Below, piece by piece: positions 1 to 64,000 of a stretch of DNA of 64,000 nt. The position numbers were made by a program, and so were the translations under genes. Below the pieces are notes generated by a model. It was not told the DNA's origin. It saw nothing but the letters and a program-made list of their open reading frames with translations, and did no database searches. Source of the stretch: Acidimicrobiia bacterium (GTDB lineage: Bacteria > Actinomycetota > Acidimicrobiia > Spongiisociales > Spongiisociaceae); contig JBFGLM010000013.1 in NCBI GenBank assembly GCA_041576165.1, forward strand, positions 1 through 64,000, read 5' to 3'. Numbering within the stretch: position 1 is the first letter of the stretch; each line of letters begins with the position of its first letter.

Positions 1-263
1 CGAGGGCCAGGAGCGTGCGACGTCAGGTGGTGGTGGCGGCGCAACAGGCACTCGAGGCGGCTCCGCCGGACAGCGACGATCGGTACTGGATCCTGGCCAC
101 GCTGGAGGAGGCGCACTTCGGTCTCGGACTGGAGGAAGCCGGCATGGCCTGGCACGCAGAAGCGGCTGCGGCCGCATCCGCGACATGGATGACCGAATCG
201 ACGGCCCAGCAGATCGATAAGTTGCGAGGGTTGCACGCCGAGATCCAAGCCCGGGCCGGGTAG
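1..263 (+). CDS. C-terminal fragment of a TPR / MAP3K TRAF-binding-like (DUF4071-like) protein, 5'-truncated by the window edge
   Basis: Frame is open from the window start; YWILATLEEA...WMTESTAQQIDKL resembles the helical repeat end of this family. Confidence 0.6.
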   Translation, partial: RARSVRRQVVVAAQQALEAAPPDSDDRYWILATLEEAHFGLGLEEAGMAWHAEAAAAASATWMTESTAQQIDKLRGLHAEIQARAG

Positions 264-305
264 ATTCCCGCAGCGCCCCGACAACGGCGGAGTGCGGGCA
301 AGGAG

Positions 306-857
306 GTGCACGAGATGCGGGTCCTTTTTTCCGGCCATATGGTCGACGCGCCCGATCGGGCGCAACCGCGGTTCCCATCGCACAATGTGCCGGCAGCACG
401 GACGGCCATCCATCGGGCGATCTCCGAGATCAAGAACCCGACGGCCCAGGCGATCAGCGGTGCGGCGTGCGGGGGTGACCTCTTGTTCTGCGAAGAGTGG
501 CTTTCCACCAATCGACACCTCACGATCTACTTGCCGCGTGAGGTGGAGTCGTTCCTCGACGAGTCCGTGCGCTTCGCAGGGGCGCACTGGGAGGACACGT
601 TCCACCAGGTTGTGATCGCCGACGGCGTTCGGGTGGTCGGTCCCGAACCGGGCATGGAGGACCTGGCCGATCCCCACTCTCCCAACAACCTCCGCATGAT
701 CAGCGCCGCGCTCGAGGACGGCGACGTTGCGGCGGTCGTGCTCTGGGACGGCGGCGGCGGCGACGGCCCGGGTGGCACTGCGCACATGGTGCGGGAGGTG
801 CAGAACAGCGGCGGTCTCGTTGTGGTCATCGACCCCCATGACCTGGATGCGGGATGA
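306..857 (+). CDS. Stand-alone SLOG-like (nucleotide-binding/processing) protein
   Basis: AGGAG RBS directly upstream; motifs LFSGHMVDAPDRxxPRFP, SGAACGGDLLFCE, LWDGxxGDGPGGTAHMV. Confidence 0.65.
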   Translation: MHEMRVLFSGHMVDAPDRAQPRFPSHNVPAARTAIHRAISEIKNPTAQAISGAACGGDLLFCEEWLSTNRHLTIYLPREVESFLDESVRFAGAHWEDTFHQVVIADGVRVVGPEPGMEDLADPHSPNNLRMISAALEDGDVAAVVLWDGGGGDGPGGTAHMVREVQNSGGLVVVIDPHDLDAG

Positions 858-1061
858 CGCAGGCGACGGGACGGTAGGCGCCATGAATTCGGGAACGCCT
901 TCCGCGCTCGGCACCCGTGTCGTGTACCGAACGACCGGGATCAATCCGCGCCGAACGCGGAACAACGTGGTCGGCCCCCAGCGGGTTGTGTTGACGCCTT
1001 CGCCACCAGACAACGACATCGCGCTCGGCCTCACCCCATCGGGCACCTGGAGATGACGCCT

Positions 1062-2426
1062 TCAATCGGCTGCGCAGACGCGCAGCGGATCGAGTCCGGT
1101 GAGCGTCCGGTACGCGATCCGGAGCTCCTCGCACGAAGGGTTCCCGATGCGCGCCAGGGCGATGGTCGAATCCATCACGCCCCACGCCACCGTTTCGGCT
1201 GCCTGCTCACTGCCACGCTCATGCCACGGCACGTCGGCTCCTTCCCACCGTGCCAGGCTGCGCGACTCGAGAAACCGGTCTTGGGTCTCAAAGTCAACGT
1301 TGTCGAGCATCCATGCGTGCGCCAGTTCGTGGAGGAAGGAGAATCGAGCTCCCGCCCGGAGTGACGAGCAGCTCGCCGGTGTCGGATCACATACGTCGTA
1401 GGCATCTACGCAGTGGACCAGGTCGGCTGGTCCGTCGACGTTCTCGGTCACGATCCCTGAGTACCGGGCGCATGCCGGCACCGGTCCGAAGGTCACCGAA
1501 CCCAGGTTGGGTGGCGCCAACCCGGCGGCGCGGAATCGTTCGAGGCCCCACTCCAGGAGACCATGGACGCCCGGGGTTCCGTTGAAGACCGTGACCTCCC
1601 TTCCGTTGCCGAGCTCCACCGATCCCGAGATCTGGTTCTCGAGGTGGACAGGGATCTCCAACCCGTTCCACCATCCACCCTCGGCGCGCCCACAGGTGCC
1701 AGGAGCACCGGTCTCGAGTGATCGGCGTTCTTCCGTCACTGTGTCCCCGTTCAGATCGAGCCTGATCAGGGTCCGGGCGCCGCACTCATCACCGCCGTCG
1801 ACGACGAACGCCACGACGTCGGTGTCGGGGGACGGTGCCACGAAGACGGCTGGATGTCGCTTTGCGCCGGCGGTGACATCGGCGACCGAGAGGTCGGCGC
1901 GGGCCGTGTACTCCTCGATGACGTTGTCGATCCACGCCAGGCGTGGATCGGGTACGCCGCCCGGCTTGTACGCGTACCGCCAACGCAGCATCCTCTGAGA
2001 GCCGATCAGGCCATCCGCCATCTCCATCTCGAACAAGGCAGCGGTGTCCAGGTCGTCGAGCACCATCATCACGCCCGCCGAGCGCTGGTCGAGGAACACC
2101 CCTGCGAGGCTGCGGTCGGTCGATCGGGTCGTCTCGGCAAGCCACTCGGCGAGCCAGGTTCTCCCATCGCCTCGAGTCGTTGAATCGAACGTGGCAGCGG
2201 CGAACGTGAGCTCCAAATCGGGCTGAGCGAGGCTGACGGAAACGTTCGGCGAGTAATACCGGACGGTGGCGAATGGGTCGCCGCGATCCCAATCCGCTGA
2301 CCACGAGTCGAAAAACCGCTGCGCCTCTTCGCCCCAATGTTCGGTGCCGTCGTCGCTGCTGCAAGCGCCAAAGGCTGTGACCACCGCGGTCGCGGCGCTC
2401 AGAACGAGGCGTGCGCGCAGAAAGAT
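1062..2426 (-). CDS. Hypothetical lipoprotein with an HExxH zinc-metallopeptidase-like C-terminal domain; start uncertain (ATC 2426 vs GTG 2384)
   Basis: HELAH plus downstream EQAAE; lipobox-like AFGAC; a complete signal peptide requires extension to 2426. Confidence 0.65.
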   Translation of the reverse strand: MFLRARLVLSAATAVVTAFGACSSDDGTEHWGEEAQRFFDSWSADWDRGDPFATVRYYSPNVSVSLAQPDLELTFAAATFDSTTRGDGRTWLAEWLAETTRSTDRSLAGVFLDQRSAGVMMVLDDLDTAALFEMEMADGLIGSQRMLRWRYAYKPGGVPDPRLAWIDNVIEEYTARADLSVADVTAGAKRHPAVFVAPSPDTDVVAFVVDGGDECGARTLIRLDLNGDTVTEERRSLETGAPGTCGRAEGGWWNGLEIPVHLENQISGSVELGNGREVTVFNGTPGVHGLLEWGLERFRAAGLAPPNLGSVTFGPVPACARYSGIVTENVDGPADLVHCVDAYDVCDPTPASCSSLRAGARFSFLHELAHAWMLDNVDFETQDRFLESRSLARWEGADVPWHERGSEQAAETVAWGVMDSTIALARIGNPSCEELRIAYRTLTGLDPLRVCAAD

Positions 2427-2526
2427 GGAGCGAGGCTACCACCGCGCCCCGGGGGAAGATCGCCTCGCCCGATCCGGTGCAAGGCTCGTCCAGAGCGAAG
2501 TCGGCTCGGGCAAGACGGTTGAGCGA

Positions 2527-2835
2527 TCACGGGCCCCACCGAAGTTGCTCGCCGAGCAGCACTGTCAGGGCATCGGGGACCTCACGGCGGCTCGGGTCTT
2601 GCGCGTGTTCCGAGCGTCGACGGCATGGTGCGCCGCTTCCCCGCTCCGGAGCCTGAGCGTCCGGTACCGGAGCGCTGCTGACATCGAGCCGGGTCGAGCT
2701 GAGTGATCGGGGAGCGGCGAACCGAGCCGACGTCTTGGCAGCGGTGGCCGGGGGAACGGTGTCGTCGTGTTCGGGACCCACGCGCTCATCCAGGAGGCCG
2801 GCCATTGCTGGAGTCTCGCCCTGGTTGTCGTCCAT
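2527..2835 (-). CDS. Hypothetical 102-aa protein, divergent from nifJ
   Basis: ATG ORF with GC-rich third positions filling the gap; no recognisable motif. Confidence 0.3.
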   Translation of the reverse strand: MDDNQGETPAMAGLLDERVGPEHDDTVPPATAAKTSARFAAPRSLSSTRLDVSSAPVPDAQAPERGSGAPCRRRSEHAQDPSRREVPDALTVLLGEQLRWGP

Positions 2836-2905
2836 AGCAACATCGTTTCGGAAGCAGGTCGGACCAGGCGCAACCTGCCCGTCTCGCCAGACGGACCTCC
2901 GCTAC

Positions 2906-2919
2906 GGGACTTTCGGGCC
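2906..2919. promoter_or_regulatory. Possible DosR/DevR-type box upstream of nifJ
   Basis: GGGACTTTCGGGCC, one mismatch to GGGACnnnnGnCCC. Confidence 0.45.
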
Positions 2920-2978
2920 TTTAGATCGGCCATGGCATCTGGTGGGCTGATTCCCAGCAGTTGCTGAGGAGATCACAG

Positions 2979-5900
2979 ATGTCAGAGCGGACGGCGACGC
3001 TTGCCGCGGGACGCCCGGCTGACGAGCGCGCCGGTCAGTGGACGACCATCGACGGCAACGAGGCCGCCACCCACGTTGCCTACCGGCTGTCGGAGGTCGT
3101 CGCCATTTATCCCATCACACCCGCCTCCCCGATGGGCGAACTGGCCGACGCCTGGGCCAGCCAGGGGCGGCCCAACCTGTGGGGCACCGTCCCCCGGGTT
3201 GTCGAGATGCAGTCCGAGGGTGGCGCAGCCGGGGCGGTGCACGGGTCGCTGCAGGCCGGCGCGCTCACCACCACGTTCACGGCGTCCCAAGGTCTGCTGC
3301 TGATGCTCCCCAACATGTACAAGATCGCGGGCGAGTTGTCGCCGATGGTGATGCATGTTGCCGCCCGGACTGTCGCCACCCATGCGCTCAGCATCTTCGG
3401 TGATCATTCCGACGTCATGGGCGCCCGCCAGACCGGGTTCGCCATGCTGGCGTCGGGTTCGGTGCAGGAGGCCCACGACCTGGCGGCTATCGCCCATGCC
3501 GCTACCTTGCGCGCCCAGCTACCGATGATCCATTTCTTCGACGGGTTTCGCACCTCGCACGAGGTAGCCAAGATACAGGCGATCCCGGATGACGTCTTGA
3601 GCGAGCTCGTGTCGCCAGAGGACGTTGACGCGCATCGGTTCCGGGCACTCAATCCAGACCACCCGGCGGTCCGGGGCACCGCGCAAAACCCGGACGTGTT
3701 CTTCCAGGCCCGGGAAGCGTGCAATCCGTTTTACGACGCACTGCCCCCGATCGTGTCGGACACGATGCAACGCTTCGGAGATCTGACGGGCCGTCGCTAC
3801 CAACTGTTCGATTACTACGGTCACCCGGGAGCCCAGCGGGTCCTGGTCATGATGGGATCCGGCACCGGCGCCGCCTGTGAGGCGGTCGACCGGCTGAATG
3901 CCGCCGGTGAACAGGTGGGCCTGCTGACGGTCCGGCTCTACCGGCCGTTCGACACGAGCTCGTTCGTTGCACAGCTGCCGGAGGAGACCACCAGCCTGGT
4001 GGTACTGGACCGAACCAAGGAGCCGGGTGCGATCGGCGAACCGCTGTATCAAGACGTGGTCACGGCCCTCGCCGAGGAAGGGAGATCCATCCGGGTCGTC
4101 GGCGGCCGGTACGGTCTGTCCTCGAAGGAATTCACTCCTGAGATGGCCGCTCGTTGCCTGGCCGAGGCACAAGCCGACTCACCGAAGAACCACTTCACCG
4201 TCGGGATCACCGACGACGTGACCCGGCTCAGCCTGGAGGTGACCGAACGCTGGACCGAGCCCTCGGGCGTGATGCGGGCCGTGTTCTACGGCCTCGGCTC
4301 AGACGGCACAGTGGGCGCCAATAAGCACACGGTCAAGATCGTCGGAACCGAGACCGACCTGTTCGCCCAGGGCTACTTCGTCTACGACTCCAAGAAAGCG
4401 GGTTCGCGCACGGTTTCACATCTCCGGTTCAGGCCGGCACCCATCACCTCCACCTACCTGATTCGAGATGCACAGTTCGTAGGCGTCCACTGGTTTGACT
4501 TCCTCGAGAAATCAGATGTGCTCGAGGTGGCGGATACCGGAGCAACGGTGTTGATCAACAGCCCGTTCGGGGTGGACGGCACCTGGGATGCGCTACCGGT
4601 CGAGGCGCAACGCCAGATCATCGAAAAAGAACTCGAGGTGCACGTGGTAGATGCATCGGCTGTGGCCCGAACCGCCGGTCTGGGCGGGCGGGTGAACACC
4701 GTGCTACAGACGTGTTTCTTCGCGCTGACCGACCTGCTCCCAACCGAGCAGGCGATCGGGGCGATAAAGGCATCGATCAAAGAGGCGTACGGCGCCCGGG
4801 GCGAGGTGGTCCTGCGGCGTAATTTCGATGCAGTCGATGCCGCGCTCGCGGGTCTGGCGAGGCTGCCGATCCCGGCCGACATCACCGCCGCCGTGGGGCT
4901 GCCGCCACCGGTGCCGGCCGCAGCGCCGGATTTCGTGCAGCGGGTCACCGCCATGATGCTCGCCGGGCACGGCGATCTCCTCCCGGTGAGTGCCCTGCCG
5001 GTCGACGGCACGTTCCCCACTGCCACTGCCCAGTGGGAGAAGCGAAGCATCGGCGATGAGATCCCCATCTGGGATCCCGAGATATGCATCGACTGTGGCC
5101 GCTGCGCCCTGGTGTGTCCCCACGCCGCCATCCGGATGAAGGTATATGAGCCCGAGTTCTTCAATGGAGCACCCGAGCTCAAATCGAAGGAGTGGACCGG
5201 TCGCGACGCGCCGGGTGCGCTGATGACGATCCAGGTAGCGCCGGACGACTGCACCGGCTGCGGAGTGTGCGTGGCGATCTGTCCGGCCAAGAGCAAAGAG
5301 GTGGTCAAGCACCGGGCCATCAACATGGAGCCGAAGCTCGACCACCTGGAGGTCGAGCAGGCTGCCTGGTCGGCGTTCCTGGAGATTCCCGAACGTGACC
5401 GCACCTTGGTGCAAACCGACAACGTCCGCGGCAGTCAGATTCTCCAGCCTTTGTTCGAATTCTCCGGAGCTTGCGCCGGCTGCGGCGAGACCCCCTACAT
5501 CAAGCTCATGACGCAGATGTTCGGCGACCGCGCCATCATCGCCAATGCCACCGGGTGCTCATCGATCTACGGCGGCAACCTGCCGACCACCCCCTACGCC
5601 ATCAATACCGAAGGGCGGGGCCCAGCCTGGTCGAACTCCTTGTTCGAAGACAATGCCGAGTTCGGGTTGGGTATGCGGCTGGCCCTGGACCAGAAGCGCC
5701 GCCATGCCCTGGCGCTGCTCGACGAACTCGCCCCGAACCTCGGTGGCCTGGCCGCTGAGCTTCGGGACGCCGATCAGGGCGGCGAAGCCGGCATCGCGGC
5801 CCAGCGCGAACGTGTGGAGCGGCTCAAATCGCAGCTCACCGCCATTCGCTTTCCGGCCGCGCGCCGGCTCGAAGCGCTCGCCGACTCGCTGGTCGACACG

Positions 5901-6575
5901 TCGGTCTGGATCATCGGCGGGGACGGCTGGGCCTATGACATCGGCTTCGGCGGTCTCGACCACGTGCTGGCCACCGGCGAGAACGTGAACATCCTGGTGC
6001 TGGACACCGAGGTCTACTCGAACACCGGCGGTCAGGCGTCCAAGGCCACCCCACGGGCGGCAGTCGCCAAGTTCGCGTCCGGTGGGAAACCAACCGGAAA
6101 AAAGGATCTCGGGATGATCGCCATGGCGTACGGCAACGTATACGTTGCTCACGTCTCGATGGGGGCCAACATGACCCAGATGGTCAAGGCCTTCGCCGAG
6201 GCGGAAGCGCATCCCGGGCCAGCCTTGATCATCGCGTACAGTCCATGCATCGCCCACGGCATCGACCTGTCGGACATGGCGAGCCATCAAAAGGACGCAG
6301 TGGAGTCCGGCTACTGGCCGCTCTACCGTTACGACCCGATGCTCGAGGCAGCCGGCAAGACCGCGTTTCGGCTGGACAGCCGGCCGCCCACCAAGACGTT
6401 CGAGCAGTTCGCCCGCACCGAAGCCAGATTCGCCATGCTGGCTCGCGCCAACCCCGAACACGCGGCACAGCTCATGGCCCAGGCCCAGCAGGACATCGAC
6501 GACCGGTGGCACCTGTACGAGCAAATGGAGGACATCGAGTGGACCGTCCATCCAGAAGAAGCGGAGGTGACCTGA
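2979..6575 (+). CDS. nifJ: Pyruvate:ferredoxin (flavodoxin) oxidoreductase
   Basis: YPITP, EMQSEGGAAG, two CxxCxxCxxxCP ferredoxin motifs, GACAGCGE, GGDGWAYDIG (TPP); AGGAGA RBS before ATG 2979. Confidence 0.97.
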   Translation: MSERTATLAAGRPADERAGQWTTIDGNEAATHVAYRLSEVVAIYPITPASPMGELADAWASQGRPNLWGTVPRVVEMQSEGGAAGAVHGSLQAGALTTTFTASQGLLLMLPNMYKIAGELSPMVMHVAARTVATHALSIFGDHSDVMGARQTGFAMLASGSVQEAHDLAAIAHAATLRAQLPMIHFFDGFRTSHEVAKIQAIPDDVLSELVSPEDVDAHRFRALNPDHPAVRGTAQNPDVFFQAREACNPFYDALPPIVSDTMQRFGDLTGRRYQLFDYYGHPGAQRVLVMMGSGTGAACEAVDRLNAAGEQVGLLTVRLYRPFDTSSFVAQLPEETTSLVVLDRTKEPGAIGEPLYQDVVTALAEEGRSIRVVGGRYGLSSKEFTPEMAARCLAEAQADSPKNHFTVGITDDVTRLSLEVTERWTEPSGVMRAVFYGLGSDGTVGANKHTVKIVGTETDLFAQGYFVYDSKKAGSRTVSHLRFRPAPITSTYLIRDAQFVGVHWFDFLEKSDVLEVADTGATVLINSPFGVDGTWDALPVEAQRQIIEKELEVHVVDASAVARTAGLGGRVNTVLQTCFFALTDLLPTEQAIGAIKASIKEAYGARGEVVLRRNFDAVDAALAGLARLPIPADITAAVGLPPPVPAAAPDFVQRVTAMMLAGHGDLLPVSALPVDGTFPTATAQWEKRSIGDEIPIWDPEICIDCGRCALVCPHAAIRMKVYEPEFFNGAPELKSKEWTGRDAPGALMTIQVAPDDCTGCGVCVAICPAKSKEVVKHRAINMEPKLDHLEVEQAAWSAFLEIPERDRTLVQTDNVRGSQILQPLFEFSGACAGCGETPYIKLMTQMFGDRAIIANATGCSSIYGGNLPTTPYAINTEGRGPAWSNSLFEDNAEFGLGMRLALDQKRRHALALLDELAPNLGGLAAELRDADQGGEAGIAAQRERVERLKSQLTAIRFPAARRLEALADSLVDTSVWIIGGDGWAYDIGFGGLDHVLATGENVNILVLDTEVYSNTGGQASKATPRAAVAKFASGGKPTGKKDLGMIAMAYGNVYVAHVSMGANMTQMVKAFAEAEAHPGPALIIAYSPCIAHGIDLSDMASHQKDAVESGYWPLYRYDPMLEAAGKTAFRLDSRPPTKTFEQFARTEARFAMLARANPEHAAQLMAQAQQDIDDRWHLYEQMEDIEWTVHPEEAEVT

Positions 6576-7576
6576 TGGTGGACCTCTCTACCACCTACCT
6601 GGGGTTGGAGCTCGACTCGCCGCTCATGGCTTCGTCGTCGCCGTTGACCGGACACATCGACACCTTGCTCCAGCTCGAGGACGCCGGCGCGGCGGCAGTC
6701 GTGCTGCCGTCTTTGTTCGAGGAGCAGGTCGAGCACGAGGCGATGGCCGTCCACCACACCATGGAGGTGGGCTACGGCGCCTTCGCTGAAGCGGCCGGCG
6801 GATATCTACCCGAGCTCGAGGAATACAACAGCGGTCCGGCCGAGTACCTCGATCTGGTGCGCCGCGCCAAGGACGAGCTGTCGATTCCCGTCGTGGGATC
6901 GCTCAACGGCACCTCGGCGGGTGGGTGGACACTGTACGGCCGGATCCTCGAGGACGCAGGGGTTGACGCACTGGAGCTGAACATCTATCTCATCGCGGCC
7001 GACCCGCAGGTGAGCGGTGAGGCGGTCGAGCGACGGTACCTGGATCTGGTGGCTCAGCTGCGCGAGGCGGTGGACGTCCCGCTGGCCGTCAAGATTGGCC
7101 CCTACTTCTCGTCGATGGCCCACATGGCGATCCGTTTGGCTGAGGCAGGGGCAGACGGCCTGGTACTCTTCAACCGCTTCTACCAACCAGACATCGATCT
7201 GGACACGCTGACGGTCGCGCCCAACCTGCACCTCAGTCATTCCCCCGAGGGTCTAGTGGTCCTGCGCTGGCTCGCCATTCTGCGGGACTATTTGACGATC
7301 GACCTGGCGGCGACAACCGGGATCCACGAAGCGGCCGACGCGGTGAAGGCGATCCTGGCCGGTGCCAACGTCGCCATGATGGCGTCGGCTCTGCTGCGCA
7401 ACGGCCCCGCCCAGCTGGCGTCTGTCGCCCAGGGTGTCCAAGCCTGGTTCGACGAACGGGATTACGCGTCGGTCGGCCAGGCCCGAGGCAGCCTCAGCCA
7501 GAAGAACACGCCCGATCCAACTGCCTTCGAACGGGCCAACTACATGCAGACATTGACCAGCTACGCGGCCGGCTGA
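6575..7576 (+). CDS. Dihydroorotate dehydrogenase-like FMN protein (PFOR-associated type)
   Basis: DLSTTYLGLEL, LPSLFEEQ, ALELNIY, VLFNRFYQPDID, FERANY; TGATG overlap with nifJ. Confidence 0.9.
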   Translation: MVDLSTTYLGLELDSPLMASSSPLTGHIDTLLQLEDAGAAAVVLPSLFEEQVEHEAMAVHHTMEVGYGAFAEAAGGYLPELEEYNSGPAEYLDLVRRAKDELSIPVVGSLNGTSAGGWTLYGRILEDAGVDALELNIYLIAADPQVSGEAVERRYLDLVAQLREAVDVPLAVKIGPYFSSMAHMAIRLAEAGADGLVLFNRFYQPDIDLDTLTVAPNLHLSHSPEGLVVLRWLAILRDYLTIDLAATTGIHEAADAVKAILAGANVAMMASALLRNGPAQLASVAQGVQAWFDERDYASVGQARGSLSQKNTPDPTAFERANYMQTLTSYAAG

Positions 7577-7652
7577 GCACGAGGCGGCTTGTGCCGCCGG
7601 GCATGCACCTCGCTGCAACTTCGTAGGGCGGCTGGGCGCTACCGTCATTTTC

Positions 7653-8768
7653 ATGTCCGAATGGGTCGAGGCCGCGCAGCGCATCCACCGAAGCTTGCCG
7701 GTTGTCGACGGCCACAATGATCTTCTGTGGCGGATCCGGGTGACCGCCGGCGGCGACCTCGATGAGGCCGATCCGCGCCGGTCGCTGCCCGACTTCCACA
7801 CCGACATCCCCCGCATGCTGGCCGGCGGGGTCGGGGCGCAGTTGTGGTCGGTTTACGTGCCGGCAGCCATCGCCGACCCGTTCCGGCAGACCATGGCTCA
7901 GGTCGAATTGCTCGAACGCATGGTCGCACGCGATGACCGGCTCGAACTGGCCCGAACCGGGCGGGAGGCAGCCGCGATTCGGGACGGGGGGCGGATTGCG
8001 TCGCTGTTAGGGGCAGAAGGCGGCCACTCCATCGAGAGCTCTTTCGACAAGCTGCACGCCCTCGCCGCCTGCGGGGTGCGCTATCTGACCCTCACTCACA
8101 GCGACACGCACGAATGGGCCGATTCGGCCACCGACCAGGCCATACACGGAGGTCTCACTCCGTTCGGTCGCGACGTCGTGCGCGAGATGAACCGGATCGG
8201 GATGCTGGTTGACCTAGCGCACGTGTCGGCCGATACGATGCGCGACGTACTCGACGTCAGCGAGGCGCCCGTCATCGCCAGTCACTCGAACGCATATGCC
8301 AGGGCACCCCATCCGCGCAACATCCCGGACGATGTCCTGCGGGAGATAGGGCAGCGGGGTGGAGTGGTCATGGCGGTGTTCTTCCCAGGTTTCGTGGTTC
8401 CTGAAACTGCCGCGCAGATGATCGATCTCTTCGCGCTATGGCGGGAGGTGCGAGCCGAAGTAGGCGACGACGAAGCGGCGATCGCGGCCGAGATCGAGCG
8501 ACGCGAAGGCGGACTTGATTTCGACCACGGCACCGTCGCCGACGTCGTCAACCACATCGAGTACATCGCCGAAGTAGCAGGCCTCCATGCCGTCGGGCTC
8601 GGTTCTGACTTCGACGGAATGACCATGGCGCCGGTTGGGCTGGAAGACGTTTCGTGTTATCCAGGCATCACCGAAGAACTGCTCCGGCGCGGGTGGCACG
8701 AGTCCGACATCAGGCTCATCCTGGGTGAAAACTCGCTCCGGGTGCTCGACGTAGGTCCAACGGGCTGA
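7653..8768 (+). CDS. Membrane dipeptidase (peptidase M19)
   Basis: DGHNDL, GAEGGH, YLTLTH, ASHSN, GSDFDG. Confidence 0.93.
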   Translation: MSEWVEAAQRIHRSLPVVDGHNDLLWRIRVTAGGDLDEADPRRSLPDFHTDIPRMLAGGVGAQLWSVYVPAAIADPFRQTMAQVELLERMVARDDRLELARTGREAAAIRDGGRIASLLGAEGGHSIESSFDKLHALAACGVRYLTLTHSDTHEWADSATDQAIHGGLTPFGRDVVREMNRIGMLVDLAHVSADTMRDVLDVSEAPVIASHSNAYARAPHPRNIPDDVLREIGQRGGVVMAVFFPGFVVPETAAQMIDLFALWREVRAEVGDDEAAIAAEIERREGGLDFDHGTVADVVNHIEYIAEVAGLHAVGLGSDFDGMTMAPVGLEDVSCYPGITEELLRRGWHESDIRLILGENSLRVLDVGPTG

Positions 8769-8805
8769 TCGGATCTCGGCCGCTGGCGCGCCGACGCCCG
8801 GCCGC

Positions 8806-11613
8806 TTACTCGAGCCGCTCCTCGGGAGATTCCTCTGTGGGTCCGTTCTGGGCGGTCGGCACCCGGTACGCGTCCGGTGTGGGCTTGGTCGGGCGGGCGA
8901 ACCATTCCGGCCGGCGGAGGCCGCCCGGCCCGGGACCCGGTTTGGTCAGCCGCAGCCACTCACGGTAGATCTCGATCGATTTGCCGGTGTCCGCCACGAC
9001 ATCCCCATAGCGATCACCCGGCTCGGCATGCGACAGTCGAACACGCTGATGCCACGCGTGCATACCTGACACCGGATCCGGATGGGGCGGGAACGCGAGA
9101 TTCTGGTTGACGCCGGCGTCGGACCACCAGATACGCTCCGAGTCCGGGTCGTCCGAGGAGAAGGGCTCGATCCCCTTCTTCTGCCGGAGCCGCCAGCGGC
9201 CATTGTCCAGCTTCTCGACATCCACGAGCGCAGAAGACCAGCGCTCGTTGCCCTGCTCGTCAAACAGCCGCCACCGCCCCATGTGGTGAGATGCGGCGAC
9301 CACCCCGGGCCGGATGCCCTCCGTGCGCCAGATCCGCATCACGAAATAGCCGGAGTCTGTAGTGATGCGGATCAGGTCGCCGGTGTCGAAGCCCAGTTCG
9401 TCGGCGTCGCTGGGATGTACCCACAGCGGATGCCCGTGGCTGATCTCATATAGATACTTCGCATTGCCCGAGCGAGTGTGGATCAAGGTGGGGAGCCGGA
9501 AGATCGGCAGCAGGATCCGCTCGTTGCCGGCCAGATCGAGGTCGCGCCAGTACACGTGGGTGTGGAGGTACGTCGGGATCGCCTCATCGTGCCATCCCCA
9601 TTCGTGCATGGTGGGCGACCACCATTCCAGGCGCTTCGACGGCGACGCGAAACCCTTCATGGGCGTCCCGTCAACGTCGACCCCCGTCACGGCGCCGTCC
9701 TTGCGGGCGAAGCCGTCCATTCCCACGTTGTCCGCCTCGACGGACTGTTCGTGCACGTTGTAGACGTCGGTGGCGATCTCGACGGCTCCGTATTTGCGCA
9801 TGTATTCCAGCGGAGTGAGCCCCTCGGCCTCAGCTTTGTCCGGGAGACCCGGGACCGAACGCTCGAACATCCAGCCGTAGTATTCGTCGACCGAGATCGG
9901 TCGGCTCGGATCGTTCGGAGATTCGAACCATTGCTTGATGCCGAGCGAGCCGTCGGGGTCGACCCGCCATGAGAGGTCGATCCAGAACTCGGTCTCCTCC
10001 CATACCTCACCCGGGTTGGCCTCATATGTGCGCTGGAACACCTGCCCGTCCCGCTCGCCTGCTACCCGCAGGACCGGCTGGCGGAAGCCGAGCCACTGGG
10101 CGGCATGAGTTTCGTATGAATGGGTGTCGTGCCGCTCGCTTCCGACCCCCATGGGCAACACATAGTCGGCGTATTGCGCCGTCTCGGACCAGGTCGGCGT
10201 GAGCGCGACGTGGAGGCCGACTTTGTCCTCGTCGGTCAGCAGCTCGATCCAGGAGAACCCGTCGGGGTTGGTCCATACCGGGTTGTAGACGCGGGTGAAG
10301 TACACCTCGAGCCGCCCGCGTCCTTCCTGGATCAGATAAGGGAGCAGGAACGACATCTCGTGGTGCGCAAATGGGTATTCGGGCGGCCAGAGCAATTCGT
10401 TCCAGCGGCTGTGCGGCGGCGGCATGTTCCAGTGAGCAGGCTTGAACTTGCCCCAGGCGCTGGGCGAGGTGCCGCCTTTGGTCCCCACCGATCCGGTCAG
10501 TACGTGCAGGAGCCATAGGCAGCGGGCGGCTTGCCAGCCGCCGAGGTTCCCGGAGCCGGTCGACCGCCAGGTGTGAGAGGCGAAGCGAGTGCCGGCGTCC
10601 TGGATGCCGTCCACGACCGCAACGATTCGCTCGACAGGTACACCGCACTCTTCTGCCGCCCACTCGAGCGAGTAATCGTTGTACGTCTCCTTGAGTAGGT
10701 CGATGAAGGCCTCGAAGCGGATAGCGTCTGGGCGGGCATGGGCCATGACCTCTTCCCAGTTGACCCAGCGGCGGATGAAATCACGGTCGATGGCATCGCG
10801 CTGGAGCAGTTCCCGAGCGATTGCCAGGAACAACGCCGGCTCGGTGCCGGGCCAGGTCGATAGCCAAATGTCTGACATGGAGGCGGTGTTGGACAGGCGG
10901 GGATCGATTGTGGCCAGCTTCGCACCGGCCTGTTTGCCCTCGATGATCCGCTGGGCGTGGGGATTGAAGTAATGGCCCGTCTCGAGGTGACTTGACAGCA
11001 ACAGGATGAACTTGGCATTGGCGAAGTCCGCCGAGGGCCGGTCGTGTCCCATCCACAAGGCGTACCCGGTGCGGGCCCCGGCCGAGCAGATGTTGGTGTG
11101 GCTGTTGTGGCCGTCGACGCCCCAGGCGCGCAAGGTCCGCTCCATGAAACCATCCTCACCAGGACGGCCAACGTGGTACATGATCTCGTCGTGGCGATCC
11201 TCCTGGAGAGCAGTGCGCATCCGTTCCGCGATGTCGGCCAGCGCGTCCTCCCAGGAGACTCGTTCCCAGCCGCCGTCACCCCGGGAACCGGTCCGCTTGA
11301 GCGGGTAGAGGATGCGTTCGGGGTCATACATCTGGTTGAGGGTGGCGGGGCCTTTGGCGCAGTTGCGGCCCCGCGATCCGGGATGGGCCGGATTGCCCTC
11401 GAACTTGCGGACCTCGCCGGTGTCCCGATCAACGTAGGCCAGCAGCCCACAGGCCGACTCACAGTTGAAACACGTGGTCGGCACCAGTCGGTAGCGGTGC
11501 GCCACCTTGTCGGGCCAGGCGCGGGCGTCGTACTCCTCCCAATCGTCCCAGCGATCGGGCGGCGGATAATTGGTCAGCCCTTGAGGATGCAGCCTCGGAA
11601 TCTCAGTCGTCAT
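8806..11613 (-). CDS. Molybdopterin (bis-MGD) oxidoreductase catalytic subunit, DMSO-reductase family, no Tat signal
   Basis: TTCFNCESACG...RNCAKG Fe-S motif, HTNICS, IDPRLSNTA, ADYVLP, IHTRS; GGAGG RBS before ATG 11613. Confidence 0.92.
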   Translation of the reverse strand: MTTEIPRLHPQGLTNYPPPDRWDDWEEYDARAWPDKVAHRYRLVPTTCFNCESACGLLAYVDRDTGEVRKFEGNPAHPGSRGRNCAKGPATLNQMYDPERILYPLKRTGSRGDGGWERVSWEDALADIAERMRTALQEDRHDEIMYHVGRPGEDGFMERTLRAWGVDGHNSHTNICSAGARTGYALWMGHDRPSADFANAKFILLLSSHLETGHYFNPHAQRIIEGKQAGAKLATIDPRLSNTASMSDIWLSTWPGTEPALFLAIARELLQRDAIDRDFIRRWVNWEEVMAHARPDAIRFEAFIDLLKETYNDYSLEWAAEECGVPVERIVAVVDGIQDAGTRFASHTWRSTGSGNLGGWQAARCLWLLHVLTGSVGTKGGTSPSAWGKFKPAHWNMPPPHSRWNELLWPPEYPFAHHEMSFLLPYLIQEGRGRLEVYFTRVYNPVWTNPDGFSWIELLTDEDKVGLHVALTPTWSETAQYADYVLPMGVGSERHDTHSYETHAAQWLGFRQPVLRVAGERDGQVFQRTYEANPGEVWEETEFWIDLSWRVDPDGSLGIKQWFESPNDPSRPISVDEYYGWMFERSVPGLPDKAEAEGLTPLEYMRKYGAVEIATDVYNVHEQSVEADNVGMDGFARKDGAVTGVDVDGTPMKGFASPSKRLEWWSPTMHEWGWHDEAIPTYLHTHVYWRDLDLAGNERILLPIFRLPTLIHTRSGNAKYLYEISHGHPLWVHPSDADELGFDTGDLIRITTDSGYFVMRIWRTEGIRPGVVAASHHMGRWRLFDEQGNERWSSALVDVEKLDNGRWRLRQKKGIEPFSSDDPDSERIWWSDAGVNQNLAFPPHPDPVSGMHAWHQRVRLSHAEPGDRYGDVVADTGKSIEIYREWLRLTKPGPGPGGLRRPEWFARPTKPTPDAYRVPTAQNGPTEESPEERLE

Positions 11614-11723
11614 TTCCGGCCTGCCTCCGTTTCTCGACTTCGTCGCAGCGCACGAGGAGGGGTCACGTACGGCGGCCGGGCACCCAGCGCACCACCCGCT
11701 CCCCCAGCCGCGCCGACCCTCAT
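11610..11723 (-). CDS. Possible 37-aa linker ORF coupled at both ends
   Basis: ATGA overlap with the NrfD-fusion stop and ATGA overlap with the Mo-subunit start. Confidence 0.3.
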   Translation of the reverse strand: MRVGAAGGAGGALGARPPYVTPPRALRRSRETEAGRK

Positions 11724-13324
11724 GAGAGCGGCACCGCCTGCCCCGCCCGCACCAAGGCATCGTCGGCGAACCAGATGCCCGCCATCGCAGCAAGACCACC
11801 CAACGAGGCAAGTGCGTCCTGGCCAGTCGCCAGGCTCACCCACCCGGCGGCAATGGGAACCGTCACCCCGAGCAACTGGCCGCCCACCCACCAGCGGAGG
11901 GCAAAGTGGCCCCGGGTGAGGTGATGCATGGCCGCCTCGACATTGCGAGTCGGGTGCCGGCTGAGCAGGTCTCCCAGCGCCAGCAACCCGAGCGCAGCGG
12001 CTCCGCCGATCATGGCCCAGACAAACGCCTCGAATCCGTCTGGGCTGATCACCCGCCGTGTGACCGCCCCCGAACCGGCGTCGTACAAGATGGTGCTGAA
12101 CACTGCCGCTGCACCACCGCCGACTGCGAATGCTCCCGCCAGCATGTGCCACAGAAGCATCGGGCTCTGCCACAGGTCCCGCGCCTCTGCCTGGCCGAAG
12201 AGAAACGCCGTATATCCGGCAGTGGCCAGCGCCAGCGGCACTCCGACCGACAGCATGACCTTCACGAGGCCGACGTTGCCCATCAGCCCGGCGACAAACC
12301 AGATACCCAGCACAGCCGCGTAGGCGCCGAGGATCCACGCACCCCGCACCAGCCACGAGCCGGGGTTCCCCTTGGTCAGGAGGTAGTAGAACCGGTCGGG
12401 TCGCTTGAGGTCGGCCACCAGCAGCGCCCCGGTCGCGAGCAGGAAGATGCCGGCGATGAGCGGAGTGCCCCAGCGGGCCCAGTTGGTCTGCATGTCTGCT
12501 CCCGCCCACCAGGCCAGCGCCAGCGCCAGCACCAGGCCCGCCGAGATACCCTTCGTGAGGAAGTAGCTCGACACCCGCCAACCCCAAGGGGCCGGATGGT
12601 CGGTGTTGTAGGTCACCCGGGGCGGCTCGTGATCGCGGCGCAGCGTCCCCGGCCCGGCCGCCGGCCGGTCCCCGTTGGGGGGAGTGAGATCGACTGCCAG
12701 CCATGACGAGCCGGGCTCCGTGTCGCGCCAGATTCCGCCGCCGTCTCCCAGCGTCGTGGCGGCGAGCGGGTCGAGGTTGGCTGCCTCAGCGCCCTTGTAC
12801 CACAGGTTGGGTGCCGTTCCCTGCTCGGGCGCCCGCTGGAACAGCGTGTCGGTCGCAACCATGTGTGAGATGACGGTGGTCGGGTCGTGCAGGTCCCCGG
12901 CAATGATTGCTTGTTCCGGACATACGACGACACAGGCCGGCTCGATCCCAACCTCCACCCGATGGGCGCAGTAGTTGCACTTTTGCGCAGTGTGCTCGTC
13001 CGGGTCGATGTACAACGCATCGTACGGGCAGGCCTGCATACAGCTCTTGCACCCGATACAGCGATCCGTGTCGAAATCGACAATGCCGTCCTTGCGGGTG
13101 TAGAGCGCCTTGGTGGGGCAGATCGCCACACAGGGGGCGTTGGAACAGTGGTTGCAGCGCATCACCGAAAAGAAGCGCTTCGTGTCGGGCCATTCACCCT
13201 TCTCGACGTACTTGACCCAAGTTCGGTTGACCCCGAGGGCCACGTTGTGTTCCGTCTTGCAGGCGACTGTGCAGGCGTGGCAACCGATGCACTTCGTCTG
13301 ATCGATCACGAATCCGTACTGCAC
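11720..13324 (-). CDS. 4Fe-4S dicluster (DmsB/NrfC-like) fused to an NrfD/PsrC-like membrane anchor
   Basis: CIGCHACTVAC, CNHCSNAPCVAICP, CIGCKSCMQACP, KCNYC...PACVVVCP; hydrophobic C-terminal half with DLKRPDRF and SWLVRG; AGGAG RBS before GTG 13324. Confidence 0.92.
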   Translation of the reverse strand: MQYGFVIDQTKCIGCHACTVACKTEHNVALGVNRTWVKYVEKGEWPDTKRFFSVMRCNHCSNAPCVAICPTKALYTRKDGIVDFDTDRCIGCKSCMQACPYDALYIDPDEHTAQKCNYCAHRVEVGIEPACVVVCPEQAIIAGDLHDPTTVISHMVATDTLFQRAPEQGTAPNLWYKGAEAANLDPLAATTLGDGGGIWRDTEPGSSWLAVDLTPPNGDRPAAGPGTLRRDHEPPRVTYNTDHPAPWGWRVSSYFLTKGISAGLVLALALAWWAGADMQTNWARWGTPLIAGIFLLATGALLVADLKRPDRFYYLLTKGNPGSWLVRGAWILGAYAAVLGIWFVAGLMGNVGLVKVMLSVGVPLALATAGYTAFLFGQAEARDLWQSPMLLWHMLAGAFAVGGGAAAVFSTILYDAGSGAVTRRVISPDGFEAFVWAMIGGAAALGLLALGDLLSRHPTRNVEAAMHHLTRGHFALRWWVGGQLLGVTVPIAAGWVSLATGQDALASLGGLAAMAGIWFADDALVRAGQAVPLS

Positions 13325-13418
13325 ACCGCTCCTCACCCGACCGTGCGACTACGAGCAACCTCGTGGAACGTACTCACGCCCGTCACCGCGCATTCTCGAT
13401 TCTGACACAGCACAATGC

Positions 13419-13435
13419 AAAAGTCCGTACAAATT
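13419..13435. promoter_or_regulatory. AT-flanked GTCCGTAC operator-like site, copy 1
   Basis: AAAAGTCCGTACAAATT in the divergent intergenic region; same core recurs inverted at 14511. Confidence 0.45.
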
Positions 13436-13652
13436 CGTAGACGGCTCCATACAATACTGACAAACACATTTCGGAGCAGCACGTGAGCGATACCGCCAAT
13501 CCCCGCTGGACCCTGGTCAAGCGATCACGATGCGTGGCGACGCCTCCAGTGCGGCTTCGGCAAACATGCCGGTCGGACCGGAACCGCGCCCAACTGACCC
13601 GCACGCTGCCCCACCGGCGCGCGAGCATGGAGCTGGCGACGGAGGTGTACTG

Positions 13653-14450
13653 ATGCGCCGGATCGTGCTGGTGGTGATCCTTGTCCTGGCTGCCTGCGGG
13701 CAAGGCGAGTCGGTGGAGGTCCGACCGTTTGAGGAGATCCAGGCGTCGGATGTCACCTTTGAGAACGATCCGACCTTCCCCGGGAGGGCCATCATGCGCG
13801 TGACCACCACCGAACCGGCCATCTGCGCGATCGTCTGGGGCGAGGCCGAGACGCTCGGTCAGATGAACAACAGCCTCAACATGAACGGCACCGGGATAAT
13901 CCAGCACGATGTGTTGCTGCCCGGTGCCGAAGCCGGGCAAACGTACTTCTACCGGCTGCAAGGATCCACCGCCGACGGCACTCTGTTCCAGTCCGATCTC
14001 ATGACGTTCACGCTGCCCGCGGCCGACCCGGCGGCGCAAGCTGATGCTCCCGGCGGGGCCAATCTTGCCCTCGAGGCGACGATCACCGACGTCAGCAGCG
14101 AATTCTCGGACTCATGGGCCGCCGCCAACGCCATCGATGGCGACCTAGCCACCGAATGGTCGACGGCAGGCGACGGAGATGAGGGATACATCGTCGTGGA
14201 CCTCGGTCGATCGCACACGGTCGCCGTGCTCGAATTCATGACCCGGACGATGGCCGACGGCTCTGCCACCACAACCACCTATACAGTGACCGTTGATGGC
14301 AGCGATCCGCTCGGCCCCTTCGACGCAGGCAATCCCGCCGACCGCAAACTGGTGCCCGTATCGGTCACAGGCCGCGTATTCCGCTTCGACGTCCAGGATT
14401 CGACCGGCGGCAACACGGGCGCCATCGAGATCGGTATCTACGAGCAATGA
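13653..14450 (+). CDS. Lipoprotein with a C-terminal discoidin (F5/8 type C) domain
   Basis: GGAGG RBS; lipobox LAAC; NLALEA...SSEF...NAIDGDLATEWST...VDLG...EIGIY. Confidence 0.85.
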   Translation: MRRIVLVVILVLAACGQGESVEVRPFEEIQASDVTFENDPTFPGRAIMRVTTTEPAICAIVWGEAETLGQMNNSLNMNGTGIIQHDVLLPGAEAGQTYFYRLQGSTADGTLFQSDLMTFTLPAADPAAQADAPGGANLALEATITDVSSEFSDSWAAANAIDGDLATEWSTAGDGDEGYIVVDLGRSHTVAVLEFMTRTMADGSATTTTYTVTVDGSDPLGPFDAGNPADRKLVPVSVTGRVFRFDVQDSTGGNTGAIEIGIYEQ

Positions 14451-14504
14451 GGCCGCTCTACTCTCCCGAAAGGGGCCGCCCCGGCACAAGCCTGTTCAAG
14501 TCGA

Positions 14505-14526
14505 TAGAATAAAAGTACGGACATTT
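14505..14526 (+). promoter_or_regulatory. -10 box (TAGAAT) followed by operator-like site, copy 2
   Basis: TAGAAT-AAAAGTACGGACATTT upstream of the MBL-rhodanese gene. Confidence 0.5.
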
Positions 14527-14560
14527 AGGCAGGAGCAACGACGCAGGCGAGGAGCGCTCG

Positions 14561-15901
14561 ATGAAGATCACCAACATTCGAACACCGGGTTTGGGCGACG
14601 CCACCTACATCCTGTCCCACGAAGGCGTATCGGTGATCGTCGATCCGCAGCGGGATGTGGAGCGCTTCCTGGCAGCCACTGAGGACACGATCGTGCGGAT
14701 GGTCCTCGAGACCCATCTGCACAACGACTACGTGTCCGGAGGCCGGGATGCCGCCCGCCGGACCGGCGCCGAGTTGATCGTGCCGGCCGCGGCTGCCCCG
14801 GCGTATCGGCATACCCCGGCCTTTCATCTGGAGGACATCGCAGCCGGCCCTTTCATCGTGCGCCCGATCCACACGCCCGGGCACACCCCAGAACACACGT
14901 CGTATCTCATCGTCGTGGACGGTGAACCGCTGGCACTCTTCAGCGGCGGATCGTTGCTCGTGGGCTCGGCCGGCCGCCCCGATTTGCTCGGCACAGAGCG
15001 AGCCGACTCACTGGCGCGGCTCCAGTACATCTCGGTCACCCGCCTGGCCGAGCTGCCCGACGAGGTCGAACTACTCCCGACCCACGGCGAGGGTTCGTTC
15101 TGCACCGTGTCCGGCGCCGGCCGCACCACATCCACCATCGGCGAAGAGAAAAAGAGCAACCCTGTGCTGCATTTCGCCGACGCCGAAGCGTTTGTCAAAG
15201 CGCAACTCGCCGAATTGCAACCGTATCCCACCTACTACCGGCACATGGGGCCCGCCAACTTGATGGGTTTTGCACCAATGCCCGCGACAGGCCCCGAGCA
15301 GGTCAGCATCGATGAACTGGATGCGCTGGCGGATGTCACGCTGATCGACATCCGCCCCAAGCAAGAGTATGCCGACGCTCATATTCCCGGCTCGATCGGA
15401 CTGGAGATGGGCGACCAGGTCGGTGTGTGGGCCGGCTGGCTGCTTCCCCACGACGCGCACATCGTGCTGATCGCGAATCACGATCAGGACGTCGAGGAGG
15501 CGGCTGCCCAGTTCGCTCGGATCGGCATGGACGGGCTCATTGGAGTCCACTACGGGATCGGCGATTGGACGGCGGCCGGCCGCCCCACCGCCGGCCATGG
15601 CACAGTGGACGTTGAAGGCTTCGTCGAGGCGTACCGGCGGGGCGAAGTAACCAACCTGCTCGATGTGCGTGCGCCCAGTGAGTTCGAAGCCGGCAGCCTG
15701 GACGGAGCTATCTGGCGGTATCTGCCGGACCTGGCACAGAATATGCCGGACGGCCTCGATGGAGCGCATCCTGTCTGGGTAGCGTGCGCGAGCGGCTACC
15801 GCGCCAACGCCGCCGTTCGGTTCATCGAACAGGCCGGCTACGAAGCAGTGGTGCTGATCGGCGGTGGGATCCCCAACGTTCTCGCCGCACTACAGCGTTG
15901 A
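14561..15901 (+). CDS. MBL-fold hydrolase / persulfide dioxygenase-like domain fused to two rhodanese domains (CstB-like architecture)
   Basis: ETHLHNDYVSG, HTPGHTPEH, PTHGEGSFC, DIRP...HIPGS, DVR...CASGYRA. Confidence 0.88.
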   Translation: MKITNIRTPGLGDATYILSHEGVSVIVDPQRDVERFLAATEDTIVRMVLETHLHNDYVSGGRDAARRTGAELIVPAAAAPAYRHTPAFHLEDIAAGPFIVRPIHTPGHTPEHTSYLIVVDGEPLALFSGGSLLVGSAGRPDLLGTERADSLARLQYISVTRLAELPDEVELLPTHGEGSFCTVSGAGRTTSTIGEEKKSNPVLHFADAEAFVKAQLAELQPYPTYYRHMGPANLMGFAPMPATGPEQVSIDELDALADVTLIDIRPKQEYADAHIPGSIGLEMGDQVGVWAGWLLPHDAHIVLIANHDQDVEEAAAQFARIGMDGLIGVHYGIGDWTAAGRPTAGHGTVDVEGFVEAYRRGEVTNLLDVRAPSEFEAGSLDGAIWRYLPDLAQNMPDGLDGAHPVWVACASGYRANAAVRFIEQAGYEAVVLIGGGIPNVLAALQR

Positions 15902-16049
15902 GCTCAACCCCACCCGGCGCGTCGCCGGTGATCTCGGTTTGTGCCCTCGCCCGCCCGAGGGTGGGCATTTCCTGTCCGGAACGCCGAACGCACGCCGGGG
16001 GTGGCAAGCCCCGAAGCGTGACATATTGCACTCCGCCCGGCTGCCGACC

Positions 16050-17555
16050 ATGACGCGCTCTGCGAAGTACCGGTTTGGGTTCCATGACGTGGTCGCCGGA
16101 GTCAGCGTGGCCCTGGTGGTCATCCCCCAAAGCTTGGCGTATGCCGAGATCGCCGGTATGCCGCCCTACACCGGCCTGTACGCGGCGGCCCTACCGGCGA
16201 TTGCCGCGGCTCCGCTGGCGTCGTCCCGCTACCTACAGACCGGTCCTGTGGCCATGACGGCCCTGCTGTCGTTCGGAGCACTGTCGGCGATCGCCGAACC
16301 CGCCACCGACGAGTACGTCGGACTCGCCATGCTGCTCGCGATCGTCGTGGGCGTGGCCCGGTTGGCGCTGGGAGCCGTGAAGGGCGGAATGATCACGAAC
16401 TACATGTCGCCCTCCGTGGTGCTCGGCTTCACCACTGCGGCCACGCTGCTGATCGTCGCCTCGCAGAGTGCCCTAGTTGTGGGCCTACCCGATCCCGATT
16501 CCGATCTGATGCGGCGGGCGGTGGACGTGGTCGCCAACCCGGGCACGTGGAACTGGGAGGCGCTGGCGCTGAGTGTGGTCGTGGCGATTGTCATCATCGG
16601 CGGGCGCCGCGTCCACCCACTGTTCCCGGGGGTCTTGCTGGCAGTGGTTGTCGGCATCGCCGTCTCGGCCGCCACCAGCTACTCGGGAGAGCTGGTCGGT
16701 CAGATCCCGGCTGGATTCCCCCCGTTCTCCCTGTCCTTGCCGTGGAGCCGGATCCCGGAGCTGGTGGTCCCCGGCATCATCATCGCCGCGGTTGGCTTCG
16801 CCGAGCCGACCGCCATCGCCCGCACAATGGCGGTGCACGACCGGGAGCGATGGGATGCATCCCGGGAGCTGATCAGCCAGGGCTTAGCCAACGTCGCCAG
16901 CGGCATATCCGGCGGATTCCCGGTCGGGGGGTCCTTTTCCCGCAGCTCGATCAACCGGGTAGCTGGAGCGAGGTCGCCGTGGGCGGGCGCCGTGACCGGG
17001 CTGGCGGTGCTGGCATTCATGCCCTTCGCCGGTGTGCTGGCCGAGCTCCCGCTGGCCGTATTGGGTGGCATTGTCATCGTGGCGGTGTTCGGGCTGATCC
17101 GGATCCCCGATATGGTGCGTCTGGCCCGCGTGTCGTGGGGTCAGGCCTTCGTGGCCTGGTCGACTGCGGCAGCCACCATCCTGCTGTCACCCAGGGTGGA
17201 CCTGGCAGTCCTCTTTGGAGTTCTGGTCGCTGCCGGCGTCCACATCTATCGGGAGTCGTCACGCACCCGGGTGGTCACCAACTTCAAGGAGCCCGAACTC
17301 GAGATCCGGCTCGGCGGCGTCCTGTTTTACGCCTCGGTCGGTGCGCTGGAAGAGGCGCTGACTGAGCAGGTAGCGGCGAACCCCACCGTTGAACGCTTGG
17401 TACTGGACCTGGGCCGGCTCGGTCGCATCGATCACTCGGGGGTCATGATGCTCCGGACCTTCGTGAACGAGGCGCGCCTGGCCGGCCTCGAGGTGCGGGT
17501 GGCGAACATCCCCAGCCATGCTCAGGGGATATTTCAGCGGGTCGGCGGAATCTGA
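16050..17555 (+). CDS. SulP family anion transporter with STAS domain
   Basis: AGVSVALVVIPQSLAYAEIAG, TGPVA, GGSFSRS, C-terminal LDL...IDHSG. Confidence 0.93.
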   Translation: MTRSAKYRFGFHDVVAGVSVALVVIPQSLAYAEIAGMPPYTGLYAAALPAIAAAPLASSRYLQTGPVAMTALLSFGALSAIAEPATDEYVGLAMLLAIVVGVARLALGAVKGGMITNYMSPSVVLGFTTAATLLIVASQSALVVGLPDPDSDLMRRAVDVVANPGTWNWEALALSVVVAIVIIGGRRVHPLFPGVLLAVVVGIAVSAATSYSGELVGQIPAGFPPFSLSLPWSRIPELVVPGIIIAAVGFAEPTAIARTMAVHDRERWDASRELISQGLANVASGISGGFPVGGSFSRSSINRVAGARSPWAGAVTGLAVLAFMPFAGVLAELPLAVLGGIVIVAVFGLIRIPDMVRLARVSWGQAFVAWSTAAATILLSPRVDLAVLFGVLVAAGVHIYRESSRTRVVTNFKEPELEIRLGGVLFYASVGALEEALTEQVAANPTVERLVLDLGRLGRIDHSGVMMLRTFVNEARLAGLEVRVANIPSHAQGIFQRVGGI

Positions 17556-17583
17556 GTGGCCGGCGCCTCCCGGGCACGAGTTT

Positions 17584-17619
17584 GAGCTGTGCCCCGGCGG
17601 AGGCACCGGGGCACAGCTC
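17584..17619. terminator. Perfect 14-bp hairpin, probable bidirectional terminator
   Basis: GAGCTGTGCCCCGG-cggaggca-CCGGGGCACAGCTC downstream of sulP. Confidence 0.75.
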
Positions 17620-18064
17620 GATGACGTCCGGCTAGGACCCCGACGCGCCTGAGCGCATCACCCAGGAATAGCGATACACAAGGTGATGCGTCATTGAGAT
17701 CCGTCCTCGTTGGTGTGACGGACGGATGAGAGGACGGCCCGGCTCGCCGAGATCCGTGATTGCGCGGACGCCGCGACCAGGGGACCGAACGTGCCAACAG
17801 GCCAGGTAGTACGCCCCATCAGTGACGGATTCCGTGAGTTCGAGAACTCAGGGAAGCAGGGCGACAACACGCCTGCGACGGCAGGGCCAAAGGCCACACA
17901 CCAGTGCAGCACCGATCCGCACGACACGCGCCGTGCAGATGGTTCGGTAGTGGTTTTCGACTCTTCGACCACGGGATGCCCCCTGACCTACTTGGAAGAT
18001 CGACGGGTGTCAGCGGGGCCTTGAGGAAATTCTCACCAAATCCAGAAAGAGTTTGCGGCCGCGT

Positions 18065-19135
18065 TCAGCGCTTGAGCTCGGCCCGCAGCGGCCCGTGATC
18101 GAGACGCGGCAGGACGTACCGCGCCACCAGATCGGCCTCGTTCAGATGCGGGTAACCGGAGAGGATGAAGCCGTCGACTCCGGCCTCCCGGTATGCCCCC
18201 AGCTTGGCGACGACCTGGTCCGGGTCGCCGACGATGGCGGCGCCGGCCCCGCTGCGGGCCCGCCCGATGCCGGTCCACAGGTGATCCTCGGCGAAACCAT
18301 CGTCGTCGCTGTCGTCCCGTAAGCTGGCTTGTCGCTGCACGCCGACCGAGGTTGCATCCAGCGAACGCTGCCGGATCTCGCGGCCGACCTCGTCCTCCAG
18401 CTTCGAGACCAGTCGGGCGGCGGCGCCACGGGCCTCCGCTTCGGTCCCACGGACGATCACGTGCGTACGGAGCCCGTACTGGAGGGTGCGGCCGTGCCGT
18501 GCGGCGCGTTCGGTCATCTCCTTGATGGTTGCTCCAACGGCCGAGACGGTGTCCGGCCATGTCAGGAAGACGTCGGCGGCTGCCGCGGCCGTCTCTTTGG
18601 CGGCTTCTGAGAAGCCACCGAAATAGAACGGAGGGCAGACTCCCGATACCGGTCTCACCCTGGGCGGCTCCAGCTGTAAGTCGAGAAACTCGCCGTGATA
18701 GTCGACCGATTCGCCGTTGAGCAGCGCCCGCAGGACCTGCATCCACTCGAGCGTTCGCTGGTAGCGGGGCGCAGACTCCAGTGTTTCCCCTGGAATGTCG
18801 CTCGAAATGATGTTGACGGTCAGCCGGCCGTCGAGCATCTGGTCGAGGGTGGCGAGCTGGCGGGCCAATTGCGGTACCCACATCTCGCCCATCCGCACTG
18901 CCGTGAGCAGCTGCATGCGGCGGATCTGGGGCGCCACGGCCGCCGCAAAGGCGATCGTGTCGATCCCCAACGTGTAGCCAGACGGGAGCAGTATGTTGTC
19001 GAACCCGAGTCGGTCGGCCGCCAGCACGATGTTGCGGCAATGCTCGTAGCTCGATCGAAGCATCGGTTCGGGCACCCCCAGGAACTCGTAGTCGTCGTCG
19101 CATAAGGCCCCGAACCAGGAGATTTCGACGCTCAC
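18065..19135 (-). CDS. LLM-class flavin monooxygenase, sulfoquinovose monooxygenase-like (SmoC/SquD)
   Basis: SWFGALCDDDYEFLGVP...LRSSYEHC, NIISSDIPGE, LWTGIGRARSG, FILSGYPHL match my recollection of the SmoC subfamily. Confidence 0.8.
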   Translation of the reverse strand: MSVEISWFGALCDDDYEFLGVPEPMLRSSYEHCRNIVLAADRLGFDNILLPSGYTLGIDTIAFAAAVAPQIRRMQLLTAVRMGEMWVPQLARQLATLDQMLDGRLTVNIISSDIPGETLESAPRYQRTLEWMQVLRALLNGESVDYHGEFLDLQLEPPRVRPVSGVCPPFYFGGFSEAAKETAAAAADVFLTWPDTVSAVGATIKEMTERAARHGRTLQYGLRTHVIVRGTEAEARGAAARLVSKLEDEVGREIRQRSLDATSVGVQRQASLRDDSDDDGFAEDHLWTGIGRARSGAGAAIVGDPDQVVAKLGAYREAGVDGFILSGYPHLNEADLVARYVLPRLDHGPLRAELKR

Positions 19136-20043
19136 GGCAACGGGACTCCTTCTGAGGCTTCGATGATGTCGTAGACATCGTTTCGGTTCAGGCGGACGTC
19201 GAGTGCCGCGACGGCGGCTCGGATGCGGTCCAGATTCTGCGTGCCGATGATCGCCACAGGCTTGGAGGGATGAGCCAGCACGAAGGCCAACGCCACGGCC
19301 GATCGGTCGGTGCCTTCTCGCTCAGCCAGGCGGTCCAGCGTCTCCACCAGTTCGGCGCGGGTGCCCTCGCCGTGGGCCAGGGCACCGCCCCCCAGTGGAC
19401 TCCACGCCAGCGGCGTGACTTTGTCCCGCATCAGCCGGTCAAACTCGCCATTACGCAGCGGCTCGAGGTGGACCGCCGAGTACTGTGGCTGGCTGGTGGC
19501 AATTGGGAAGGGCAGATAGGACGTCAGTGCGTCGTACTGGGCGAGCGTGAAGTTGGACACCCCCACTTCCCGGATCTTGCCTTGTTCGCGCAGCGCCGCC
19601 AGCGTCGTCGCCAGCTCTTCGGGATGGGTGAACAGATCGGGTCGGTGGATCTGATATAGGTCGATCATGTCTGTGCCCAGCCGCCGGAGCGATTCATCGA
19701 CTGCAGACCGCAGGTAATCGCTGCCGGAGTCATAAGGAACCGGAGGGGTGATACCACCCTTGGTGGCCAAGATGATCCGATCGCGCAGATTAGGGGCGTC
19801 GGCCAACACGGCGCCGAGGAGCTCCTCGGCGCGCCCGAACCCGGTTCCTCCCCAATCGAGACCGTACACGTCTGCGGTGTCGATCAGGTTCATTCGTGCC
19901 ACGAGGGCGGTCTCTATGCGATCCCGGGCCTCGGCGGGCGACATCTGGACGAATCGCCAGCAGCCGAACGCCAGTGGCCCGGTAGTCATGCCTGACGAGC
20001 CAATAGGACGCGGACCCGAGTTCGTGAGGTTTGGCGCAGTCAC
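19132..20043 (-). CDS. Aldo/keto reductase, 6-dehydroglucose reductase-like (SmoB/SquF)
   Basis: DTADVYG, ATKGG, IHRPD, GVSNF, AWSPLGGG; GTGA-coupled to the monooxygenase. Confidence 0.8.
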   Translation of the reverse strand: MTAPNLTNSGPRPIGSSGMTTGPLAFGCWRFVQMSPAEARDRIETALVARMNLIDTADVYGLDWGGTGFGRAEELLGAVLADAPNLRDRIILATKGGITPPVPYDSGSDYLRSAVDESLRRLGTDMIDLYQIHRPDLFTHPEELATTLAALREQGKIREVGVSNFTLAQYDALTSYLPFPIATSQPQYSAVHLEPLRNGEFDRLMRDKVTPLAWSPLGGGALAHGEGTRAELVETLDRLAEREGTDRSAVALAFVLAHPSKPVAIIGTQNLDRIRAAVAALDVRLNRNDVYDIIEASEGVPLP

Positions 20044-20090
20044 CGACGTATCCTATCGGCCGGAGAATGCCGACACGTCAGGCGTAGGTC

Positions 20091-21155
20091 ATGGACGAGA
20101 TCAGGATCGGGATCGTCGGCTCGGGCATGATGGGGCTCGAGCATATCGCCAACATCAATGCCATCCCCGGCGCCCGCGTCGCTGCGCTGGCAGACCCTCA
20201 CAACCCGTCCCTCGACGCGGCAGAAGTGCTGTCGATCACGCCGGTCGCGCGTTTCAGCGATCACCGCGATCTGGCCAAGGCCCAGACGTGCGATGCGGTG
20301 ATTGTCGCGACTCCGAACATGACGCACACCCAGGTGTTGATAGACCTGCTGGCGACCGACTTGCACGTCCTCGTCGAGAAACCGCTCTGCACCACGGTGT
20401 CCGACTGCCGGCGGGTCATCTCCGCAGCCGACGGCCGTGCCCCGATCACCTGGGTCGGCCTGGAGTACCGCTATATGCCCCCCGTCGCCCGCCTGATCGA
20501 CGAGGTTGCGGCCGGAACCGTCGGGTCCGTGCGGATGGTCGCAATCCGAGAACATCGCTTTCCGTTTCTTCCGAAGGTGGGCGATTGGAACCGCTTCAAT
20601 GAGAACACCGGCGGCACGTTCGTAGAGAAGTGCTGTCATTTCTTCGACCTCATGAATCTGGTGGCCGGCTCGGCGCCACTCCGGGTGATGGCGTCCGGCG
20701 GCCAGGACGTCAACCATCTGGAGGAACGTTACGACGGGCGGCGGCCCGACATCCTCGACAACGCATACGTGATCGTCGAATACGACAACGGCGTTCGGGC
20801 GATGCTCGATCTATGCATGTTCGCCGAGGGCGGCCGCCATCAGGAAGAGGTTGTCGTAGTGGGCGACAAAGGCAAAGCTGAGGCCTACCTACCTTCGTCA
20901 GAGCTCTCGATCGGCCTCCGTAGCTCATCGTGGTTTTCACCGACCACCGAGGTGGTCCATAATTGCGACGCTCGAGTGCCGGGCCACCACCACGGTTCTT
21001 CCTACATCGAGGATCTGCGGTTTGTGGAGGCGATTCGGTCCGGGACCCCGCCGGAGGTCACCCTCGACGACGGTCTGATGTCGGTCGCCGTGGGGGTGGC
21101 GGCCCACCGCTCGATTGACGAACAGCGCGCGGTCTACCTCTCCGAGGTGATGTGA
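20091..21155 (+). CDS. Gfo/Idh/MocA-fold protein, NAD+-dependent sulfoquinovosidase-like (GH188/SqgA)
   Basis: GSGMMG, EKPL, EHRFPFLPKVGDWNRF, GGTFVEKCCHFFDLM, HHG; divergent from the SmoB/C-like genes. Confidence 0.75.
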   Translation: MDEIRIGIVGSGMMGLEHIANINAIPGARVAALADPHNPSLDAAEVLSITPVARFSDHRDLAKAQTCDAVIVATPNMTHTQVLIDLLATDLHVLVEKPLCTTVSDCRRVISAADGRAPITWVGLEYRYMPPVARLIDEVAAGTVGSVRMVAIREHRFPFLPKVGDWNRFNENTGGTFVEKCCHFFDLMNLVAGSAPLRVMASGGQDVNHLEERYDGRRPDILDNAYVIVEYDNGVRAMLDLCMFAEGGRHQEEVVVVGDKGKAEAYLPSSELSIGLRSSSWFSPTTEVVHNCDARVPGHHHGSSYIEDLRFVEAIRSGTPPEVTLDDGLMSVAVGVAAHRSIDEQRAVYLSEVM

Positions 21156-23932
21156 CCGAGCCCGACCGCAACGGGCGTCTGCGGGCGCTGCTCCGATACT
21201 TCGCGACGCTGGCCCGACCCGCCCGGGAGCAGCGTGCCGGTCTACTGGACGGTTCCAAGACCATGTCTGAGATGGTCTACATGGGTGATGACCTCGAGTG
21301 GATCGACCAGCCCGTCTCCTACATTGCCGATTTCGGTGCCGACCGGCTCCCTGCCCTCTCGAAGCTCTCCAGCATCCAGAGCCTGCACGAAGGAGAGCAG
21401 GTGCTCTACGCCGGCTGGCCCTGGCTCTCGGGCACGGTGCCGGTCGATGGGGAGGAAACCCGCGTCTGCCTGCCTGTCCTGGAAGCTGCGGTTGATGTGT
21501 CGCCCAACCGCCTCGGGCTGGGTTATCGGGTGCGGCTGGTCGGCCCGCCCGAGCCGACCCCGCTATTGGCGGACACCTCGGAGGAGTTGTGGGACATATT
21601 CGAAGCCGTTGCCGCTCCGGTCTCGAAGCGGCGTGGGGACGGGTCGGCTGAGGAACGCCTTGCGGCGGCTTTGTGGGACCGGCTGCGGGACGAGCTCGAG
21701 GTGCTTGCACATATCCCCGAGGTCGCGGTGGCCGACAACCTGCCGACCCGGCTGCGGTCGCATCCCGGCTTACACCTGGTGCTCGGAGCAGCGCTCTACG
21801 TGAAAAGTGGCGTCCGGCCGGGCTCGCGCAGCCATGAGCTGCTTGCCGCCCGGGACGTGAGGCTGGCGGGGACCGCGCTCGACGTTGTGTACAACGGCGC
21901 ACCGGGCACCGGTCCCGTTCGTGAACGCCGAGTCGTGGAAACGACCTCGCTCACCCGGCCTCAACATGTGGCGACTGCCTCCGCCCTCAATCGGGACCTC
22001 ACCGTGGTCGCCGGGCCACCGGGGACCGGAAAGACCCACGCAGCAGTGGCCGCAGCGCTGGCCGCAGTCGGTCACGGCGATTCTGTGTTGATCGCCACGA
22101 CCTCCAGGTTCGCTGCCGACGTCATCGCCCAACGCTTCCGAACGGTTCCCGGGTTGCGTTTCTTCCGGTTTGGTTCCGAGGAGCGGCCCGCGCTGCTCGA
22201 GGCGAAGGAGTCAGACACCCCGCAACCGGGCGGCGTCCAAGGAGGTGAGTTGTACGGGGCGGTGGCCCAGGACCTTCGCTCGGAAGCCGATCTCGAGCGC
22301 GCCCTCCGCACCCGCCGGCGGGCGATGGCGTTCGGGGCGGTTCCCCGCTCCGACGTCGACCTCTCCAAAGTGGGTAAGTGGGTGGCTCGAGCAGATGGAC
22401 ACGGGTGGTGGGCCACCCGTGTCCGGCGCAAAGCCCAGAAGGCGCTGGCGATGCCGCCCGACACCTCGCTCGAACAGCTCCGACAGGCTCTGGAATTCCA
22501 GCACGCCGAGCGGTTGATCGAAACGGTCATCAGGACCGGGGGCGTCTCGCTCGATGCGGTATGGGCCGACCTCGAACAAGCGGTGGACGAACGGCACCAC
22601 CGCGGCCGCCGGTGGGTTGCGTCGACCTCGGCCCCGGCCGCCCAGTCGCAGGTGCTGGCCACGTTGGACACGGCGTTGCGGGCAGGGCCTACGGCCCGGC
22701 GTCGCAAGCTAGCCGCCATGAAGTCGGCCCAAATCACGGCCAGTCTCCCGCTGTGGATCGGCACGCTGACCGAGATCAGCGAGTACTTGCCGCTGGCGCC
22801 CGCCATGTTCGACCTGCTGATCATGGATGAGGCTTCTCATACGAACCAGCTCGATGCGATCCCAGCGCTGGTGCGAGCCCAGCGGGCCATGATCCTGGGC
22901 GACCCGAGACAGCTTCGCCACGTGTCGTTTGTTGGCGATGAGCACATGACGGCTGCAGCCGGGACCGCTGCCCTGGGGGACGACCTCGCGCTGAAAGCCG
23001 ACATCCGCCGGAACAGCGCGTTCGATGTGGCGTCGATGGCGGGTCCGGCCGTGTGGCTCAACGAGCACCACCGCTCTGCGCCGCACATCATCAATTTCTC
23101 GGCGCAGCGGTTCTACGACGGCCTCATCATCATGACCCGGCACCCGCACAACGAGACGCTGGACCTCATCCACACCGAGCATGTGCCGGATGGTGCATTT
23201 GACCGCGGGCTGAACACCGCGGAGGCCAATCGGGTCGAAGACCTGATCCGCCGGCTCGATTCGGGCGGTCCCGGGTCGATCGGGGTTGTGACACCCTTCC
23301 GCAACCAAGCAGACCTCCTCGAAGAGCGAATGCTGAACCGCTTCGATGACGCGGACATCCGCCGCCTGCGGCTACGGGTGGGCACGGTGCACGGTTTCCA
23401 AGGCAACCAGCGCGACACGATGATCATCTCGACTGTCGTGAGTCCGGACAACCTGAGTGCGCTGCGGTTCGTCGAGGATCCGAACCTGTTCAATGTGATG
23501 GTCACCCGGGCTCGTCTGAGCGTGTGGCTGGTTACTTCGGTGACCGCCGACGACCTTCCCCGCAACGGCCTGCTCGCCGAATACCTCCGCCATGCCGACG
23601 AGAAGCCCGTGGAACTGTTCACCACATCACCTGACGAAGGCTGGACGACTGAGGTTTTCACTGCGCTCCGGGGTTACGACATGCGGGTGGTTCCGGAATA
23701 CCCGGTCGGCCCGTACACGATTGATCTGGTGATCGGGGAGGGACCTGCGGCGATCGGGGTCGAGACGCGGGTGCACGACGGGGGTATCGGCGCCCACATC
23801 GAGCGCCATCTCGCACTGCGCCGGGCCGGGTGGACGCTCATCGACGCGTTTGAAAGCCGGTGGATGACCCGGCCCGAGGCGGCCGCACAGCACATTGCCG
23901 AGATGGCGGTTCGGGCGACCAGGAGCCTCTAG
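21152..23932 (+). CDS. Superfamily 1 (DNA2/NAM7-like) helicase with a C-terminal restriction-endonuclease-like domain
   Basis: GPPGTGKT, MDEAS, GDPRQL, HHRS, TVHGFQG, NVMVTRAR; EYPVGPYTIDLVI...GVE. Confidence 0.85.
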   Translation: MTEPDRNGRLRALLRYFATLARPAREQRAGLLDGSKTMSEMVYMGDDLEWIDQPVSYIADFGADRLPALSKLSSIQSLHEGEQVLYAGWPWLSGTVPVDGEETRVCLPVLEAAVDVSPNRLGLGYRVRLVGPPEPTPLLADTSEELWDIFEAVAAPVSKRRGDGSAEERLAAALWDRLRDELEVLAHIPEVAVADNLPTRLRSHPGLHLVLGAALYVKSGVRPGSRSHELLAARDVRLAGTALDVVYNGAPGTGPVRERRVVETTSLTRPQHVATASALNRDLTVVAGPPGTGKTHAAVAAALAAVGHGDSVLIATTSRFAADVIAQRFRTVPGLRFFRFGSEERPALLEAKESDTPQPGGVQGGELYGAVAQDLRSEADLERALRTRRRAMAFGAVPRSDVDLSKVGKWVARADGHGWWATRVRRKAQKALAMPPDTSLEQLRQALEFQHAERLIETVIRTGGVSLDAVWADLEQAVDERHHRGRRWVASTSAPAAQSQVLATLDTALRAGPTARRRKLAAMKSAQITASLPLWIGTLTEISEYLPLAPAMFDLLIMDEASHTNQLDAIPALVRAQRAMILGDPRQLRHVSFVGDEHMTAAAGTAALGDDLALKADIRRNSAFDVASMAGPAVWLNEHHRSAPHIINFSAQRFYDGLIIMTRHPHNETLDLIHTEHVPDGAFDRGLNTAEANRVEDLIRRLDSGGPGSIGVVTPFRNQADLLEERMLNRFDDADIRRLRLRVGTVHGFQGNQRDTMIISTVVSPDNLSALRFVEDPNLFNVMVTRARLSVWLVTSVTADDLPRNGLLAEYLRHADEKPVELFTTSPDEGWTTEVFTALRGYDMRVVPEYPVGPYTIDLVIGEGPAAIGVETRVHDGGIGAHIERHLALRRAGWTLIDAFESRWMTRPEAAAQHIAEMAVRATRSL

Positions 23933-24095
23933 CCTCACTTGGCCGACGGCTCCACACACGAGCGCGTGCTGGAGATCAATGCGGGCAAAGTGGCCATGCC
24001 CGGTTCACCGCTGATGTCGCCACACGGTGCGTGGGTTCGACGCCGCTGAGGGTCACGGCAGCCGCGCCCCGCCGAGAATGATCCAGCTGCCGCTC

Positions 24096-25133
24096 TCACA
24101 GCCCCGAGAACTCGGGCGCCACCTCTAGCCGGGCGACGGTAGCTCCGAGTGGCTCGAGGCGGGCCTGCAACTCGTTGATCTGCTCGATCCCCCGGTACGT
24201 CCCGACGATGGCACCGCCCGAACCGGCGAACGCGGCCGATGCGCCGGCGGCCCGAGCCCGCTCGACCATCTCGATCTGGTGGTCCGGCAGCTCGACCATG
24301 CGCCGGCGAGCGTCGAATGATTGGTCGAGCAAGCTCGCAACTGCGTCGTGATCCCCCAACCGGATCGCCTCCTCGGCCTGTTCCGCCAGACTGCTCAGTA
24401 TCTTCATCCCCGATACCACCGCCCAGTCGCGGGCGAAGAACCGGACTCGCAGGTCGCCATGGGTGGTGGTGCTCTCGGCGGCGGCTGCCGGCGCCCACGC
24501 CAGGTACAGCGGAGGCAGCCCGGCGGGATCGAGGAAGCGATACTCGCCATATTCGAGGCCGTGCTCAGTCCGCATGCGGCGCTGGCGGAAATCCATGGCA
24601 ACGACTCCCCCGAAGGCCTGCACAACCCGGTCCTGCAGACCCGCCACAATGCCCAGGCGGGCCTCCGCCGCCAGCCCTAGGGAGGGAACCAGAGCCGGCT
24701 GGATGTCGATGCCGTGGTGCTCGATCACGGCCCGCAACGCCGCCAGCACGATCGCCGACGAACCACCCAACCCCACCTGTCGTGGAATCGTCGTCCGGTA
24801 AGCCAAGCGGAAGCCCTCTTTGAGCGGCGGCGCACCCATTGTGTCCAGCAGGCTGGCGTAGGCCGCCAGCGCCGCCTGGATGAGACGCACCCCTCCCCCG
24901 TAGCCGTATCGCTCAGAATCGGTCTGCAGCGCGGCCAGCGACTCCCAGGCCGCCTGGTCACCGGTCCCGGGGGTGATCGAGATCCCCTCCCACGGTGTCA
25001 GCTCTACTTCGGCTGCGAAGTTGTCGACCGCCACCGAGACCACTCGACCCCCGTAGCCGTCCGAGGGATTCCCGACTAGGCCGGCCCGCGCTGGAACCCG
25101 GGCGGTGACCCGTTGCGGGCCGGCAGCCTCCAA
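24096..25133 (-). CDS. GHMP kinase, glucuronokinase-like
   Basis: ARAGLVGNPSDGY, IPRQVGLGGSSA, AGLQDR, GSGGA. Confidence 0.8.
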   Translation of the reverse strand: MEAAGPQRVTARVPARAGLVGNPSDGYGGRVVSVAVDNFAAEVELTPWEGISITPGTGDQAAWESLAALQTDSERYGYGGGVRLIQAALAAYASLLDTMGAPPLKEGFRLAYRTTIPRQVGLGGSSAIVLAALRAVIEHHGIDIQPALVPSLGLAAEARLGIVAGLQDRVVQAFGGVVAMDFRQRRMRTEHGLEYGEYRFLDPAGLPPLYLAWAPAAAAESTTTHGDLRVRFFARDWAVVSGMKILSSLAEQAEEAIRLGDHDAVASLLDQSFDARRRMVELPDHQIEMVERARAAGASAAFAGSGGAIVGTYRGIEQINELQARLEPLGATVARLEVAPEFSGL

Positions 25134-25136
25134 GCG

Positions 25137-26105
25137 CTAGCCCTTCACGGATCCGGCGAGAATGCCCCGCACGAAGTACCGCTGGAGCGCGAAGAAGACG
25201 ACCAGAGGCAGGACCGTCGAGATGAAGGCACCAGCGGCCAGCAGGTGTTCCCTGGTCCCGAACTCGCCCGCCAGAGATGCGATGCGAATCGTCACCGGCC
25301 AGTTGGCGCCGTTTCCGCCGATGAGCGTGAGAGCGATCAAGTAGTCGTTGTAGGTCCAGAGGAACTGGAATATCGCAAACGCCGCCAGCACCGGCACCGA
25401 CAGCGGGATGACGAGACGCCAGAAGAAGGTGAAGTGGTTGGCGCCGTCGATCTGAGCCGACTCGAAGACATCCTGGGGCAGCCCGGAGATGTAGTTATGC
25501 AGCAGGAAGATTGCGAAGGGCAAGGCGAACCCGGTGTGGGTCAGCCATACCGCGGTCACCGTGCCGGACAGGTCGAGGTCGGGGAAGAACGTGATGGTCT
25601 TGTCGATGATGGGGATGGTGAGGTGGCCGCCACCGGAGAATAGCTGCAGCAGCGGGAGCAACGATGTCTGCACCGGAACCGCCAGGAGTGCAACTGTCCC
25701 GATGAACAACCACTCTCTCCCCCGAAAGTCCATCCAAGCGAACGCGTACGCGGCGAAGGCGGCGACAGCTATGGGGATGATCGTGGCGGGAACCGCAATA
25801 GCTAGTGAGTTGAGCAGAGCGTTGCCGACCCCACCGCCGACCTGAGTGGCCAGCACGTCCGTATAGTTGTCCAGAGTCAGGCCGTTCGGATCATTGAAGA
25901 ACGTCCACCATCCGGACGTGGCCTGGGCGTCGCGAAAACGGAAGGAGTTCACGAACAGGCCGAGCGTGGGGATGCTCCACAGAATCACCAGGATCCACAA
26001 AACCCAGGTCGGAATCGAGCTGAGGAAGGCGTAGATCGTCTTCCCGAGTCCGATCTCGACTGGCGAACGGGTAGTTCGGGTTTCTCTCGTCACAACCGCC
26101 ATCAC
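25137..26105 (-). CDS. Carbohydrate ABC transporter permease (AglG-like)
   Basis: ESAQIDGA EAA loop, FQFLWTYND, LQRYFVRGILAGSVKG. Confidence 0.93.
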   Translation of the reverse strand: MMAVVTRETRTTRSPVEIGLGKTIYAFLSSIPTWVLWILVILWSIPTLGLFVNSFRFRDAQATSGWWTFFNDPNGLTLDNYTDVLATQVGGGVGNALLNSLAIAVPATIIPIAVAAFAAYAFAWMDFRGREWLFIGTVALLAVPVQTSLLPLLQLFSGGGHLTIPIIDKTITFFPDLDLSGTVTAVWLTHTGFALPFAIFLLHNYISGLPQDVFESAQIDGANHFTFFWRLVIPLSVPVLAAFAIFQFLWTYNDYLIALTLIGGNGANWPVTIRIASLAGEFGTREHLLAAGAFISTVLPLVVFFALQRYFVRGILAGSVKG

Positions 26106-28054
26106 ACCGCCGCTTTCTGCATCTGCCGGATGTTGTACACCAGGATCGGGAGGATGAAGAGCAACAACACGGTCGCGAGGGAGGAACCCACGCCGAAGTT
26201 GAACTCGGTGAACGCCTTGTCATAGAACTCGTTGGCGATCACGTTCGTGTCGAAATTGCCCGCGGTCATCACGCGGACGATATCGAACACCTTCATCACA
26301 GTCACAATGAGAGTGGTGACGACCACACCTATGGTCGGCATGATCTGCGGAACGGTGACTCTCCAGAAGCTCTGCGACTCAGTTGCTCCATCGACCTTCG
26401 CCGCCTCCAGCAGCTCAGCCGGCACGCCTTTGATGGCGGCGGAGAAGATGACCATGCTGAACCCGGTCTGAATCCAGATGAGCACGACCATCAACCAGAA
26501 GTTGTTGAACGGTCGCTCGGACGTGAACTGGATCGGTTGTCCGACGATCTCTCCCGTCGCCTCGACGATCTCGAACCCACCAAGACCCGGACCGAGAAAC
26601 CGGTAGATCAGCCAGATCAACGGCAAGGTGGTGACGATCGAGCCCCAGGCGACGCCGTCGACGCCGCTCCTGAATCCTCGAAACGATATGTAGCCGAGCC
26701 CAATGACGACCAGCGTCAGGACGGTCACGACAATGGCGGTGTCAGTCGAGTCGTTGCTGATCTGTCCGAGCCAAACCCACAATGCATTCATCACACCGGT
26801 CTGGTCGCGCACCGGTGGACGGGCTATGTACATGAACCGCCAAATGATGCCAGCACCGACAAACGAAATTGCCATCGGCATGAAGATGATCGACTTGGCG
26901 AAGCTTTCCGAGCGGCTGCGATCAGCCAGCACGGCAACCGCCAAGCCGGCGGCCGTGGCGAACGCCGTCACCGTGAATACCCACCACAGGTTGTTGATGA
27001 TCGTGCCTCGCAGGATCGAAAACATCGCGAAAGCGATGAGGACAAGACCAAGGGCGACGAGGCTCAGGTTGGACGGGCCGAAGTCGAACGTCTCCGATCG
27101 AGCTCTCCCCACGAACCACGCCGCGGCGAGTCCGAGCCCCGCAACTACCACTCCTCCGATGAAGAGGCTCGACGTAAAGATGTCGGTCCACGTCGAGAGG
27201 TCGAGGATGTTGGCGTCGGTGAAGATCGTGGCGTAGTTGGCGAAGCCGACCGCTTCTTCACCGCGGCCATCTAGGAACGACAGGATCACGGTGCGGATGC
27301 TGGGGATAACCAGCGAAGCGGCGATGAAGAACAGGGCCGGGCCCAAGAAGATGTACTTGCGCGAGCCGGATTCCACTCGATCGTGGGTCTGCTTATCGGC
27401 GAGCGGCCAGGCCCCAATGGTCGCGCCGATACCCAGACCAAGAATCGTGGAGGCGAGTATGGCGTTGCTGCGTAGTCCAGTGTTCAGCTCAGGGGTCAGG
27501 AACGCTCCGAACAGCCATCCGACTGTCGCCCACAGGACTAAGCCTCGCCAGAGCGGGCGCGTACGCCCCCGCACAGCCCAGAGCGCAACCCCGACAGCGA
27601 GGCCGATGCCGACCCACAGGAAGAGCTCGCCGTAGTTGATCGAGGGAATCGGCGTCGCGATCTCGCGCTGCGCGTTGCCGTCGGGTACGACCAGGATGAC
27701 ATTGCGCATGTTGAGCCCGACCAGGAAGCCGAGGACCGCTCCCCCAGCCGCGCCCACGATCATCCGGGCCCACCAATCTCGCAATGACCCGAGCAGGTAT
27801 CCGGCTACAGCTCCGACGAGACCGGCCAGGAGCAGCCACACCCACTCGGGCGGCATGCCCTCTCTCTGGAAGATGACCCGGTTACCCCAAAGGATCGCAA
27901 ACGCGACAAGGCCGGTGGTCGCCCCGATCGCGGTTGTGAACCACCGCCAGCCGCGTGGAGCAAGGTCAAACAGCTTGTTGGCTCCGATGAAGATGAGGGC
28001 GCTTCCGCCGACTGCAACTCCCACGCCGACGAGCGTTGCAATCACCCGATCCAT
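26102..28054 (-). CDS. Carbohydrate ABC transporter permease (AglF-like) with a large N-terminal membrane extension
   Basis: FMPMAISFVGAGIIW, LEAAKVDGA, KVFDIV; 650 aa. Confidence 0.92.
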   Translation of the reverse strand: MDRVIATLVGVGVAVGGSALIFIGANKLFDLAPRGWRWFTTAIGATTGLVAFAILWGNRVIFQREGMPPEWVWLLLAGLVGAVAGYLLGSLRDWWARMIVGAAGGAVLGFLVGLNMRNVILVVPDGNAQREIATPIPSINYGELFLWVGIGLAVGVALWAVRGRTRPLWRGLVLWATVGWLFGAFLTPELNTGLRSNAILASTILGLGIGATIGAWPLADKQTHDRVESGSRKYIFLGPALFFIAASLVIPSIRTVILSFLDGRGEEAVGFANYATIFTDANILDLSTWTDIFTSSLFIGGVVVAGLGLAAAWFVGRARSETFDFGPSNLSLVALGLVLIAFAMFSILRGTIINNLWWVFTVTAFATAAGLAVAVLADRSRSESFAKSIIFMPMAISFVGAGIIWRFMYIARPPVRDQTGVMNALWVWLGQISNDSTDTAIVVTVLTLVVIGLGYISFRGFRSGVDGVAWGSIVTTLPLIWLIYRFLGPGLGGFEIVEATGEIVGQPIQFTSERPFNNFWLMVVLIWIQTGFSMVIFSAAIKGVPAELLEAAKVDGATESQSFWRVTVPQIMPTIGVVVTTLIVTVMKVFDIVRVMTAGNFDTNVIANEFYDKAFTEFNFGVGSSLATVLLLFILPILVYNIRQMQKAAV

Positions 28055-28136
28055 CGGTTGCTGCCTCCCTTGGATGCTCGAACACTCACCCTAGAGCCAC
28101 AGCTCTCCTCATGCCTCGGAACTGCCGCGAAACACG

Positions 28137-28164
28137 GCGGGCGCCGGTAGTCACCGGCGCCCGC
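28137..28164. terminator. Intercistronic hairpin after the binding-protein gene
   Basis: GCGGGCGCCGGT-agtc-ACCGGCGCCCGC, perfect 12-bp stem. Confidence 0.7.
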
Positions 28165-28193
28165 TTGTTCGTCGGTCAGTTCATCAACCGACC

Positions 28194-29615
28194 TCAGCTC
28201 TCCCACTGGGCATCGATGTTCGAGGCAGCTGTCTCTGCGTCGATGTCACCGTTGACGAAGGCCGTGGCCGAACGCCAGAACTCCGCGTTCACCGGCGTGG
28301 GCATGTTGTCGGATCCGTCGAAGCGGAAGATCTCCGCGCCCTGGAGGATGTCCAGGAACGACTGCTCGAGCGGCTCCCACAAGCTCTGGTCGGCCTCGGC
28401 GTGCGGCGACAAGAACCCACTCAGCACCGCCCCACCACCATTAGCGAGCTTCTGGAAACGCTGACGGGAGTTGGCGTAATCACCGGTTGCCATGTACTCC
28501 ATGACCGCGGTGACTTCCGGACGGTCGCTGAATTGCACGGGGTAGACCCCGCCGCCCAGCACGGGCCGGACGTCCGGATCGACCGGCGGGAAGTAGAACA
28601 CATCGACACCGACCACGCCGTCATCGTTGACGTCATCACCGAAATACTGGCCTTCGGGCATGAACGCCGCGAAGAAGTTGGCTTGGCGGTGCATCATGCA
28701 AGTGCCGTCCGCGAGAGGCGGGCCGTTGTCACCAAACAGGGTGGTGGCGATGGAGCCGCCGGCCGCGTATGTACCGCCCGGGGTGTCCCAGAGGTCGCGG
28801 ATCTCGTTGAAGATCTCAACGATGCGCTCGTCGCTGAAGCGGACATCGCCGGTCACCCACTCGTCGTAGATCTCACCGCCATGGAAGCGGAGCAGCAAGT
28901 CCTCGGTCCAGTCCGTGAAGGGCCATCCGGTGGCACCACCACCGGAGTCGATGCCAACGCACCAAGGAGTGTCGCCGTTGGCAATCATGTCGTTGGTGAG
29001 CGTTTTCAGCTCGTCCCACGTCTCCGGAACGGTGTAGCCCTTCTCGGCGAAGGTCGCCGGGCGGTACCACACGATCGATTTCAGGTCGGCCTTGGTCGGG
29101 ATGCCGTACTGAACGCCGTCGACGTTGCCCAAAGACCACAATCCCTCAGGAGTGGTCGACTGCACGGTCGCGGTGAGCTCATCCGAAAGCGGAACCAGCA
29201 CGCCCAGGCGGGCGAAGTCGGCCAGCTTGCCGGGCTGTGGGAGAATCCCGATGTCCGGCGGGTTGCCGCCCTCGACCTGCACGTTGATCTGGTCCGAGAA
29301 GTCGCGGGCGCCCGTGTAGGTGATTGTCATGCCATTGGCGGCCGCAAACAGGTCGAGCGCCGCCTGGAAGGCACCGGCCTCGACGTCGGACGACTCCGGA
29401 CCGAACACGGTCACCGTAGTCCCCGCCAACGGGTTTTCTGCCTCCACCTCAACGGTTTCGGTGATGACCGAGGTCTCCGTAACGATCGACGTCTCGGTCA
29501 CGACTGACGTGACCACCACCGTCTCGGGCGTGCCACCACTATCGTCGCCACACGCGGCCGCGACGATCGCAAGCCCGAGAGTGAGCGCGACCGCCTTCCT
29601 GATACGTCTGTTCAT
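28194..29615 (-). CDS. Sugar ABC transporter substrate-binding lipoprotein (AglE-like)
   Basis: AGGAGG RBS; lipobox AAAC; GNPPDI..PQPG, KSIVWY, WCVGI..ATGWPFTDW, FDGSD. Confidence 0.92.
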   Translation of the reverse strand: MNRRIRKAVALTLGLAIVAAACGDDSGGTPETVVVTSVVTETSIVTETSVITETVEVEAENPLAGTTVTVFGPESSDVEAGAFQAALDLFAAANGMTITYTGARDFSDQINVQVEGGNPPDIGILPQPGKLADFARLGVLVPLSDELTATVQSTTPEGLWSLGNVDGVQYGIPTKADLKSIVWYRPATFAEKGYTVPETWDELKTLTNDMIANGDTPWCVGIDSGGGATGWPFTDWTEDLLLRFHGGEIYDEWVTGDVRFSDERIVEIFNEIRDLWDTPGGTYAAGGSIATTLFGDNGPPLADGTCMMHRQANFFAAFMPEGQYFGDDVNDDGVVGVDVFYFPPVDPDVRPVLGGGVYPVQFSDRPEVTAVMEYMATGDYANSRQRFQKLANGGGAVLSGFLSPHAEADQSLWEPLEQSFLDILQGAEIFRFDGSDNMPTPVNAEFWRSATAFVNGDIDAETAASNIDAQWES

Positions 29616-29844
29616 CCGTCCTCCTGTCTTATCCGCCAAGCCAAACGAGCGGACTATGAGCAGCTCCACTCGCCGATGCAGGTTGGCGGACCGGAGCATA
29701 GCGCCGGAGGGGTGGCGGGACCACAGGGGACGATTGGACTGAGCCGTTGCCGGGCCGATCTTCTGGCCAGATCGGATCGCCCGACCAGATCGCTATCGAA
29801 GGATGCATCTAACGACCGCGGCCGGCCCCAAGGGCTACCGGCTG

Positions 29845-30672
29845 CTATTCACCGGTGAACCTCGGTGACCTGCGTTCGATCTGCGCCGCAACCCCTTCGG
29901 CCAAGTCGGCCGACCGGATGAAGGCCGAATTCCACACCGCCATGTAGTCGAGCGCTTCCGCCGTGGTCCGGCCTTCCCCGGCGTGCAGGACTGCCTTCAA
30001 ACCCTGCACGGCCAGCGGGGAGTTGGCCGCGATCTCGGCGGCCAGCTCGCGAACGGCCTTGTGGAGCGTGTCGAAGTCCGGGTGCACGTCGTTGACGAGA
30101 CCGATCTCTCTGGCGCGGGCTGCGGTGATGTCCTTGCCGGTGTAGAGCAGCTCGGCAGCGTGCCCGGGGGCCAGAATTCGGGGAAGCCGCTGGACCGTGC
30201 CCACGTCGGCGACCATCCCCAGCTTGGTTTCTCGAACCGAGAAGACGGCGTCCTCCGACGCCACCCGGATGTCGCACGCCGTGATCAGATCTACCGCGCC
30301 TCCCAAGCAGTAACCGTGGATCGCGGCGATCACCGGCTTCGGACAGCGTTCGGCCGCGGTCATCGTGGCCTGCATCCGCTTGAGCGCTCGATAGAACGTC
30401 ATGTTCTTGGCAGCCGGAGACGTTGACGGACCCTCAGCTGAAATCCCCAAATCGCCGAACAACGCAAGGTCGATGCCAACCGAGAATGCCCGACCACGGC
30501 CCGCAACTACGACCACGCGTACGTCGCCGTCGTCGCCAAGTGACTCCATGACCCTAGGAAAGTCCTCCCAGAAAGGGAGATTCATGGCGTTCAGTTTCTC
30601 GGCTCGATCGAGCCACACCGTCGCCACATGGTCCGAGACCTCGATATCCAGCACGTCAGACGTAAAAGCCAT
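29845..30672 (-). CDS. Crotonase / enoyl-CoA hydratase family protein
   Basis: AFSVGIDL, KPVIAAIHGYCLGG, CDIR, ADVGTVQRLP. Confidence 0.92.
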   Translation of the reverse strand: MAFTSDVLDIEVSDHVATVWLDRAEKLNAMNLPFWEDFPRVMESLGDDGDVRVVVVAGRGRAFSVGIDLALFGDLGISAEGPSTSPAAKNMTFYRALKRMQATMTAAERCPKPVIAAIHGYCLGGAVDLITACDIRVASEDAVFSVRETKLGMVADVGTVQRLPRILAPGHAAELLYTGKDITAARAREIGLVNDVHPDFDTLHKAVRELAAEIAANSPLAVQGLKAVLHAGEGRTTAEALDYMAVWNSAFIRSADLAEGVAAQIERRSPRFTGE

Positions 30673-30750
30673 GCGGCAAGCGTAGATCGGCGGCCGCTCC
30701 TGGGTCGCTTCAGTTCGCCATCCCGGCGGCCACGGTGCCGCTCGCCGGGC

Positions 30751-31416
30751 TCACGCAATCTCGGTGATGAGCTCTTCGAAACGGGCGTTGATGGCATCCG
30801 CTCGGCGGCGGTACGCGGCGATGGCTGCAACCCCGATTCCTGCCCAAGCCACGATGGCGGGCACGAGGCTCCCTGGCCCGAGCACCAGCCACACGAGGGC
30901 TGAGCCCCCGCCGGCCCATGTCCCGTACCCGGCGGCCTTGGGCCGCAGATCGGCCTGGACCCGGACCTGGGTGTAGGCCGACGACCGGGCTCGGACCCCT
31001 GTCATGACATGGATCTCCGATCCGAGCCGTTGCAGGTCGGGCCACCAGTCACGTCGCTGCGTCCAGCACCCGAAGGCGTGCATCGGGCAACGATCCATGA
31101 GCCGTTTGCGCAGCGCCTCATCGAGGCGGCGAGCCACGATCGGCGCCGGGAGCGCCAGTATGGCCTCCGCGGTAACACGGCCAGCCTGCACCGACGTGGT
31201 CGGCGAATCGAGCTCCCGTAGGGCCCGATGGATCACGCGGTCCTCGATGCCCAACTCCCTTCCCAGCGCGAGAGCGTCGAGGGCTGAGTAGACGCCCCCC
31301 TCGTCTTCGTCCGTGAGAGACGTTGCTCGCTCCAGCACCCATTGGAGCTGCCGGTAGCTGAGCCGGCGGCTTCCGTCTCTGCTCACAGCGGCCGGTTGTT
31401 CAACCTGGTCACCCAT
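30751..31416 (-). CDS. Hypothetical protein with two C-terminal transmembrane helices
   Basis: Fills the gap; TAACTT-N6-ATG; hydrophobic C-terminus. Confidence 0.7.
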   Translation of the reverse strand: MGDQVEQPAAVSRDGSRRLSYRQLQWVLERATSLTDEDEGGVYSALDALALGRELGIEDRVIHRALRELDSPTTSVQAGRVTAEAILALPAPIVARRLDEALRKRLMDRCPMHAFGCWTQRRDWWPDLQRLGSEIHVMTGVRARSSAYTQVRVQADLRPKAAGYGTWAGGGSALVWLVLGPGSLVPAIVAWAGIGVAAIAAYRRRADAINARFEELITEIA

Positions 31417-31492
31417 GTTGTGAAGTTATCACCAGCAGCCCGATATGCGCGAGTGACTCGCGGCCCGGGCGGATCGGGTCTTGAATGTGGTG

Positions 31493-32560
31493 ATGCGCAA
31501 ACTGGTGCCTGTGATTCTCTCTGGTGGGATCGGTTCACGATTGTGGCCCGAATCGCGCCGAGCCCGGCCCAAACAGCTTTCGCGCCTGGTGGGCCCGACC
31601 AGCTTGCTCCAGCTCACCGTCGAACGGGTGGCGCACATCCCAGGGGCGGCGCCGCCGCTGATCGTCTGCGGCGAGGCGCATGTGGCTGTAATCCGCGAGC
31701 AGCTAGCTGAGATCGGCGAATCGGCGGGCATGACAATCGTGGAACCGTTCGGGCGCAGCACCGCACCGGCGGCCGCGGCGGCCGCCCTCGTGTCACAGCC
31801 CGACGATGTTCTGCTGATCGCGCCGGCCGATCACATCGTGCGGGACACGGACGCCTTCGTCGCAGCCGTCGAGAAAGCTGCGCAGGTGGCCGCGGCAGGA
31901 TGGCTCGTGACATTCGGCGTAGCGCCCACCGCCCCGGAAGCGGGTTTCGGATACATCGAGCACGGCGACGAAATCGAAGGGCATTCGGGTGCTCGGATCG
32001 TGGCCCGGTTTGTCGAGAAGCCGGACCTGGCGACTGCAATCAGGTTCGGAAAGACCGCACGCCACTGGTGGAACAGCGGCATGTTCGTCTTCGGCGCAAG
32101 CACCTACCTCTCCGAATTGGAAACCTTCGCCCCGGAGATCCTCTCTCATACCCGCCGAGCCGTTGACGCAGCAACGGCTACGGCCGGGGAAGTGACGCTG
32201 GACCGGGCGGAATTCGCGGCCTGCCCGCAAGATTCAATCGATTACGCCGTTCTGGAACACACCGCCCGGGCGGCGATGGTTCCGCTCGACGCCGGATGGA
32301 GCGATGTCGGCTCGTGGGACGCGCTATGGGAGATCGGGACCAAGGATGAGAACGGCAACGTGACGAGCGGACCGGTCTACCTCGACGACACCACCAACTC
32401 GTACGTCCGTGCCGCCAGCCGGGCGGTCGCGGTGAGCGGGTTAGATGGCGTCGTCGTGGTCGAAACGGCCGACGCGGTCCTCATTGTGCATCGGCAGAAA
32501 TCCCAGGCCGTCAGGAGCCTCGTCGAGCGACTCGCAGAGGAGAATCCTGACCTGGTCTGA
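31493..32560 (+). CDS. manC: Mannose-1-phosphate guanylyltransferase (no cupin domain)
   Basis: VILSGGIGSRLWPESR..PKQ, EPFGRSTAPA, FVEKP, WNSGMF, SIDYAV, WSDVGSW. Confidence 0.92.
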   Translation: MRKLVPVILSGGIGSRLWPESRRARPKQLSRLVGPTSLLQLTVERVAHIPGAAPPLIVCGEAHVAVIREQLAEIGESAGMTIVEPFGRSTAPAAAAAALVSQPDDVLLIAPADHIVRDTDAFVAAVEKAAQVAAAGWLVTFGVAPTAPEAGFGYIEHGDEIEGHSGARIVARFVEKPDLATAIRFGKTARHWWNSGMFVFGASTYLSELETFAPEILSHTRRAVDAATATAGEVTLDRAEFAACPQDSIDYAVLEHTARAAMVPLDAGWSDVGSWDALWEIGTKDENGNVTSGPVYLDDTTNSYVRAASRAVAVSGLDGVVVVETADAVLIVHRQKSQAVRSLVERLAEENPDLV

Positions 32561-32600
32561 ATGCAAGGCTCCGGCTACTCGCCCCCTGGGCGATGCTGCA

Positions 32601-34001
32601 TCAACGAACCGGGACGACCTTGGATACGGTCCCTTCGAAGGTGACGATGTAGATCTCCCCCGCACCGTCGATCCCCATGCCGTTCACCTGGCCGGCGTCG
32701 TCGAACCAGCGGTTCTCTTCGACGACAGCGCCATCACGGTAAAGCACGCTCTTCACCCATTTGTTGCACCAATCCGCGAAGAAGTACTGACCGTGCAGTT
32801 CCGGTATCGCCTGACCGCGATAGACCACCCCACCCGTAACCGAACAGCCCTCATCCGGGTCGTCCAGGTTGTGGCCGTATTCCACGATGGGCAGCACGTA
32901 GTTGCTCGGGTCACAGCCTGATTCGAAGAAACAGCGGGTGCCCTCGACATTGGCCCATCCGAAGTTGTATCCACCTCCGGCGGTCGAAACGACGCTCACT
33001 TCCTCACGGTCGCCCTGCCCCACGTCGGCCACGTAGAGCAATTCCTCCACCGGATCGATGTCGAAGCGCCATGGGTTACGCAGACCATAGGCCCACACTT
33101 CCTCGGCACCGCCCCCGCTCACGAACGGGTTGTCGGCCGGAATCGCGTACGGGTCTCCCCCATCCACGTCCAGCCGCAGAATGGCCGCATAGAACGAGCC
33201 CGAGTTCTGACCCTGACCGCGGGCGTCCGCCCCGTCGCCCAGCGAGACATACAGGTACCCATCTGGGCCGAACTGGAGCATGCCGCCGTAGTGCCGGATG
33301 TCGGTGGAGTCAGGCGGCTGGGGCAGACTGAACAGCACCTTTTCGGAGTTGGGGTCACCTCCGCCTTCGTCGCCGGAGAACTCGGAGAGGGTGCGGCGCC
33401 CGTCTCGGTTCGTGTAGTAGACAAACAGGCGTCCGTTCGTCTCGTATGCGGGATGGAACGCCAATCCGAGCAGCCCCTGCTCGATCCCGTTGGCCAGTAC
33501 CCGATCGGCCAGGTTGAGCCACGACTCCTCGACCAACCCGCCGGCGTCGATCACACGGATACGCCCTAGTCGCTCCGCCACGAACTGGCGCGACTCGCCC
33601 GGGGGCGTGACGAGGATGGTCGGCTGCTGCAGGCCGTCGGTTATCAATTGCAGCTCAATCCCCTGCAGCGGTTCTTCGGGCAAGGTGACCGTCGTGGTGG
33701 CCTCCGTTGCTGTCGCCGGCGTCGCCGTCGTGCCGTCGGCTTCTCCGCCAGGCGCAGTCTCCTCCCCCTCCACCGCCGCGCCGGCGACGTCGCCGGTCGT
33801 CGCCGCAGTCGCAGCCGGCTCCTCGCCTGCTTCGGCCGAAGTGTCACCTTCCACGATGGCATCGCCCTGGTTGAACGCCACCGCCCAGATCGATCCGATG
33901 ACGAGCACGACGACCATGGCCCCAACCATGGTTCGGAGGTTTGGACCGGGCGCACGGGATGGCTCAGGCGGTAGCACGGGAGGCGAGTGTACTGTGGTCA
34001 C
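32601..34001 (-). CDS. Membrane-anchored PQQ-dependent sugar (glucose/sorbosone) dehydrogenase family protein
   Basis: EQGLLGLAFHP, HYGG..FGPDG.LY..GDG, YGLRNPWR; N-terminal TM helix and Thr/Ala linker. Confidence 0.9.
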   Translation of the reverse strand: MTTVHSPPVLPPEPSRAPGPNLRTMVGAMVVVLVIGSIWAVAFNQGDAIVEGDTSAEAGEEPAATAATTGDVAGAAVEGEETAPGGEADGTTATPATATEATTTVTLPEEPLQGIELQLITDGLQQPTILVTPPGESRQFVAERLGRIRVIDAGGLVEESWLNLADRVLANGIEQGLLGLAFHPAYETNGRLFVYYTNRDGRRTLSEFSGDEGGGDPNSEKVLFSLPQPPDSTDIRHYGGMLQFGPDGYLYVSLGDGADARGQGQNSGSFYAAILRLDVDGGDPYAIPADNPFVSGGGAEEVWAYGLRNPWRFDIDPVEELLYVADVGQGDREEVSVVSTAGGGYNFGWANVEGTRCFFESGCDPSNYVLPIVEYGHNLDDPDEGCSVTGGVVYRGQAIPELHGQYFFADWCNKWVKSVLYRDGAVVEENRWFDDAGQVNGMGIDGAGEIYIVTFEGTVSKVVPVR

Positions 34002-34070
34002 GAGACATCCTGTCGCCGTCCCTCAGGGCACTTTTGGGCTGTCCTGGGGGGCCGGTCTACGCTCACGCCG

Positions 34071-34478
34071 ATGTCACGCACGATGTTGCTCTCCGCCATC
34101 GCCGCCACCACCCTGTTCGTGTCGTCCTGCGGCGGTGACGGCGAATCGACCCAGGCAGTCATGACAGAGTTTGCGTTCGCCCCGACCACCTGGACAGTGC
34201 CGGCCGGCACGGAGGTGACCGTTGAATTGGTGAACAACGGTACCGTCGAACACAACTGGGCCGTGTTGACAGCCGGCTCCGAGATCAGCAGCGAAGGGGA
34301 CCTGCCCCAAGACCCAGCGGCGCGCGACGCGCTGTATCTGGTCAAAGGATCGGCCGCACCCGGCGAGACGACCTCGATCACATTCACGGCCCCCGATCCC
34401 GGCGAATATCAGGTGATCTGCGACATCCAGGCGCACTTCAGCGCCGGCATGCGCGGGACCCTGATCGTCGACGGTTGA
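34071..34478 (+). CDS. Blue-copper (cupredoxin, azurin/auracyanin-like) lipoprotein
   Basis: Lipobox VSSC; type-1 Cu ligands HN...CDIQAH...GM. Confidence 0.88.
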   Translation: MSRTMLLSAIAATTLFVSSCGGDGESTQAVMTEFAFAPTTWTVPAGTEVTVELVNNGTVEHNWAVLTAGSEISSEGDLPQDPAARDALYLVKGSAAPGETTSITFTAPDPGEYQVICDIQAHFSAGMRGTLIVDG

Positions 34479-34496
34479 CCAGCACCCCGGAGGTCT

Positions 34497-35603
34497 TCAA
34501 GTAAGGGGCAGCTCGACCCGCACCGTCGTGCCGCGGCCGACCGCCGTCTGCACCTCGAACGTGCCGCCGAACTCCTCCGCCCGGACACGGAGGTTCTCGA
34601 GCCCCATCCCCCGTTCCACCGATGCCGGATCGAATCCAACCCCGTTGTCTGCCACCTGCACCACGACGCTCTTTCCGTCCGACAGCACGTTCACCGCAAT
34701 CTCGTCGGTGTCGGCGTGCCGTAATGCGTTGCTGGTGCTCTCCTTCACGATGTGGAATAGGGCGGCGGTCGCGGCGTCGTTCAGCATGTTGAGATCACCG
34801 GCCACGCTCACCTCCGGCGTGCATCCATAGGGTTCACCAAGTTCCTCTACCAGTTCGATCAGCTCTCCCTCGATGTCCCGCACGTCGGGCATCCGCCGAA
34901 GATCGAAAATGAAGCGGCGCAGCGCAGCGATCGACGCATCCAGCCGGCGAACCGAGGCTTCGATGTCCGCGCGGACCTCGGAGTCGCCGGTCCGCAGGCT
35001 CAGGCCCTGCAATGACAGGCCTACTGCAAAGAGATCTTGAATGATCTCATCATGTACGTCGCGCGCAATCCGCTCCCGGTCTTCCACGACGGCGAGGCGC
35101 CGGAGTCGATCCTGGAGCTGCATGGTCGACACAGCGGCACCTCCCACCAGCGCCAGTGCCTCCACCATCGTTTCGTCCTGCTCGACGAAGCCGCCCGGCT
35201 TGTTGGTCAGATACAGGTTGCCGAAGACCCGATCCCCGGCGCGCACGGGGACACCGAGAAACGTGTCCATCGGCGGATGGTTTTCCGGGAAACCCACCGA
35301 ATCCGAATGATCCCGGATGCGGTCGATTCGCACGGTCTTGCCGATGCGGGTGATCGTTCCCAGCACCCCGTGACCCCGCGGGGGCGGTCCGATGCGTGCG
35401 GCGGTCTCGTGGTCGATGCCACTCCACAGGAACTCGACCAACGTTCCGTGCGAGCCGAGGATGCCGAGCGCGCCATAGCCTGCCCCCGTCAGCTCGATGG
35501 CGGTCTCAACAATGGTTCGTAGCAGTGCCCTGAGGTCGCCTTGCCCGGCCACCTGGGCAGCGGCGTCGAAGAGCTTGGAGAGGCGCTCGGTGGCCATTTG
35601 CAT
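34497..35603 (-). CDS. GAF-domain sensor histidine kinase, DevS/DosT-like
   Basis: GFPENHPPMDTFLG (heme-His region of DosS GAF-A), ERIARDVHD, DNGVGF, GMGL. Confidence 0.9.
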   Translation of the reverse strand: MQMATERLSKLFDAAAQVAGQGDLRALLRTIVETAIELTGAGYGALGILGSHGTLVEFLWSGIDHETAARIGPPPRGHGVLGTITRIGKTVRIDRIRDHSDSVGFPENHPPMDTFLGVPVRAGDRVFGNLYLTNKPGGFVEQDETMVEALALVGGAAVSTMQLQDRLRRLAVVEDRERIARDVHDEIIQDLFAVGLSLQGLSLRTGDSEVRADIEASVRRLDASIAALRRFIFDLRRMPDVRDIEGELIELVEELGEPYGCTPEVSVAGDLNMLNDAATAALFHIVKESTSNALRHADTDEIAVNVLSDGKSVVVQVADNGVGFDPASVERGMGLENLRVRAEEFGGTFEVQTAVGRGTTVRVELPLT

Positions 35604-35649
35604 ACTGCGAGATTAGAAGCCATCGGGAAAAGCGGCTAACTCGCGGGCC

Positions 35650-35685
35650 GGGTACACAGTCCCAGCAAACGGGGACGCAAGGCCC
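35650..35685. promoter_or_regulatory. Tandem DosR/DevR-type boxes between the kinase and the regulator
   Basis: GGGTACACAGTCCC (35650-35663) and GGGACGCAAGGCCC (35672-35685), 22 bp apart. Confidence 0.7.
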
Positions 35686-35720
35686 ACGAACTCCTCAGCC
35701 ACGACGGGTAACTTGTTTCC

Positions 35721-36395
35721 ATGACGCGGATTCTCCTGGTTGATGATCACGAGGTGGTTCGCCAGGGCCTCAGAAGCCTGATCGACCAGGAGGTCGACCT
35801 TCAAGTGGTGGGTGAAGCCGGCACGGCGGCCGAGGCGCTGCGCCGGGCCGGGTACGACAGCCCAGATGTGGTGGTTCTCGATGTTCGATTACCAGACGGT
35901 TCGGGAGTCGAGGTGTGCCGGGACCTGCGCCTCCGCTTTCCCAACCTGAGGATCATGATGTTGACCAGCCACTCCGATGGCGAGGCGCTCCGAGCGGCCG
36001 TGCAGGCCGGGGCCGACGGCTTTGTCCTCAAGCAGGTAGACCTTGCCTACATCATTGAGAGCATCCGCCGCGTCGCTGCCGGAGAACCGATCATCGACCC
36101 CTCACTGTCGCGGGAGGTCGTTCGATTCATGCGAGGCGAGACCGATGAGGACCCCACCCTGGCCTCGATGACCGAACAGGAGCGAACCATCCTCAACCTG
36201 CTGGGAGACGGGTTATCGAACCGGGAGATCGCCGATCAGGTCTACCTGGCGGAGAAGACCGTCAAGAATTATGTTTCTCGCATTCTGGCCAAGCTGGGGA
36301 TGTCGACCCGCAGTGAAGCGGCCGCCTTCGTGGCCCGCCAGCGGGCCGGAGCCGGGCGGGCCGGCGATCCCGAAGAGTGGAGCAGCACGGTTTGA
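35721..36395 (+). CDS. NarL/LuxR response regulator, DevR/DosR-like
   Basis: VDDHEVVR, LDVRLPDG, LAEKTVKNYVS. Confidence 0.92.
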   Translation: MTRILLVDDHEVVRQGLRSLIDQEVDLQVVGEAGTAAEALRRAGYDSPDVVVLDVRLPDGSGVEVCRDLRLRFPNLRIMMLTSHSDGEALRAAVQAGADGFVLKQVDLAYIIESIRRVAAGEPIIDPSLSREVVRFMRGETDEDPTLASMTEQERTILNLLGDGLSNREIADQVYLAEKTVKNYVSRILAKLGMSTRSEAAAFVARQRAGAGRAGDPEEWSSTV

Positions 36396-36817
36396 TCGTT
36401 CTCGGTGCGGTTGATGGGTCGGAGCACACCGACATAGTTGTGCGCCAGGCGGTGCGGTTCGCCAAGCTCATGGACGCCGACCTCCACCTCCTGCATGTCG
36501 TGCACCTCACAGGGCTCTACTACTCGGCACTGGCAGGCGTGCTGATCGACGAGACCGAATTGGAGCAGCGGCTCGTGGCTTCGGTTTGGGAGCGCGTTGA
36601 GCCGTTGATCGAATCGCTGGATGGGCTGACGGTCACCACAGTCAGCCGCAGCGGGTACGCCGCCAACGCCATCACAGATTACGCCGACGAGGTCGATGCC
36701 GAACTCATCGTGATAGGTTCGCGCGGGTGGGGAGCTGTCAAGGCGGCCGTCCTGGGCAGCACCAGCCAGCGGGTGCTCCACGAAACCGACCGCAACGTGC
36801 TGGTGGTGAGCGTCTGA
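36377..36817 (+). CDS. Universal stress protein
   Basis: AVDGS, IVIGSRG...LGSTSQRVL. Confidence 0.92.
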   Translation: MEQHGLIVLGAVDGSEHTDIVVRQAVRFAKLMDADLHLLHVVHLTGLYYSALAGVLIDETELEQRLVASVWERVEPLIESLDGLTVTTVSRSGYAANAITDYADEVDAELIVIGSRGWGAVKAAVLGSTSQRVLHETDRNVLVVSV

Positions 36818-36848
36818 GCGGTCGGGTGCCGGACCGTCGTGTGCCCCA

Positions 36849-37292
36849 TCACCGGGCAAGAGGGGTGCCACCGGCGTCGAAGGGGCCGGCTCCGCGACCG
36901 GTCAGCTCAACAATCTCCACCGTCACGACCACCTCGTCATCCGCGGCGCGTCCGACGAAGGCGCCCACCGTGGGGCCATATTTGCGCAGGATCGCTGCCA
37001 GGATCTGCTGCATGTGGGGACCGCCGCTCACCCGATGGGCCGTACCACGGGCAATGACGCATTTCCATTCGCCCGTATCGAGGTTGTGGCGGCTCACCTC
37101 GATACACACTCGCGGATCCCGGTCGATAGCCGCGAGGCGCGTGCCGGTCCGCGTTCGAAACGCAAGATGATCACCCGAGAACACGTACGCCACCGGCGTC
37201 ACATATGGCCCCCGATCGGTCGACACTGCCACGTGTGCGACGTGCTCGGTCTGCAGAAGCTCCAGGCAGGTCTCGAACGACAATTCCTCCAT
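36849..37292 (-). CDS. Pyridoxamine 5'-phosphate oxidase-like (split-barrel flavin-binding) protein
   Basis: EELS..C..LL, PYVTPVAY, FRT..G.R, PRVCIEV, WKCVIARG. Confidence 0.85.
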   Translation of the reverse strand: MEELSFETCLELLQTEHVAHVAVSTDRGPYVTPVAYVFSGDHLAFRTRTGTRLAAIDRDPRVCIEVSRHNLDTGEWKCVIARGTAHRVSGGPHMQQILAAILRKYGPTVGAFVGRAADDEVVVTVEIVELTGRGAGPFDAGGTPLAR

Positions 37293-37328
37293 GAGTCGAT
37301 GATGCGCCAATCACACGACCGGGTGCAT

Positions 37329-37364
37329 CGGACCGATTGCCCTGTCGACCGGGTCTTCGGTCCC
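37329..37364. promoter_or_regulatory. Tandem DosR/DevR-type boxes
   Basis: CGGACCGATTGCCC (37329-37342) and GGGTCTTCGGTCCC (37351-37364), 22 bp apart. Confidence 0.7.
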
Positions 37365-37383
37365 GGCAGGTAGCCTGGCGGCT

Positions 37384-38025
37384 GTGACCAAGCAACTTCG
37401 TATCCAGGTCGTCGACGACCATGACGTCGTTCGCGCCGGAGTCATCTCCTTCCTCAACGGTCATGACGACCTCACAGTCGTGGGGGATGCGGCCAACGGC
37501 AAAGAAGCGCTTGCCCTGGTCGAGGCGCTGGAACCTGATGTGGTAGTGCTCGACGTCCGGCTGGGCGACGATGACGGAATCGATGTCTGCCGTGAAATCA
37601 AGGCCGCACGACCAGAAACGGTGGTGCTGATGTTTACGTCTTTTGCGGACGCCGACGCCCTCGAAGCGGCGATGCTCGCGGGCGCCAACGGTTACCTGCT
37701 CAAACGCATTTCGATGGATGACCTCGTCGACGGCATCCGACGAGCTGCGGCCGGCGAGACCCTGCTCGAGCAGGAGGCCAGCGACCTGCTTTCACGGCGG
37801 ATGCGCGGCGACACTTCCGCCGACCCGCGCCTCGCCAAGCTGTCGCCCCAGGAGCGGACGGTATTGCGGCTCATCGCCGAGGGCCGGACCAATCGCCAGA
37901 TCGCCGAGGAGATGTCCCTGGCTGAAAAGACTGTGAAGAACTACGTGTCGAATTTGCTCCGCAAGCTGGACATGCGCCGCAGATCAGAGGCCGCGGCCTT
38001 TCGGGCCAGCCTTCCAGAGTCCTAG
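37384..38025 (+). CDS. Second DevR/DosR-like response regulator
   Basis: VDDHDVVR, LDVRL, LAEKTVKNYVS. Confidence 0.92.
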   Translation: MTKQLRIQVVDDHDVVRAGVISFLNGHDDLTVVGDAANGKEALALVEALEPDVVVLDVRLGDDDGIDVCREIKAARPETVVLMFTSFADADALEAAMLAGANGYLLKRISMDDLVDGIRRAAAGETLLEQEASDLLSRRMRGDTSADPRLAKLSPQERTVLRLIAEGRTNRQIAEEMSLAEKTVKNYVSNLLRKLDMRRRSEAAAFRASLPES

Positions 38026-38034
38026 TCGACCGCG

Positions 38035-38457
38035 TCAGCGCAACGCGCGTCCGGAGATCTCGGTCGGTCGTAGCCGGACCCACCGGGCATTGACACCTGG
38101 TTTGGCCCAACTCACCAGGCCGAGTGCGTCCAAGCGCTCCACCTCAGCCGGCTCGTATACCGCTTCGGCGGTGCCCCGGACGACCACGCTCCAGCCGCGG
38201 CGGGCTTCGGGCTCCCATCCATCTACTTCGAACGACATCGGTGCCCGTTGCCGGGCTGCATCGAGCTTCTCTCCGACGGTCGTGCGGAAGACGATGGTGC
38301 CGTCGACCAGAGCATGATTCACCGGCAGGATCAGCGGCTCACCTTTGCTCATGAATGCGACGCGGCCGACCGCCGTGCTCTCCAGCAGCCGGTTGCACTC
38401 CTCCGGCGAAAGGACCTGGAGTCCGCGCCGGTCCTGGGGTCGCGCAGATGTTTCCAT
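38035..38457 (-). CDS. Pyridoxamine 5'-phosphate oxidase-like protein
   Basis: LSPEEC..LL..VGRVAF, PVN, FRT..GEKL, FEVD, GWSVVVRG, ISGR. Confidence 0.88.
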   Translation of the reverse strand: METSARPQDRRGLQVLSPEECNRLLESTAVGRVAFMSKGEPLILPVNHALVDGTIVFRTTVGEKLDAARQRAPMSFEVDGWEPEARRGWSVVVRGTAEAVYEPAEVERLDALGLVSWAKPGVNARWVRLRPTEISGRALR

Positions 38458-38609
38458 GTGCTCAAACCTAGTCGGGCACACGCCGCATCCGACACCCGTT
38501 CGAGGTCACGACGCCGAGGGCACAACGACCCTGGCGCGTGCACCGGCTCCTCCTGGAGCATCTCCACGAGGCGTGACGCCGGCCGGTCTAGCCGCTAGTA
38601 AGTGGGGTC

Positions 38610-39071
38610 ATGGAAGAGCTCACGAGACCAGAGATAGACCATCTGCTCGCCACCCAGCCCGTGGCGCACATCGGTGTCGTATCGGACGGTGAACCCTACG
38701 TCACCCCTACGTCGTTCGTTTTCGTCGACGGATCGGTGTGGTTCCGCACCGCAGAAGGCCGGCGACTCGAGGCTTTGCGGTCCTCTCCCCGGACATGCGT
38801 GGAAGTGACCCGCTATCACCACTACACGGGGATGTGGGAGAGCGTCGTCGGATGGGGCGATGCGGTGGTCCAAGACGACCCCAGCCAGCAACTGCGGCTG
38901 GCTGACTTGCTCGAAAGAAAGTACCGCGACCCGCTGGAAGCACTCGAGGGGATCCCGATCGATCGGACGGACCATGAGGACATCGCCGCGGTCGAGATCC
39001 GGCTCGACGAGGTCAGCGGGCGGGCAGCGATGCGCACCGGGGGCAGGCGAACCCGACCCGGCCGCCTCTGA
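38610..39071 (+). CDS. Pyridoxamine 5'-phosphate oxidase-like protein
   Basis: PYVTP, FRTAEGRR, CVEV, WESVV, VSGR. Confidence 0.85.
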   Translation: MEELTRPEIDHLLATQPVAHIGVVSDGEPYVTPTSFVFVDGSVWFRTAEGRRLEALRSSPRTCVEVTRYHHYTGMWESVVGWGDAVVQDDPSQQLRLADLLERKYRDPLEALEGIPIDRTDHEDIAAVEIRLDEVSGRAAMRTGGRRTRPGRL

Positions 39072-39141
39072 CCGTCCCCGCCGGCCAGTCTGATCGTCGG
39101 CCGGCACCCCAACGAACTTCTGGCGGTCCTAGATTGGAGTC

Positions 39142-39726
39142 ATGGTCGATCGCCCGGATGCCGAGCGCCTGCCGGCGCGTGTCATTCCACTGGCGGGCTT
39201 CGTCGTGCTGCTCTGGTTGGTCGAAACTTTCGACCAGCTGGTGCGGGACGGCGCGCTCGACGCGGCCGGCATCATGCCGAGAGACCTGCGGGGGCTCGAT
39301 GGGATCTTCTGGGCCCCGTTGCTTCACGGCGGGTTCGGCCACCTGATGGCGAACACCCTGCCGCTCATCGTTCTCGGCGTGCTGGTTGCGCTGCAAGGCC
39401 CCGGCCGGTGGCTGTTCGTGACCGCCTTCATCGCTGTGGCCGGAGGTCTCGGCACCTGGCTGTTCGCCCGTCCGGCGGTGCACATTGGTGCGAGCATCAT
39501 CGTCTTCGGCTACATCACGTATCTCATCTCGGTCGGGTTCTTCGAGCGCCGGCTGCTGGGAATCGCGGTCGGCATCGCGATTCTCTTCGTTTACGGCGGG
39601 ACGCTCCTGACGGGTATCTTTCCAGTCCGATCAGGCATCTCCTGGGAGGGTCACTTGTTTGGGGCCCTGGCCGGGTTCGGGGCAGCTTGGCTCGTCGGGC
39701 GATCGCGGCATGCAGCTCCCACCTAG
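39142..39726 (+). CDS. Rhomboid family intramembrane serine protease
   Basis: LLHGGFGHLMAN, HIGAS, SWEGHLFG. Confidence 0.92.
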   Translation: MVDRPDAERLPARVIPLAGFVVLLWLVETFDQLVRDGALDAAGIMPRDLRGLDGIFWAPLLHGGFGHLMANTLPLIVLGVLVALQGPGRWLFVTAFIAVAGGLGTWLFARPAVHIGASIIVFGYITYLISVGFFERRLLGIAVGIAILFVYGGTLLTGIFPVRSGISWEGHLFGALAGFGAAWLVGRSRHAAPT

Positions 39727-39729
39727 CGG

Positions 39730-41817
39730 TCAGGCGCGCGGACGGGTTGCCCCCATCGTGATGTCGGTGTCGTCGACTACCAGCGTGGTCCCGGCCGTCA
39801 TGTCCGTCGCCCCGATCGGCAGCGTGACCACGAACTCAGACCATCCCTCCCGGTGACGGTATGCCAGGTCCCCGCTCATGAGGCGAGCCAGCATCCGGGA
39901 AACCTTCAGAGGATCTTGCTCAGTTTCGCCTCCCTCGTGGCCGCGCGTCGGCGGCTCAGCGGGAAAGGCCTGGTCCGCCTCGGTGCTCAGTGTCCGATTA
40001 TCGGCGACGATGATCATGGCGGCGTGGCCCCGTACGGCTCCCTCCACCCGCACGGCGCTTCGGGCATGAGACAGGGCATTCATCAGAAGATGCCGCAAGA
40101 TTTGGCGGAGACGGGTCGGGTCCGCCAGGACATGGAGTTCGTCGACGCTCGGGTCGATCGAAACGTCGGAACCTGCACCGACTGACCGAAGCACGTCCTG
40201 CACGGCGGACCCGACCCGCACGTCGGTGGGTTCGACCGCCAGCTCGTCGACATCGGCCCGGGCCGCCGCCAGCAAATCGTCGGTGATCCGGGCCATCTCG
40301 CCGCTTTGGACCGCGATAAGCCGGGTCAGGTCGGCGACCTCTCCCGCGGAGAACCGAGCCAGGTTGTCCGCCAGCTCGGTGGCGAATCCGAGTACGGCGC
40401 TGAGCGGCGAGCGCAGCTCGCCGGAGACGGCGCTGAGCAGCTGATTCTTGGCGAGCGCGGCGTTGCGCGCCTCGTTCAGCGCCGCACGGTGGCGGGAGAC
40501 ATCACGAGCGATGACCGCGAATGACCGGCCGCCTTCATGCTGATCTTGGGCCACCGTGACTACCAGCGAGAACGGCACCGGCGCGCCGGTAGCACCACGC
40601 GGGAGATCGGTTTCGAGCTCGATGGTCGAGCCCTCCGGCAGTTGCGACCAGTGCGGATAGCTCTCGTCGAGCTTCTCCATGATGCACTCGAACGCGCGAT
40701 CTCGTGCGTCGGCCGTGCTTCCAAAGAACTGCAAGAAAGCTGCGTTGACGTGATGTCTACGGCGGAGCGCATCCCATACTGCGACCAAGTCGGTGGTGGC
40801 GTCGATCGCCTGCGCAAAGCGCTGCGAACGAATGGTCGTAGCAATCTTCTCGGTGACCTCTAGCACCGTGAAGACATACAAGGGCGCGCCGTCGGGCTGC
40901 AGCAAGGGTTCGCTCATGGCCACGTCGAGCCACGCGAGCGAACCGTCGGCTCGTTTCACCGCGTGAGAGAACTGCAAGCTGCGCCGGTTGAGCTGGGCAT
41001 CGATGATCATCGGCTCGATACGATCGAGAACCCCGGCCGGGACCGCTTCGGTGGCGCCGGTTGCCTCTACCTGTTGCGGTGTTAGGCCGAGCATTTCGTG
41101 CAGCCGGGGGTTCATGTAGATGAACCGCCCGTGCCGGTCCTGGATCGCCATCCCGATCGGGGAGCTCTCCGTCAGCATCTCGAGCTGGCGGATGCGCCCA
41201 TCGAGTTCGCCGGCTTGCCGCCGTAACGACCACCCGACCTCGAGGATGAGCACGGCCGCCACCGCAACGACCGCAATCGCCGACACGGCCAGGTAGGTCG
41301 CCACCCGATCATCGGTGAGCGCCGCCGGACGCGCCACCACATCGACCAGAATCAGTGCGAGTCCTCCGCCGAGGGGCACCACGGCCAACAGCCCGAGGCC
41401 CATCCGTGGTCTCACAACGGCCAGCAGCATCGGCACCAGCACCACCAGCCATGGCACTGCCACCCGGGCGTCGCCGGCTACGACCGCCAGGGAGACGGCG
41501 ACCCCGCTATCGAAGACGATCGCCACCGGAGCAAATCGGGTGTCGCTCTCGGCCACGACCATGCTGGTGAAGAGCAGGTGAATCGCCGAGATGCCGAGCA
41601 TCCACGGTGTCACGTCCCACAGGAGGCTCAGCCCGGCGTGAATCAGGACGCCACACAGCGCGGCCACAGACCTGGCCCGGGTGAGGGCCTGATTGGCGGC
41701 CGCCTCGGCCAGCACCGGCCGGGAAGGCTTGACTCCCTGGTTCGATGCACCGGCAGGACCCGGTCCCGCGGGCTGGGGTTGATGGGTCACGAGATCCCCC
41801 GAGCTAGGCCGGGTCAC
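39730..41817 (-). CDS. Membrane PAS-PAS histidine kinase-like protein with degenerate catalytic motifs
   Basis: TM N-terminus, two PAS domains, VSGELRSPL in place of VSHELRTPL, eroded G boxes. Confidence 0.8.
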   Translation of the reverse strand: MTRPSSGDLVTHQPQPAGPGPAGASNQGVKPSRPVLAEAAANQALTRARSVAALCGVLIHAGLSLLWDVTPWMLGISAIHLLFTSMVVAESDTRFAPVAIVFDSGVAVSLAVVAGDARVAVPWLVVLVPMLLAVVRPRMGLGLLAVVPLGGGLALILVDVVARPAALTDDRVATYLAVSAIAVVAVAAVLILEVGWSLRRQAGELDGRIRQLEMLTESSPIGMAIQDRHGRFIYMNPRLHEMLGLTPQQVEATGATEAVPAGVLDRIEPMIIDAQLNRRSLQFSHAVKRADGSLAWLDVAMSEPLLQPDGAPLYVFTVLEVTEKIATTIRSQRFAQAIDATTDLVAVWDALRRRHHVNAAFLQFFGSTADARDRAFECIMEKLDESYPHWSQLPEGSTIELETDLPRGATGAPVPFSLVVTVAQDQHEGGRSFAVIARDVSRHRAALNEARNAALAKNQLLSAVSGELRSPLSAVLGFATELADNLARFSAGEVADLTRLIAVQSGEMARITDDLLAAARADVDELAVEPTDVRVGSAVQDVLRSVGAGSDVSIDPSVDELHVLADPTRLRQILRHLLMNALSHARSAVRVEGAVRGHAAMIIVADNRTLSTEADQAFPAEPPTRGHEGGETEQDPLKVSRMLARLMSGDLAYRHREGWSEFVVTLPIGATDMTAGTTLVVDDTDITMGATRPRA

Positions 41818-41866
41818 AGTACCGGCCGACGAGCCGGCTGACGAACATCGGGCCGGCTTGGTCTGC

Positions 41867-42103
41867 TCAGTCGCTTCCGGCCCTGCCCCGAATCGCCCCC
41901 ATGAGCTCCTTGCAGGTGGGACAGATGGGATATCGGTCGGGATCGCGGTTCGGAATCCACTTCTTCCCGCACAGCGCTACCACCTCAACACCCTCGACGT
42001 TGCTCCGCAGAATGTCGGCTTTCTTGACGTAATGCGCGAAGCGGTCGTGGCTCCCGTCGCCGAGTTTCGGGTCGACTAGCGGCTTGATCGTCGTGTCGGT
42101 CAC
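41867..42103 (-). CDS. DUF3039 domain protein
   Basis: HDRFAHYV, ALCGKKWIP, CPTCK. Confidence 0.88.
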   Translation of the reverse strand: MTDTTIKPLVDPKLGDGSHDRFAHYVKKADILRSNVEGVEVVALCGKKWIPNRDPDRYPICPTCKELMGAIRGRAGSD

Positions 42104-43032
42104 ACCCCCATTCTGGCATCCGCCGAGTCCTCGTCCGACATGGGCCACAACCATGCCGCTCCGCGCACCCCGCCGGAATCACCGTGCTGGTTGCGGACCA
42201 GCCGTGTGACCACGGTGTCGGAGAAGACGTATGCCTCCCACAATTCAGGGACGCGCTCGTACAGAAAATCGACGTTGGACACACCGCCCCCCAACACCAC
42301 AACGTGCGGATCCAGGATGTTGATCACCGTCGCAAGCGACCGAGCCAGCCGGTCCGCGTACCTTTCCAGCGTCCGAGCGCTTGGCTCATCACCGGCTGCA
42401 GCGCGCCTGGCGATCTCTCGAGCGGCGAGGTTCCCAGCCTCCACCTGGCGGTGGTCCCGCTCCATGCCCGGACCGGACAGATACGTTTCCACACACGCGA
42501 CCCTCCCGCAGTAGCAGGATGGAAAGGGCGTGTCGCCGTCGCCGGCATACGGAAGCGGGTTGTGGCCCCACTCACCAGCGATGGCGTTGGGGCCGGCCAC
42601 CAAGCCGCCATCTATCACGATGCCACCTCCCACTCCCGTGCCGAGGATCACGCCGAACACAGTCGTGGCCCCGGCCGCCGCCCCGTCGGTGGCTTCCGAC
42701 AGCGCAAAACAATCTGCGTCATTCGCCATCCGGATCGGGCGCCCCAGCGCCGCGGCGACGTCCTGGTCGAGAGGGCGATCGTTGAGAACAACCGAATTCG
42801 CGTTCTTGATGACGCCGGTCGCGGGCGAGATCGCCCCGGGCGTGCCGATCCCGACGGTGCCGGTGACTCCAGCCACGGACTCCACGTGGCGCACAACCTG
42901 GGCGATTGCCGCCACCGTTGCGGCGTAGTCGTTCTTCGGAGTCGGCACCCGATGGCGAGCAACTTCGCGACCGGTCCGGTCGATCGCGATGGCTTCGACC
43001 TTCGTGCCGCCCAGGTCTACCCCAACTCGCAT
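42100..43032 (-). CDS. ROK family sugar kinase (fructokinase Mak-like)
   Basis: DLGGTK, NDADC, GTGVGGG, GEWGH, CYCG...CVE. Confidence 0.92.
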   Translation of the reverse strand: MRVGVDLGGTKVEAIAIDRTGREVARHRVPTPKNDYAATVAAIAQVVRHVESVAGVTGTVGIGTPGAISPATGVIKNANSVVLNDRPLDQDVAAALGRPIRMANDADCFALSEATDGAAAGATTVFGVILGTGVGGGIVIDGGLVAGPNAIAGEWGHNPLPYAGDGDTPFPSCYCGRVACVETYLSGPGMERDHRQVEAGNLAAREIARRAAAGDEPSARTLERYADRLARSLATVINILDPHVVVLGGGVSNVDFLYERVPELWEAYVFSDTVVTRLVRNQHGDSGGVRGAAWLWPMSDEDSADARMGV

Positions 43033-43227
43033 ACGATCAACCGGGGGCTACCGGGCGCCCGAGATGCTCCCGGCATCGCGGGCCCGCCGGGTGCGGTGCG
43101 TGGGGGACCGGCACGTCGTCATTGCCCGCGCTTGGCTCAGACCCGACCCAAGGGAAGGCGACGGAGCTGGGATGTGACATGGCGAGGCATCGTAGACGCC
43201 GGCCCGCAATCGATCACGTGGCGACGC

Positions 43228-44631
43228 CTAGGGGGAGTCGCCCTCGGTCACCAGATTGCCCACGCCCGCCCGTTTCATGTCGCCCCAGTTGACGTGCCCA
43301 TTCCAGAACAGTGAGCGCACCCGCCACCACACCGTGCGCTGACGGATCAACATGTGCTCGCGCAGCGCGTACCAGAGCAGCCGGAACGCATGGTGAGGAT
43401 GGCTGTAGAGGCCGAAGCGCTCGTCGAGGAACATCGCGATCAGCGTGTTGATCACCCCGATGGCGACCGCAAATATGACAAGCAGCATGACCCGCACCGG
43501 GTCCGCATGCCCGGTGAGCAGCAAGAAGGGCACCAGCAAGTAGCCGAGGAACTCAACGACCGGCGCGACGAACTCGAAAAGTACGAACTGGGGCCAGGCC
43601 ACCATTCCCAAGAACCCGTACCGCGGCCGGAACAGCATCGATGCGTACTCACGGATCACCTGGCTCAGGCCCCGGTGCCACCGAATCCGCTGCTTGCGCA
43701 GAACTTCATACGTCGACGGGACCTCGGTCCACGCGACCGCGTCGGGCACATACACGATGCGGTAGGGACGCTTCGATTCCCGGAACGCCCGATGGAGGCG
43801 CATCGTCAGCTCTAGGTCTTCACCCAGGTGGCCCCGGCGGAATCCCCCGACCTCGATGACGGCATCCTTTCGAAACAGACCCAAGGCGCCAGAAATCAGC
43901 AGCAGCGCATTCATCCCGGACCAAGCCGGACGGGCAGCCAGGAACGACCGCAGATACTCGAGAATCTGCACCACCTCGACCGGGCGCGGCGGAAGGCCGA
44001 CCCGGGTGACCTTACCGCGCCTGACGCGGCTTCCATTCAGCGGGCGGACGTTGCCGCCGACCGCGATGACCCGGCTGCGATCTTCTGCCACCGGCCGGAC
44101 CAGCCGCAGGAGGCACTCCTCGTCGAGGATGATGTCGGCGTCGGTCGCCAGTACATACGGATACTTCGATGCGTTGATGCCGGCGTTGATGGCATCGCCT
44201 TTGCCGCCGTTCTCTTTGTCAACGACCACGACCGGCAGCGGCAGCTTGGTGCGGTAGGTCGCCCTGATCGGCTCGGTATCGATCATGACCCGAATCGGCA
44301 TGTCGACCTGATACAGGTGAAACGCGGCGTGGAGCTTCTGCAATGTGTCGTCGGTGCTGCCGTCGTTGACGACCACGATCTCCAGTCTCGGATACCGCAG
44401 CATTGCCAGCGAGCGCACCGCGTCGGCGATGCCCACGCCCTCGTTGTAGGCCGGGACGATGATGGAAACCGGTGGAGTGCTGACTGATTGGAGCATGTCG
44501 AACAACCGCCCGTGCAACGCCCAGAACTGCTGGCGGTGCAGCCACATCCACGATCCCGAGGCGAGGACCAGAACGCCGATCTCGAGCACGATGACGTACC
44601 CGAGAATGATGTATGCGAGGTAGTCCAGCAC
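43228..44631 (-). CDS. Processive GT2 glycosyltransferase (IcaA/PgaC-like)
   Basis: PAYNE, NDGSTD, NGGKGDA, DAD, GED, QRIRW; TM helices. Confidence 0.92.
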   Translation of the reverse strand: MLDYLAYIILGYVIVLEIGVLVLASGSWMWLHRQQFWALHGRLFDMLQSVSTPPVSIIVPAYNEGVGIADAVRSLAMLRYPRLEIVVVNDGSTDDTLQKLHAAFHLYQVDMPIRVMIDTEPIRATYRTKLPLPVVVVDKENGGKGDAINAGINASKYPYVLATDADIILDEECLLRLVRPVAEDRSRVIAVGGNVRPLNGSRVRRGKVTRVGLPPRPVEVVQILEYLRSFLAARPAWSGMNALLLISGALGLFRKDAVIEVGGFRRGHLGEDLELTMRLHRAFRESKRPYRIVYVPDAVAWTEVPSTYEVLRKQRIRWHRGLSQVIREYASMLFRPRYGFLGMVAWPQFVLFEFVAPVVEFLGYLLVPFLLLTGHADPVRVMLLVIFAVAIGVINTLIAMFLDERFGLYSHPHHAFRLLWYALREHMLIRQRTVWWRVRSLFWNGHVNWGDMKRAGVGNLVTEGDSP

Positions 44632-44633
44632 GC

Positions 44634-46460
44634 TCAGCTCGCTCGCTGCGCGGCGGCCGGCGAGTCGTGTAGACCATGCGAGTCGAGCGCCTCATCCAGC
44701 GCGGAGAGGGCTGCCTGGCGCGGCGTGGCGCCCGGCGAGGCAGCCGATCCCTCGTCGGCGTCGGCCTGGCCTGGCGCCGGGTCGGCTTGGAGATCGTCCT
44801 CGCCGGTCGAGTCCGGCGCGACCGGGGGGTGGTTGTCGTGCGGGCGCGGCGCGGACGGACCCACCGGACCGCTTTCCTCTGCCCCGACCGCTGCGGCTTC
44901 GGTTGACCTCTCAACGTTGCCTGTGATTGTGGTCATTCGGTCCTCATCCTCTGTGGTGGTTGTTTGGTCCAGTGCAGGAAGCGACTGCATCTGCTGGCGG
45001 ATCCAATCCGGCATTCCATCCGGATCACCGCCACCGTGTGGCGGGTCAGCTCCGACGATCGGCACCTTTCGGTTCGATGCCGACCCCAATTCAGTGGCCT
45101 CCGGCACAGGATCGTCTGCGGGCACCATGGGCTCCGATCCGGCCGGTGATTCGCGGTGCAGACCCGACGAGGACGACGCCACCTGCGCGGCCTCGCCGCC
45201 CCCGCCGTCCGGCTCAGGCAGACCGGTCGGAGGGTCTGGTGTGGGGTCGGTGCCCCGACGCTCGGGTTCGCCCGGTGTATCCAGGGTTCGCACCCGGGTG
45301 TGCAGCACGTCCAGCTGATCCTGGATCCAATCCGGACTGTCGTCGGACACCGACTCGGCTGTCTCCAACGCTCGGAGTTGGTCCTCCACCCAGTCGTCGC
45401 CCATCGGAGCATCACCGGCTCCGGCCGGGATCCCCAGCATCATCAGCTGTTCGCGGGCTGCGTCACGGGCGAACAGATCACGGTCTCGTAACGCTCGCTG
45501 AAGCGCGGCAACGCCTCCTGGAAGCTGAGCCAGGGCTCCGGCAGAGTTCTTGCGAACCCACCACTCACGATCGCGGAGACCCTCCGCCAGTGGAGCTATT
45601 GCCCGGTCGTCGAAGTGGGCGCCCAGCGACTTGGCGGCCCGGGCCCTGACCCGTCCATCCGGGTCGTCCATCGCTCCGATCAGCGGGGCAACACACTGGG
45701 TGGTCCCGCACGTCTGGAGCGCGCCCGCCGCTACCAGACGCGTCTCGGCCTCGGTGCCGGCAAGCGCATGCAGCAGTGTCGGCTCCGCCCGGTGGTCACC
45801 GATCTGGCCGAGGGTTCGCAGCGCCAGCTGACCGTACGTGGGCATTTGCTCGGACAGATCGCCCAGGTACTCGAGAAGACCGTCGACCGCGGCAGTGCCG
45901 AGTGATGCGAGGTGATCCATCGTTCGGGCTGCGTCCCACTCCGTTTCACGGTCGATCGAACCCAGGATCGCTCCGACGGCGTCCGGTTCGCCGATCTTGG
46001 CCAAGGCAGCCGACGCGTTGATGCGGACCCCGCTCTCCGGGTCGTTGAGCGCGGCGGCTAGGGGCCGAGCCGTCTTCGGGTCGGCCAGCTCTGCCAGCAT
46101 CAGCGCAGCCCGGATGCGCGCTTTTCTCCGGCGCGATTTGCGCAATGTGACCACGGCCGCGTCGACAATCCCGAGATCGCGAGCGACCCGCAGCAACCGG
46201 TCGCGTTCGATGCCGTCGAGGAGGCGGATGAAGTCGACCAGCGCCGACCGGAACACGGGGTCATCGGTCCAGGAGGCCAGGATCTCCTGCGGATAGCTTC
46301 CCCGAGCGGTCAGCTCGCCGAATACGGCGACATAGGAGGCGCGACGAACTGCCTCGAACCGTCTCCTCCAGCTGTTGAGCCATTTGGTGAGGAGTAGAGC
46401 GGTTGCAAGAAGCAGCATCGAGGCGACTGACGTCAGCGCAGCAAGTGAAGGGGAGGTCAC
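44634..46460 (-). CDS. Membrane-anchored HEAT-repeat protein with a long acidic disordered tail
   Basis: N-terminal TM helix; repeated L.D....VR..AA..L units; low-complexity C-terminus. Confidence 0.85.
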   Translation of the reverse strand: MTSPSLAALTSVASMLLLATALLLTKWLNSWRRRFEAVRRASYVAVFGELTARGSYPQEILASWTDDPVFRSALVDFIRLLDGIERDRLLRVARDLGIVDAAVVTLRKSRRRKARIRAALMLAELADPKTARPLAAALNDPESGVRINASAALAKIGEPDAVGAILGSIDRETEWDAARTMDHLASLGTAAVDGLLEYLGDLSEQMPTYGQLALRTLGQIGDHRAEPTLLHALAGTEAETRLVAAGALQTCGTTQCVAPLIGAMDDPDGRVRARAAKSLGAHFDDRAIAPLAEGLRDREWWVRKNSAGALAQLPGGVAALQRALRDRDLFARDAAREQLMMLGIPAGAGDAPMGDDWVEDQLRALETAESVSDDSPDWIQDQLDVLHTRVRTLDTPGEPERRGTDPTPDPPTGLPEPDGGGGEAAQVASSSSGLHRESPAGSEPMVPADDPVPEATELGSASNRKVPIVGADPPHGGGDPDGMPDWIRQQMQSLPALDQTTTTEDEDRMTTITGNVERSTEAAAVGAEESGPVGPSAPRPHDNHPPVAPDSTGEDDLQADPAPGQADADEGSAASPGATPRQAALSALDEALDSHGLHDSPAAAQRAS

Positions 46461-46518
46461 GGCTCGCCCCGGCAGCGCGGGCTAGCGCGGGCCGACCAAC
46501 CCGAAAATCGGCGCATTA

Positions 46519-46908
46519 TCAGTCCAGAGAGCTCGTCGTGGCGGAGCGCCGCAGCTGCACCTTGACCCGGGCCAACAGCTCGCGGATCCGGAAAGGCTTG
46601 GTGATGTAGTCGGATGCTCCGAGCTCGAGGCTTTGAACGATGTCATCTTCGGCGTTGGAACCCGACACCATGATCACCGGAAACGGGCGGGCCGCTGTCT
46701 GCCACCGGTTGAGCACTTCGATACCAAGCAAACCCGGGAGGAACATGTCGACCAGCGCCAGGTCGAAATGCTCGCGCATGCCGAGGTCATAGGCTTCATA
46801 CCCGTCGAAGCTCTGCACTACCTCGCATCCGAGAGATTCGACGGCGCGCGTCACAAGCGTGGAGACTGTCCGCTCGTCATCGACGACGAGCACCCGTTTG
46901 CTCGTCAT
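46519..46908 (-). CDS. Single-domain response regulator (receiver only)
   Basis: LVVDDE, LVDMFLPG, MVSG, GASDYITKPF. Confidence 0.9.
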   Translation of the reverse strand: MTSKRVLVVDDERTVSTLVTRAVESLGCEVVQSFDGYEAYDLGMREHFDLALVDMFLPGLLGIEVLNRWQTAARPFPVIMVSGSNAEDDIVQSLELGASDYITKPFRIRELLARVKVQLRRSATTSSLD

Positions 46909-47034
46909 GGCATCCCTCTTCTACCGATGTGGTCTCATGCCGCCGGGGCAAGGTGACATCATCAATGATCGGTCACGCGATGTGACAAGTTGAGGAAACA
47001 ACCACTGGCCGTGTTCTTGGCTGGGACCGGGGAG

Positions 47035-48255
47035 TCAGGCGCCGCCGGCTTCGCGCAGCGCCACGGTGGTGCCGGACAGCGCCTGTTCGAACGACGAGGC
47101 CGGCACGAGGACATGCGCCTGGAGCTGGCCGACGTCAACCGTGTAGTTCTCGACCGGGATATTGACCCGTTCGACCCTGCTCAGGTCGATGTTGCGGTTG
47201 TCCCACATGGTGTCGATCAATCCGGCGAAGTCGAGGCCCTCGTCGACGGTTACCGAATCCTGCAGCTTGTCGACGACGGAGGAGAATGCTGTCAGAGAGT
47301 TGAAGGACGTCAGTTTGGAAGCAATGTCCAACAGCACGTTCTGCTGGCGCTCTTGACGCGAGAAATCGCTGACGCCGTCCATGAGCTGCCACCGCCCGTC
47401 CACCAACTCCTGCGTGCGTCGGGAGCGGACCCAGGCAAGCACCGTTTCCCCGTCCGCCATTGTGCATCCGGCGTCGAGCTGAAGAAGGGCTCTGCTGTCC
47501 CGTACCGGGTTCTCCACGCAGATCTCATAGCCGCCCACCGTGTCAACCACCTCGGCGAAGCCGGCGAAATCAACGATGGCAAAGTGATCGACCGGAATGC
47601 CGGTGAAGTCCTCGACCATCAGTCCGAGCAGCTCCGGTCCGTTCGCGAACTCTCCGCACCCGTTGAGAGCCGCGTTCAGACGGGTGTTGGTTCTCGTGCA
47701 GGGGTTCGGGAGGTATAGGTCACGTGGCAGGGACACCATGACCGGGTCACCGCCGGCTGTTGGGCGCAACACATAGATGATCACGTCCGCCAGCGAACCC
47801 GACAGGTCGCTGCCGATCAGCAGGTACGCGTCGAACACGGAGTCATCGATGGAACTCGAAGTCGCGAAAGGCACCTCAAATCCGCTCGTGATTTCCCGAT
47901 CTGACAGGGCACTGCGCGCCCCGCCCAGCAGATCCTGATCGTCGATGATCGGGATATCGCCGGAGGCGAGTTCGGCCTCCAGCGCGGCGGTCTCCGCCGC
48001 TTCTACTTCGGCATGGAACTGCTCCGCTTGTTCGGGCGCAACGGACTCCAGCCGGTCGCGGGCCTGGCTGCCGTCGAACGGAACCCGCTCGATACCGCTG
48101 AGTGAGCGCCATGCAACGAATACGCCAATACCTGCGACGGCGGCAATGACGATTATCGCCCACAGCACTGCGCGGATCATCACCGACCGGCGCCGGGCCT
48201 CTTTCCTCGACGGTTTTTCGTCGAGCAGTGTCGTCGATTCGCGAGCGTCGTTCAT
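47035..48255 (-). CDS. LCP (LytR-CpsA-Psr) family protein
   Basis: LLIGSD, SLPRDLY, VDFAGF..VVD..GG, VRSR, DFSRQERQQ. Confidence 0.92.
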   Translation of the reverse strand: MNDARESTTLLDEKPSRKEARRRSVMIRAVLWAIIVIAAVAGIGVFVAWRSLSGIERVPFDGSQARDRLESVAPEQAEQFHAEVEAAETAALEAELASGDIPIIDDQDLLGGARSALSDREITSGFEVPFATSSSIDDSVFDAYLLIGSDLSGSLADVIIYVLRPTAGGDPVMVSLPRDLYLPNPCTRTNTRLNAALNGCGEFANGPELLGLMVEDFTGIPVDHFAIVDFAGFAEVVDTVGGYEICVENPVRDSRALLQLDAGCTMADGETVLAWVRSRRTQELVDGRWQLMDGVSDFSRQERQQNVLLDIASKLTSFNSLTAFSSVVDKLQDSVTVDEGLDFAGLIDTMWDNRNIDLSRVERVNIPVENYTVDVGQLQAHVLVPASSFEQALSGTTVALREAGGA

Positions 48256-48427
48256 GGTGAGCCAGACGGCATGCTACGTGTGTTGCGTTCGTACCCGATG
48301 AGAACCCTGTAAAGGTCGACCGGTCTGTGAGTCCCTGAGTGGTGGAGGCACGGATCGGTTCTTCGGATACGGTGATTCGCCGGTTTCGTCCTCTCGTACT
48401 CTGATCCTCCCGCAGGAGGCGACCTGA

Positions 48428-48832
48428 TCAGTTTCCGTCGGGCCGGAAAACCGTCCCATCGAATGATGCCAGGATCCGGCCGTCCGAGCGAACGACTGGA
48501 ATCCGATAGGTTGCCAGTCGACGGCTGTCGGCTACCTCATGAGCTTCTGCCGTCAACGTATCCCCGACCCTACCTTTCGCGCTCAGCACGATGTGTGCGT
48601 CTACCGCCAGCGCGCTACGACCGAAACCATTCGAGGCGAGGGCAAGCGCAGTATCGGCAAGCGTGAAGACGATGCCCCCGTGGACGATCCCCACGAAATT
48701 CAGATGTTCGGGCCTCACCGTCATGAGCAGCGCCACTACCGCGCCCGGGGAAGCCTTGACCCGTTGGATGCCCAACAGGTTCGCTACGGGGTCTTGTGCC
48801 AGCAGTACGTCGATCGAGTCGGACCGGGTCAT
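48428..48832 (-). CDS. PaaI-like hotdog thioesterase
   Basis: HLNFVGIVHGGIVFTLADTA. Confidence 0.88.
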   Translation of the reverse strand: MTRSDSIDVLLAQDPVANLLGIQRVKASPGAVVALLMTVRPEHLNFVGIVHGGIVFTLADTALALASNGFGRSALAVDAHIVLSAKGRVGDTLTAEAHEVADSRRLATYRIPVVRSDGRILASFDGTVFRPDGN

Positions 48833-48854
48833 CACCAGACGGTACCCTGCGTCC

Positions 48855-49484
48855 ATGCATCCGGTCGAAGCGACGACGGCAGTAGGTGCGCGATGGATGG
48901 TCGCCGGGTTGGCGATTTCGCCTGCTCTCCTCGCCGTGGACGTCCCCCTCCTCGTCGGTTTCACGGCTCATCTCGCGGCGCTTGTTGCGTTCGGACTCGG
49001 GCTCGCTCATGCGCTCGCTCCCCGCTCGGACGAAGCTTGGTTCTCCTCGCTCCGTTATCCGGGTGTGGCCCAGCTCGCTTCGGCGGCGGCGGTCGTGATC
49101 ATCGTGACGGGGGTGGTGGGGCTGGTGACGCTGGCATCTTCCGCTGCGCTCCGCTTCCACCCTTCCACCCAGTTCCTGCAGCTGATCTCGGCGCTCGACA
49201 TCGCCTGGGCGACGACTGCGGTGTTGCTCGGCGTCCGCTGGGCTCGCTCACGAAGACTGGCCACGTGGGCGGCGTCCGCGCTCGGGATCGTCTGCGTATG
49301 GTCGATTTGGCGGTACCTCGTAAATGTGGGGTTTGGACCGGACGGAGAGTGGCTGGTCACGCGGGCCGCCCTGTTCGAATACGTCCTACCATTCGATGTG
49401 GCGGCAGCATTCCTTGCGGTCGGCGCCGTAGTGGCCGGGATTCGGCGCCGTCAGGCCACTTGGCAGCCCAGCGCCCAGTCGTAG
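48855..49484 (+). CDS. Hypothetical multi-pass membrane protein
   Basis: Several hydrophobic segments; TACCCT-N6-ATG. Confidence 0.7.
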   Translation: MHPVEATTAVGARWMVAGLAISPALLAVDVPLLVGFTAHLAALVAFGLGLAHALAPRSDEAWFSSLRYPGVAQLASAAAVVIIVTGVVGLVTLASSAALRFHPSTQFLQLISALDIAWATTAVLLGVRWARSRRLATWAASALGIVCVWSIWRYLVNVGFGPDGEWLVTRAALFEYVLPFDVAAAFLAVGAVVAGIRRRQATWQPSAQS

Positions 49485-50239
49485 TTCTGAAACACGACCC
49501 GGGGCCGATCCGCCACCACATATCGGGCGAGATCGTCCGGCATCCAGCGCGTCAACGCAACAGCGACCCGACGGCGTCGGGCTGGCAGCCACGTGGGCAT
49601 TCGATGCGGTCGCACGAAATCCGCCCCGTACCAGAGGAAGATCCGCGATAGCTCCAGGACATGGTTGGGGCGGTCGGCGACTGCAGCTCCCGCAGCCAGG
49701 AACCGGCGCATCTGGTCCTCGAGCTCCTGGTCGATCCCCGAACCTGTGAAGGGTGTGCGCCGCAACGTCGGGCACGACAGCGACCCACACACCAGGGCCG
49801 CGTGAATGCGGGGATCGCCAAACCGCCGGATCTTGCCGTGCTCGATGTCCGTCAGCGACAGCGACTCTCCCGCTACCGAGATCTCGCGACGCTCGAAGGC
49901 GCCGGGGATCCGCAACACCGACGATGCGCCAACCCGAAACGCATCAGCTGCCAGCCGGATCGCTGCAGCGTTGTAGAGGTTGATCCAATATGCCAGCGCC
50001 GCCCCCCGGTGGAGTTGGTGCGGCTCGATCTCGCTCAGGAGCTTGATGTACCCAGCCGGCTCGGCTTCATCTATCTGTCCGAGCGCATCGGGCCCGCTCA
50101 GCCGTTCGAGAACCGGCGCGAACAGGGAGTGATCCACATCGGCTGTTCCTACCGGCCGAGGCCGGGCGACCCGCCGGGATCTCCACACCGACCAGGCTGC
50201 GCGGATGGGATTCGGGCCCGCAACTTGAGACTCTGCCAT
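49451..50239 (-). CDS. DUF547 domain protein
   Basis: AYWINLYNA, SLTDIEH, DPRIHAALVCGSLSCP, LSRIFLWY..DF, YDWAL. Confidence 0.88.
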   Translation of the reverse strand: MAESQVAGPNPIRAAWSVWRSRRVARPRPVGTADVDHSLFAPVLERLSGPDALGQIDEAEPAGYIKLLSEIEPHQLHRGAALAYWINLYNAAAIRLAADAFRVGASSVLRIPGAFERREISVAGESLSLTDIEHGKIRRFGDPRIHAALVCGSLSCPTLRRTPFTGSGIDQELEDQMRRFLAAGAAVADRPNHVLELSRIFLWYGADFVRPHRMPTWLPARRRRVAVALTRWMPDDLARYVVADRPRVVFQNYDWALGCQVA

Positions 50240-50332
50240 CGCCCTCACCCAACGCGCCGGGACCGCTGGTTGTTCCGCCGGGGCCGGCCGAGCGCACTGC
50301 TGACAGATCGTGCGGTCGCCTAGCCTGATTGG

Positions 50333-50914
50333 ATGAGGATGAGCATCGCGTGGGCTGTAGTGATGCTGGTAGCCGCCGCCTGTGGAGCAAGCGAGGCCGC
50401 TCCCGATACCATCCCGGCCTCCGCAGCCGCGGCCCTCGTGCCCGGCACCCTGCCCGAGGCGGATGTTGCCACGTACGAGGCCGCCAGCCTCGGATTCACC
50501 ATCGACCATCCCATCGACTGGGATGTCGAAGAAGATCCGGACCTCGGGATCGTGTCTTTCTACGGGCGCCTCGTGCCGGGTGACAGATTCGTCGAGAATT
50601 ACAACGTCGCCGTGGTCGAGCTCGTTGACGAGATGGATCTGGAGACGTTCACCGAGCTGGACGCCGTACGGCTGGCGGTCAGCGTCGAGGGTTACGAGGC
50701 GGTCAGTGGGGGCGAAACGACACTCGACGGTGTTCCGGCGGTGACAGTGGTGTTCGACGGAACCACCTCGGATGTCGCATTGCGGTTTTACCGGCTTGTC
50801 GCCGTCCGCAACGCCAAGGCCTTCGAGTTCACGTTCGCGGCCAGCCGGGCTGAGTTTCAGAACTTCTTGCCGGTAATCGACCAGATGCTCGCCGGTTTCC
50901 GATTCCGTGATTGA
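50333..50914 (+). CDS. Lipoprotein, PsbP/DcrB/LpqN-like fold (tentative)
   Basis: Lipobox AAAC; F.I..P.DW, NYNV, TTLDG.PA, F..V...MLAGFRF. Confidence 0.7.
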   Translation: MRMSIAWAVVMLVAAACGASEAAPDTIPASAAAALVPGTLPEADVATYEAASLGFTIDHPIDWDVEEDPDLGIVSFYGRLVPGDRFVENYNVAVVELVDEMDLETFTELDAVRLAVSVEGYEAVSGGETTLDGVPAVTVVFDGTTSDVALRFYRLVAVRNAKAFEFTFAASRAEFQNFLPVIDQMLAGFRFRD

Positions 50915-51045
50915 TCCGCTTCGCCGTCGCCGCCCCGTCGGGTTGGTGGTGCCGGCCGCTCATCCCTCCCCTTGGCGTAACCCACCGCTACCCCTAACCT
51001 GCCCGGCGGCGGAGAGTCATCTGGTCCTGTACGCGGGAGAGATCC

Positions 51046-52758
51046 ATGCGAACTGTCACACTCACTGCCGTTTCCGTCCTTCTCACGGTGCTGCTGGGCG
51101 CTGCCACCTTGACCGCGGGTGCCGCCGGCCTGCCACCCGGTGGCACCTTCTGGGACGACAACGGCAACACTCACGAGGGCTTCATCGAAGCAATCGCCGC
51201 CATCGGCGTGACTCAGGGGTGCGACGACAACGGCCGCTATTGCCCGCGGACGTTCGTTACGCGGGAACAAATGGCAACGTTCCTGGCTCGCGGTCTGGGT
51301 CTCAGCCCGATCGCCAGCGGGCCCTTCAGCGACGTGGTCGGCACCCATGCCGGCAACGTGAACGCAATTGCCAGCGCCGGAATCAGTCTGGGCTGCAATC
51401 CTGCGGGCACGCTGTTCTGCCCCACCGATCCGGTCCGCAGGGACCAGATGGCGTCGTTCCTCGCCCGGGCCCTCGACAATCTGGATCCGGCTACGGGCGA
51501 CGCCTTCACCGACGACGAAGGAAACGTCCACGAGGACAACATCAATATCGTGGCCGCCAACGGGATCTCGCTCGGCTGCGACGACACCGGAACCCTGTAC
51601 TGCCCGCTCAGCATCGTGCTGCGCGACCAGATGGCATCGTTCCTGGGCCGGGCGCTCGACCTCACAGAAGTGGCGGTTCCACCCGCGTCTGACCCGGGCA
51701 CCCAGCTCATCGCGTCCGGGTTGAGCGGTCCGCTGCTGGTGACCTCCCCGCCCGGTGACGGCCGGCTCTTCATCGTGGAGAAGGGTGGGTTCATATCGGT
51801 GGTCGAGAACGGGACGCTGCGATCTACCAAGTTTCTCAACATCAGCTCACTCGTGTCCAAGGGCTCAGAACAAGGCCTGCTGGGCATGGCCTTTCATCCG
51901 GCGTACAGCTCTAACGGACTCTTCTACGTCAGCTATACCGACACGTCCGGCGACTCCCGGATCGTTGCGTACTCGGTGTCGGGTGACCCCAACGTGGCCG
52001 ACCCCAACAGCGGCTCGACGGTGCTGATCGTCGACCAGCCGGCCACCAACCACAACGGCGGCCACATCGCGTTCGGCGAGGACGGGTACCTCTTCTTCGG
52101 TCTCGGCGATGGGGGTGGCCGTGGCGACCCCAACAACCACGGGGAGAAACCCACGACCCTGCTCGGTTCGATGCTGCGGATCGACGTCGACGGCGATGAC
52201 TTCCCCAACGATTCCACCCGCAACTACGCGATTCCTCCCGGCAACCCGTTCGACGGGACTACATCGGGCGCCGACGAGGTGTGGGCCTATGGACTGCGTA
52301 ATCCATGGCGCTGGTCGTTCGATCAGGTCGACGACAACCTGTACATCGCCGACGTCGGCCAGAATTCCTGGGAAGAGGTCAACGTGGCGCCCGCGGCCGA
52401 ATCCGCAGTGAACTACGGGTGGGACATCCTCGAAGGCACACATTGCTTCGAGCCGTCTTCGGGGTGCAGCAGCCTTGGCACCTGGCTGCCATCGATCGAA
52501 TACTCACACAACCAGGGCAGGTCGGTGACAGGCGGCTACGTGTACCGGGGGGCAGCCATGTCCGACCTCAACGGTGTGTATTTCTACGGCGACGCCAGCT
52601 CGGGGTGGGTGCGCAGCTTCCGCTACGTCGACGGAAGGGTATTCGACCAGCGACTTTGGTCCGGTCTCGGAGTCGGCGGCGTCTGGTCATTCGGGCAGGA
52701 CGCAGCCGGAGAGTTGTATATCACCACTTCGTCGTCGGTGTACAAGATCGTGCCCTGA
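51046..52758 (+). CDS. Secreted SLH-domain PQQ-dependent sugar dehydrogenase family protein
   Basis: Signal peptide; three GC...FCP...REQMA/RDQMA SLH-like repeats; EQGLLGMAFHP, NHNGG, YGLRNPWR. Confidence 0.9.
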   Translation: MRTVTLTAVSVLLTVLLGAATLTAGAAGLPPGGTFWDDNGNTHEGFIEAIAAIGVTQGCDDNGRYCPRTFVTREQMATFLARGLGLSPIASGPFSDVVGTHAGNVNAIASAGISLGCNPAGTLFCPTDPVRRDQMASFLARALDNLDPATGDAFTDDEGNVHEDNINIVAANGISLGCDDTGTLYCPLSIVLRDQMASFLGRALDLTEVAVPPASDPGTQLIASGLSGPLLVTSPPGDGRLFIVEKGGFISVVENGTLRSTKFLNISSLVSKGSEQGLLGMAFHPAYSSNGLFYVSYTDTSGDSRIVAYSVSGDPNVADPNSGSTVLIVDQPATNHNGGHIAFGEDGYLFFGLGDGGGRGDPNNHGEKPTTLLGSMLRIDVDGDDFPNDSTRNYAIPPGNPFDGTTSGADEVWAYGLRNPWRWSFDQVDDNLYIADVGQNSWEEVNVAPAAESAVNYGWDILEGTHCFEPSSGCSSLGTWLPSIEYSHNQGRSVTGGYVYRGAAMSDLNGVYFYGDASSGWVRSFRYVDGRVFDQRLWSGLGVGGVWSFGQDAAGELYITTSSSVYKIVP

Positions 52759-52857
52759 CCACGTCTGGATCTCGATCGGACTGCCAGGACGACCCGATCC
52801 GTGGTAATGCGGGAGGAACCGCGGAAGCGCCGTCGAGCGGAACTACCATGCGCGCCC

Positions 52858-53730
52858 GTGCTGGCGCTGAAACATCTCTCGTCCGGCAAGGTGCGGGACA
52901 TCTATGAAATCGACTCCGATCGGCTGCTGCTCGTGGCGTCCGACCGGATCTCGGCTTATGACGTGATCATGTCGCAGCCCATCCCTGACAAGGGCCGCGT
53001 GCTGACCGGGCTGTCGCTCCACTGGTTCGACCTGGTGAAGCATCCGAATCATCTGCTCACGACGGATCTGGACGGCATCCGCGGCCTGCCCGCCGCCCCA
53101 CAAGAGCTGCGGGGCCGGTCGATGGTGGTCCGCCGGGCGGAGGTGATCCCCGTGGAGTGCGTGGTGCGCGGGTACCTGTACGGATCGGCCTGGCGAGAAT
53201 ACGCCGCCGGCGGTGGACCTTCGACCGGACATCTGCCACCCGGGCTCGAGCTCGGCTCCAAGCTGGGCCGGCCGGTGTTCACGCCGGCCACCAAAGCCAC
53301 CTCCGGCCACGACCAAAACCTGTCGGAACTAGAAGCCCGCGCCGCGCTCGGGGACGACCTGTACGAGGAGTTGCAGGCGCGGTCGCTCGAGATATACACA
53401 ACTGCCGCCGACTACGCCGCCGAGCGCGAGGTGCTGCTGGCCGACACCAAGTTCGAGTTCGGGTGGATCGACGGACAGATCACGTTGATCGACGAGGTAC
53501 TCACCCCAGATTCGTCCCGCTACTGGCCGGCCGCACAGTATGCGCCGGGACGGGTGATGCCATCCTACGACAAGCAGTATCTGCGGGACTGGCTGGATGC
53601 GACCGGCTGGGACCACTCGCCGCCGCCCCCGAATCTCCCGCCTGAGGTGATCGCCGGGACCCGGGCGCGGTACGTGGAAGCCTTCGAGGTCATGACCGGT
53701 ACGAGTTTCGCTACCTATTTGGGGGTTTGA
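52858..53730 (+). CDS. purC: SAICAR synthase (start approximate)
   Basis: SGKVRDIY, SDRISAYD, ECVVRGY, DTKFEFG, DEVLTPDSSR, DKQ. Confidence 0.95.
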   Translation: MLALKHLSSGKVRDIYEIDSDRLLLVASDRISAYDVIMSQPIPDKGRVLTGLSLHWFDLVKHPNHLLTTDLDGIRGLPAAPQELRGRSMVVRRAEVIPVECVVRGYLYGSAWREYAAGGGPSTGHLPPGLELGSKLGRPVFTPATKATSGHDQNLSELEARAALGDDLYEELQARSLEIYTTAADYAAEREVLLADTKFEFGWIDGQITLIDEVLTPDSSRYWPAAQYAPGRVMPSYDKQYLRDWLDATGWDHSPPPPNLPPEVIAGTRARYVEAFEVMTGTSFATYLGV

Positions 53731-53978
53731 TGAAGGTTCGAGTGACGATCACCCGCCGGGAACAGATCGCTGATCCGCAAGGAGCCGCCGTGGCCCGGGG
53801 GCTACGCGACCTGGGTTACACAGAGGTGGCGGCGGTCAGAGTCGACCGCATCGTCGATCTCGAAATCGATGGCACGGATCCGTCGGCCGTCGAGGCTCGC
53901 GTCGCCGAAATGTGCCGGCGGCTGCTGGCCAATCCGGTGATGGAAGATTTCGAGATCACCATGGGGGCGCCGGCATGA
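53730..53978 (+). CDS. purS: FGAM synthase subunit PurS
   Basis: DPQG, LLANPVMED. Confidence 0.93.
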   Translation: MKVRVTITRREQIADPQGAAVARGLRDLGYTEVAAVRVDRIVDLEIDGTDPSAVEARVAEMCRRLLANPVMEDFEITMGAPA

Positions 53979-54670
53979 GGGCTGCAGTCGTGGTCTTTCC
54001 CGGCACCAACTGCGAACACGACGTGGTGTACGCCCTTCGGGCCCTCGGCGCCGAAGCTGAACTCGTCTGGCACCGGGACACAGACCTGTCCGGTGCCCAG
54101 GGGGTTGTTCTCCCGGGCGGGTTCGCGCACGGTGATTACCTGCGGACCGGCGCCATCGCCCGCTTCTCACCGGTGATGTCCGAGGTTGCTCGTTTTGCTC
54201 ACGAAGGCCGCCCGGTGCTGGGGATCTGCAACGGGTTTCAGATTCTGTGCGAGGCGGGCCTGCTGCCCGGTGTTCTGCTCCAGAACAACGGCTTGAGATT
54301 CATATGCCGCCCCGTTCATCTGCGGGTCGAGTCGACCGAGTCGGTGCTCACACGGGCGGCCACCGCCGGTCGGGTGCTCCGTATCCCGCTCAACTCTTAC
54401 GAGGGGAACTACACGGCGCCGGCGGATGACTTCGCCGCGCTGGAAGCCGGCGGCAGGATCATCTTGCGCTATGCCGATCCGGATGGGCACGTCGACACGA
54501 CCACGAATCCGAATGGTTCGATGGGCAATGCCGCGGGGATCACCAATGACGCGGGCAACGTAGCGGGTTTGATGCCCCACCCCGAACGGGCGATTGAAGG
54601 CATTCTCGGTTCGGACGACGGCACGGTGCTGCTCGAGTCGTTCGTGGCCAGTGTCCCGGCGGGAGTCTGA
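53975..54670 (+). CDS. purQ: FGAM synthase subunit PurQ
   Basis: FPGTNC, PGGF.HGDYLR, GICNGFQ, MPHPER. Confidence 0.95.
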
Positions 54671-54674
54671 GCAG

Positions 54675-56822
54675 ATGGCGGCAACGATGTACGAAACGCT
54701 CGGTATGAGCACCTCCGAGTACGAAAGCCTCTGCGACATCCTCGGGCGCCCGCCCCGCCCGGCCGAACTGGCGATGTATTCGGTGATGTGGTCGGAGCAT
54801 TGCTCCTACAAGTCCTCCCGCAAACACCTTGGCCGGTTCCCGTCCGACGCCCCCTGGGTGGTGGTGGGACCTGGAGAGAATGCCGGCGTGGTGGATCTTG
54901 GTGATGGCTGGCTGGCGGCGCTGCGGATCGAGTCGCACAACCATCCGTCGTTCGTCGAGCCTCACCAAGGAGCCGCAACCGGTGTCGGCGGCATCCTGCG
55001 CGACATCTTCACGATGGGCGCCCGCCCGATCGCGCTGTGGGACCAGATCCGCTTCGGGCCGCTCGACGAGCCGCACAACCGCTACCTGTTCTCCGGGGTG
55101 GTGTCGGGCGTGGCCGGCTACGGCAACGCGGTCGGCGTGCCGACGGTCGGCGGCGAGGTGGCCTTCGAGGATTGTTATTCGAGGAATCCACTGGTCAACG
55201 TGATGTGCCTCGGCATCTTGCACCGGGACCAGCTGGTGCTGGGTACTGCCGGCACTCCCGGCACGGCTGCGGTCCTGCTCGGTGCGGCGACCGGACGCGA
55301 CGGGATCGGGGGTGCCTCCGTTCTCGCGTCGGCCGGGTTCGATGCGGCGAGCAGCGACAAACGCCCCTCGGTCCAGGTGGGAGATCCCTTCGAGGAGAAG
55401 AAATTGATCGAAGCGTGCCTCGAGATGTACCGATCAGACCTGGTGGTTGGTGTGCAGGATCTGGGAGCGGCCGGCCTGAGCTGCGCAACGTCGGAACCGG
55501 CCGGACGTGCCGGCACCGGCATGGACGTCGACCTCGACGCGGTTCCGGTCCGCGAATCCGACATGACCGCCCCGGAGCTGCTCATGTCCGAATCTCAGGA
55601 ACGGATGATGGCGTTCGTCGATCCTGCCAAGCTGGCTCAGGTCCTGGAGGTGGCGGCCCGCTGGGAGGTAGATGCGGCAGTAGTCGGCACTGTGACCGCT
55701 GGCAATACATTGCGGGTCACCCACAACGGTGAGCTGGTGGCCGAGGTGCCGGCGAATACCCTGGCCGATGCCGCACCCCTCTACGACCGACCCGCGGCCC
55801 GGCCCGACTGGCTGGATGCGGCGTGGGCCAGCCCCGGGCCGCCACCACCGGACAACGCTGCGGAGGCGCTGCTCGTGCTACTCGACGATCCATCCATCGG
55901 AGAGGCCGCCTGGGTCTATCAGCAGTACGACCACATGCTGTTCTTGAACACGCTGATCGGCCCCGGCGGCGACGGTACGTTGTTGCGGCTCAAGGGCACG
56001 TCTAAGGGACTGGCCGTCTCGACCGACGGCAACGGGCGCGCCTGCTACCTCGACCCGCGCCGGGGCAGTCAGGCGCTCGTCTACGAGGCAGCGCTGAACG
56101 TTGCGGTCCACGGAGCCAGGCCGTTGGCGGTCGTCGACAACTTGAACTTCGGGAATCCGGAAAAGCCCCAGGTCATGTGGCAGCTGATCGAGAGCATCGA
56201 AGGAATCTCCGAAGCGTGTGAGGCTCTGGATGTTCCGGTGGTCGGCGGCAACGTATCTCTCTACAACGAGACCGAGTCGGACGACATCTACCCGACGCCC
56301 GTAGTGGGGATGCTCGGGCTGGCCGACCCGATTCCGTCGAACCCAGCCGGGATGGACGGAGCCCGGGCCGGCGACGAGCTATGGCTGGTCGGGCCCGTAG
56401 GCGCCACCAACCTGGCTGCGTCGGCATATTCCAAAATCATCGGTGGGACCTTGGGGGGCCGTCCGACCCAGCCCTCGCCGGAGGCTGCCCGGGCCGCGAT
56501 TTCCGCCGCCCTCGAGCTGGCCCACGGAAACGTGGCCCACGCGTTGCACGACGTGTCCGACGGTGGGATCGCGGTGGCTGCGGCCGAGATGGCCATCACG
56601 GCCGGAGTGGGCGTCGCAGTGTGGCTCGATGACTGGCGGGAGTACTTCGCCGAGGACCCACACCGTCTGCTGGTTGCCGCGCCGCCGGGCGCTGAGCTGG
56701 GAGCCGGGGCGAAGGCAATCGGGCGGTTCGGCGGCGACGAGATCGTGCTCGGGAACAACGTTGTGTCGTTGCAGGCGGCCACCCACGCCTGGCGCAACGC
56801 CCTACCCCGCCGGATGGACTGA
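54675..56822 (+). CDS. purL: FGAM synthase subunit PurL
   Basis: [40 protein letters not shown]. Confidence 0.97.
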
Positions 56823-56882
56823 GGTTCGCGCGGCAACCTTAGGCTCGGAGGTGCCCTGAGGGGCCCCTCTGGCCGAAAGTTC
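56823..56882 (+). repeat. ~60-bp palindromic intergenic repeat, copy 1
   Basis: GGTTCG..AACCTTAGGCT..GTGCCCTGAGGGGCCCC..GCCGAAAGTTC. Confidence 0.75.
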
Positions 56883-56948
56883 CCGCCGCCCACCGGCTGG
56901 AGCACCCAGAGGCCGACAGCGCAGGGCTGACCAAGTACCCTGCCCGGC

Positions 56949-57461
56949 ATGGACCACTGGGACGCAATCACCTCCCGCCGCAACGTGCGGCAGTTCGCCG
57001 ACCAACCGATCTCCGACGGAGACCTCCGCAAGATCCTCGAGGCGGGCCGACGGAGCCCTTCAGCCCGCAATAGCCAGCCGTGGGATCTGGTCGTCGTTCG
57101 TGACGAGGGCACACTCGCGGAGCTGGCCGGTGTCTGGCGCGGCGCTTGGATGGTGGCCGATTCAGCCGCAACGGTGGCGATCATCGCGGCAGAGCCCGAT
57201 TCCGATCAGCGGGACACCCTCTTCTACGACCTCGGACAGCTGACCATCATGATGATGCTCGCGGCAACCGGCCTCGGCATCGGCTCCGCCCACGCCTCGG
57301 TCCAGGATCAGGACCTGGCCCGCCGCCTGCTCGGACATCCCAAAGACCGTTTCTGTGCACGGCTCCTGGCGTTCGGGGTGCCCGCCGATGGGCCGGTGCG
57401 GCCCTTGGCGAGGATCGACCGCCGTCCGTTGGAGGACGTCGTTCATTGGGAACGTTGGTAG
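56949..57461 (+). CDS. Nitroreductase family protein
   Basis: SRRNVRQF, SPSARNSQPW, DLG, LGIGS. Confidence 0.92.
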   Translation: MDHWDAITSRRNVRQFADQPISDGDLRKILEAGRRSPSARNSQPWDLVVVRDEGTLAELAGVWRGAWMVADSAATVAIIAAEPDSDQRDTLFYDLGQLTIMMMLAATGLGIGSAHASVQDQDLARRLLGHPKDRFCARLLAFGVPADGPVRPLARIDRRPLEDVVHWERW

Positions 57462-57528
57462 CACCGGCCGGCCCCAGCAGACAGCGCCCGCATGGGCGTA
57501 GGCACGACTCAGTGGCGCCGTGCCGCTC

Positions 57529-57586
57529 GAACTTTCGGCTGTGGGGTGCCCTGAGGGGCCCCCGCAGCCTAAGGTTCGCCCGAACC
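57529..57586 (-). repeat. ~60-bp palindromic intergenic repeat, copy 2 (inverted)
   Basis: Reverse complement reads GGTTCG..AACCTTAGGCT..GGGGCCCCTCAGGGCAC..GCCGAAAGTTC. Confidence 0.75.
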
Positions 57587-57596
57587 AGGAGGCCGC

Positions 57597-58301
57597 GTGG
57601 ATATCCAGGATCGCAGTGAATTCAAGCGCCAGATGGTCGACGCCCTGACGATCGACCCGGCTCGGACCGTCGCGTTGACTGTGGATATGCAGCGCGAGTA
57701 TCTCGACGAGAGTGTCGGCCAGTCAGTCGTCGAGCCCGCCGAGGCCGAACGCGTCCTGGCCACGGCCAAGCATCACCTGGACCTGTGCCGAAGCATCGGT
57801 GTACCCGTCGTCCACGCCTACGTGACACGCCGTCCGGAGGAGCTCGCCGCAGGCATTCACACAGGCGGCCTCGCCTACAACATCGTCGGCCGCCAGATCG
57901 AGGCTTCGCAACTCCCCCACCGCCCAGTCCGGACTAGCGGCGACCGCGAGGTCGGATCCCCCGAGTCCAATGTACCGGCGGAACTGGTGGCGCCATCCGA
58001 CGTACACGTGACCACCAAGAAAAGCCTCGACTCATTCGCACACACGGACCTGGATTTCCTGCTTCGACGGGCACTCGGTGCGCAGTACCTGCTCATCTCG
58101 GGCATCAACACCGACACCTGTGTGTACTCCACAACATTCACCGCAGCCAACCTGGGGTACTGGCCGATCGTCGTCTCCGACTGCGTGGCCAGCATGCGAG
58201 GCCGCGACAGCCACGAGATGGCGCTCGAGCTGATGGCACGGTCGATCGCTTGGGTCATGTCATCTGACGAAGTGCACCAACGCCTCGCGCCGCCGGCGTG
58301 A
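57597..58301 (+). CDS. Isochorismatase-family cysteine hydrolase
   Basis: AGGAGG RBS; VDMQ, K..DSF..TDL, GINTDTCV. Confidence 0.88.
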   Translation: MDIQDRSEFKRQMVDALTIDPARTVALTVDMQREYLDESVGQSVVEPAEAERVLATAKHHLDLCRSIGVPVVHAYVTRRPEELAAGIHTGGLAYNIVGRQIEASQLPHRPVRTSGDREVGSPESNVPAELVAPSDVHVTTKKSLDSFAHTDLDFLLRRALGAQYLLISGINTDTCVYSTTFTAANLGYWPIVVSDCVASMRGRDSHEMALELMARSIAWVMSSDEVHQRLAPPA

Positions 58302-58319
58302 ACCATCGACGAGCGGCGG

Positions 58320-59033
58320 TCAGCTAGGCCGGCGCTTGGCCAACTCGGGGATGCCGGTAATCTTGTCGTCGTCTAGATGGTCCCACAGCACCCCGGCCGG
58401 GCGGGATAGCCTTCCGTCGGTCGTGATGGATTCCGCTGGTGTGACCACGAGGTCGACCGGGAAATCGTGTTCCGTGACCGGGATCCGGCCCGCCTCCAGC
58501 ACCTGGACGGGGTGAACGGTGGTGGCAGTCACCGTGCGATCGGTGACCAGACCCGCGTCCATCGCAAAGGCGAACTCCAGATCAGAGAACCCGCCGCCCT
58601 TCCCGAGTCGCGCTCCGGTTCGATCCACCGCCACCGAGCCGCACACCACCAGATCGAGGTGGCCGATCGCAGCCACTTCCACCGGCTCCCCGTGAATGGC
58701 GGCGCCTTTGATCGAGCACGCAGCTCGAGGCGGCACGGTCAGCTTGTCGGGATCCAGACGCCAGAACGGGCGGTCGGATGCCAGTCGAGGGACGGCCATG
58801 TAGACCGTCTTGCCGTCTTGCAACGCCCGGGTGCGCACCGGCCACTGCGGCGAATCCGGGTTGGCTTTGATCGCGCTGGCCCGCTCCCATGCGTCGGTTT
58901 CGGCGAGACGGCCGGCCGCCTCCTCGGCGCCGACGAAGTTCGGGATGCGCCCGGCAATCCCGGGGAAGCGCCCGACCCCAGCGACTCGAATTGCCTCCCA
59001 CACTTCGGCGCGGAGATCCTGTTTCGTCGTCAT
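58320..59033 (-). CDS. 5-formyltetrahydrofolate cyclo-ligase family protein (MTHFSD-like)
   Basis: RIPNFVGA, KANPDSPQ, GSVAV, RLGKGGGFSDLE, HDFPVD. Confidence 0.9.
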   Translation of the reverse strand: MTTKQDLRAEVWEAIRVAGVGRFPGIAGRIPNFVGAEEAAGRLAETDAWERASAIKANPDSPQWPVRTRALQDGKTVYMAVPRLASDRPFWRLDPDKLTVPPRAACSIKGAAIHGEPVEVAAIGHLDLVVCGSVAVDRTGARLGKGGGFSDLEFAFAMDAGLVTDRTVTATTVHPVQVLEAGRIPVTEHDFPVDLVVTPAESITTDGRLSRPAGVLWDHLDDDKITGIPELAKRRPS

Positions 59034-59191
59034 CCGCCCGACCGGAACACCACGACCGGCAACCGCACCATGCCGACGTGGATCATGCGGGACCGGGGTT
59101 GTCGCGGCACGGACAGCGGCCGCCGTCCGGACCGGTCGCAGGGAAAGGACCCGGTCGGCGCATCGCACATCCAGCAGTAGCCGCCAGTCAC
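59030..59191 (-). CDS. Small 53-aa Cys-containing protein
   Basis: TAGCGT-N7-GTG; CWMC...CDRS; ATGA overlap with the next gene. Confidence 0.5.
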   Translation of the reverse strand: MTGGYCWMCDAPTGSFPCDRSGRRPLSVPRQPRSRMIHVGMVRLPVVVFRSGG

Positions 59192-59337
59192 GGCCGGAAC
59201 GCTACTCCCGCTCGCAGTCGCCAGGGTGCGGCCGTCTTCCTGAAGCACGGGTCGTGACTGCGGGCGGTTTACACTCGCTCGGGAACGGCCGGGGTCCGCG
59301 CTGGACCGCCGCGCGAGGATCAAGACATCAGGGCGGA

Positions 59338-60813
59338 ATGAAACGACCATCTCCCAGCGAGCCGGCGAGCGCAGCCGGCGACCACCAGCCCGTGGACATC
59401 CAACGTCCGGGGGAAGCCTGCGGCGTGTTCGGCGTGTACGTGCCCCAGTCTGACCAGGCGGCCAACCTGATCTACTTCGGGCTCTTCGCTCTCCAGCACC
59501 GCGGCCAGGAGTGTGCGGGAATCGCGACCTCTGATGGTGAAACGGTGACGGTCACCAAGAACATGGGTCTCGTCGCTCAGGTGTTCGACGAGGCCATTCT
59601 TGCCGGCCAGCCGGGCCACCTGGGCATCGGGCACACCCGCTATTCCACGACCGGCTCGAATCGCTGGGAGAACGCCCAGCCGGTCTATCGCCACATCGGC
59701 ACCACCGGCCTGGCGTTGGGCCACAACGGCAACCTGACGAACACGGCGGCGCTCGCCCACCGCTACGGAGAACAGCTCGGCTCGTCCGATAGCGAGTTGA
59801 TGCTCGAGGCGATCGCCCGGCGTTTCCAGGACGGCCGATCGGACGGCCGAGGTCTGGAACGAGCATTGCTCAAAGCGTTGCCCGAGTTCCAGGGGGCGTT
59901 CTCACTCGTGGTGATGGACCAGGGGCACCTGGTCGGGGTACGCGACCCTCATGGCTTCCGGCCCTTGTGCGTCGGCCGCGTCGACGGTGCTGGCTGGGTG
60001 CTGGCCTCTGAAACGGCAGCGCTCGACATCATCGGCGCTGAGTTCGTGCGAGAGGTTGAAGCGGGCGAGATGGTGGTCATCGATGCCATCGGTTTGCGTA
60101 GCCTGCGGCCATTCCCACCCGATGAGCCGGCTCTATGCGTGTTCGAGTTTGTGTACTTCGCTCGGCCGGACTCCAACCTGTACGGACGCAGCGTCCACAG
60201 CGCCCGCCTCCGGATGGGCCGGACGCTGGCCCAAGAGGCGCCCATCGATGCCGACGTCGTGGTGCCGGTGCCCGAGTCGGGGATTCCGGCCGCACAGGGC
60301 TTCTCGGCCCATTCGGGCATCCCGTATGTGGATGGACTGGTCAAGAATCGATACGTGGGCCGCACTTTCATCCAACCGCTGCAGATGCTGCGCGACCGTG
60401 GCATCCGGATGAAACTGAACCCGATCCCTGCGACCCTGGAGGGCAGACGGGTGGTGCTGGTGGACGACTCGATCGTGCGGGGGACCACGACTCGCAAGCT
60501 GGTGGAGATGGTGCGTGATGCCGGCGCCACCGAGGTGCATCTGCGGATCTCCTCGCCGCCGTACCGCTGGCCGTGCTTCTACGGCATGGACACCACCGAT
60601 CGGTCACAACTCCTGGCCGCCGAGCGCACAGTGGACGAGGTGTGCGAGTTCGTGGGAGCCGATTCTTTGGCCTACCTGTCGCTGTCCGGCCTCGAACAGG
60701 CCACCGGAGCCGCCGACGCCGGCTTCTGCTCCGCGTGTCTGTCGGGCACCTACCCGACAGACGTTCCACCTGAACTCTCCAAGGCCGTCCTCGAGGGACA
60801 GCCGCAGGGCTGA
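59338..60813 (+). CDS. purF: Amidophosphoribosyltransferase
   Basis: EACGVFG, LQHRGQE, GHTRYST, HNGN, VDDSIVRGTT, CFYGMD. Confidence 0.97.
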   Translation: MKRPSPSEPASAAGDHQPVDIQRPGEACGVFGVYVPQSDQAANLIYFGLFALQHRGQECAGIATSDGETVTVTKNMGLVAQVFDEAILAGQPGHLGIGHTRYSTTGSNRWENAQPVYRHIGTTGLALGHNGNLTNTAALAHRYGEQLGSSDSELMLEAIARRFQDGRSDGRGLERALLKALPEFQGAFSLVVMDQGHLVGVRDPHGFRPLCVGRVDGAGWVLASETAALDIIGAEFVREVEAGEMVVIDAIGLRSLRPFPPDEPALCVFEFVYFARPDSNLYGRSVHSARLRMGRTLAQEAPIDADVVVPVPESGIPAAQGFSAHSGIPYVDGLVKNRYVGRTFIQPLQMLRDRGIRMKLNPIPATLEGRRVVLVDDSIVRGTTTRKLVEMVRDAGATEVHLRISSPPYRWPCFYGMDTTDRSQLLAAERTVDEVCEFVGADSLAYLSLSGLEQATGAADAGFCSACLSGTYPTDVPPELSKAVLEGQPQG

Positions 60814-60817
60814 CGCG

Positions 60818-61861
60818 ATGAGTGAGGCCTACCGGGCAGCTGGAGTCGACATTGCGGAAGCCGAGGCACTCGTGGAGGAACTCCGGTCCACCGTGATGGC
60901 CACGTGGGGCCCCAACGTGGTAGGGGGCTTCGGCGGCTTCGCCGGGGCCTTTCGGATACCGCCGGGCTACACCAATCCGGTACTCATGATGACGACCGAC
61001 GGCGTCGGTACCAAGCTCGATCTGGCACGGCGGGCCGATCGGTTCGACGGGGTCGGGTGGGACCTGGTTGCGATGTGCGTGGATGATCTCGCTGCGGCCG
61101 GCGCGGCCCCGCTCGCCTTCACCGACTACCTGGCCGTCGGGTCGATTCGCCGCAGCCGCGACGCGGCGATCGTTGCGTCCATCGCCGCTGCCTGCCAGAC
61201 CGCCGGATGTGCACTGGTCGGAGGCGAAACCGCCGAACATCCGGGGACCATGCCCGCTGATGCGTTCGACCTGGCCGGGGCGGCAGTGGGCGTTGCGGAG
61301 GAAGGCCGGATGGTGACCGGCCAGGCGGTGGTTCCGGGTGATCTGGTCTTGGGCATCGCCTCGCCCAACCTCAGGTCCAACGGGTTCTCGCTCGTCCGAC
61401 GGGTGATCGGCGACCGAGATCTCACAGCAAGATTCCCGGGCGACGACCGCACCATCGCCGAAGTGTTGCTGGAGCCGTCCGTGATCTACGCACCGGCGGT
61501 GCTCGAAGCAGTCGCCACCGAGGGCGTCAAGGGTCTCGCTCACATCACCGGTGGGGGCCTGGCCGCCAACCTCCCACGGGCGCTCCCGGCCGGGATGACC
61601 GCGGTGCTCGACCGGTCGAGCTGGACACCGCCGCCCGTGTTCGGCACGCTGCAGGAAATGGGCGACCTCGACGCCAATGACATGTATTCGGTCTTCAACA
61701 TGGGTGTTGGATTCACGGTCGTTGCGTCCCCCCGGCGCCGGGACGTCGTCAGTGCAGCGTTGGCCGCCCACGGCCACGAGGTTGCTGTGATCGGGGAGAT
61801 CATTGCCGGTGAGGGCGGGGTGCGGTGGTCCGGCGGGCATCCCGGGGGCGCAGGGCACTGA
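60818..61861 (+). CDS. purM: AIR synthase
   Basis: YRAAGVDI, TDGVGTK, GGETAEHPG, HITGGG, FNMGVG. Confidence 0.96.
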   Translation: MSEAYRAAGVDIAEAEALVEELRSTVMATWGPNVVGGFGGFAGAFRIPPGYTNPVLMMTTDGVGTKLDLARRADRFDGVGWDLVAMCVDDLAAAGAAPLAFTDYLAVGSIRRSRDAAIVASIAAACQTAGCALVGGETAEHPGTMPADAFDLAGAAVGVAEEGRMVTGQAVVPGDLVLGIASPNLRSNGFSLVRRVIGDRDLTARFPGDDRTIAEVLLEPSVIYAPAVLEAVATEGVKGLAHITGGGLAANLPRALPAGMTAVLDRSSWTPPPVFGTLQEMGDLDANDMYSVFNMGVGFTVVASPRRRDVVSAALAAHGHEVAVIGEIIAGEGGVRWSGGHPGGAGH

Positions 61862-61902
61862 TCCGCTCAGCCTTTGCCGCCTCCGAGCCGAAACAACCAA
61901 CG

Positions 61903-64000
61903 GTGACCAGGTCTCGTCTTCTCATAGGCTCTCTCGTGGCGGCACTCCTTGCGTCTGCCTGCACTCGGGACCGAGTGGACGCTGTCCCAGTCACGGCGGC
62001 AACGTCTCCGCCGACTACCCAGGCCAGCACCACTACCGCCACAGAGCCGCTGGCCGATCCCCACGGCCTCAACCGGCGGACTGCACCGCCGTACGACCCC
62101 GTCGACTGGTATCTGAGCCATGGACTCCTCACCGCCGACGAGGTCGCCATTCCGACCCGCCCGCGCGCCAACGTCGGCGACACTGAGATTTTTCGCGTGG
62201 CGGACGAGTTTGGTGTAGCCGAGGTCGAGGCCGAACTCGTGCACGCAACCGGGACCGTGGCGATGTGGGTTGAAGCCGGCGCACCTTTGGAAGTGTCGGA
62301 ATACGAGTACGCCGCCACGGTGCTCACCGAAGACATCCTGCCGACGCTCACTGATGTGTTCGGCCCGGTACCTTCGCCGGGAGTCGACGGAGACGATCGG
62401 ATCGATGTCTTGCACCTCACCACACTCGGGCCGACCGCCGGCGAGTTCGGCGCAGCCGATCTGCTGCCGGTGGCAATTGCGCCAGAATCCAACGAGCGCG
62501 AGCTGCTCTACATCAGCCTGGAGGCAACAACCGTCGGGTCGGAGTACTACCTGGCCACCTTGGCGCACGAGTTGCAGCACCTCATCGACACCGGCCAGCG
62601 CTCCAACACGCCTTTGTGGCTGGCCGAGGGGTTGGCGCAGCTGGCCGAGCGTATGGCCGGCTACGACGCCATTCGCACCGACACCGAGTTCCTTTCCACG
62701 ACGCCCGTCCAGCTCAACACCTGGGGTCCGCTGCAGCTCGATGGACGCCACTACGGCGCGGCCTATCTCTTCTCTCTGTATTTGTGGGAGCGATTCGGGG
62801 ACGAGGTGGCGACTGCCATTGCCACGACCCGCTACGACGGTATGGCGGCGGTAGATGCGGCTCTGGCCGACCGCGGGACCAACGTGCAGGCGCTCTTTGG
62901 GGATTGGATCGTGGCGAACTATCTCGACGATCCCCAGCTCGATCCCAGATTCGGGTACAGCTCCGACGCGTTGCGGCCCATTTGCCCAGTGGATCGTATC
63001 GAGGCACTGCCGCACGCTGTGACCGGCCAGAGCGACCAGTTCGCAGCTCGCTATCACGTGCTCGAAGGGTCGGGCGATGTAACGGTTCGCTTTGCCGGGG
63101 CTGAAACGGCGGGCCCGATCCCCGATCTGCCCCATCGCGGACTGTGGATGTGGTGGTCGGGCCGTTCGGACAACTCCGCCACGAGTCTCACGCGCTCCTT
63201 CGACCTCTCGGGCCTGACCGAGGCCAGTTTGGAGTTTCGGATCTGGCACGACACCGGTTTGGGAGACAACGCGCTCGTCTCGGCGTCGGTGGACCAGGGA
63301 CGTACGTGGACGGCCCTCGAGGGCCGTCACACTTCGCCCCCCACGCCGACCTTTCCCGTCCCCTCGTATACCGGCACCTCCGGGCGCGGCGAGGAACCGG
63401 TTTGGGTGGGAGATCGCATGGATCTCACTGCATATGCCGGGGGCGAGGTCATGATCCGCTTCGAGTACATCACCGACCTGTTCGAGAACCGGGCCGGGAT
63501 GGCACTGGACGAGATCGAGGTCCCCGAACTCGGTTTCCGAGACGGGGGCGAGGAAGAAACCGACTGGGTGGCCGAAGGCTTCACCCGCATCCCCGGCACT
63601 CTCGAGCAGCCATGGATCGTCCGGGTCGTGAATCCGGCAGATCCCAGTGTTGTCAGCGACGTGGCATTGGAGCAGGCTCGCGGGTCGATTCCGGTGAGCC
63701 TCACTGCGGGCACGCCGGCCGCGATTGTCGTAGCGCCTGTGGCCCTGGCGACGGCAGTGCCAACGAGTTACGAGCTGACAGTCGATGGCGGCGCCACGCT
63801 CGTTCAAACCGGAAGCAACGTTGACGAGTTCGGTGATCCGTGTGCCGGCTGGGATCTCGAAACCCAGGGCGACTATGCGCTCCGCCTCGATGACGGCCGT
63901 CTGGCCATCGACCTCATGGAAGATCAGGTCTTCACGTGGTCGGCGCGGGAGGGATACCGCGAGGACTCGGTCGTGACCGCCACGACCCAGTTTGGAGACG
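61903..64000 (+). CDS. Lipoprotein zinc metallopeptidase (immune inhibitor A / M30-like), 3'-truncated; missing from the ORF track
   Basis: Manual translation: MTRSRLLIGSLVAALLASAC..., PGVDGDDRI, SNERELLY, LAHELQHLI, WLAEGLAQ, DLTAYAG..V.IRFEYITD; I saw no stop before the window end. Confidence 0.85.
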   Translation, partial: MTRSRLLIGSLVAALLASACTRDRVDAVPVTAATSPPTTQASTTTATEPLADPHGLNRRTAPPYDPVDWYLSHGLLTADEVAIPTRPRANVGDTEIFRVADEFGVAEVEAELVHATGTVAMWVEAGAPLEVSEYEYAATVLTEDILPTLTDVFGPVPSPGVDGDDRIDVLHLTTLGPTAGEFGAADLLPVAIAPESNERELLYISLEATTVGSEYYLATLAHELQHLIDTGQRSNTPLWLAEGLAQLAERMAGYDAIRTDTEFLSTTPVQLNTWGPLQLDGRHYGAAYLFSLYLWERFGDEVATAIATTRYDGMAAVDAALADRGTNVQALFGDWIVANYLDDPQLDPRFGYSSDALRPICPVDRIEALPHAVTGQSDQFAARYHVLEGSGDVTVRFAGAETAGPIPDLPHRGLWMWWSGRSDNSATSLTRSFDLSGLTEASLEFRIWHDTGLGDNALVSASVDQGRTWTALEGRHTSPPTPTFPVPSYTGTSGRGEEPVWVGDRMDLTAYAGGEVMIRFEYITDLFENRAGMALDEIEVPELGFRDGGEEETDWVAEGFTRIPGTLEQPWIVRVVNPADPSVVSDVALEQARGSIPVSLTAGTPAAIVVAPVALATAVPTSYELTVDGGATLVQTGSNVDEFGDPCAGWDLETQGDYALRLDDGRLAIDLMEDQVFTWSAREGYREDSVVTATTQFGD

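Follow-up and report, generated by a model that had tools for sequence, protein, structure and literature searches.

Sulfoquinovose breakdown by the sulfo-SMO pathway is known from Agrobacterium tumefaciens (smoA-I), in which a SmoC-type monooxygenase, a SmoB-type reductase, and an ABC importer are encoded together. The Roseobacter-type clusters, according to PMC10755693, carry a GH188 sulfoquinovosidase (SQase), which replaces the GH31 SQase, and PMC13372026 mentions that Actinomycetota, too, have sulfo-SMO clusters. Among membrane-bound Mo enzymes, SoeABC of Allochromatium vinosum and Aquifex aeolicus lacks a Tat signal on its Mo-bisPGD subunit and is predicted to face the cytoplasm; its FeS subunit holds four clusters, and its NrfD-type anchor has eight helices. 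The genes soeA, soeB, and soeC are separate and lie in that order. SoeC has an inverted orientation and was found in a survey only in Proteobacteria, Clostridia, and Aquificae (PMC8076601). PsrABC and PhsABC, which likewise have an FeS subunit and an NrfD anchor, are Tat exported and face the periplasm. Persulfide dioxygenases depend on oxygen and form sulfite or thiosulfate; in CstB/PRF-type fusions, encoded in the cst operon and the BigR/blh operon, an MBL dioxygenase-like domain precedes rhodanese domains that bear a catalytic Cys loop.

Relatives of all these systems lie side by side in the window, a stretch of 64,000 nucleotides from a metagenome-assembled genome of the Acidimicrobiia lineage. 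All eight gene products that the original prediction had listed between positions 8806 and 21155 were found with Pfam and NCBIfam, and the identities of the genes in this block are established. Our preferred reading, to which we assign a probability of about 0.65, is that the block joins two gene modules that are independent of each other and adjoin in this genome by chance. Module A (8806-17555) encodes a Mo-bisPGD subunit, an FeS-NrfD fusion, an MBL-rhodanese, and a SulP transporter, while module B (18065-21155, and on to 29699) encodes SmoC, SmoB, SqgA, and an ABC importer. The SulP and SmoC genes at the junction are convergent, with 510 bases between them.

In module B, the LLM-family gene (18065..19135, minus strand) encodes a predicted sulfite-releasing, FMNH2-dependent sulfoquinovose monooxygenase of the SmoC type. 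Its product scores 371 and 363 bits against the solved structures of RoSmoC and SmoC (7OH2, 7OLF; PDB identities confirmed in PMC8795539), compared with 237, 223, and 222 bits against SsuD. An overlapping open reading frame (ORF) at 18033-19178, also considered as the LLM gene, has no Pfam match and was rejected in favor of this frame. The adjacent aldo-keto reductase (19132..20043, minus strand) is assigned to SmoB by its solved-structure match and by synteny, and is predicted to convert 6-oxo-glucose to glucose; SmoB (7BBY, 7BC0) is its best solved match at 169 bits, by a small margin over the next family at 151 bits. The Gfo/Idh/MocA protein (20091..21155, plus strand) matches ArSqgA (8QC3), an NAD+-dependent GH188 SQase, with 332.6 bits. 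In an alignment to ArSqgA it keeps all eight of the substrate-contact residues (K107, Y136, R166, L170, K172, E189, H193, and H321) named in PMC10755693, including the identical sulfonate-binding Arg166 and Lys172. These matches bear out the sulfo-SMO pathway proposed for the right half of the block and identify the Gfo/Idh/MocA protein as the pathway's own sulfoquinovosidase, SqgA.

The ABC importer of the cluster (25137..29699, minus strand; binding protein at 28194-29699, permeases at 26102-28054 and 25137-26105; Pfam) lies beyond two inserted genes that set this cluster apart from the described ones. One encodes an SF1 helicase with a C-terminal REase_MTES_1575 domain (21152..23932, plus strand; Pfam), which has weak NCBIfam matches to anti-phage helicases; the other, downstream of the permease genes, encodes a GHMP-family kinase (24096..25133, minus strand; Pfam) with only weak NCBIfam matches. 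Homologs of neither were found in any of 160 SmoC loci; the helicase gene is an insert inside the cluster that stands outside the pathway, and a GHMP kinase at that position is specific to the window's genome. The cluster also differs from the described ones in its Acidimicrobiia host and in two further ways: (i) no flavin reductase (SmoA) gene was found among the window's genes, three PF01613 genes being present on other contigs, and (ii) the binding protein has no match to SmoF (7OFY, 7NBZ) at an E value of ≤1e-5. The gene order in 80 genomic SmoC loci agrees with that of the window, with SmoB next to SmoC in 75, SqgA in 53, the two permeases in 47 and 43, and a binding protein of a sugar-binding family other than SmoF in 40. 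Judged from sequence, the right half is a genuine sulfo-SMO core in its ordinary Acidimicrobiia form. The original prediction regarded the system as undescribed in this lineage, which is only partly true; the exception is the mention of sulfo-SMO clusters in Actinomycetota noted above.

The catalytic subunit of module A (MoA; 8806..11613, minus strand; PF04879, PF00384, and PF01568) lies within a longer ORF (8806-11811). Its start is most likely Met67 of that ORF (position 11613), giving a protein of 935 amino acids, because relatives match from residue 1 to 13 of this form. It has an N-terminal CX2CX3C...C FeS motif, and its Cys176, the likely Mo ligand, aligns with Cys173 of PsrA and with the Cys of ArrA. 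All 22 NCBIfam matches fall far below the cutoffs (the best being DmsA/YnfE, 181 versus 777.7, and PhsA, 178 versus 694), no SoeA model is among them, no Soe entry is among the PDB matches, and none of the plasmid matches is SoeA. The best solved match, Thermus PsrA (118.6 bits), covers the N-terminal third only. MoA is present as a single copy, at 73 to 81% identity, in 26 of 41 relatives.

The gene upstream of MoA (11720..13336, minus strand; PF13247 and PF03916) encodes a 538-amino-acid protein in which the FeS subunit is fused to an NrfD-type 8-helix quinone anchor; its 16 Cys residues are consistent with four 4Fe-4S clusters. Because no twin-arginine motif or Tat signal was found in MoA and because Lys and Arg number 12 on the FeS side of the anchor against 2 on the opposite side, the FeS domain and the Mo enzyme are predicted to face the cytoplasm, in agreement with the original prediction. 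In architecture and topology the enzyme resembles SoeABC, from which it differs in the gene order BC-A and in the fusion, whose gene accompanies that of the Mo subunit in 40 of the 41 Mo-enzyme loci. PsrABC/PhsABC supply its best solved and best named sequence matches and share the Cys ligand, but its predicted topology is the opposite of theirs.

The remaining genes of module A lie on the plus strand. The MBL-rhodanese (14561..15901) consists of an MBL-fold persulfide-dioxygenase-like domain (PF00753) and two rhodanese stretches (PF00581), the C-terminal one with the catalytic Cys loop CASGYR. The protein contains an HLHNDY motif, which may belong to the iron-binding His/His/Asp triad typical of persulfide dioxygenases. 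It has full-length matches to 3TP9 (180 bits) and to 3R2U (142 bits), a CstB relative, and also matches BpPRF (59 bits) and, weakly, ETHE1 (4CHL; E = 2e-6). No regulator gene was recognized beside it within the window, whereas ArsR- or CsoR-type regulators, as in the CstB/PRF-type operons, are nearby in relatives. Its partner transporter is a SulP-family anion transporter with a STAS domain (16050..17555 in an ORF at 15864-17555; Pfam and NCBIfam) and not TauE. The SulP protein most likely starts near 16050, and the two genes are probably in one operon. An F5/8 type C (discoidin) lipoprotein gene (13653..14450 in an ORF at 13530-14450; Pfam; lipobox VLAAC after Met42) lies in the same region. 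The original prediction listed it in the block. Homologs occur in 0 of 41 Mo-enzyme loci and 0 of 160 SmoC loci (0 of 201 in all), and it is a bystander outside both modules.

Of these 201 loci (41 around the Mo enzyme and, around SmoC, 80 each from genomes and metagenomes), the first group shows that module A recurs across Actinomycetota, with the Mo enzyme, MBL-rhodanese, and SulP found together in other members of the phylum. Among the 41 Mo-enzyme loci, a CstB-like gene and SulP are each found in 16, ArsR in 13, DsrE in 11, and TusA in 8; sulfur genes accompany the enzyme in 19 of the 20 phylum-level loci. On plasmid pRHL3 of Rhodococcus jostii RHA1 the order is DsrE-TusA-FeS/NrfD-Mo-Mrp, with two MBL genes, DUF202, ArsR, and Trx alongside, and in Thermomicrobium a CsoR-type regulator precedes the Mo and FeS-NrfD pair. 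Sulfur genes do not accompany the enzyme everywhere: no recognizable one is among its listed neighbors in Natrinema, nor do sulfur genes lie beside it in most members of the family to which the window belongs (L001-L008, L012, L014, and L016).

The two modules are unlinked in the relatives examined. MoA, FeS-NrfD, MBL-rhodanese, SulP, DsrE, and TusA are absent from the neighborhood of SmoC in all 80 genomic and all 80 metagenomic loci, SmoC and SqgA are absent near the Mo enzyme in all 41, and in each of the 10 complete chromosomes with both MoA and SmoC the two are separated by about 107 kb or more. MoA is not enriched in SmoC genomes (33 of 50, versus 26 of 41 relatives generally). The original prediction, in which the sulfo-SMO genes, Mo enzyme, MBL-rhodanese, and SulP were assembled and kept together as one island that oxidizes sulfite for respiratory electrons and exports sulfate, had itself named unlinked halves as the finding that would speak against it; we therefore do not retain it and consider such an island unlikely. 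The chemistry is coherent and the modules do adjoin here, but their convergent orientation excludes a shared promoter, and the true continuation of the sulfo-SMO cluster, the ABC importer, lies on the opposite side. A close relative (MoA 89% and SmoC 80% identical), whose longest contig is given as 100894 bases in the entries for both genes, may carry both modules on one contig and can be counted in favor of the island. So can the similar read depth of the two halves: near-identical pieces of both were found in two runs from different studies, with depths of 6.2 to 7.7 (X1) and 3.6 to 4.7 (X5). The same depths argue against a chimeric SulP/SmoC join made during assembly, as do the even GC content of the block (0.646 to 0.666, join included) and the fact that the best relatives of both halves share one genome, G004 (MoA 81%, SmoC 76%, and permease 88% identity). 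Although the window's genome is rated 7.5% contaminated and the junction (17664-18610) is bridged by none of the listed contig pieces from four runs, we regard such an artifact as very improbable.

If the two modules work as their genes suggest, the importer would take up sulfoquinovosyl glycerol or sulfoquinovose, SqgA would split the glycoside, SmoC, supplied with reduced flavin by a reductase whose gene lies elsewhere, would break the C-S bond and so release 6-oxo-glucose and sulfite, and SmoB would reduce the former to glucose. Module A would handle reactive sulfur arising inside the cell. Its MBL-rhodanese may oxidize persulfide sulfur to sulfite or thiosulfate, the fused FeS-NrfD protein would hold the Mo subunit and its FeS wire on the cytoplasmic side, the Mo enzyme would most likely oxidize sulfite to sulfate and pass two electrons to menaquinone, and SulP would carry an anion over the membrane. 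Sulfite oxidation is a plausible function, and we infer this substrate, the way in which electrons flow, and what SulP does. Because both enzymes act in the cytoplasm, the Mo enzyme could receive SmoC-derived sulfite, as metabolic cross-talk and not as the work of a dedicated island.

The Mo enzyme might instead use sulfane sulfur that TusA, DsrE, or a rhodanese brings to it, either as a quinol-drawing persulfide, polysulfide, or thiosulfate reductase or as a sulfane dehydrogenase. The substrate of Psr is delivered by a rhodanese-like sulfur carrier, the named families scoring nearest to MoA are reductases (PsrA and PhsA), and its closest Tat-bearing relatives, from Sulfurovum (39% identity) and Azoarcus (33%), have PhsA as their top-scoring match (341.6 bits in the case of Azoarcus). 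Moreover, DsrE and TusA lie directly upstream on the same strand in Rhodococcus and in four Acidimicrobiia-order loci. However, every named-family score of MoA is far below its cutoff, the partner genes encode oxygen-dependent dioxygenases giving sulfite or thiosulfate, which fits an oxidative route in aerobes, and the presence of a SulP gene nearby in 16 of 41 loci points to an oxyanion as the end product. We therefore hold a sulfane-sulfur enzyme to be rather doubtful. Only tentatively do we propose that actinobacteria possess, in this fused Mo enzyme that faces inward, an equivalent of SoeABC that has not been described before. It would act as an oxidoreductase between sulfite (or sulfane sulfur bound to a carrier) and menaquinone and, in this organism, would also harvest respiratory electrons from SmoC-derived sulfite. 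If so, both the carbon and the sulfur of sulfoquinovose would serve as energy sources, though the modules did not evolve as one unit.

Within the window's family, SmoC is present in 2 of 29 members, the other one being G004, in which the permease directly precedes SqgA-SmoB-SmoC and in which OtsA, OtsB, and a GH13 enzyme follow SmoC. Elsewhere in the window's genome there are four PF00174 and four TauE matches, which may represent alternative routes for sulfite.

Our analysis shows that the block at 8806-21155 holds two sulfur-related modules that are unlinked in all loci examined. Pfam and NCBIfam scans recovered every product that had been listed for it. The left half (Module A, 8806-17555) encodes a Mo-bisPGD subunit (MoA), a single protein in which a four-cluster FeS domain is joined to an NrfD anchor (FeS-NrfD), an F5/8-type-C (discoidin) lipoprotein, an MBL protein with two rhodanese stretches (CstB-like; 14561-15901, plus strand), and SulP with a STAS domain. 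The right half (Module B, starting at 18065) encodes an LLM monooxygenase, an aldo-keto reductase (AKR), and a Gfo/Idh/MocA protein. An open reading frame at 18033-19178 was rejected as the LLM gene; the monooxygenase is encoded in the overlapping frame at 18065-19135. GC content is even throughout the block. The boundary between the modules is the 510-base gap (17556-18064) on which the SulP and LLM genes converge; its sole open reading frame (93 amino acids; 17691-17972, minus strand) has no family match.

The original prediction had read the block as one integrated system, leading from sulfosugar to glucose and from sulfite to respiratory electrons, with export of sulfate. Both modules are real and sulfur-related, but their integration is not borne out. 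Genes for MoA, FeS-NrfD, MBL-rhodanese, SulP, and the discoidin lipoprotein are found at none of 80 genome loci encoding SmoC, the LLM enzyme (the best 80 of at least 588; E of 1e-15 or less over more than half of the query). The same genes, as well as those for DsrE, TusA, and rhodanese-MBL, are absent from 80 metagenome SmoC loci, 34 of which are at least 10 kb long. Likewise, neither SmoC nor the putative glycosidase SqgA is encoded at any of 41 Mo-enzyme loci. The Mo enzyme occurs somewhere in the genome in 33 of 50 SmoC-bearing genomes, about the same share as in relatives in general (26 of 41, in single copy, with 73 to 81% identity), and in the ten complete chromosomes that carry both genes, MoA and SmoC are separated by about 107 kb to more than 2 Mb. 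Within the family of the window, 2 of 29 genomes encode SmoC. In the second of them, G004, a permease gene (88% identical) is followed by SqgA, SmoB, and SmoC and then by genes for OtsA, OtsB, and a GH13 enzyme. Such separation of the halves in relatives is the outcome that the original prediction itself had named as speaking against it. In a closer relative, MoA (89% identity) and SmoC (80% identity) are each given with 100894 bases as the longest contig, so that the adjacency may persist within the genus. Chemical plausibility and adjacency in one genome are not evidence for a functional island.

The host genome (5.1 Mb, 161 contigs) is rated 96.5% complete and 7.5% contaminated, and the closest relatives of its proteins come from sources named as Acidimicrobiia. 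Both halves are matched by near-identical contig pieces from four DNA runs, the depth of the two halves being similar in two studies, and no RNA run is listed for the stretch. Because none of the contig pieces listed for the four DNA runs bridges the SulP/SmoC junction (17664-18610), there is a small possibility of an assembly error at this join.

The right half is, as judged from its sequence, a sulfoquinovose monooxygenase (sulfo-SMO) cluster, as had been proposed, SmoC and SmoB being the best solved matches of the LLM protein and the AKR. The LLM protein scores 371 bits against 7OH2 and 363 bits against 7OLF, compared with 222 to 237 bits for SsuD entries; for the AKR, SmoB is the top solved match (169 bits), and the next family reaches 151 bits. 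According to PMC8795539, 7OH2 is RoSmoC, 7OLF is SmoC, and 7BBY and 7BC0 are SmoB. The Gfo/Idh/MocA gene, originally left unassigned, is predicted to encode the glycosidase of the pathway, SqgA, because its product matches two NAD+-dependent GH188 sulfoquinovosidases described in PMC10755693, ArSqgA (8QC3, 332.6 bits) and FlSqgA (8QC2, 319.9 bits), and because all eight residues reported there to contact sulfoquinovose (Lys107, Tyr136, Arg166, Leu170, Lys172, Glu189, His193, and His321) are identical in the alignment. The contact numbering was corrected by a 13-residue tag offset worked out from the printed alignment. A GH188 sulfoquinovosidase within a sulfo-SMO cluster is a combination already described in PMC10755693, and the window would be a further member of it. 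No flavin reductase is encoded in the window's cluster; three are encoded elsewhere in the genome. By sequence comparison, the window binding protein is unlike SmoF.

SmoC relatives were collected by scanning species-representative genomes with an alignment of 34 sequences, which yielded at least 588 confirmed stretches; the best 80 all lie in assemblies of Acidimicrobiia or other Actinomycetota. The closest SmoC in the metagenome scan is 76% identical to that of the window. Searches by tblastn with the window proteins around the best 80 of these at least 588 loci located SmoB at 75, SqgA at 53, one permease at 47 and the other at 43, and the binding protein at 40 loci. These genes usually follow the order binding protein, permease, permease, SqgA (on the opposite strand), SmoB, and SmoC. 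Because the reverse strand of the window follows this order exactly, with two extra genes between permease and SqgA, the sulfo-SMO locus spans 18065-29699 and points away from the Mo enzyme. Further genes that repeat around these best 80 loci encode a MalK-type ATPase at 28 loci, a GH13 enzyme at 13, a LacI regulator at 10, an MFS transporter at 8, and GlpD at 5, and no sulfite-handling gene recurs among them.

SmoC-type clusters are thus very common in Acidimicrobiia, which makes it probable that these actinobacteria of marine, sponge, and soil habitats mineralize sulfoquinovose to a significant extent. Sulfo-SMO clusters of Actinomycetota have already been mentioned in PMC13372026. No relevant paper pairing Acidimicrobiia with sulfoquinovose was found among main texts; supplements may list actinomycetotal clusters.

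The two extra genes of the window occur at none of 160 SmoC loci (the best 80 of at least 588 from genomes and 80 from metagenomes). One, at 21152-23932 on the plus strand, encodes an SF1 helicase that carries a restriction-endonuclease-like domain (REase_MTES_1575) at its C terminus; the gene begins 4 bases ahead of the stop codon of SqgA and interrupts the sulfo-SMO cluster, and among NCBIfam families its product weakly matches three anti-phage helicases (ProA, Hhe, and PLuB). The other, directly downstream of the permease gene at 24096-25133 on the minus strand, encodes a GHMP-family kinase with weak matches only (mevalonate, heptose, and shikimate kinases). Separately, SqgA homologs with 57 to 64% identity are present in 21 of 40 relatives without SmoC. 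At three such loci (L210, G007:C1:359363-360421; L211, G020:C1:3462718-3463773; L212, G002:C1:1397040-1398095), no sulfoquinovose catabolic genes are recognizable; the neighbors are a 5'-nucleotidase-like gene at L210 and L211 and genes for a GH13 enzyme and an ABC transporter at L212. These orphan GH188-like enzymes may act on a substrate other than sulfoquinovose glycosides.

The more interesting object of the block is the Mo enzyme, which would face inward and has a fused FeS-NrfD subunit. MoA most likely starts at Met67 of its long open reading frame, from which its relatives align. A twin-arginine motif is absent from it and from the Rhodococcus and Natrinema homologs; the N terminus of the Thermomicrobium homolog matches the minimal pattern RRx[FLIVM] twice, at residues 5 and 42, and an Azoarcus homolog (33% identical) has a clear Tat signal and a gene for a TorD-type chaperone. 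The 16 Cys residues of FeS-NrfD fall into four sets of four, and the protein has eight hydrophobic helices. With helix boundaries set by hand, its loops carry 12 Lys and Arg residues on the FeS side versus 2 on the opposite side; an automatic hydropathy scan gave 14 versus 0 for the Rhodococcus homolog. From this excess and the missing twin-arginine motif, the catalytic and FeS parts should both face the cytoplasm. Cys176 of MoA aligns with the cysteine of ArrA and with Cys173 of Thermus PsrA, the Mo ligand of that enzyme.

None of the named families fits the Mo subunit well. All NCBIfam scores are far below cutoff (best, DmsA/YnfE with 181 bits and PhsA with 178 bits), the top solved match is PsrA with 118.6 bits over the N-terminal third, and ESM Atlas gave generic names only. 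Our literature searches found no paper naming such an enzyme in these lineages and none assigning soeABC to Acidimicrobiia. Among the plasmid tblastn matches inspected (Azoarcus, Sulfurovum, Ralstonia, Thioclava, Loktanella, and Phaeobacter), none is a verified SoeA, and neither NCBIfam, PDB, nor ESM Atlas yielded one; the Loktanella match is a formate dehydrogenase, and those of Thioclava and Phaeobacter are other Mo enzymes. The only characterized inward-facing enzyme of this architecture is SoeABC, a sulfite:quinone oxidoreductase (PMC8076601). The window enzyme resembles it in its predicted orientation but differs in that SoeABC has separate subunits. From Psr and Phs enzymes, which are Tat-exported, it differs in this respect as well as by score. 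It is best placed among the complex iron-sulfur molybdoenzymes as a novel, uncharacterized variant.

The left half forms a module of its own, found repeatedly in Actinomycetota. Of 301 genomes drawn evenly from this phylum, 30 (one of them the unpublished G157) encode the Mo enzyme, and homologs exist on Thermomicrobium and haloarchaeal replicons. Around 41 Mo-enzyme loci (18 in relatives, 20 in sampled genomes of the phylum, and 3 in plasmid records), we found FeS-NrfD (40 loci), CstB-like MBL-rhodanese (16), SulP (16), an ArsR-type regulator (13), DsrE (11), TusA (8), DUF202 (6), and rhodanese-MBL (5). By manual count from the neighbor table, 19 of the 20 phylum-level loci have at least one sulfur gene. 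Plasmid pRHL3 of Rhodococcus jostii RHA1 carries the order DsrE-TusA-FeS/NrfD-Mo-Mrp, adjoining two MBL genes, DUF202, ArsR, and thioredoxin, and in Thermomicrobium a CsoR-type regulator lies directly upstream. No recognizable sulfur gene is among the listed neighbors in Natrinema or within about 8 kb of the Mo enzyme in most genomes of the window's family. The discoidin lipoprotein occurs at none of the 41 loci and is therefore treated as a bystander.

Module B can be pictured along the characterized pathway (PMC8795539): sulfoquinovose glycosides would be imported and cleaved by SqgA, after which SmoC would release sulfite and SmoB would regenerate glucose. Module A would place O2-dependent persulfide dioxygenase-type enzymes and a quinone-linked Mo enzyme in the same compartment. 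Persulfide dioxygenases of this type yield sulfite or thiosulfate in the cytoplasm. Since SoeABC is the only characterized inward-facing counterpart, we favor, tentatively and with a probability of roughly 45%, that the Mo enzyme oxidizes sulfite to sulfate with reduction of menaquinone, SulP then moving the resulting anion. The main alternative, which we regard as less likely, is that it acts on carrier-bound sulfane sulfur; its Psr/Phs-like sequence affinities point to this, as does the position of DsrE and TusA immediately before the Mo operon genes in several lineages. If sulfite oxidation is true, it would fill a gap in how these lineages dispose of cytoplasmic sulfite. Sulfite released by SmoC could also serve as a substrate, simply because it would arise in the same compartment. 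Since four genes of the SUOX type and four of the TauE type are also present in the host genome, sulfite may have routes other than the Mo enzyme.

Two further genes accompany the Mo enzyme in other genomes. A conserved protein of about 265 to 280 amino acids, with no Pfam match, is encoded directly downstream of the Mo subunit at 6 of 41 loci (L009, L010, L011, L019, L020, and L004) and may be an accessory or maturation factor; the window lacks it and has a gene for an M19 dipeptidase in that position. In R. jostii pRHL3 (L023, 11799-12968) and in Natrinema (L107, 10900-12060), the Mo subunit gene overlaps at its end with one for an Mrp/NBP35-type FeS-cluster carrier. The occurrence of this carrier gene in both an actinobacterium and a haloarchaeon suggests a dedicated maturation factor of this Mo-enzyme family.

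Elsewhere in the window, the region 2961-7576 on the plus strand carries a gene of the pyruvate:ferredoxin oxidoreductase type (1204 amino acids) and, after it, one resembling dihydroorotate dehydrogenase (NF005741, 432 bits); as called, these two long open reading frames share about 330 bases. At 36849-39071, genes for three Pyridox_ox_2 (PNPOx-like) proteins alternate with those for LuxR-type response regulators, a GAF histidine kinase, and a universal stress protein, which looks like a stress- or redox-responsive cluster.

Follow-up and report, generated by a model that had tools for sequence, protein, structure and literature searches.

A sulfoquinovose monooxygenase cassette and a Mo/FeS-NrfD sulfur module lie tail to tail in an Acidimicrobiia genome

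The window analyzed here is a 64,000-nucleotide stretch from an Acidimicrobiia bacterium (positions 1–64,000 of contig JBFGLM010000013.1, GCA_041576165.1), and it contains two independent gene modules arranged tail to tail, module 1 at 18065–29699 and module 2 at 8806–17555. We favor, with moderate confidence, the explanation that their adjacency is genome specific and that the Mo complex of module 2 is a SoeABC-like sulfite:quinone oxidoreductase, a possible sink for SmoC-derived sulfite from module 1. All eight gene types that the first-pass annotation listed for 8806..21155 were confirmed by Pfam and NCBIfam, with corrections, and the sulfoquinovose module runs past 21155, through a helicase and a GHMP kinase to two ABC permeases and a solute-binding protein. 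Its features are listed here with counts from a survey of neighbors within about 10 kb of SmoC in 80 related loci.

18065..19135, minus strand: SmoC-type FMNH2-dependent sulfoquinovose monooxygenase (LLM family), from the PDB 7OH2 match and site residues
19132..20043, minus strand: SmoB-type aldo-keto reductase (6-oxo-glucose to glucose), from the PDB 7BBY/7BBZ match
20091..21155, plus strand: GH188 NAD+-dependent sulfoquinovosidase (SqgA homologue), from the PDB 8QC3 match
21152..23932, plus strand: SF1 helicase with a C-terminal REase_MTES_1575 nuclease domain (Pfam AAA_11, AAA_12, MTES_1575)
24096..25133, minus strand: GHMP-family kinase (Pfam GHMP_kinases_N)
25137..29699, minus strand: ABC importer of the sulfoquinovose cassette (Pfam SBP_bac_1, BPD_transp_1), made up of the next three genes
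25137–26105, minus strand: ABC permease (Pfam), homologues flanking SmoC in 39/80 loci
26102–28054, minus strand: ABC permease (Pfam), homologues flanking SmoC in 31/80 loci
28194–29699, minus strand: solute-binding protein (Pfam), homologues flanking SmoC in 32/80 loci

The best PDB match of the SmoC homologue is RoSmoC (7OH2; 6e-110, 371 bits, compared with 237 bits for MsuD and 223 for SsuD), and all seven of the FMN and sulfonate-site residues checked are conserved. The SmoB homologue matches SmoB (7BBY/7BBZ) at 1.4e-48 and conserves eight of ten checked residues, among them the catalytic tetrad, Arg152, Trp232, Thr284 and Arg289, while Lys120 is missing through a 9-residue loop deletion. 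The smoB stop overlaps the smoC start. These matches and conserved active-site residues bear out the earlier proposal that the LLM and AKR proteins form a SmoC/SmoB-type sulfoquinovose desulfonation pair. The reading frame of the monooxygenase is 18065–19135 on the minus strand; a longer overlapping frame, 18033–19178 on the same strand, has no Pfam or NCBIfam family match. The protein first described as Gfo/Idh/MocA is present, and its identity is corrected to a GH188 sulfoquinovosidase homologue, which matches ArSqgA (8QC3) at 2.4e-98 and is identical at all eight sulfoquinovose (SQ)-binding or catalytic positions (Lys107, Tyr136, Arg166, Leu170, Lys172, Glu189, His193 and His321). The PDB codes are assigned to SmoC and SmoB in the available text of PMC8795539 and to SqgA in PMC10755693.

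Within the cassette, the ABC system would import sulfoquinovosyl glycerol or SQ, the GH188 enzyme would free SQ, and the SmoC-type monooxygenase would break the C-S bond to yield sulfite and 6-oxo-glucose, using FMNH2 from a flavin reductase encoded outside the cassette; the SmoB-type reductase would then turn 6-oxo-glucose into glucose. SmoB adjoins SmoC in 64 of the 80 related loci and SqgA in 44. In G004, a close relative, a permease 89% identical to that of the window stands immediately before SqgA-SmoB-SmoC. The sulfoquinovose cluster contains neither a SmoA flavin reductase nor an ABC ATPase nor a regulator, and no ATPase gene for the importer is present in the window. The helicase-nuclease, which NCBIfam weakly relates to ProA and Hhe, both anti-phage proteins, is found in none of the 80 related cassettes and is an insertion inside this one. 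The GHMP kinase gene, 3 nt downstream of an ABC permease gene, likewise has no counterpart in the 80 cassettes, and its product matches no specific NCBIfam family. An ISME J 2026 paper, the accessible part of which reports frequent sulfo-SMO clusters in Actinomycetota, weakens the suggestion that the pathway had not been described in this lineage.

Module 2 and the spacer that follows it contain these features.

8806..11613, minus strand: Mo-bisPGD catalytic subunit, 935 aa (Pfam Molybdop_Fe4S4, Molybdopterin, Molydop_binding)
11720..13336, minus strand: FeS-NrfD fusion, a four-cluster ferredoxin (PsrB/TtrB-like) joined to an 8-TM NrfD/PsrC-type quinone-binding anchor (Pfam)
13653..14450, plus strand: discoidin (F5/8 type C) lipoprotein (Pfam F5_F8_type_C)
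14561..15901, plus strand: CstB-like persulfide dioxygenase (PDO) fused to rhodanese domains (Pfam Lactamase_B, Rhodanese)
16050..17555, plus strand: SulP/STAS anion transporter (Pfam Sulfate_transp, STAS; NCBIfam sulP, 249 bits)
17584..17619, no strand: hairpin with a perfect 14-nt stem shortly after SulP, inside the 510-bp noncoding spacer between the modules

The likeliest start of the Mo subunit is the Met at 11613, which gives the 935-aa form, because relatives align from residues 1–13 of that form. It belongs to an uncharacterized family that is 73–89% identical across Acidimicrobiia. Its best NCBIfam models, DmsA/YnfE (181 bits) and PhsA (178 bits), both score far under their cut-offs, and its best PDB match is PsrA (2VPW; 2e-33, 119 bits), with the Mo-ligand Cys aligned in a C-S-A-G context as in Psr and Arr and with the likeness mostly over residues 40–295. 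These best solved or curated matches, PsrA, PhsA and DmsA, are reductases, an observation that speaks against sulfite as the substrate. IMG labels the family by a COG name only, whereas a relative at 32% identity bears phsA/psrA as its KO name. Neither the window's Mo subunit nor those of T. roseum, R. jostii and Natrinema contain a twin-arginine (Tat) motif; the motif TRRTFLK was detected in an Azoarcus relative (33% identical), and thus the scan works. In the FeS-NrfD protein, whose minus-strand gene lies upstream of that for the Mo subunit, Pfam places Fer4_11 at residues 55–148 and NrfD at residues 245–533. NCBIfam matches to TtrB, NrfC and DsrO begin at its residues 3–6, and so it lacks a signal peptide; K/R residues number five before TM1, one in loop 1 and five in loop 2. 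Because export signals are missing, the complex is predicted to face the cytoplasm, as had been proposed.

The MBL-rhodanese matches 3TP9 (1e-51) and 3R2U (3e-40), as well as BpPRF, a Myxococcus PDO and ETHE1, and it carries a CASGYR rhodanese loop; these features support its reading as a homologue of CstB-type persulfide dioxygenases. The start of SulP probably lies near 16050, and the transporter likely exports an oxidized sulfur anion. The discoidin frame has a lipoprotein-type (lipobox) signal, MRRIVLVVILVLAAC, from about 13653; homologues are absent from 35 Mo loci and from the 80 SmoC loci, and the protein is probably a bystander.

Thirty-five Mo loci from 35 other genomes were surveyed, three of which supplied query proteins. 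FeS-NrfD adjoins the Mo gene in 31 of them, and 17 have one sulfur gene or more. By type, DsrE2-like genes occur in 11 loci, ArsR in 10, Rhod-MBL in 9, SulP in 9 and CstB-type MBL-rhodanese in 8. The other 18 loci hold no sulfur gene from the query panel, and these include 14 of the 17 loci of the window's own family. One distant family has the operon order SulP, PDO-rhodanese, type III SQR-like, FeS-NrfD, Mo. On R. jostii pRHL3 the order is DsrE-TusA-FeS/NrfD-Mo-Mrp with divergent MBL/DUF202/ArsR genes, and in T. roseum a CsoR-family regulator lies immediately upstream. The best specific NCBIfam match of the relatives' ArsR regulators is BigR. The claim that the Mo complex is recurrently linked elsewhere, in Acidimicrobiia and Rhodococcus jostii, to genes for DsrE, TusA, ArsR/CsoR-type regulators, SQR, PDO and SulP is thus upheld.

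From this architecture and context we infer, by analogy with SoeABC, that the Mo complex probably acts as a sulfite:quinone oxidoreductase facing the cytoplasm. Module 2 would then belong to a widespread cytoplasmic toolkit for sulfur oxidation and persulfide detoxification, in which the CstB-like enzyme would yield sulfite or thiosulfate, the Mo-bisPGD subunit would dock on the cytoplasm-facing FeS-NrfD fusion and oxidize sulfite to sulfate with electrons passing to the quinone pool, and SulP would carry the anion out. Other contigs of the same genome carry an sHdr-like cluster and an SQR-like/DsrC/DsrE cluster, which are further cytoplasmic sulfite sources. The genome also has four sulfite-oxidase-family (PF00174) matches, proteins that could oxidize sulfite instead.

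DsrE and TusA genes in the same operon would be easier to reconcile with sulfur bound to a carrier as the substrate than with free sulfite. The complex might instead act on sulfane sulfur or thiosulfate, as an inward Psr/Phs-type quinol-dependent reductase of polysulfide, persulfide or thiosulfate, or as an oxidase of persulfide or thiosulfonate carried by DsrE or TusA, a reading that we regard as unlikely. It accords with PsrA and PhsA as nearest solved or curated relatives, with the conserved Cys ligand, with the same-strand DsrE2-like genes found ahead of FeS-NrfD in 11 of 35 loci (DsrE-TusA likewise in R. jostii) and with thiosulfate, which CstB-type enzymes yield. However, the PsrA similarity lies mostly within the first 300 residues and all NCBIfam scores fall far under cut-offs, an operon with SQR and PDO lacks only the step from sulfite to sulfate, the lineages are aerobic heterotrophs, and we know of no precedent for inward-facing reduction of polysulfide.

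Formate is a far less probable substrate. Formate dehydrogenases have a Cys/Sec-His motif at the Mo ligand, whereas C-S-A-G follows the ligand here; at 117 and 97 bits, the formate dehydrogenase models of NCBIfam score under DmsA and PhsA, and the genomic context of the Mo loci is sulfur. The proposal would equate the complex with the "formate:quinone oxidoreductase FqoABC," a tentative name given by Calisto and Pereira to an NrfD clade that includes Actinobacteria; their review, in its available portion, describes an uncharacterized Mo/FeS/NrfD complex with Actinobacteria members (59 species), and one NCBI record calls a member of the Mo family "formate dehydrogenase."

The first-pass annotation proposed an integrated system spanning both modules. 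The synteny does not sustain the view of one integrated, conserved island, as the two halves are unlinked in relatives. Homologues of the Mo subunit, FeS-NrfD, MBL-rhodanese and SulP occur in none of the 80 SmoC loci. Among the source genome and 40 relatives, the Mo subunit is found in 26 of 41 and SmoC in 2, the only close relative with SmoC being G004, in which trehalose and amylase genes come after SmoC. A Mo homologue is present in 16 of 30 SmoC-bearing genomes, never adjacent, and six closed chromosomes with both modules separate them by 96 kb to 2 Mb. The modules are convergent, 510 bp apart across the noncoding spacer 17556–18064 with a terminator-like hairpin between them, and therefore do not form one transcript (Rfam has no match in 13200–21300). 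The best reading is that the juxtaposition is specific to one genome and is not a conserved integrated system.

SmoC sets sulfite free in the cytoplasm (PMC8795539, as far as its available text goes), and because of this module 2 could be a sink for it. Selection might even have recruited the cassette beside Mo/PDO/SulP as one co-regulated system of SQ-sulfite oxidation and export in this lineage, which seems doubtful to us. The cytoplasm-facing Mo complex would suit such a system, as would the need for a sink, since no recurrent sulfite exporter or dehydrogenase was found in those 75 related cassettes for which 1.5 kb or more of downstream sequence exists. Counting the window, SQ genes lie near 2 of 36 Mo loci; the other, the single case among the 35 loci of other genomes, is G068, where a sulfo-EMP-like cluster with an SqgA homologue lies 3.5 kb from the Mo operon, a hint that proximity may not be pure chance. 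That pathway is of a different type, however, and sulfo-EMP itself releases no sulfite; nor was a shared regulator seen in the window.

An assembly artefact is a still poorer explanation of the adjacency, the least credible of those considered. The source genome is a fragmented MAG (161 contigs, 7.5% contamination), the source study's runs have no single listed Logan contig across 17625–17633, and none of the Logan contigs listed holds the whole SulP/SmoC junction. However, Logan contigs of identical sequence, drawn from two studies' runs, tile the junction (X5, 17192–17664; X3, 14858–17625 and 17633–18229): the stretch 17192–17664 is covered from a different study's run, and the contig over 17633–18229 has no differing letters. 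Sequencing depth is similar on either side and GC content is uniform; the tiling and even depth thus give no sign of a chimeric join.

Among known systems, the Mo complex resembles SoeABC of Allochromatium vinosum and Aquifex aeolicus in architecture and context: both combine a Mo-bisPGD subunit of about 930–960 aa without a Tat motif with a four-cluster FeS protein and an NrfD-type anchor of eight TM helices, and both have a predicted cytoplasmic orientation in genomes where sulfite arises in the cytoplasm. In contrast to SoeABC, FeS and NrfD are one polypeptide in the window, the gene order is FeS/NrfD then Mo, and IMG does not name the family SoeA; a published survey places SoeC solely in Proteobacteria, Clostridia and Aquificae, not in Actinobacteria. 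Thermus thermophilus PsrABC (PDB 2VPW–2VPZ) provides the best solved Mo match and shares the Cys ligand and the Mo/FeS/NrfD architecture, but Psr is Tat exported, periplasmic and built of three separate subunits, and the window's Mo subunit is about 170 residues longer than PsrA. Two systems for detoxifying sulfide under persulfide-sensing control, the BigR-Blh operon and the cst operon of Staphylococcus aureus, share the CstB-like MBL-rhodanese (3R2U, 3TP9) and, in relatives, BigR-best ArsR regulators, Rhod-MBL fusions, DsrE and TusA carriers, SQR and an anion transporter. Unlike those operons, the window itself lacks the regulator, SQR and carrier, which lie on other contigs, SulP stands in for TauE, and a Mo respiratory-type complex is present.

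Module 1 most resembles the Agrobacterium tumefaciens sulfo-SMO system (smoA-I; Sharma et al. 2022, PMC8795539), which, in the text available, has the same SmoC-type and SmoB-type enzymes, active-site residues and ABC importer with solute-binding protein. Relative to that description, GH188 SqgA here replaces GH31 SmoI, the SmoA flavin reductase, ABC ATPase and regulator are missing from the cluster, SmoB lacks the Lys120 loop, and the helicase-nuclease and GHMP kinase are inserted. GH188 SqgA occurs in sulfo-SMO clusters without GH31 (Kaur et al. 2023, PMC10755693), a pattern that the cassette matches, with its predicted sulfoquinovosidase hosted here by Acidimicrobiia.

All of the genes that the first-pass annotation had assembled into one integrated sulfur island at 8806–21155 are present by Pfam and NCBIfam matching, with the following corrected frames and starts.

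Genes of the block at 8806–21155
8806–11811, minus strand: ORF of the Mo-bisPGD subunit, with its likely start Met at 11613, giving 935 aa
11720–13336, minus strand: ferredoxin–NrfD fusion, 538 aa
From 13530: ORF of a discoidin-domain lipoprotein, with signal peptide and lipobox from about 13653
14561–15901, plus strand: MBL-rhodanese
About 16050–17555, plus strand: SulP/STAS protein
18065–19135, minus strand: LLM monooxygenase
19132–20043, minus strand: aldo-keto reductase (AKR)
20091–21155, plus strand: Gfo/Idh/MocA protein

The GC content is even (0.61–0.68). A longer ORF at 18033–19178, which overlaps the LLM frame, has no Pfam or NCBIfam family match, and the ORF at 13383–14039 (minus strand), together with three small spacer ORFs, is without Pfam matches and was treated as non-coding. 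Just upstream of the block, the stretch at 2961–7576 (plus strand) holds a large pyruvate:ferredoxin oxidoreductase-type gene (1,204 aa), followed by one for a dihydroorotate-dehydrogenase-like protein (NCBIfam PRK07565, 432 bits). This pair is separated from the Mo gene by an M19 dipeptidase.

Comparison with solved structures shows that the LLM protein is nearer characterised SmoC (best match 7OH2, 6e-110, 371 bits; 7OLF, 1e-107, 363 bits) than MsuD (7JV3, 237 bits) or SsuD (1NQK, 223 bits), and the NCBIfam SsuD model scores it at 268 bits, below the cut-off of 518. The available text of the depositing paper (PMC8795539) identifies 7OH2 and 7OLF as SmoC/RoSmoC and 7BBY and 7BBZ as SmoB, and lists the RoSmoC site residues. 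All seven of these, Tyr136 and Ser189 at the FMN phosphate and Trp206, Arg236, His238, Tyr341, and His343 in the sulfonate site, are identical in the LLM protein (HMMER alignment); they are common to MsuD and SsuD too, and thus are not specific to sulfoquinovose (SQ). The closest PDB relatives of the AKR are 7BBY and 7BBZ (1.4e-48). It conserves the SmoB tetrad of Asp71, Tyr76, Lys104, and His151, the glucose contact Arg152, and also Trp232, Thr284, and Arg289; the other glucose contact, Lys120, is lost in a nine-residue deletion, and Phe241 is replaced by Ala. On PDB ranking and conserved residues, the earlier reading of this pair as SmoC and a probable SmoB holds, and the LLM protein is a predicted SmoC-type sulfoquinovose monooxygenase. 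The Gfo/Idh/MocA protein is closest to 8QC3 (2.4e-98) and 8QC2 (1.6e-94), which the accessible part of PMC10755693 describes as the NAD+-dependent sulfoquinovosidases ArSqgA and FlSqgA of family GH188. In the alignment to 8QC3 it is identical at 8/8 positions, comprising the catalytic and sugar-binding Lys107, Tyr136, Glu189, His193, and His321 and the sulfonate triad Arg166, Leu170 (backbone), and Lys172, with a 13-residue offset between the 8QC3 chain and the paper's numbering deduced from the EKP and EYRY motifs. By this residue match it is the predicted missing sulfoquinovosidase of the cassette, hereafter SqgA.

To place the cassette in context, SmoC was scanned against species-representative genomes, which returned 554 relatives, and the best 80 loci were analyzed by tblastn with the window proteins (E ≤ 1e-10, >50% query coverage). 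These 80 derive mostly from Acidimicrobiia MAGs (Ilumatobacteraceae, MedAcidi-G1, G2B, Poriferisodalis, and Microthrix), the rest including Streptosporangiaceae, Solirubrobacteraceae, and Alphaproteobacteria. They carry homologues of SmoB (64 loci), SqgA (44), an ABC permease (39), a solute-binding protein (32), and a second permease (31), usually in the order solute-binding protein, permease, permease, SqgA (on the opposite strand), SmoB, SmoC. Once a GHMP kinase (24096–25133) and a helicase-nuclease (21152–23932) are removed, the window has the same order, and the cassette thus extends to 29699. SmoC is accompanied in it by the SmoB-type reductase, the sulfoquinovosidase, and an importer for SQ/SQGro, as in a sulfo-SMO cluster. 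Where 1.5 kb or more of downstream sequence is available (75 loci), the other recurrent neighbors are a MalK-type ATPase (24), LacI (14), and a GH13 enzyme (13); flavin reductases, TauE, and sulfite dehydrogenases do not recur. A tblastn search found no remnant of MalK, LacI, or GH13 in the window. A flavin reductase (SmoA) is likewise absent from the window, and the three PF01613 flavin reductase genes of the same genome lie on contigs C10, C14, and C18.

Each of the two additional genes was found by tblastn in 0/80 related cassettes, and the helicase-nuclease, being absent from all of them, looks like a defence-type gene inserted in the sulfoquinovose cassette. It lies on the plus strand, joins an SF1 helicase (AAA_11/AAA_12) to a C-terminal REase_MTES_1575 nuclease domain, shows weak NCBIfam similarity to the anti-phage ProA and Hhe, and begins with a 4-nt overlap with the SqgA stop. 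The GHMP-family kinase, on the minus strand 3 nt downstream of the ABC permease, is without a specific family match; that it might phosphorylate the sugar product is a guess.

By analogy with the characterised enzymes, the cassette would import SQ glycosides, which GH188 would hydrolyze via transient C3 oxidation; SmoC would then use FMNH2 and O2 to cleave the C–S bond, yielding sulfite and 6-oxo-glucose, and SmoB would reduce the latter to glucose. The cassette adds a new member to a pathway that is already known but that only survey work had recorded in this lineage. Sulfo-SMO clusters are reported as frequent in Actinomycetota by an ISME J 2026 paper, and the sole paper listed in a literature search as containing both sulfoquinovose and Acidimicrobiia was an unrelated soil study.

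The integration of the two halves did not survive comparison with relatives: 0/80 SmoC loci hold a homologue of the Mo subunit, FeS–NrfD, MBL-rhodanese, SulP, or discoidin protein, in panels where divergent genes would escape the tblastn thresholds, many loci are cut short, and related genomes are not independent. Within the 41 genomes comprising the window's own and 40 relatives, SmoC occurs in only 2, compared with 26 for the Mo subunit; in the other SmoC-positive relative, a permease, SqgA, SmoB, and SmoC are followed by trehalose-phosphate synthase and trehalose-phosphate phosphatase and by an amylase. A Mo homologue was found in 16 of the 30 SmoC-bearing genomes searched whole, and in the six closed chromosomes that carry both they are separated by roughly 96 kb to 2 Mb. 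The two modules are unlinked in other genomes. In the window they are convergent, with 510 non-coding bases between them and a hairpin with a 14-nt stem 3′ of SulP; the Logan contigs used to check this junction were short and of low depth, with long pieces missing for some parts. The SulP/SmoC spacer also contains a near-perfect palindrome at 17830–17855 with 12-nt arms (TTCCGTGAGTTC/GAACTCAGGGAA) and no Rfam match. Rfam gave no match over 13200–21300, and no regulator palindromes were found in 13300–13700 or 20030–20100.

One genome of another family, G068, bears on linkage from a different pathway. Its SqgA homologue (56% identity) belongs to an SQ-type cluster (L117/L107, G068:C5, about 482000–517000) of an ABC importer, a 2-hydroxyacid dehydrogenase, a PfkB kinase, a LacD-family aldolase, and a 452-aa protein with no family assignment. 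The cluster ends 3.5 kb upstream of the FeS–NrfD/Mo operon of G068, and the interval holds a PLP-dependent (PALP) enzyme and a DUF4032 protein. From its Pfam domains the cluster looks like a sulfo-EMP type. The sulfo-EMP pathway itself releases no sulfite. By informal judgement, two SQ clusters among 36 Mo loci are more than we would expect by chance, which points towards linkage.

The Mo subunit contains Fe4S4, Molybdopterin, and Molydop_binding domains, and its best NCBIfam scores, to DmsA/YnfE (181 bits) and PhsA (178 bits), are far under every curated cut-off. The best solved match is Thermus PsrA (2e-33), mostly over residues 40–295, with the Mo-ligand Cys aligned. That the complex faces the cytoplasm is suggested by several features. 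The window Mo subunit has no twin-arginine (Tat) motif; the FeS domain of its partner starts at residue 3–6, without a signal, and is fused to an eight-TM NrfD domain; and the K/R counts of the latter (five before TM1, one in loop 1, five in loop 2) fit an N-in topology. The T. roseum, R. jostii, and Natrinema members have the same fusion, and a signal is likewise absent. As a control, an Azoarcus relative (33% identical) with separate subunits carries a canonical TRRTFLK signal. The Mo subunit is highly conserved, with 75–89% identity across relatives among the best 120 clusters listed. Homologues occur in 21 of the 151 sampled genomes of the class, and plasmid-borne homologues with 52–60% identity are found in Thermomicrobium, Rhodococcus, and haloarchaea. 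Many of the matches in relatives are flagged with one TGA inside the match, which we assume to be alignment past the stop into the longer C-terminal tail of the query.

The genomic company of the complex was analyzed at 35 Mo loci, one per genome and all from other members of the class (19 and 16 from two collections); some of the loci end at contig edges. At least one sulfur gene is present at 17/35, and the recurrent neighbors are FeS–NrfD (31 loci), DsrE2-like (11), ArsR (10), Rhodanese-MBL (9), SulP (9), and CstB-type MBL-rhodanese (8) proteins, three loci (L008, L009, and L019) matching by construction since the query panel was partly taken from them. In a distant family (57–58% identity) the genes SulP, PDO-rhodanese, a Pyr_redox_2 protein, FeS–NrfD, and Mo are co-directional, the best NCBIfam match of the Pyr_redox_2 protein being type III SQR (220 bits, below cut-off). 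A CsoR-family regulator lies immediately upstream of the T. roseum Mo operon, and the best specific NCBIfam match of the ArsR proteins is BigR (62 bits, below cut-off). The annotation of R. jostii pRHL3 reads DsrE, TusA, FeS/NrfD, Mo, and Mrp/NBP35, with MBL, two DUF202 genes, ArsR, MBL, and thioredoxin divergent from these. Both there and on the Natrinema plasmid, the gene immediately after Mo encodes the iron–sulfur cluster carrier Mrp/NBP35, which is possibly a dedicated maturation factor for the complex. The window MBL-rhodanese matches the CstB-like structures 3TP9 and 3R2U, as well as BpPRF and ETHE1; aligned to 3TP9 over residues 8–430, it has an N-terminal MBL/PDO domain with the metal motif HLHNDY (HIHADF in the template) and a C-terminal rhodanese with the loop CASGYR (CxxGxR). 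Elsewhere in the same genome, contig C23 (52000–66000) encodes an sHdr-like cluster (ArsR / TusA, DsrE, DsrE, HdrC-, HdrB-, and HdrA-like proteins, and ETF), and contig C26 (10000–26000) encodes SQR-like, DUF1641, DsrC, DsrE, and DUF302 proteins. These clusters suggest that the organism, presumably a heterotroph, oxidizes sulfur extensively in its cytoplasm.

As the Mo complex recurs with SQR, PDO, DsrE, TusA, sHdr, and SulP, which lack only the conversion of cytoplasmic sulfite to sulfate, the most economical reading is that it catalyzes this step, to which we give a little better than an even chance. The electrons would pass from sulfite through four FeS clusters to the NrfD quinone site, as proposed for SoeABC, and SulP would then remove the resulting anion. 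Alternatively, the complex may oxidize carrier-bound sulfane sulfur, which would explain the DsrE and TusA genes of the operon, or may turn over thiosulfate or polysulfide. The Mo ligand carries a C-S-A-G motif and the genomic context is one of sulfur genes, which makes a role as formate dehydrogenase, following the tentative label "Fqo" of Calisto and Pereira, unlikely. We tentatively propose, at somewhat less than even confidence, that the Tat-less Mo-bisPGD subunit and FeS–NrfD fusion form a new family of cytoplasm-facing sulfur:quinone oxidoreductases independent of Soe, a missing sink that would oxidize cytoplasmic sulfite or DsrE/TusA-bound sulfane sulfur and deliver the electrons into respiration. 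Such a family would range over Acidimicrobiia, Rhodococcus, Thermomicrobium, and haloarchaea, and its substrates would come from sHdr-like systems, from persulfide dioxygenases, and from the desulfonation of sulfonates, as by SmoC.

Sulfoquinovose is among the largest organosulfur pools, and Acidimicrobiia appear to carry a complete GH188 and sulfo-SMO route for it. The interest of this region is the Mo family rather than the adjacency of the modules. It is poorly defined how heterotrophic Gram-positive and archaeal lineages rid themselves of the cytoplasmic sulfite that persulfide dioxygenase, sHdr, and sulfonate cleavage release, as SoeABC is not reported in Actinobacteria in the available part of a published survey. 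The conserved Mo complex, predicted to face inward, adjoins putative persulfide-sensing regulators and sulfur carriers. One member is plasmid-borne in Rhodococcus jostii RHA1, a strain that can be cultivated, which makes the sulfite question accessible to direct experiment.

No Soe entry appears among the 42 PDB matches of the Mo subunit and no Soe family among its NCBIfam matches; none of ten representative clusters is named Soe, and the protein atlas names are only generic. Matches on Alpha- and Betaproteobacteria plasmids were discarded as Soe references, being unrelated Mo/ferredoxin/FAD clusters or a Tat-exported complex. In the literature, the accessible text of a paper on sulfide-oxidizing Acidimicrobiia discusses SQR and lacks molybdopterin and Soe terms, and PMC8984609, retrieved by pairing SoeABC with Acidimicrobiia, holds nothing specific; soeA itself occurs in just one of 15 papers listed in connection with Ilumatobacter or Acidimicrobiales. 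IMG gives the Mo family a COG name only and no KO name, and the survey, in its available part, places SoeC only in Proteobacteria, Clostridia, and Aquificae; both count indirectly against SoeA/SoeC orthology. In architecture and predicted cytoplasmic orientation the complex resembles SoeABC, with a Mo-bisPGD subunit that has an N-terminal 4Fe–4S motif and no Tat signal and with a signal-less FeS part. In contrast to SoeABC, however, for which separate SoeA, SoeB, and SoeC subunits are a defining feature, the FeS and NrfD parts are fused, as they also are in T. roseum, R. jostii, and Natrinema.

Follow-up and report, generated by a model that had tools for sequence, protein, structure and literature searches.

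Two sulfur gene modules that meet tail to tail in an Acidimicrobiia genome are probably inherited independently

The block at 8806–21155 of the 64,000-nucleotide stretch of Acidimicrobiia DNA analysed here (the window) raises the question of whether genes for sulfoquinovose (SQ) breakdown and for a membrane-bound molybdenum enzyme form one integrated island, as a sequence-only reading had proposed, or two separate modules. All eight gene types listed by that reading were confirmed in the block using Pfam and NCBIfam. The genes were arranged as a left module (A, 8806–17555) and a right module (B, from 18065), which converge tail to tail over a 510 bp spacer (Table 1). The hairpin after the SulP gene is likely the end of the left transcription unit; a consensus terminator scan of this region found no terminator with a T-run. 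The two halves are joined in actual DNA in at least one public run or assembly: a Logan contig of run X1 covered 16683–18229 with zero differences, and read depth was even over both halves in runs X1, X4, and X5. X1 is possibly the source sample, so its support is not independent proof. Module B further extended to 29699, past the border drawn earlier at 21155, which had left out the ABC importer.

Table 1. Features of the two modules and the neighbouring genes (positions in the window)
Feature	Coordinates	Strand	Remarks
Mo-bisPGD catalytic subunit, frame	8806–11811	-	Pfam Molybdop_Fe4S4, Molybdopterin, Molydop_binding
Mo-bisPGD subunit, corrected start	8806–11613	-	935 aa
FeS-NrfD fusion	11720–13336	-	538 aa; Fer4_11 and NrfD in a single frame (Pfam)
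Discoidin lipoprotein	13530–14450	+	C-terminal F5/8 type C domain (Pfam)
CstB-type persulfide dioxygenase-rhodanese	14561–15901	+	446 aa; Pfam, NCBIfam
SulP-family anion transporter with STAS	15864–17555	+	Pfam
Inverted repeat	17584–17619		Perfect 14-nt, GC-rich; 29 nt 3' of SulP stop
SmoC-like FMNH2-dependent sulfoquinovose monooxygenase	18065–19135	-	356 aa; luciferase-like monooxygenase (LLM) family
SmoB-like aldo-keto reductase (6-oxo-glucose to glucose)	19132–20043	-	AKR family
GH188 NAD+-dependent sulfoquinovosidase (SqgA-like)	20091–21155	+	Gfo/Idh/MocA family; divergent from SmoB/SmoC pair
SF1 helicase with C-terminal REase_MTES_1575 nuclease domain	21152–23932	+	Pfam; between sqgA and importer
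GHMP-family kinase	24096–25133	-	Pfam; last gene of importer unit
CUT1-type sugar ABC importer	25137–29699	-	Pfam
Importer permease	25137–26105	-	Pfam
Importer permease	26102–28054	-	Pfam
Importer binding protein	28194–29699	-	Pfam

Comparison with solved structures revealed that all three module B enzymes match characterised SQ enzymes best, with a wide margin for two of them. The SmoC-like protein scored highest against RoSmoC (7OH2, 371 bits) and SmoC (7OLF, 363 bits); chains whose deposited name is alkanesulfonate monooxygenase (7jv3, 1nqk, 1m41) gave at most 237 bits. All 7 named residues for FMN and sulfonate were conserved in it. The longest ORF there (18033–19178) was rejected as the LLM gene, as it had no family match; the 356-aa minus-strand frame is the LLM gene. 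Its start is overlapped by 4 nt by the stop of the SmoB-like gene. The top chains for the SmoB-like protein were SmoB 7BBY and 7BBZ (169 bits; next 7twz, 151), and eight of ten named residues were kept (the catalytic tetrad, Arg152, Trp232, Thr284, and Arg289), while Lys120 falls within a 9-residue deletion and Phe241 is replaced by Ala. These matches agree with the SmoC and SmoB assignments in the sequence-only reading, which had also noted the Gfo/Idh/MocA gene but missed its role as a GH188 sulfoquinovosidase. The SqgA-like protein was closest to ArSqgA (8QC3, 333 bits), FlSqgA (8QC2, 320 bits), and 8zn9 (319 bits, identity unchecked), the next chain dropping to 107 bits, and all 8 residues named for catalysis or sulfonate binding were conserved. 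A GH31 SQase was not found in the genome, which is 96.5% complete. Among 80 SmoC loci, a SmoB-like AKR adjoined in 64 and an SqgA-like gene in 44. Judged by its predicted proteins, module B is a sulfo-SMO cluster with the Gfo/Idh/MocA gene as its putative sulfoquinovosidase.

Orthologues of the importer components adjoined SmoC in the same 80 loci (permease 1 in 39, permease 2 in 31, and the binding protein in 32; identity up to 84%), and by homology the importer is a transporter travelling with SmoC clusters. Its binding protein is not SmoF-like, with no match to 7OFY or 7NBZ. Two further genes were found in 0 of the 80 SmoC loci. The helicase-nuclease gene, which bears a weak NCBIfam likeness to the helicase parts of anti-phage ProA and Hhe, lies outside both modules; the GHMP kinase gene, with weak NCBIfam matches only, is specific to the cluster of the present genome. 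In the proposed pathway, the importer would bring in SQ or SQ-glycerol, its predicted substrate, and SQ would be freed by the SqgA-like enzyme. The SmoC-like enzyme, using FMNH2 from a flavin reductase whose gene lies elsewhere, would cleave the C-S bond, yielding sulfite together with 6-oxo-glucose, which the SmoB-like reductase would convert to glucose.

In module A, the most likely start of the Mo subunit is the ATG at 11613, which is preferred since the proteins of relatives align from residue 1–13 of the 935-aa form. Orthologues with 73–81% identity were present in 25 of 40 relatives, the Thermomicrobium roseum protein showed 59.6% identity, and a Tat-like N-terminus was absent from 39 of 39 scorable orthologues. 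The putative Mo ligand is Cys176 (motif HTNICSAG), in the same alignment column as Cys173 of the Thermus chain 2vpw, which we take to be PsrA with Cys173 as its Mo ligand. The FeS-NrfD fusion consisted of a four-cluster FeS part (residues ~1–190) and an eight-helix NrfD/PsrC-type membrane part (~245–533), with no signal peptide. Crude hydropathy analysis joined the FeS domain straight to NrfD helix 1, with no extra helix between, and placed the K/R-rich NrfD loops on the FeS side. An FeS-NrfD gene lay beside that of the Mo subunit in 19 of 20 relatives (tblastn) and in 38 of 41 Mo loci (ORF clustering). As the Mo and FeS subunits carry no export signals, the complex should face the cytoplasm, in line with the earlier reading. 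In the tree, a check proposed with the earlier reading, the Mo subunit formed its own well-supported clade (SH-aLRT 100) apart from SoeA-like proteins, an alphaproteobacterial reference group so called on operon architecture alone. Bit scores were ~110–124 against SoeA-like proteins and ~190–240 against Tat-type relatives.

The plus-strand unit of module A begins with the discoidin lipoprotein gene, whose product probably starts at an internal Met near 13653 that precedes an LAAC lipobox; no homologue was found in 20 Mo loci of relatives. The dioxygenase-rhodanese has the domain order MBL, rhodanese-homology, rhodanese, with 3tp9 (180 bits) and 3r2u (142 bits) as its top solved chains. Cys181 in the Gly-rich loop and the rhodanese active site Cys409-x4-Arg414 were set against C201, C408, and R413 of CstB as given in PMC12934615. 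The SulP is the genome's only homologue (tblastn, E≤1e-8) of the SulP accompanying the Mo operon in relatives; in 4 of the 20 loci at order level, a SulP with 50–52% identity lies next to that operon. Across 41 Mo loci, neighbours included SulP (16), ArsR (14), CstB-type MBL-rhodanese (14), DsrE2 (11), and SQR-like genes (8), and at least one of six sulfur-linked gene kinds, these five among them, occurred in 27. Such a neighbour was seen in 19 of 20 loci outside the window's own order and in 8 of 20 inside it; two loci (L140 and L154) carried the same-direction string SulP, MBL-rhodanese, SQR-like, FeS-NrfD, Mo subunit, and the T. roseum locus had only a CsoR-like regulator. The association of the Mo complex with the dioxygenase-rhodanese and SulP, drawn earlier from the single locus, is kept in these loci, and by gene content module A is a member of a reactive-sulfur cluster recurring across Actinomycetota.

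In relatives, the Mo/FeS-NrfD enzyme and SulP of this cluster are joined by an SQR-like protein, the persulfide dioxygenase-rhodanese, DsrE2, and a regulator of the ArsR/BigR type. The two-gene, cytoplasm-facing quinone oxidoreductase would oxidise the sulfur oxyanion end-product, sulfite to sulfate, and pass electrons to quinone. Sulfite:quinone oxidation, SoeABC-like in action yet outside the SoeA-like clade, is the most likely predicted function; export of the product by SulP is presumed, and sulfite from SmoC might feed into module A. S. aureus CstB, which has the same architecture as the MBL-rhodanese, releases thiosulfate and no sulfite by the account in PMC12934615, so a scheme in which the dioxygenase supplies the Mo enzyme with sulfite may be oversimplified. 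That product also suits another reading, which we consider unlikely: a quinol-dependent reductase of cytoplasmic sulfane sulfur, an inward-turned enzyme of the Psr/Phs/Ttr type. Candidate substrates would be of polysulfide, persulfide, thiosulfate, or tetrathionate type. The top-scoring named families for the Mo subunit were DmsA/YnfE (181 bits) and PhsA (178 bits), and its top solved chain was 2vpw, deposited as thiosulfate reductase (119 bits), but all these scores lie far under the family cut-offs. Tat-bearing relatives (P0128, P0163) are nested within the clade, and the neighbouring DsrE2 and rhodanese act on sulfane sulfur; however, a reductase acting on what the SQR and dioxygenase of the same cluster produce would set up a futile cycle, and the steady SulP partnership (16 of 41 loci) better fits an oxyanion end-product. 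T. roseum is moreover described as an aerobe (PMC6776052), and its copy was expressed in the transcriptome cultures of that paper, with locus-tag mapping inferred from gene order.

The linkage of the two halves was evaluated in relatives. SMO genes were absent from all 20 Mo loci, as were Mo, FeS-NrfD, MBL-rhodanese, and SulP genes from all 80 SmoC loci; the adjacency was seen in the present window alone, and linkage of the halves was lacking in each of the 100 related loci surveyed. Distances between them in six single-contig genomes were ~0.1 to 2 Mb. The Mo enzyme was no commoner with SmoC (27 of 45 SmoC-carrying genomes compared to 26 of 41 relatives in general), and only 2 of the 41 relatives carried SmoC. 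Because relatives inherit the two gene sets independently, the block is not regarded as one integrated system. It probably represents two independently inherited modules, with the roles proposed above, abutting by chance or recent rearrangement, a reading built on the observed identities of the genes, their orientation signals, and their synteny and lack of linkage. The sequence-only reading had listed unlinked halves in relatives as part of what would refute it, and at this synteny check its central inference fails, while its parts were well read; overall it is partly supported.

A single co-regulated island, in which sulfite from SQ serves as substrate of the Mo complex, sulfate leaves via SulP, and the adjacency is under selection, is decidedly unlikely on these counts. 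In favour of such an island, SmoC chemistry is reported to free its sulfite within the cytoplasm (PMC8795539), export signals are missing from the Mo and FeS subunits, and the junction is real in at least one assembly. A precedent is described in Alteromonas macleodii, whose SQ cluster also encodes a sulfite dehydrogenase and a sulfate transporter, both upregulated on SQ (PMC12780224). With this cluster described, and sulfo-SMO clusters reported as frequent in Actinomycetota by a 2026 ISME J paper (PMC13372026), the novelty claimed earlier for this lineage holds only in part. Against a single island, the units are convergent with a hairpin in between, no shared regulator was found in the block, and the SMO cluster has its importer at the end distal to module A. 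In this one lineage, the adjacency of the two modules could still be useful and selected, as SmoC sulfite would be released in the compartment faced by the Mo enzyme.

The putative Mo-ligand Cys is followed by Ser (CS), compared to His (CH) in the formate dehydrogenase chain 9vap, a residue which we take to be catalytic. This speaks against the complex being the formate:quinone oxidoreductase 'FqoABC', proposed for an NrfD-containing Actinobacteria/Chlorobi/Crenarchaeota/Chloroflexi group and tentatively given to formate oxidation by Calisto and Pereira 2021 (PMC8076601), an identity that is very improbable. Some members are named 'formate dehydrogenase' in database records, but the match to the actinobacterial FDH model reached 77 bits where the cut-off is 1400, the neighbourhood is made up of sulfur rather than formate genes, and the present clade was set beside the Fqo group by published description only.

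Compared to known systems, module B resembles the Agrobacterium tumefaciens smoA-I and Roseobacter-type clusters in its translationally coupled SmoC-like and SmoB-like pair and nearby ABC importer, and the Roseobacter clusters in that a GH188 sulfoquinovosidase replaces the GH31 enzyme (PMC10755693). Unlike these clusters, it has no flavin reductase (SmoA) or regulator in the cluster, its binding protein is not SmoF-like, and the glucose-contact Lys120 loop of SmoB is deleted. In addition, the helicase-nuclease gene, a 187-aa ORF with no known family, and the GHMP kinase gene split the importer from the enzymes, and the host is an Acidimicrobiia-type actinobacterium, unlike the A. tumefaciens and Roseobacter hosts.

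The Mo complex resembles SoeABC of Allochromatium vinosum and Aquifex aeolicus in its Mo-bisPGD subunit, four-cluster FeS subunit, NrfD-type anchor, and sulfur-oxidation context; both lack a Tat signal, so the active site would face the cytoplasm, and Cys-Ser at the putative Mo ligand is shared with the SoeA-like reference group. Unlike SoeABC, its FeS and NrfD parts are fused in one protein, and its Mo subunit falls in a separate clade. PSRLC3, which is cytoplasmic and fused, may have a two-gene layout like that of the present complex, the families being compared by description only. PSRLC3 of green sulfur bacteria (CT0494-0496) was relabelled FqoABC by Calisto and Pereira, whose review reports the Fqo group from Actinobacteria and Chloroflexi and in its survey lists SoeC for Proteobacteria, Clostridia, and Aquificae only (PMC8076601). 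PSRLC3 has also been described as an alternative sulfite-oxidising system in green sulfur bacteria (PMC6338057), and a genome note lists '2 genes encoding PSRLC3' (PMC5473276).

The three-domain CstB-type dioxygenase-rhodanese is shared with S. aureus cst (CstR, CstA, CstB, SQR, TauE) and heterotrophic SQR-PDO systems, and the clusters of relatives, like cst, combine an SQR-like gene with a member of a thiol-based repressor family and with an anion exporter. Unlike cst, module A adds a Mo/FeS-NrfD respiratory enzyme and has SulP instead of TauE, which is part of the cst operon, and the regulator in relatives is ArsR/BigR-like, not CstR. Loop Cys181 is followed by Thr, not by Gly as in CstB, while rhodanese Cys409 and Arg414 match C408 and R413 of CstB (PMC12934615).

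Open reading frame listing and family scans confirmed all eight gene types that had been named from the sequence alone, and their positions are collected in the table. The G+C content of the window was approximately 65%. A longer ORF (18033-19178) was rejected as the luciferase-like monooxygenase (LLM) gene since it gave no family match, and the overlapping frame listed in the table was taken instead.

Features of the window (plain coordinates), of other contigs of its genome (C) and of loci examined in other genomes (L)
Feature	Location	Strand	Remarks
Fused pyruvate:ferredoxin oxidoreductase, dihydroorotate-dehydrogenase-like and M19 dipeptidase genes	2961-8768	+	oxidoreductase 1204 aa; dehydrogenase-like protein NF005741, 432 bits
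Mo-bisPGD subunit (MoA)	8806-11613	-	935 aa if the start is the ATG at 11613
FeS + NrfD fusion	11720-13336	-	single 538-aa frame
F5/8-type-C lipoprotein	13530-14450	+	LAAC lipobox
MBL + two rhodanese-type stretches	14561-15901	+	446 aa
SulP-STAS	15864-17555	+
LLM (SmoC-like)	18065-19135	-
Aldo-keto reductase (AKR, SmoB-like)	19132-20043	-
Gfo/Idh/MocA protein (SqgA-like)	20091-21155	+
Helicase-nuclease	21152-23932	+	926-aa SF1 helicase (AAA_11, AAA_12), C-terminal REase_MTES_1575 nuclease domain; start overlaps sqgA stop by 4 nt
GHMP-family kinase	24096-25133	-	final gene of importer unit, 3-nt gap behind permease
ABC system	25137-29699
ArsR-DsrE2 divergent pair and second MBL-rhodanese paralogue (36% identical)	C23:57698-59002 and C23:13665-14972
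SQR-like gene adjoining another DsrE2 gene	C26:16177-18920
~265-aa protein 3' of Mo gene	L001:3205-4014
~265-aa protein 3' of Mo gene	L002:15750-16550
~265-aa protein 3' of Mo gene	L003:3039-3878
~265-aa protein 3' of Mo gene	L018:2662-3459
~265-aa protein 3' of Mo gene	L004:15696-16418
~265-aa protein homologue	C17:71341-72018		contig other than the window's
MBL-fold gene	L120:1972-2835		287 aa, divergent from soeA-like gene
SoeABC-like locus, alphaproteobacterial	L120:2952-7646

The plus-strand unit, of which SulP is the last gene, and the AKR-LLM pair on the minus strand point towards each other across a spacer of 510 bp. Behind the SulP stop, at a distance of 29 nt, lies a perfect, GC-rich 14-nt hairpin, and a scan of positions 17300-18300 for consensus promoters and terminators gave no match. 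A Logan contig of the public sequencing run X1 covers 16683-18229 with 0 differences and read depth was even across both halves in three runs; therefore the junction shows no obvious sign of being an assembly chimera, with the reservation that X1 itself may be the sample of origin. No bridging piece for 17555-18065 was present among the contigs listed for runs X4, X5 and X6, which counts neither for nor against the junction. Contigs of runs X1, X4 and X5 were also found to match the window as far as approximately 17422-17489, a stretch within the 3' end of SulP, beyond which they diverge into unlike sequence; related populations in these samples seem to have another neighbour next to SulP. Upstream of the Mo gene, on the opposite strand, lie the genes for the fused pyruvate:ferredoxin oxidoreductase, the dihydroorotate-dehydrogenase-like protein and the M19 dipeptidase, none of which was found adjoining the Mo operon in relatives.

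The sequence-only reading had joined the left half (module A, from the Mo subunit to SulP) and the right half (module B, the SmoC-, SmoB- and SqgA-like genes) into one integrated sulfur island at 8806..21155. Comparison with relatives revealed the halves to be unlinked. A SmoC, SmoB-orthologous or SqgA-like gene was present at none of 20 Mo loci, and a Mo, FeS-NrfD, MBL-rhodanese or SulP gene at 0/80 SmoC loci, within approximately 10 kb where the contig allows. In the sample of relatives, the Mo gene occurred in 26/41 genomes and SmoC in two of the 41, namely the window's own genome and G004, where SmoC lies on a contig different from that of the Mo gene. SmoC-carrying Acidimicrobiia-type genomes held the Mo gene in 27/45 cases, the same proportion as relatives generally, and in six single-contig genomes roughly 0.1 to 2 Mb separated the Mo locus from the SmoC locus. 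Lack of linkage in relatives was among the grounds for rejection that the sequence-only reading had itself set; the island is not a new integrated system, and the original claim loses weight. Sulfite set free from sulfoquinovose (SQ) would reach the Mo enzyme within one compartment, so a metabolic hand-over is plausible in this organism; no conserved gene unit encodes such a hand-over.

Among solved chains, the LLM scored best against RoSmoC (7OH2, 371 bits) and SmoC (7OLF, 363 bits), PDB codes that are those of Sharma et al. 2022 (PMC8795539). Chains deposited as alkanesulfonate monooxygenase (7jv3, 1nqk, 1m41) gave 222-237 bits and a dimethylsulfone monooxygenase chain (8t0u) 96 bits, so that, by solved-chain scores, characterised SmoC is a closer match to the LLM than SsuD, MsuD or SfnG. 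Against the NCBIfam SsuD model it reached 268 bits, under the cut-off of 518. The residues described in the same paper for RoSmoC at the FMN phosphate (Tyr136, Ser189) and the sulfonate site (Trp206, Arg236, His238, Tyr341, His343) were all identical in the window protein by HMMER alignment (7/7); these seven are common to MsuD and SsuD, so they are no proof of SQ specificity. The AKR gene adjoins the SmoC-like gene with a 4-nt overlap, and its product had SmoB (7BBY and 7BBZ, 169 bits) as the best solved chains by a small margin over the next AKR (151 bits). Of the ten SmoB residues named in PMC8795539, eight are kept: the catalytic tetrad (Asp71, Tyr76, Lys104, His151), the glucose contact Arg152 and the NADPH contacts Trp232, Thr284 and Arg289. 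The second glucose contact, Lys120, falls within a 9-residue deletion that removes its loop, and the NADPH contact Phe241 is replaced by Ala.

The Gfo/Idh/MocA protein matched ArSqgA (8QC3, 333 bits), FlSqgA (8QC2, 320 bits) and 8zn9 (319 bits), the next chain scoring 107 bits; 8QC3 and 8QC2 could be confirmed as SqgA from Kaur et al. 2023 (PMC10755693), and 8zn9 was taken by score alone. The ArSqgA residues given there (Lys107, Tyr136, Glu189, His193, His321) and the sulfonate triad (Arg166, Leu170 through its backbone, Lys172) were identical in the window protein, 8/8, with a chain offset of 13 checked for all eight. No GH31 enzyme (PF01055; YihQ/SmoI type) was matched in the window's genome, which is 96.5% complete, by a search whose control was positive in 6/14 named genomes. 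The Gfo/Idh/MocA gene therefore represents the GH188 NAD+-dependent sulfoquinovosidase of the cluster.

The sulfo-SMO cluster extends past the block limits set by the earlier reading, as it includes the ABC system further along the contig. In the database search, 554 of the matched stretches encoded a relative of the SmoC-like protein, and 80 loci were kept; these came from other genomes, with SmoC-like proteins 65-76% identical to that of the window. Their labels were mostly Acidimicrobiia, followed by other Actinomycetota, some Alphaproteobacteria, and single Myxococcota and Acidobacteriaceae loci. Recurrent neighbours in these loci were the AKR (64), the SqgA-like gene (44), the window's ABC permeases (39 and 31) and binding protein (32), a MalK-type ATPase (24), a GH13 enzyme (14) and a LacI regulator (13). 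The importer binding protein was rejected as SmoF, having no SmoF match. No Flavin_Reduct (SmoA) gene was present on the window's contig, three being located elsewhere in the genome (contigs C10, C14 and C18), and no flavin reductase was among the recurrent neighbours of the 80 loci. In Acidimicrobiia, compact sulfo-SMO clusters that pair a GH188 sulfoquinovosidase with a non-SmoF importer are common.

Between sqgA and the importer, the window carries a helicase-nuclease gene, a short ORF and a GHMP kinase gene, all three of which occurred in 0/80 SmoC loci. The helicase-nuclease showed weak likeness to the helicase parts of anti-phage ProA and Hhe and may be an inserted defence gene. The kinase gave weak matches only, to mevalonate and heptose kinases, and could phosphorylate a sugar product.

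Judged by homology to characterised enzymes and by synteny, module B very probably performs the complete sequence from import to glucose. The ABC system would import SQ or SQ-glycerol, the GH188 enzyme would free SQ, the SmoC-like enzyme would release sulfite, and the SmoB-like enzyme would make glucose.

The Mo enzyme of module A is predicted to face the cytoplasm. No twin-arginine signal was seen on the window's Mo subunit or in any of the 39/39 scorable orthologues, and neither the Mo nor the FeS subunit carries a Tat or Sec signal. The FeS domain begins at residue 3 and joins the first NrfD helix directly, no further helix lying in between, while by crude hydropathy analysis the loops rich in K/R are on the FeS side; therefore the catalytic dimer should face the cytoplasm. 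Such an orientation has been proposed for SoeABC, according to a review (PMC8076601).

Assessment of family models did not assign the Mo subunit, which reached no NCBIfam cut-off (best DmsA/YnfE 181 bits and PhsA 178 bits, against cut-offs near 700-780). ESM Atlas cluster names were generic only ('molybdopterin oxidoreductase', 'putative formate dehydrogenase'), and no SoeA, Psr or Chlorobi labels were found among the cluster members of 10 distant representatives. The putative Mo ligand Cys176 aligns with the column of PsrA Cys173, the Mo ligand of that enzyme, and the residue after it is Ser, a feature shared with the SoeA-like group. A His behind the Cys is the defining catalytic residue of formate dehydrogenase, and the formate dehydrogenase chain 9vap has Cys-His at the aligned position, in contrast to Cys-Ser in the window. 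The 'formate dehydrogenase' label is therefore unlikely to be right and, if the family is the same, so is the Fqo assignment made tentatively by Calisto and Pereira, who proposed the PSRLC3 complex of green sulfur bacteria (CT0494-0496) as a formate:quinone oxidoreductase, FqoABC. The Mo clade may be this PSRLC3/Fqo group, a lead that draws on taxonomic hints in PMC8076601. A search seeded with P0126, a deep clade member, revealed a wide phyletic spread, with relatives 46-52% identical to P0126 in Acidobacteriota and Dormibacterota as well by database names; no Chlorobi names were among the matches.

Identity with SoeA was evaluated by phylogeny. Alphaproteobacterial relatives were of two kinds, Tat-bearing proteins of approximately 850-900 aa (190-240 bits) and proteins of 940-1040 aa (105-124 bits). 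Five of the latter kind lie in Tat-less three-gene operons (A approximately 970-1025 aa, B approximately 250 aa, C approximately 300-320 aa, as called in four of the loci) and were labelled SoeABC because of this architecture; the SoeA reference is thus an architecture-based group and not a characterised SoeA. A Phaeobacter plasmid match considered as reference proved not to be SoeA, and the other references were plasmid-borne PhsA, TtrA and a DmsA-family protein. A quick-search maximum likelihood tree of 36 rows, from which P0197, P0137 and P0168 were left out for fragmentary or aberrant N-termini, placed the window protein in a 13-row clade (SH-aLRT 100) with other Acidimicrobiia proteins, Thermomicrobium roseum and six database-search representatives. 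This clade was separate from the SoeA-like clade (five proteins, SH-aLRT 100) and from PhsA, TtrA and the DmsA-family protein, in a tree with long branches and an unresolved deep branching order. By this tree and its architecture-labelled references, the Mo subunit falls outside SoeA. Three proteins nested inside the window's clade (P0128, P0163, P0151) carry Tat signals and a YPPF-x-x-W-like form of the N-terminal motif, so orientation has switched inside the family. The putative Mo-ligand Cys is missing from the alignment in P0126, P0127 and P0151, and catalysis is perhaps altered within the clade.

The Mo/(FeS-NrfD) enzyme could be traced in Acidimicrobiia, other Actinomycetota and T. roseum. 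The Mo gene was 73-81% identical in 25/40 relatives and occurred in 30/301 sampled genomes of the phylum, a tally that includes the unpublished G407, a genome that contributed nothing further. The T. roseum protein was 59.6% identical, its gene lying downstream of a fused FeS-NrfD gene and a CsoR-like regulator. ORF clustering and Pfam/NCBIfam scans of 41 Mo loci (the T. roseum locus plus 20 each from the order and from the wider phylum) revealed the fused FeS-NrfD gene in 38, SulP in 16, CstB-type MBL-rhodanese in 14, an ArsR-family regulator in 14 (second-best NCBIfam 'sulfite-sensing BigR', below cut-off), DsrE2-like in 11, Type III SQR-like in eight, a NarJ/TorD-like chaperone in seven and Rhodanese-MBL in four. 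At least one sulfur-linked gene was present at 27/41 loci: 19/20 in the wider phylum, 8/20 within the order and none at T. roseum. Two loci (L140, L154) carried SulP, MBL-rhodanese, SQR-like, FeS-NrfD and MoA genes co-directionally, and L146 had the same divergent layout as the window. In the window's own genome, ArsR and DsrE2 genes are located on contig C23, SQR-like and DsrE2 genes on C26 and a MobA homologue on C18; the ancestral sulfur cluster appears fragmented in this lineage.

Directly 3' of the Mo gene, five order loci encode a conserved soluble protein of approximately 265 aa that matches no Pfam family; its alignment (A1) has 55 invariant columns. A NarJ/TorD-like gene occupies the same position in the wider phylum, so this protein may be an assembly chaperone. 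In a T. roseum stationary-phase transcriptome (PMC6776052 supplement), trd_A0628 ('formate dehydrogenase') was unchanged, A0629 was 1.56-fold up and A0630 2.3-fold up; the mapping of these tags to RefSeq was inferred from gene order and product names, and the values say nothing on substrate. At the alphaproteobacterial SoeABC-like locus L120, an MBL-fold gene lies beside the operon, and this pair may parallel the dioxygenase-Mo pairing of the window.

The window's MBL-rhodanese has Cys409 and Arg414, and Cys181, followed by Thr, in a Gly-rich loop, positions read from its own sequence. According to PMC12934615, S. aureus CstB comprises PDO, RHD and Rhod domains in approximately 444 aa, with rhodanese Cys408 and Arg413 and a loop Cys201-Gly202, and it makes thiosulfate and releases no sulfite.

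Module A is probably part of a sulfide and persulfide oxidation cluster. Within it, the likeliest role of the Mo enzyme, to which we give slightly less than an even chance, is the transfer of electrons to quinone from sulfite in the cytoplasm, and SulP would export the sulfate. The main doubt is what the dioxygenase makes: since the CstB product is thiosulfate, the Mo enzyme could instead act on thiosulfate or a further sulfur species, or work as a reductase. More tentatively still, we propose that the Mo/(FeS-NrfD) enzyme represents, phylogenetically apart from SoeABC, a second line of sulfur-oxyanion:quinone oxidoreductases that face the cytoplasm. It would complete the heterotrophic SQR-persulfide dioxygenase route of sulfide oxidation by taking sulfite or thiosulfate to sulfate, with energy gained via quinone and export by SulP, and would here drain the SQ sulfite as well. 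If members of the clade do oxidise sulfite or thiosulfate, this would supply a missing part of the way in which aerobic heterotrophs complete sulfide detoxification and draw energy from it, and would correct the database names 'formate dehydrogenase' and 'anaerobic dehydrogenase' given to them.

The system had been thought undescribed in this lineage, which holds in part. No publication on a Tat-less, fused-subunit Mo clade with SQR, CstB-like/persulfide dioxygenase and SulP neighbours was found in a search with most subscription journals outside its reach, whereas a phylum-level note of 2026 reports sulfo-SMO clusters to be frequent in Actinomycetota (PMC13372026). The Acidimicrobiia clusters add gene-level detail to that note. 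GH188 within sulfo-SMO is known from Roseobacter clusters (PMC10755693), and Alteromonas SQ clusters have their own sulfite dehydrogenase and sulfate transporter (PMC12780224). A review of SQ names SoeABC as a known sulfite-oxidation system (PMC13436972). SQR-like, CstB-like and SulP genes repeatedly line up in operon-like fashion with genes of the inward-facing molybdoenzyme clade, of which T. roseum is a cultured member.

Compared with the A. tumefaciens/Roseobacter-type sulfo-SMO, the window's cluster differs in having no paired SmoA flavin reductase and a binding protein that is not SmoF-like. The MBL-rhodanese seems to resemble S. aureus CstB in its three-domain build and in the positions of the rhodanese Cys and Arg, but its loop Cys181 is followed by Thr, where CstB has Gly. 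The Mo enzyme resembles SoeABC in that its Mo and FeS subunits lack a Tat/Sec signal and in the Cys-Ser at the putative ligand, as in the SoeA-like group; SoeABC, however, consists of three separate subunits, whereas B and C are fused in the window, as in 38/41 loci of the clade.
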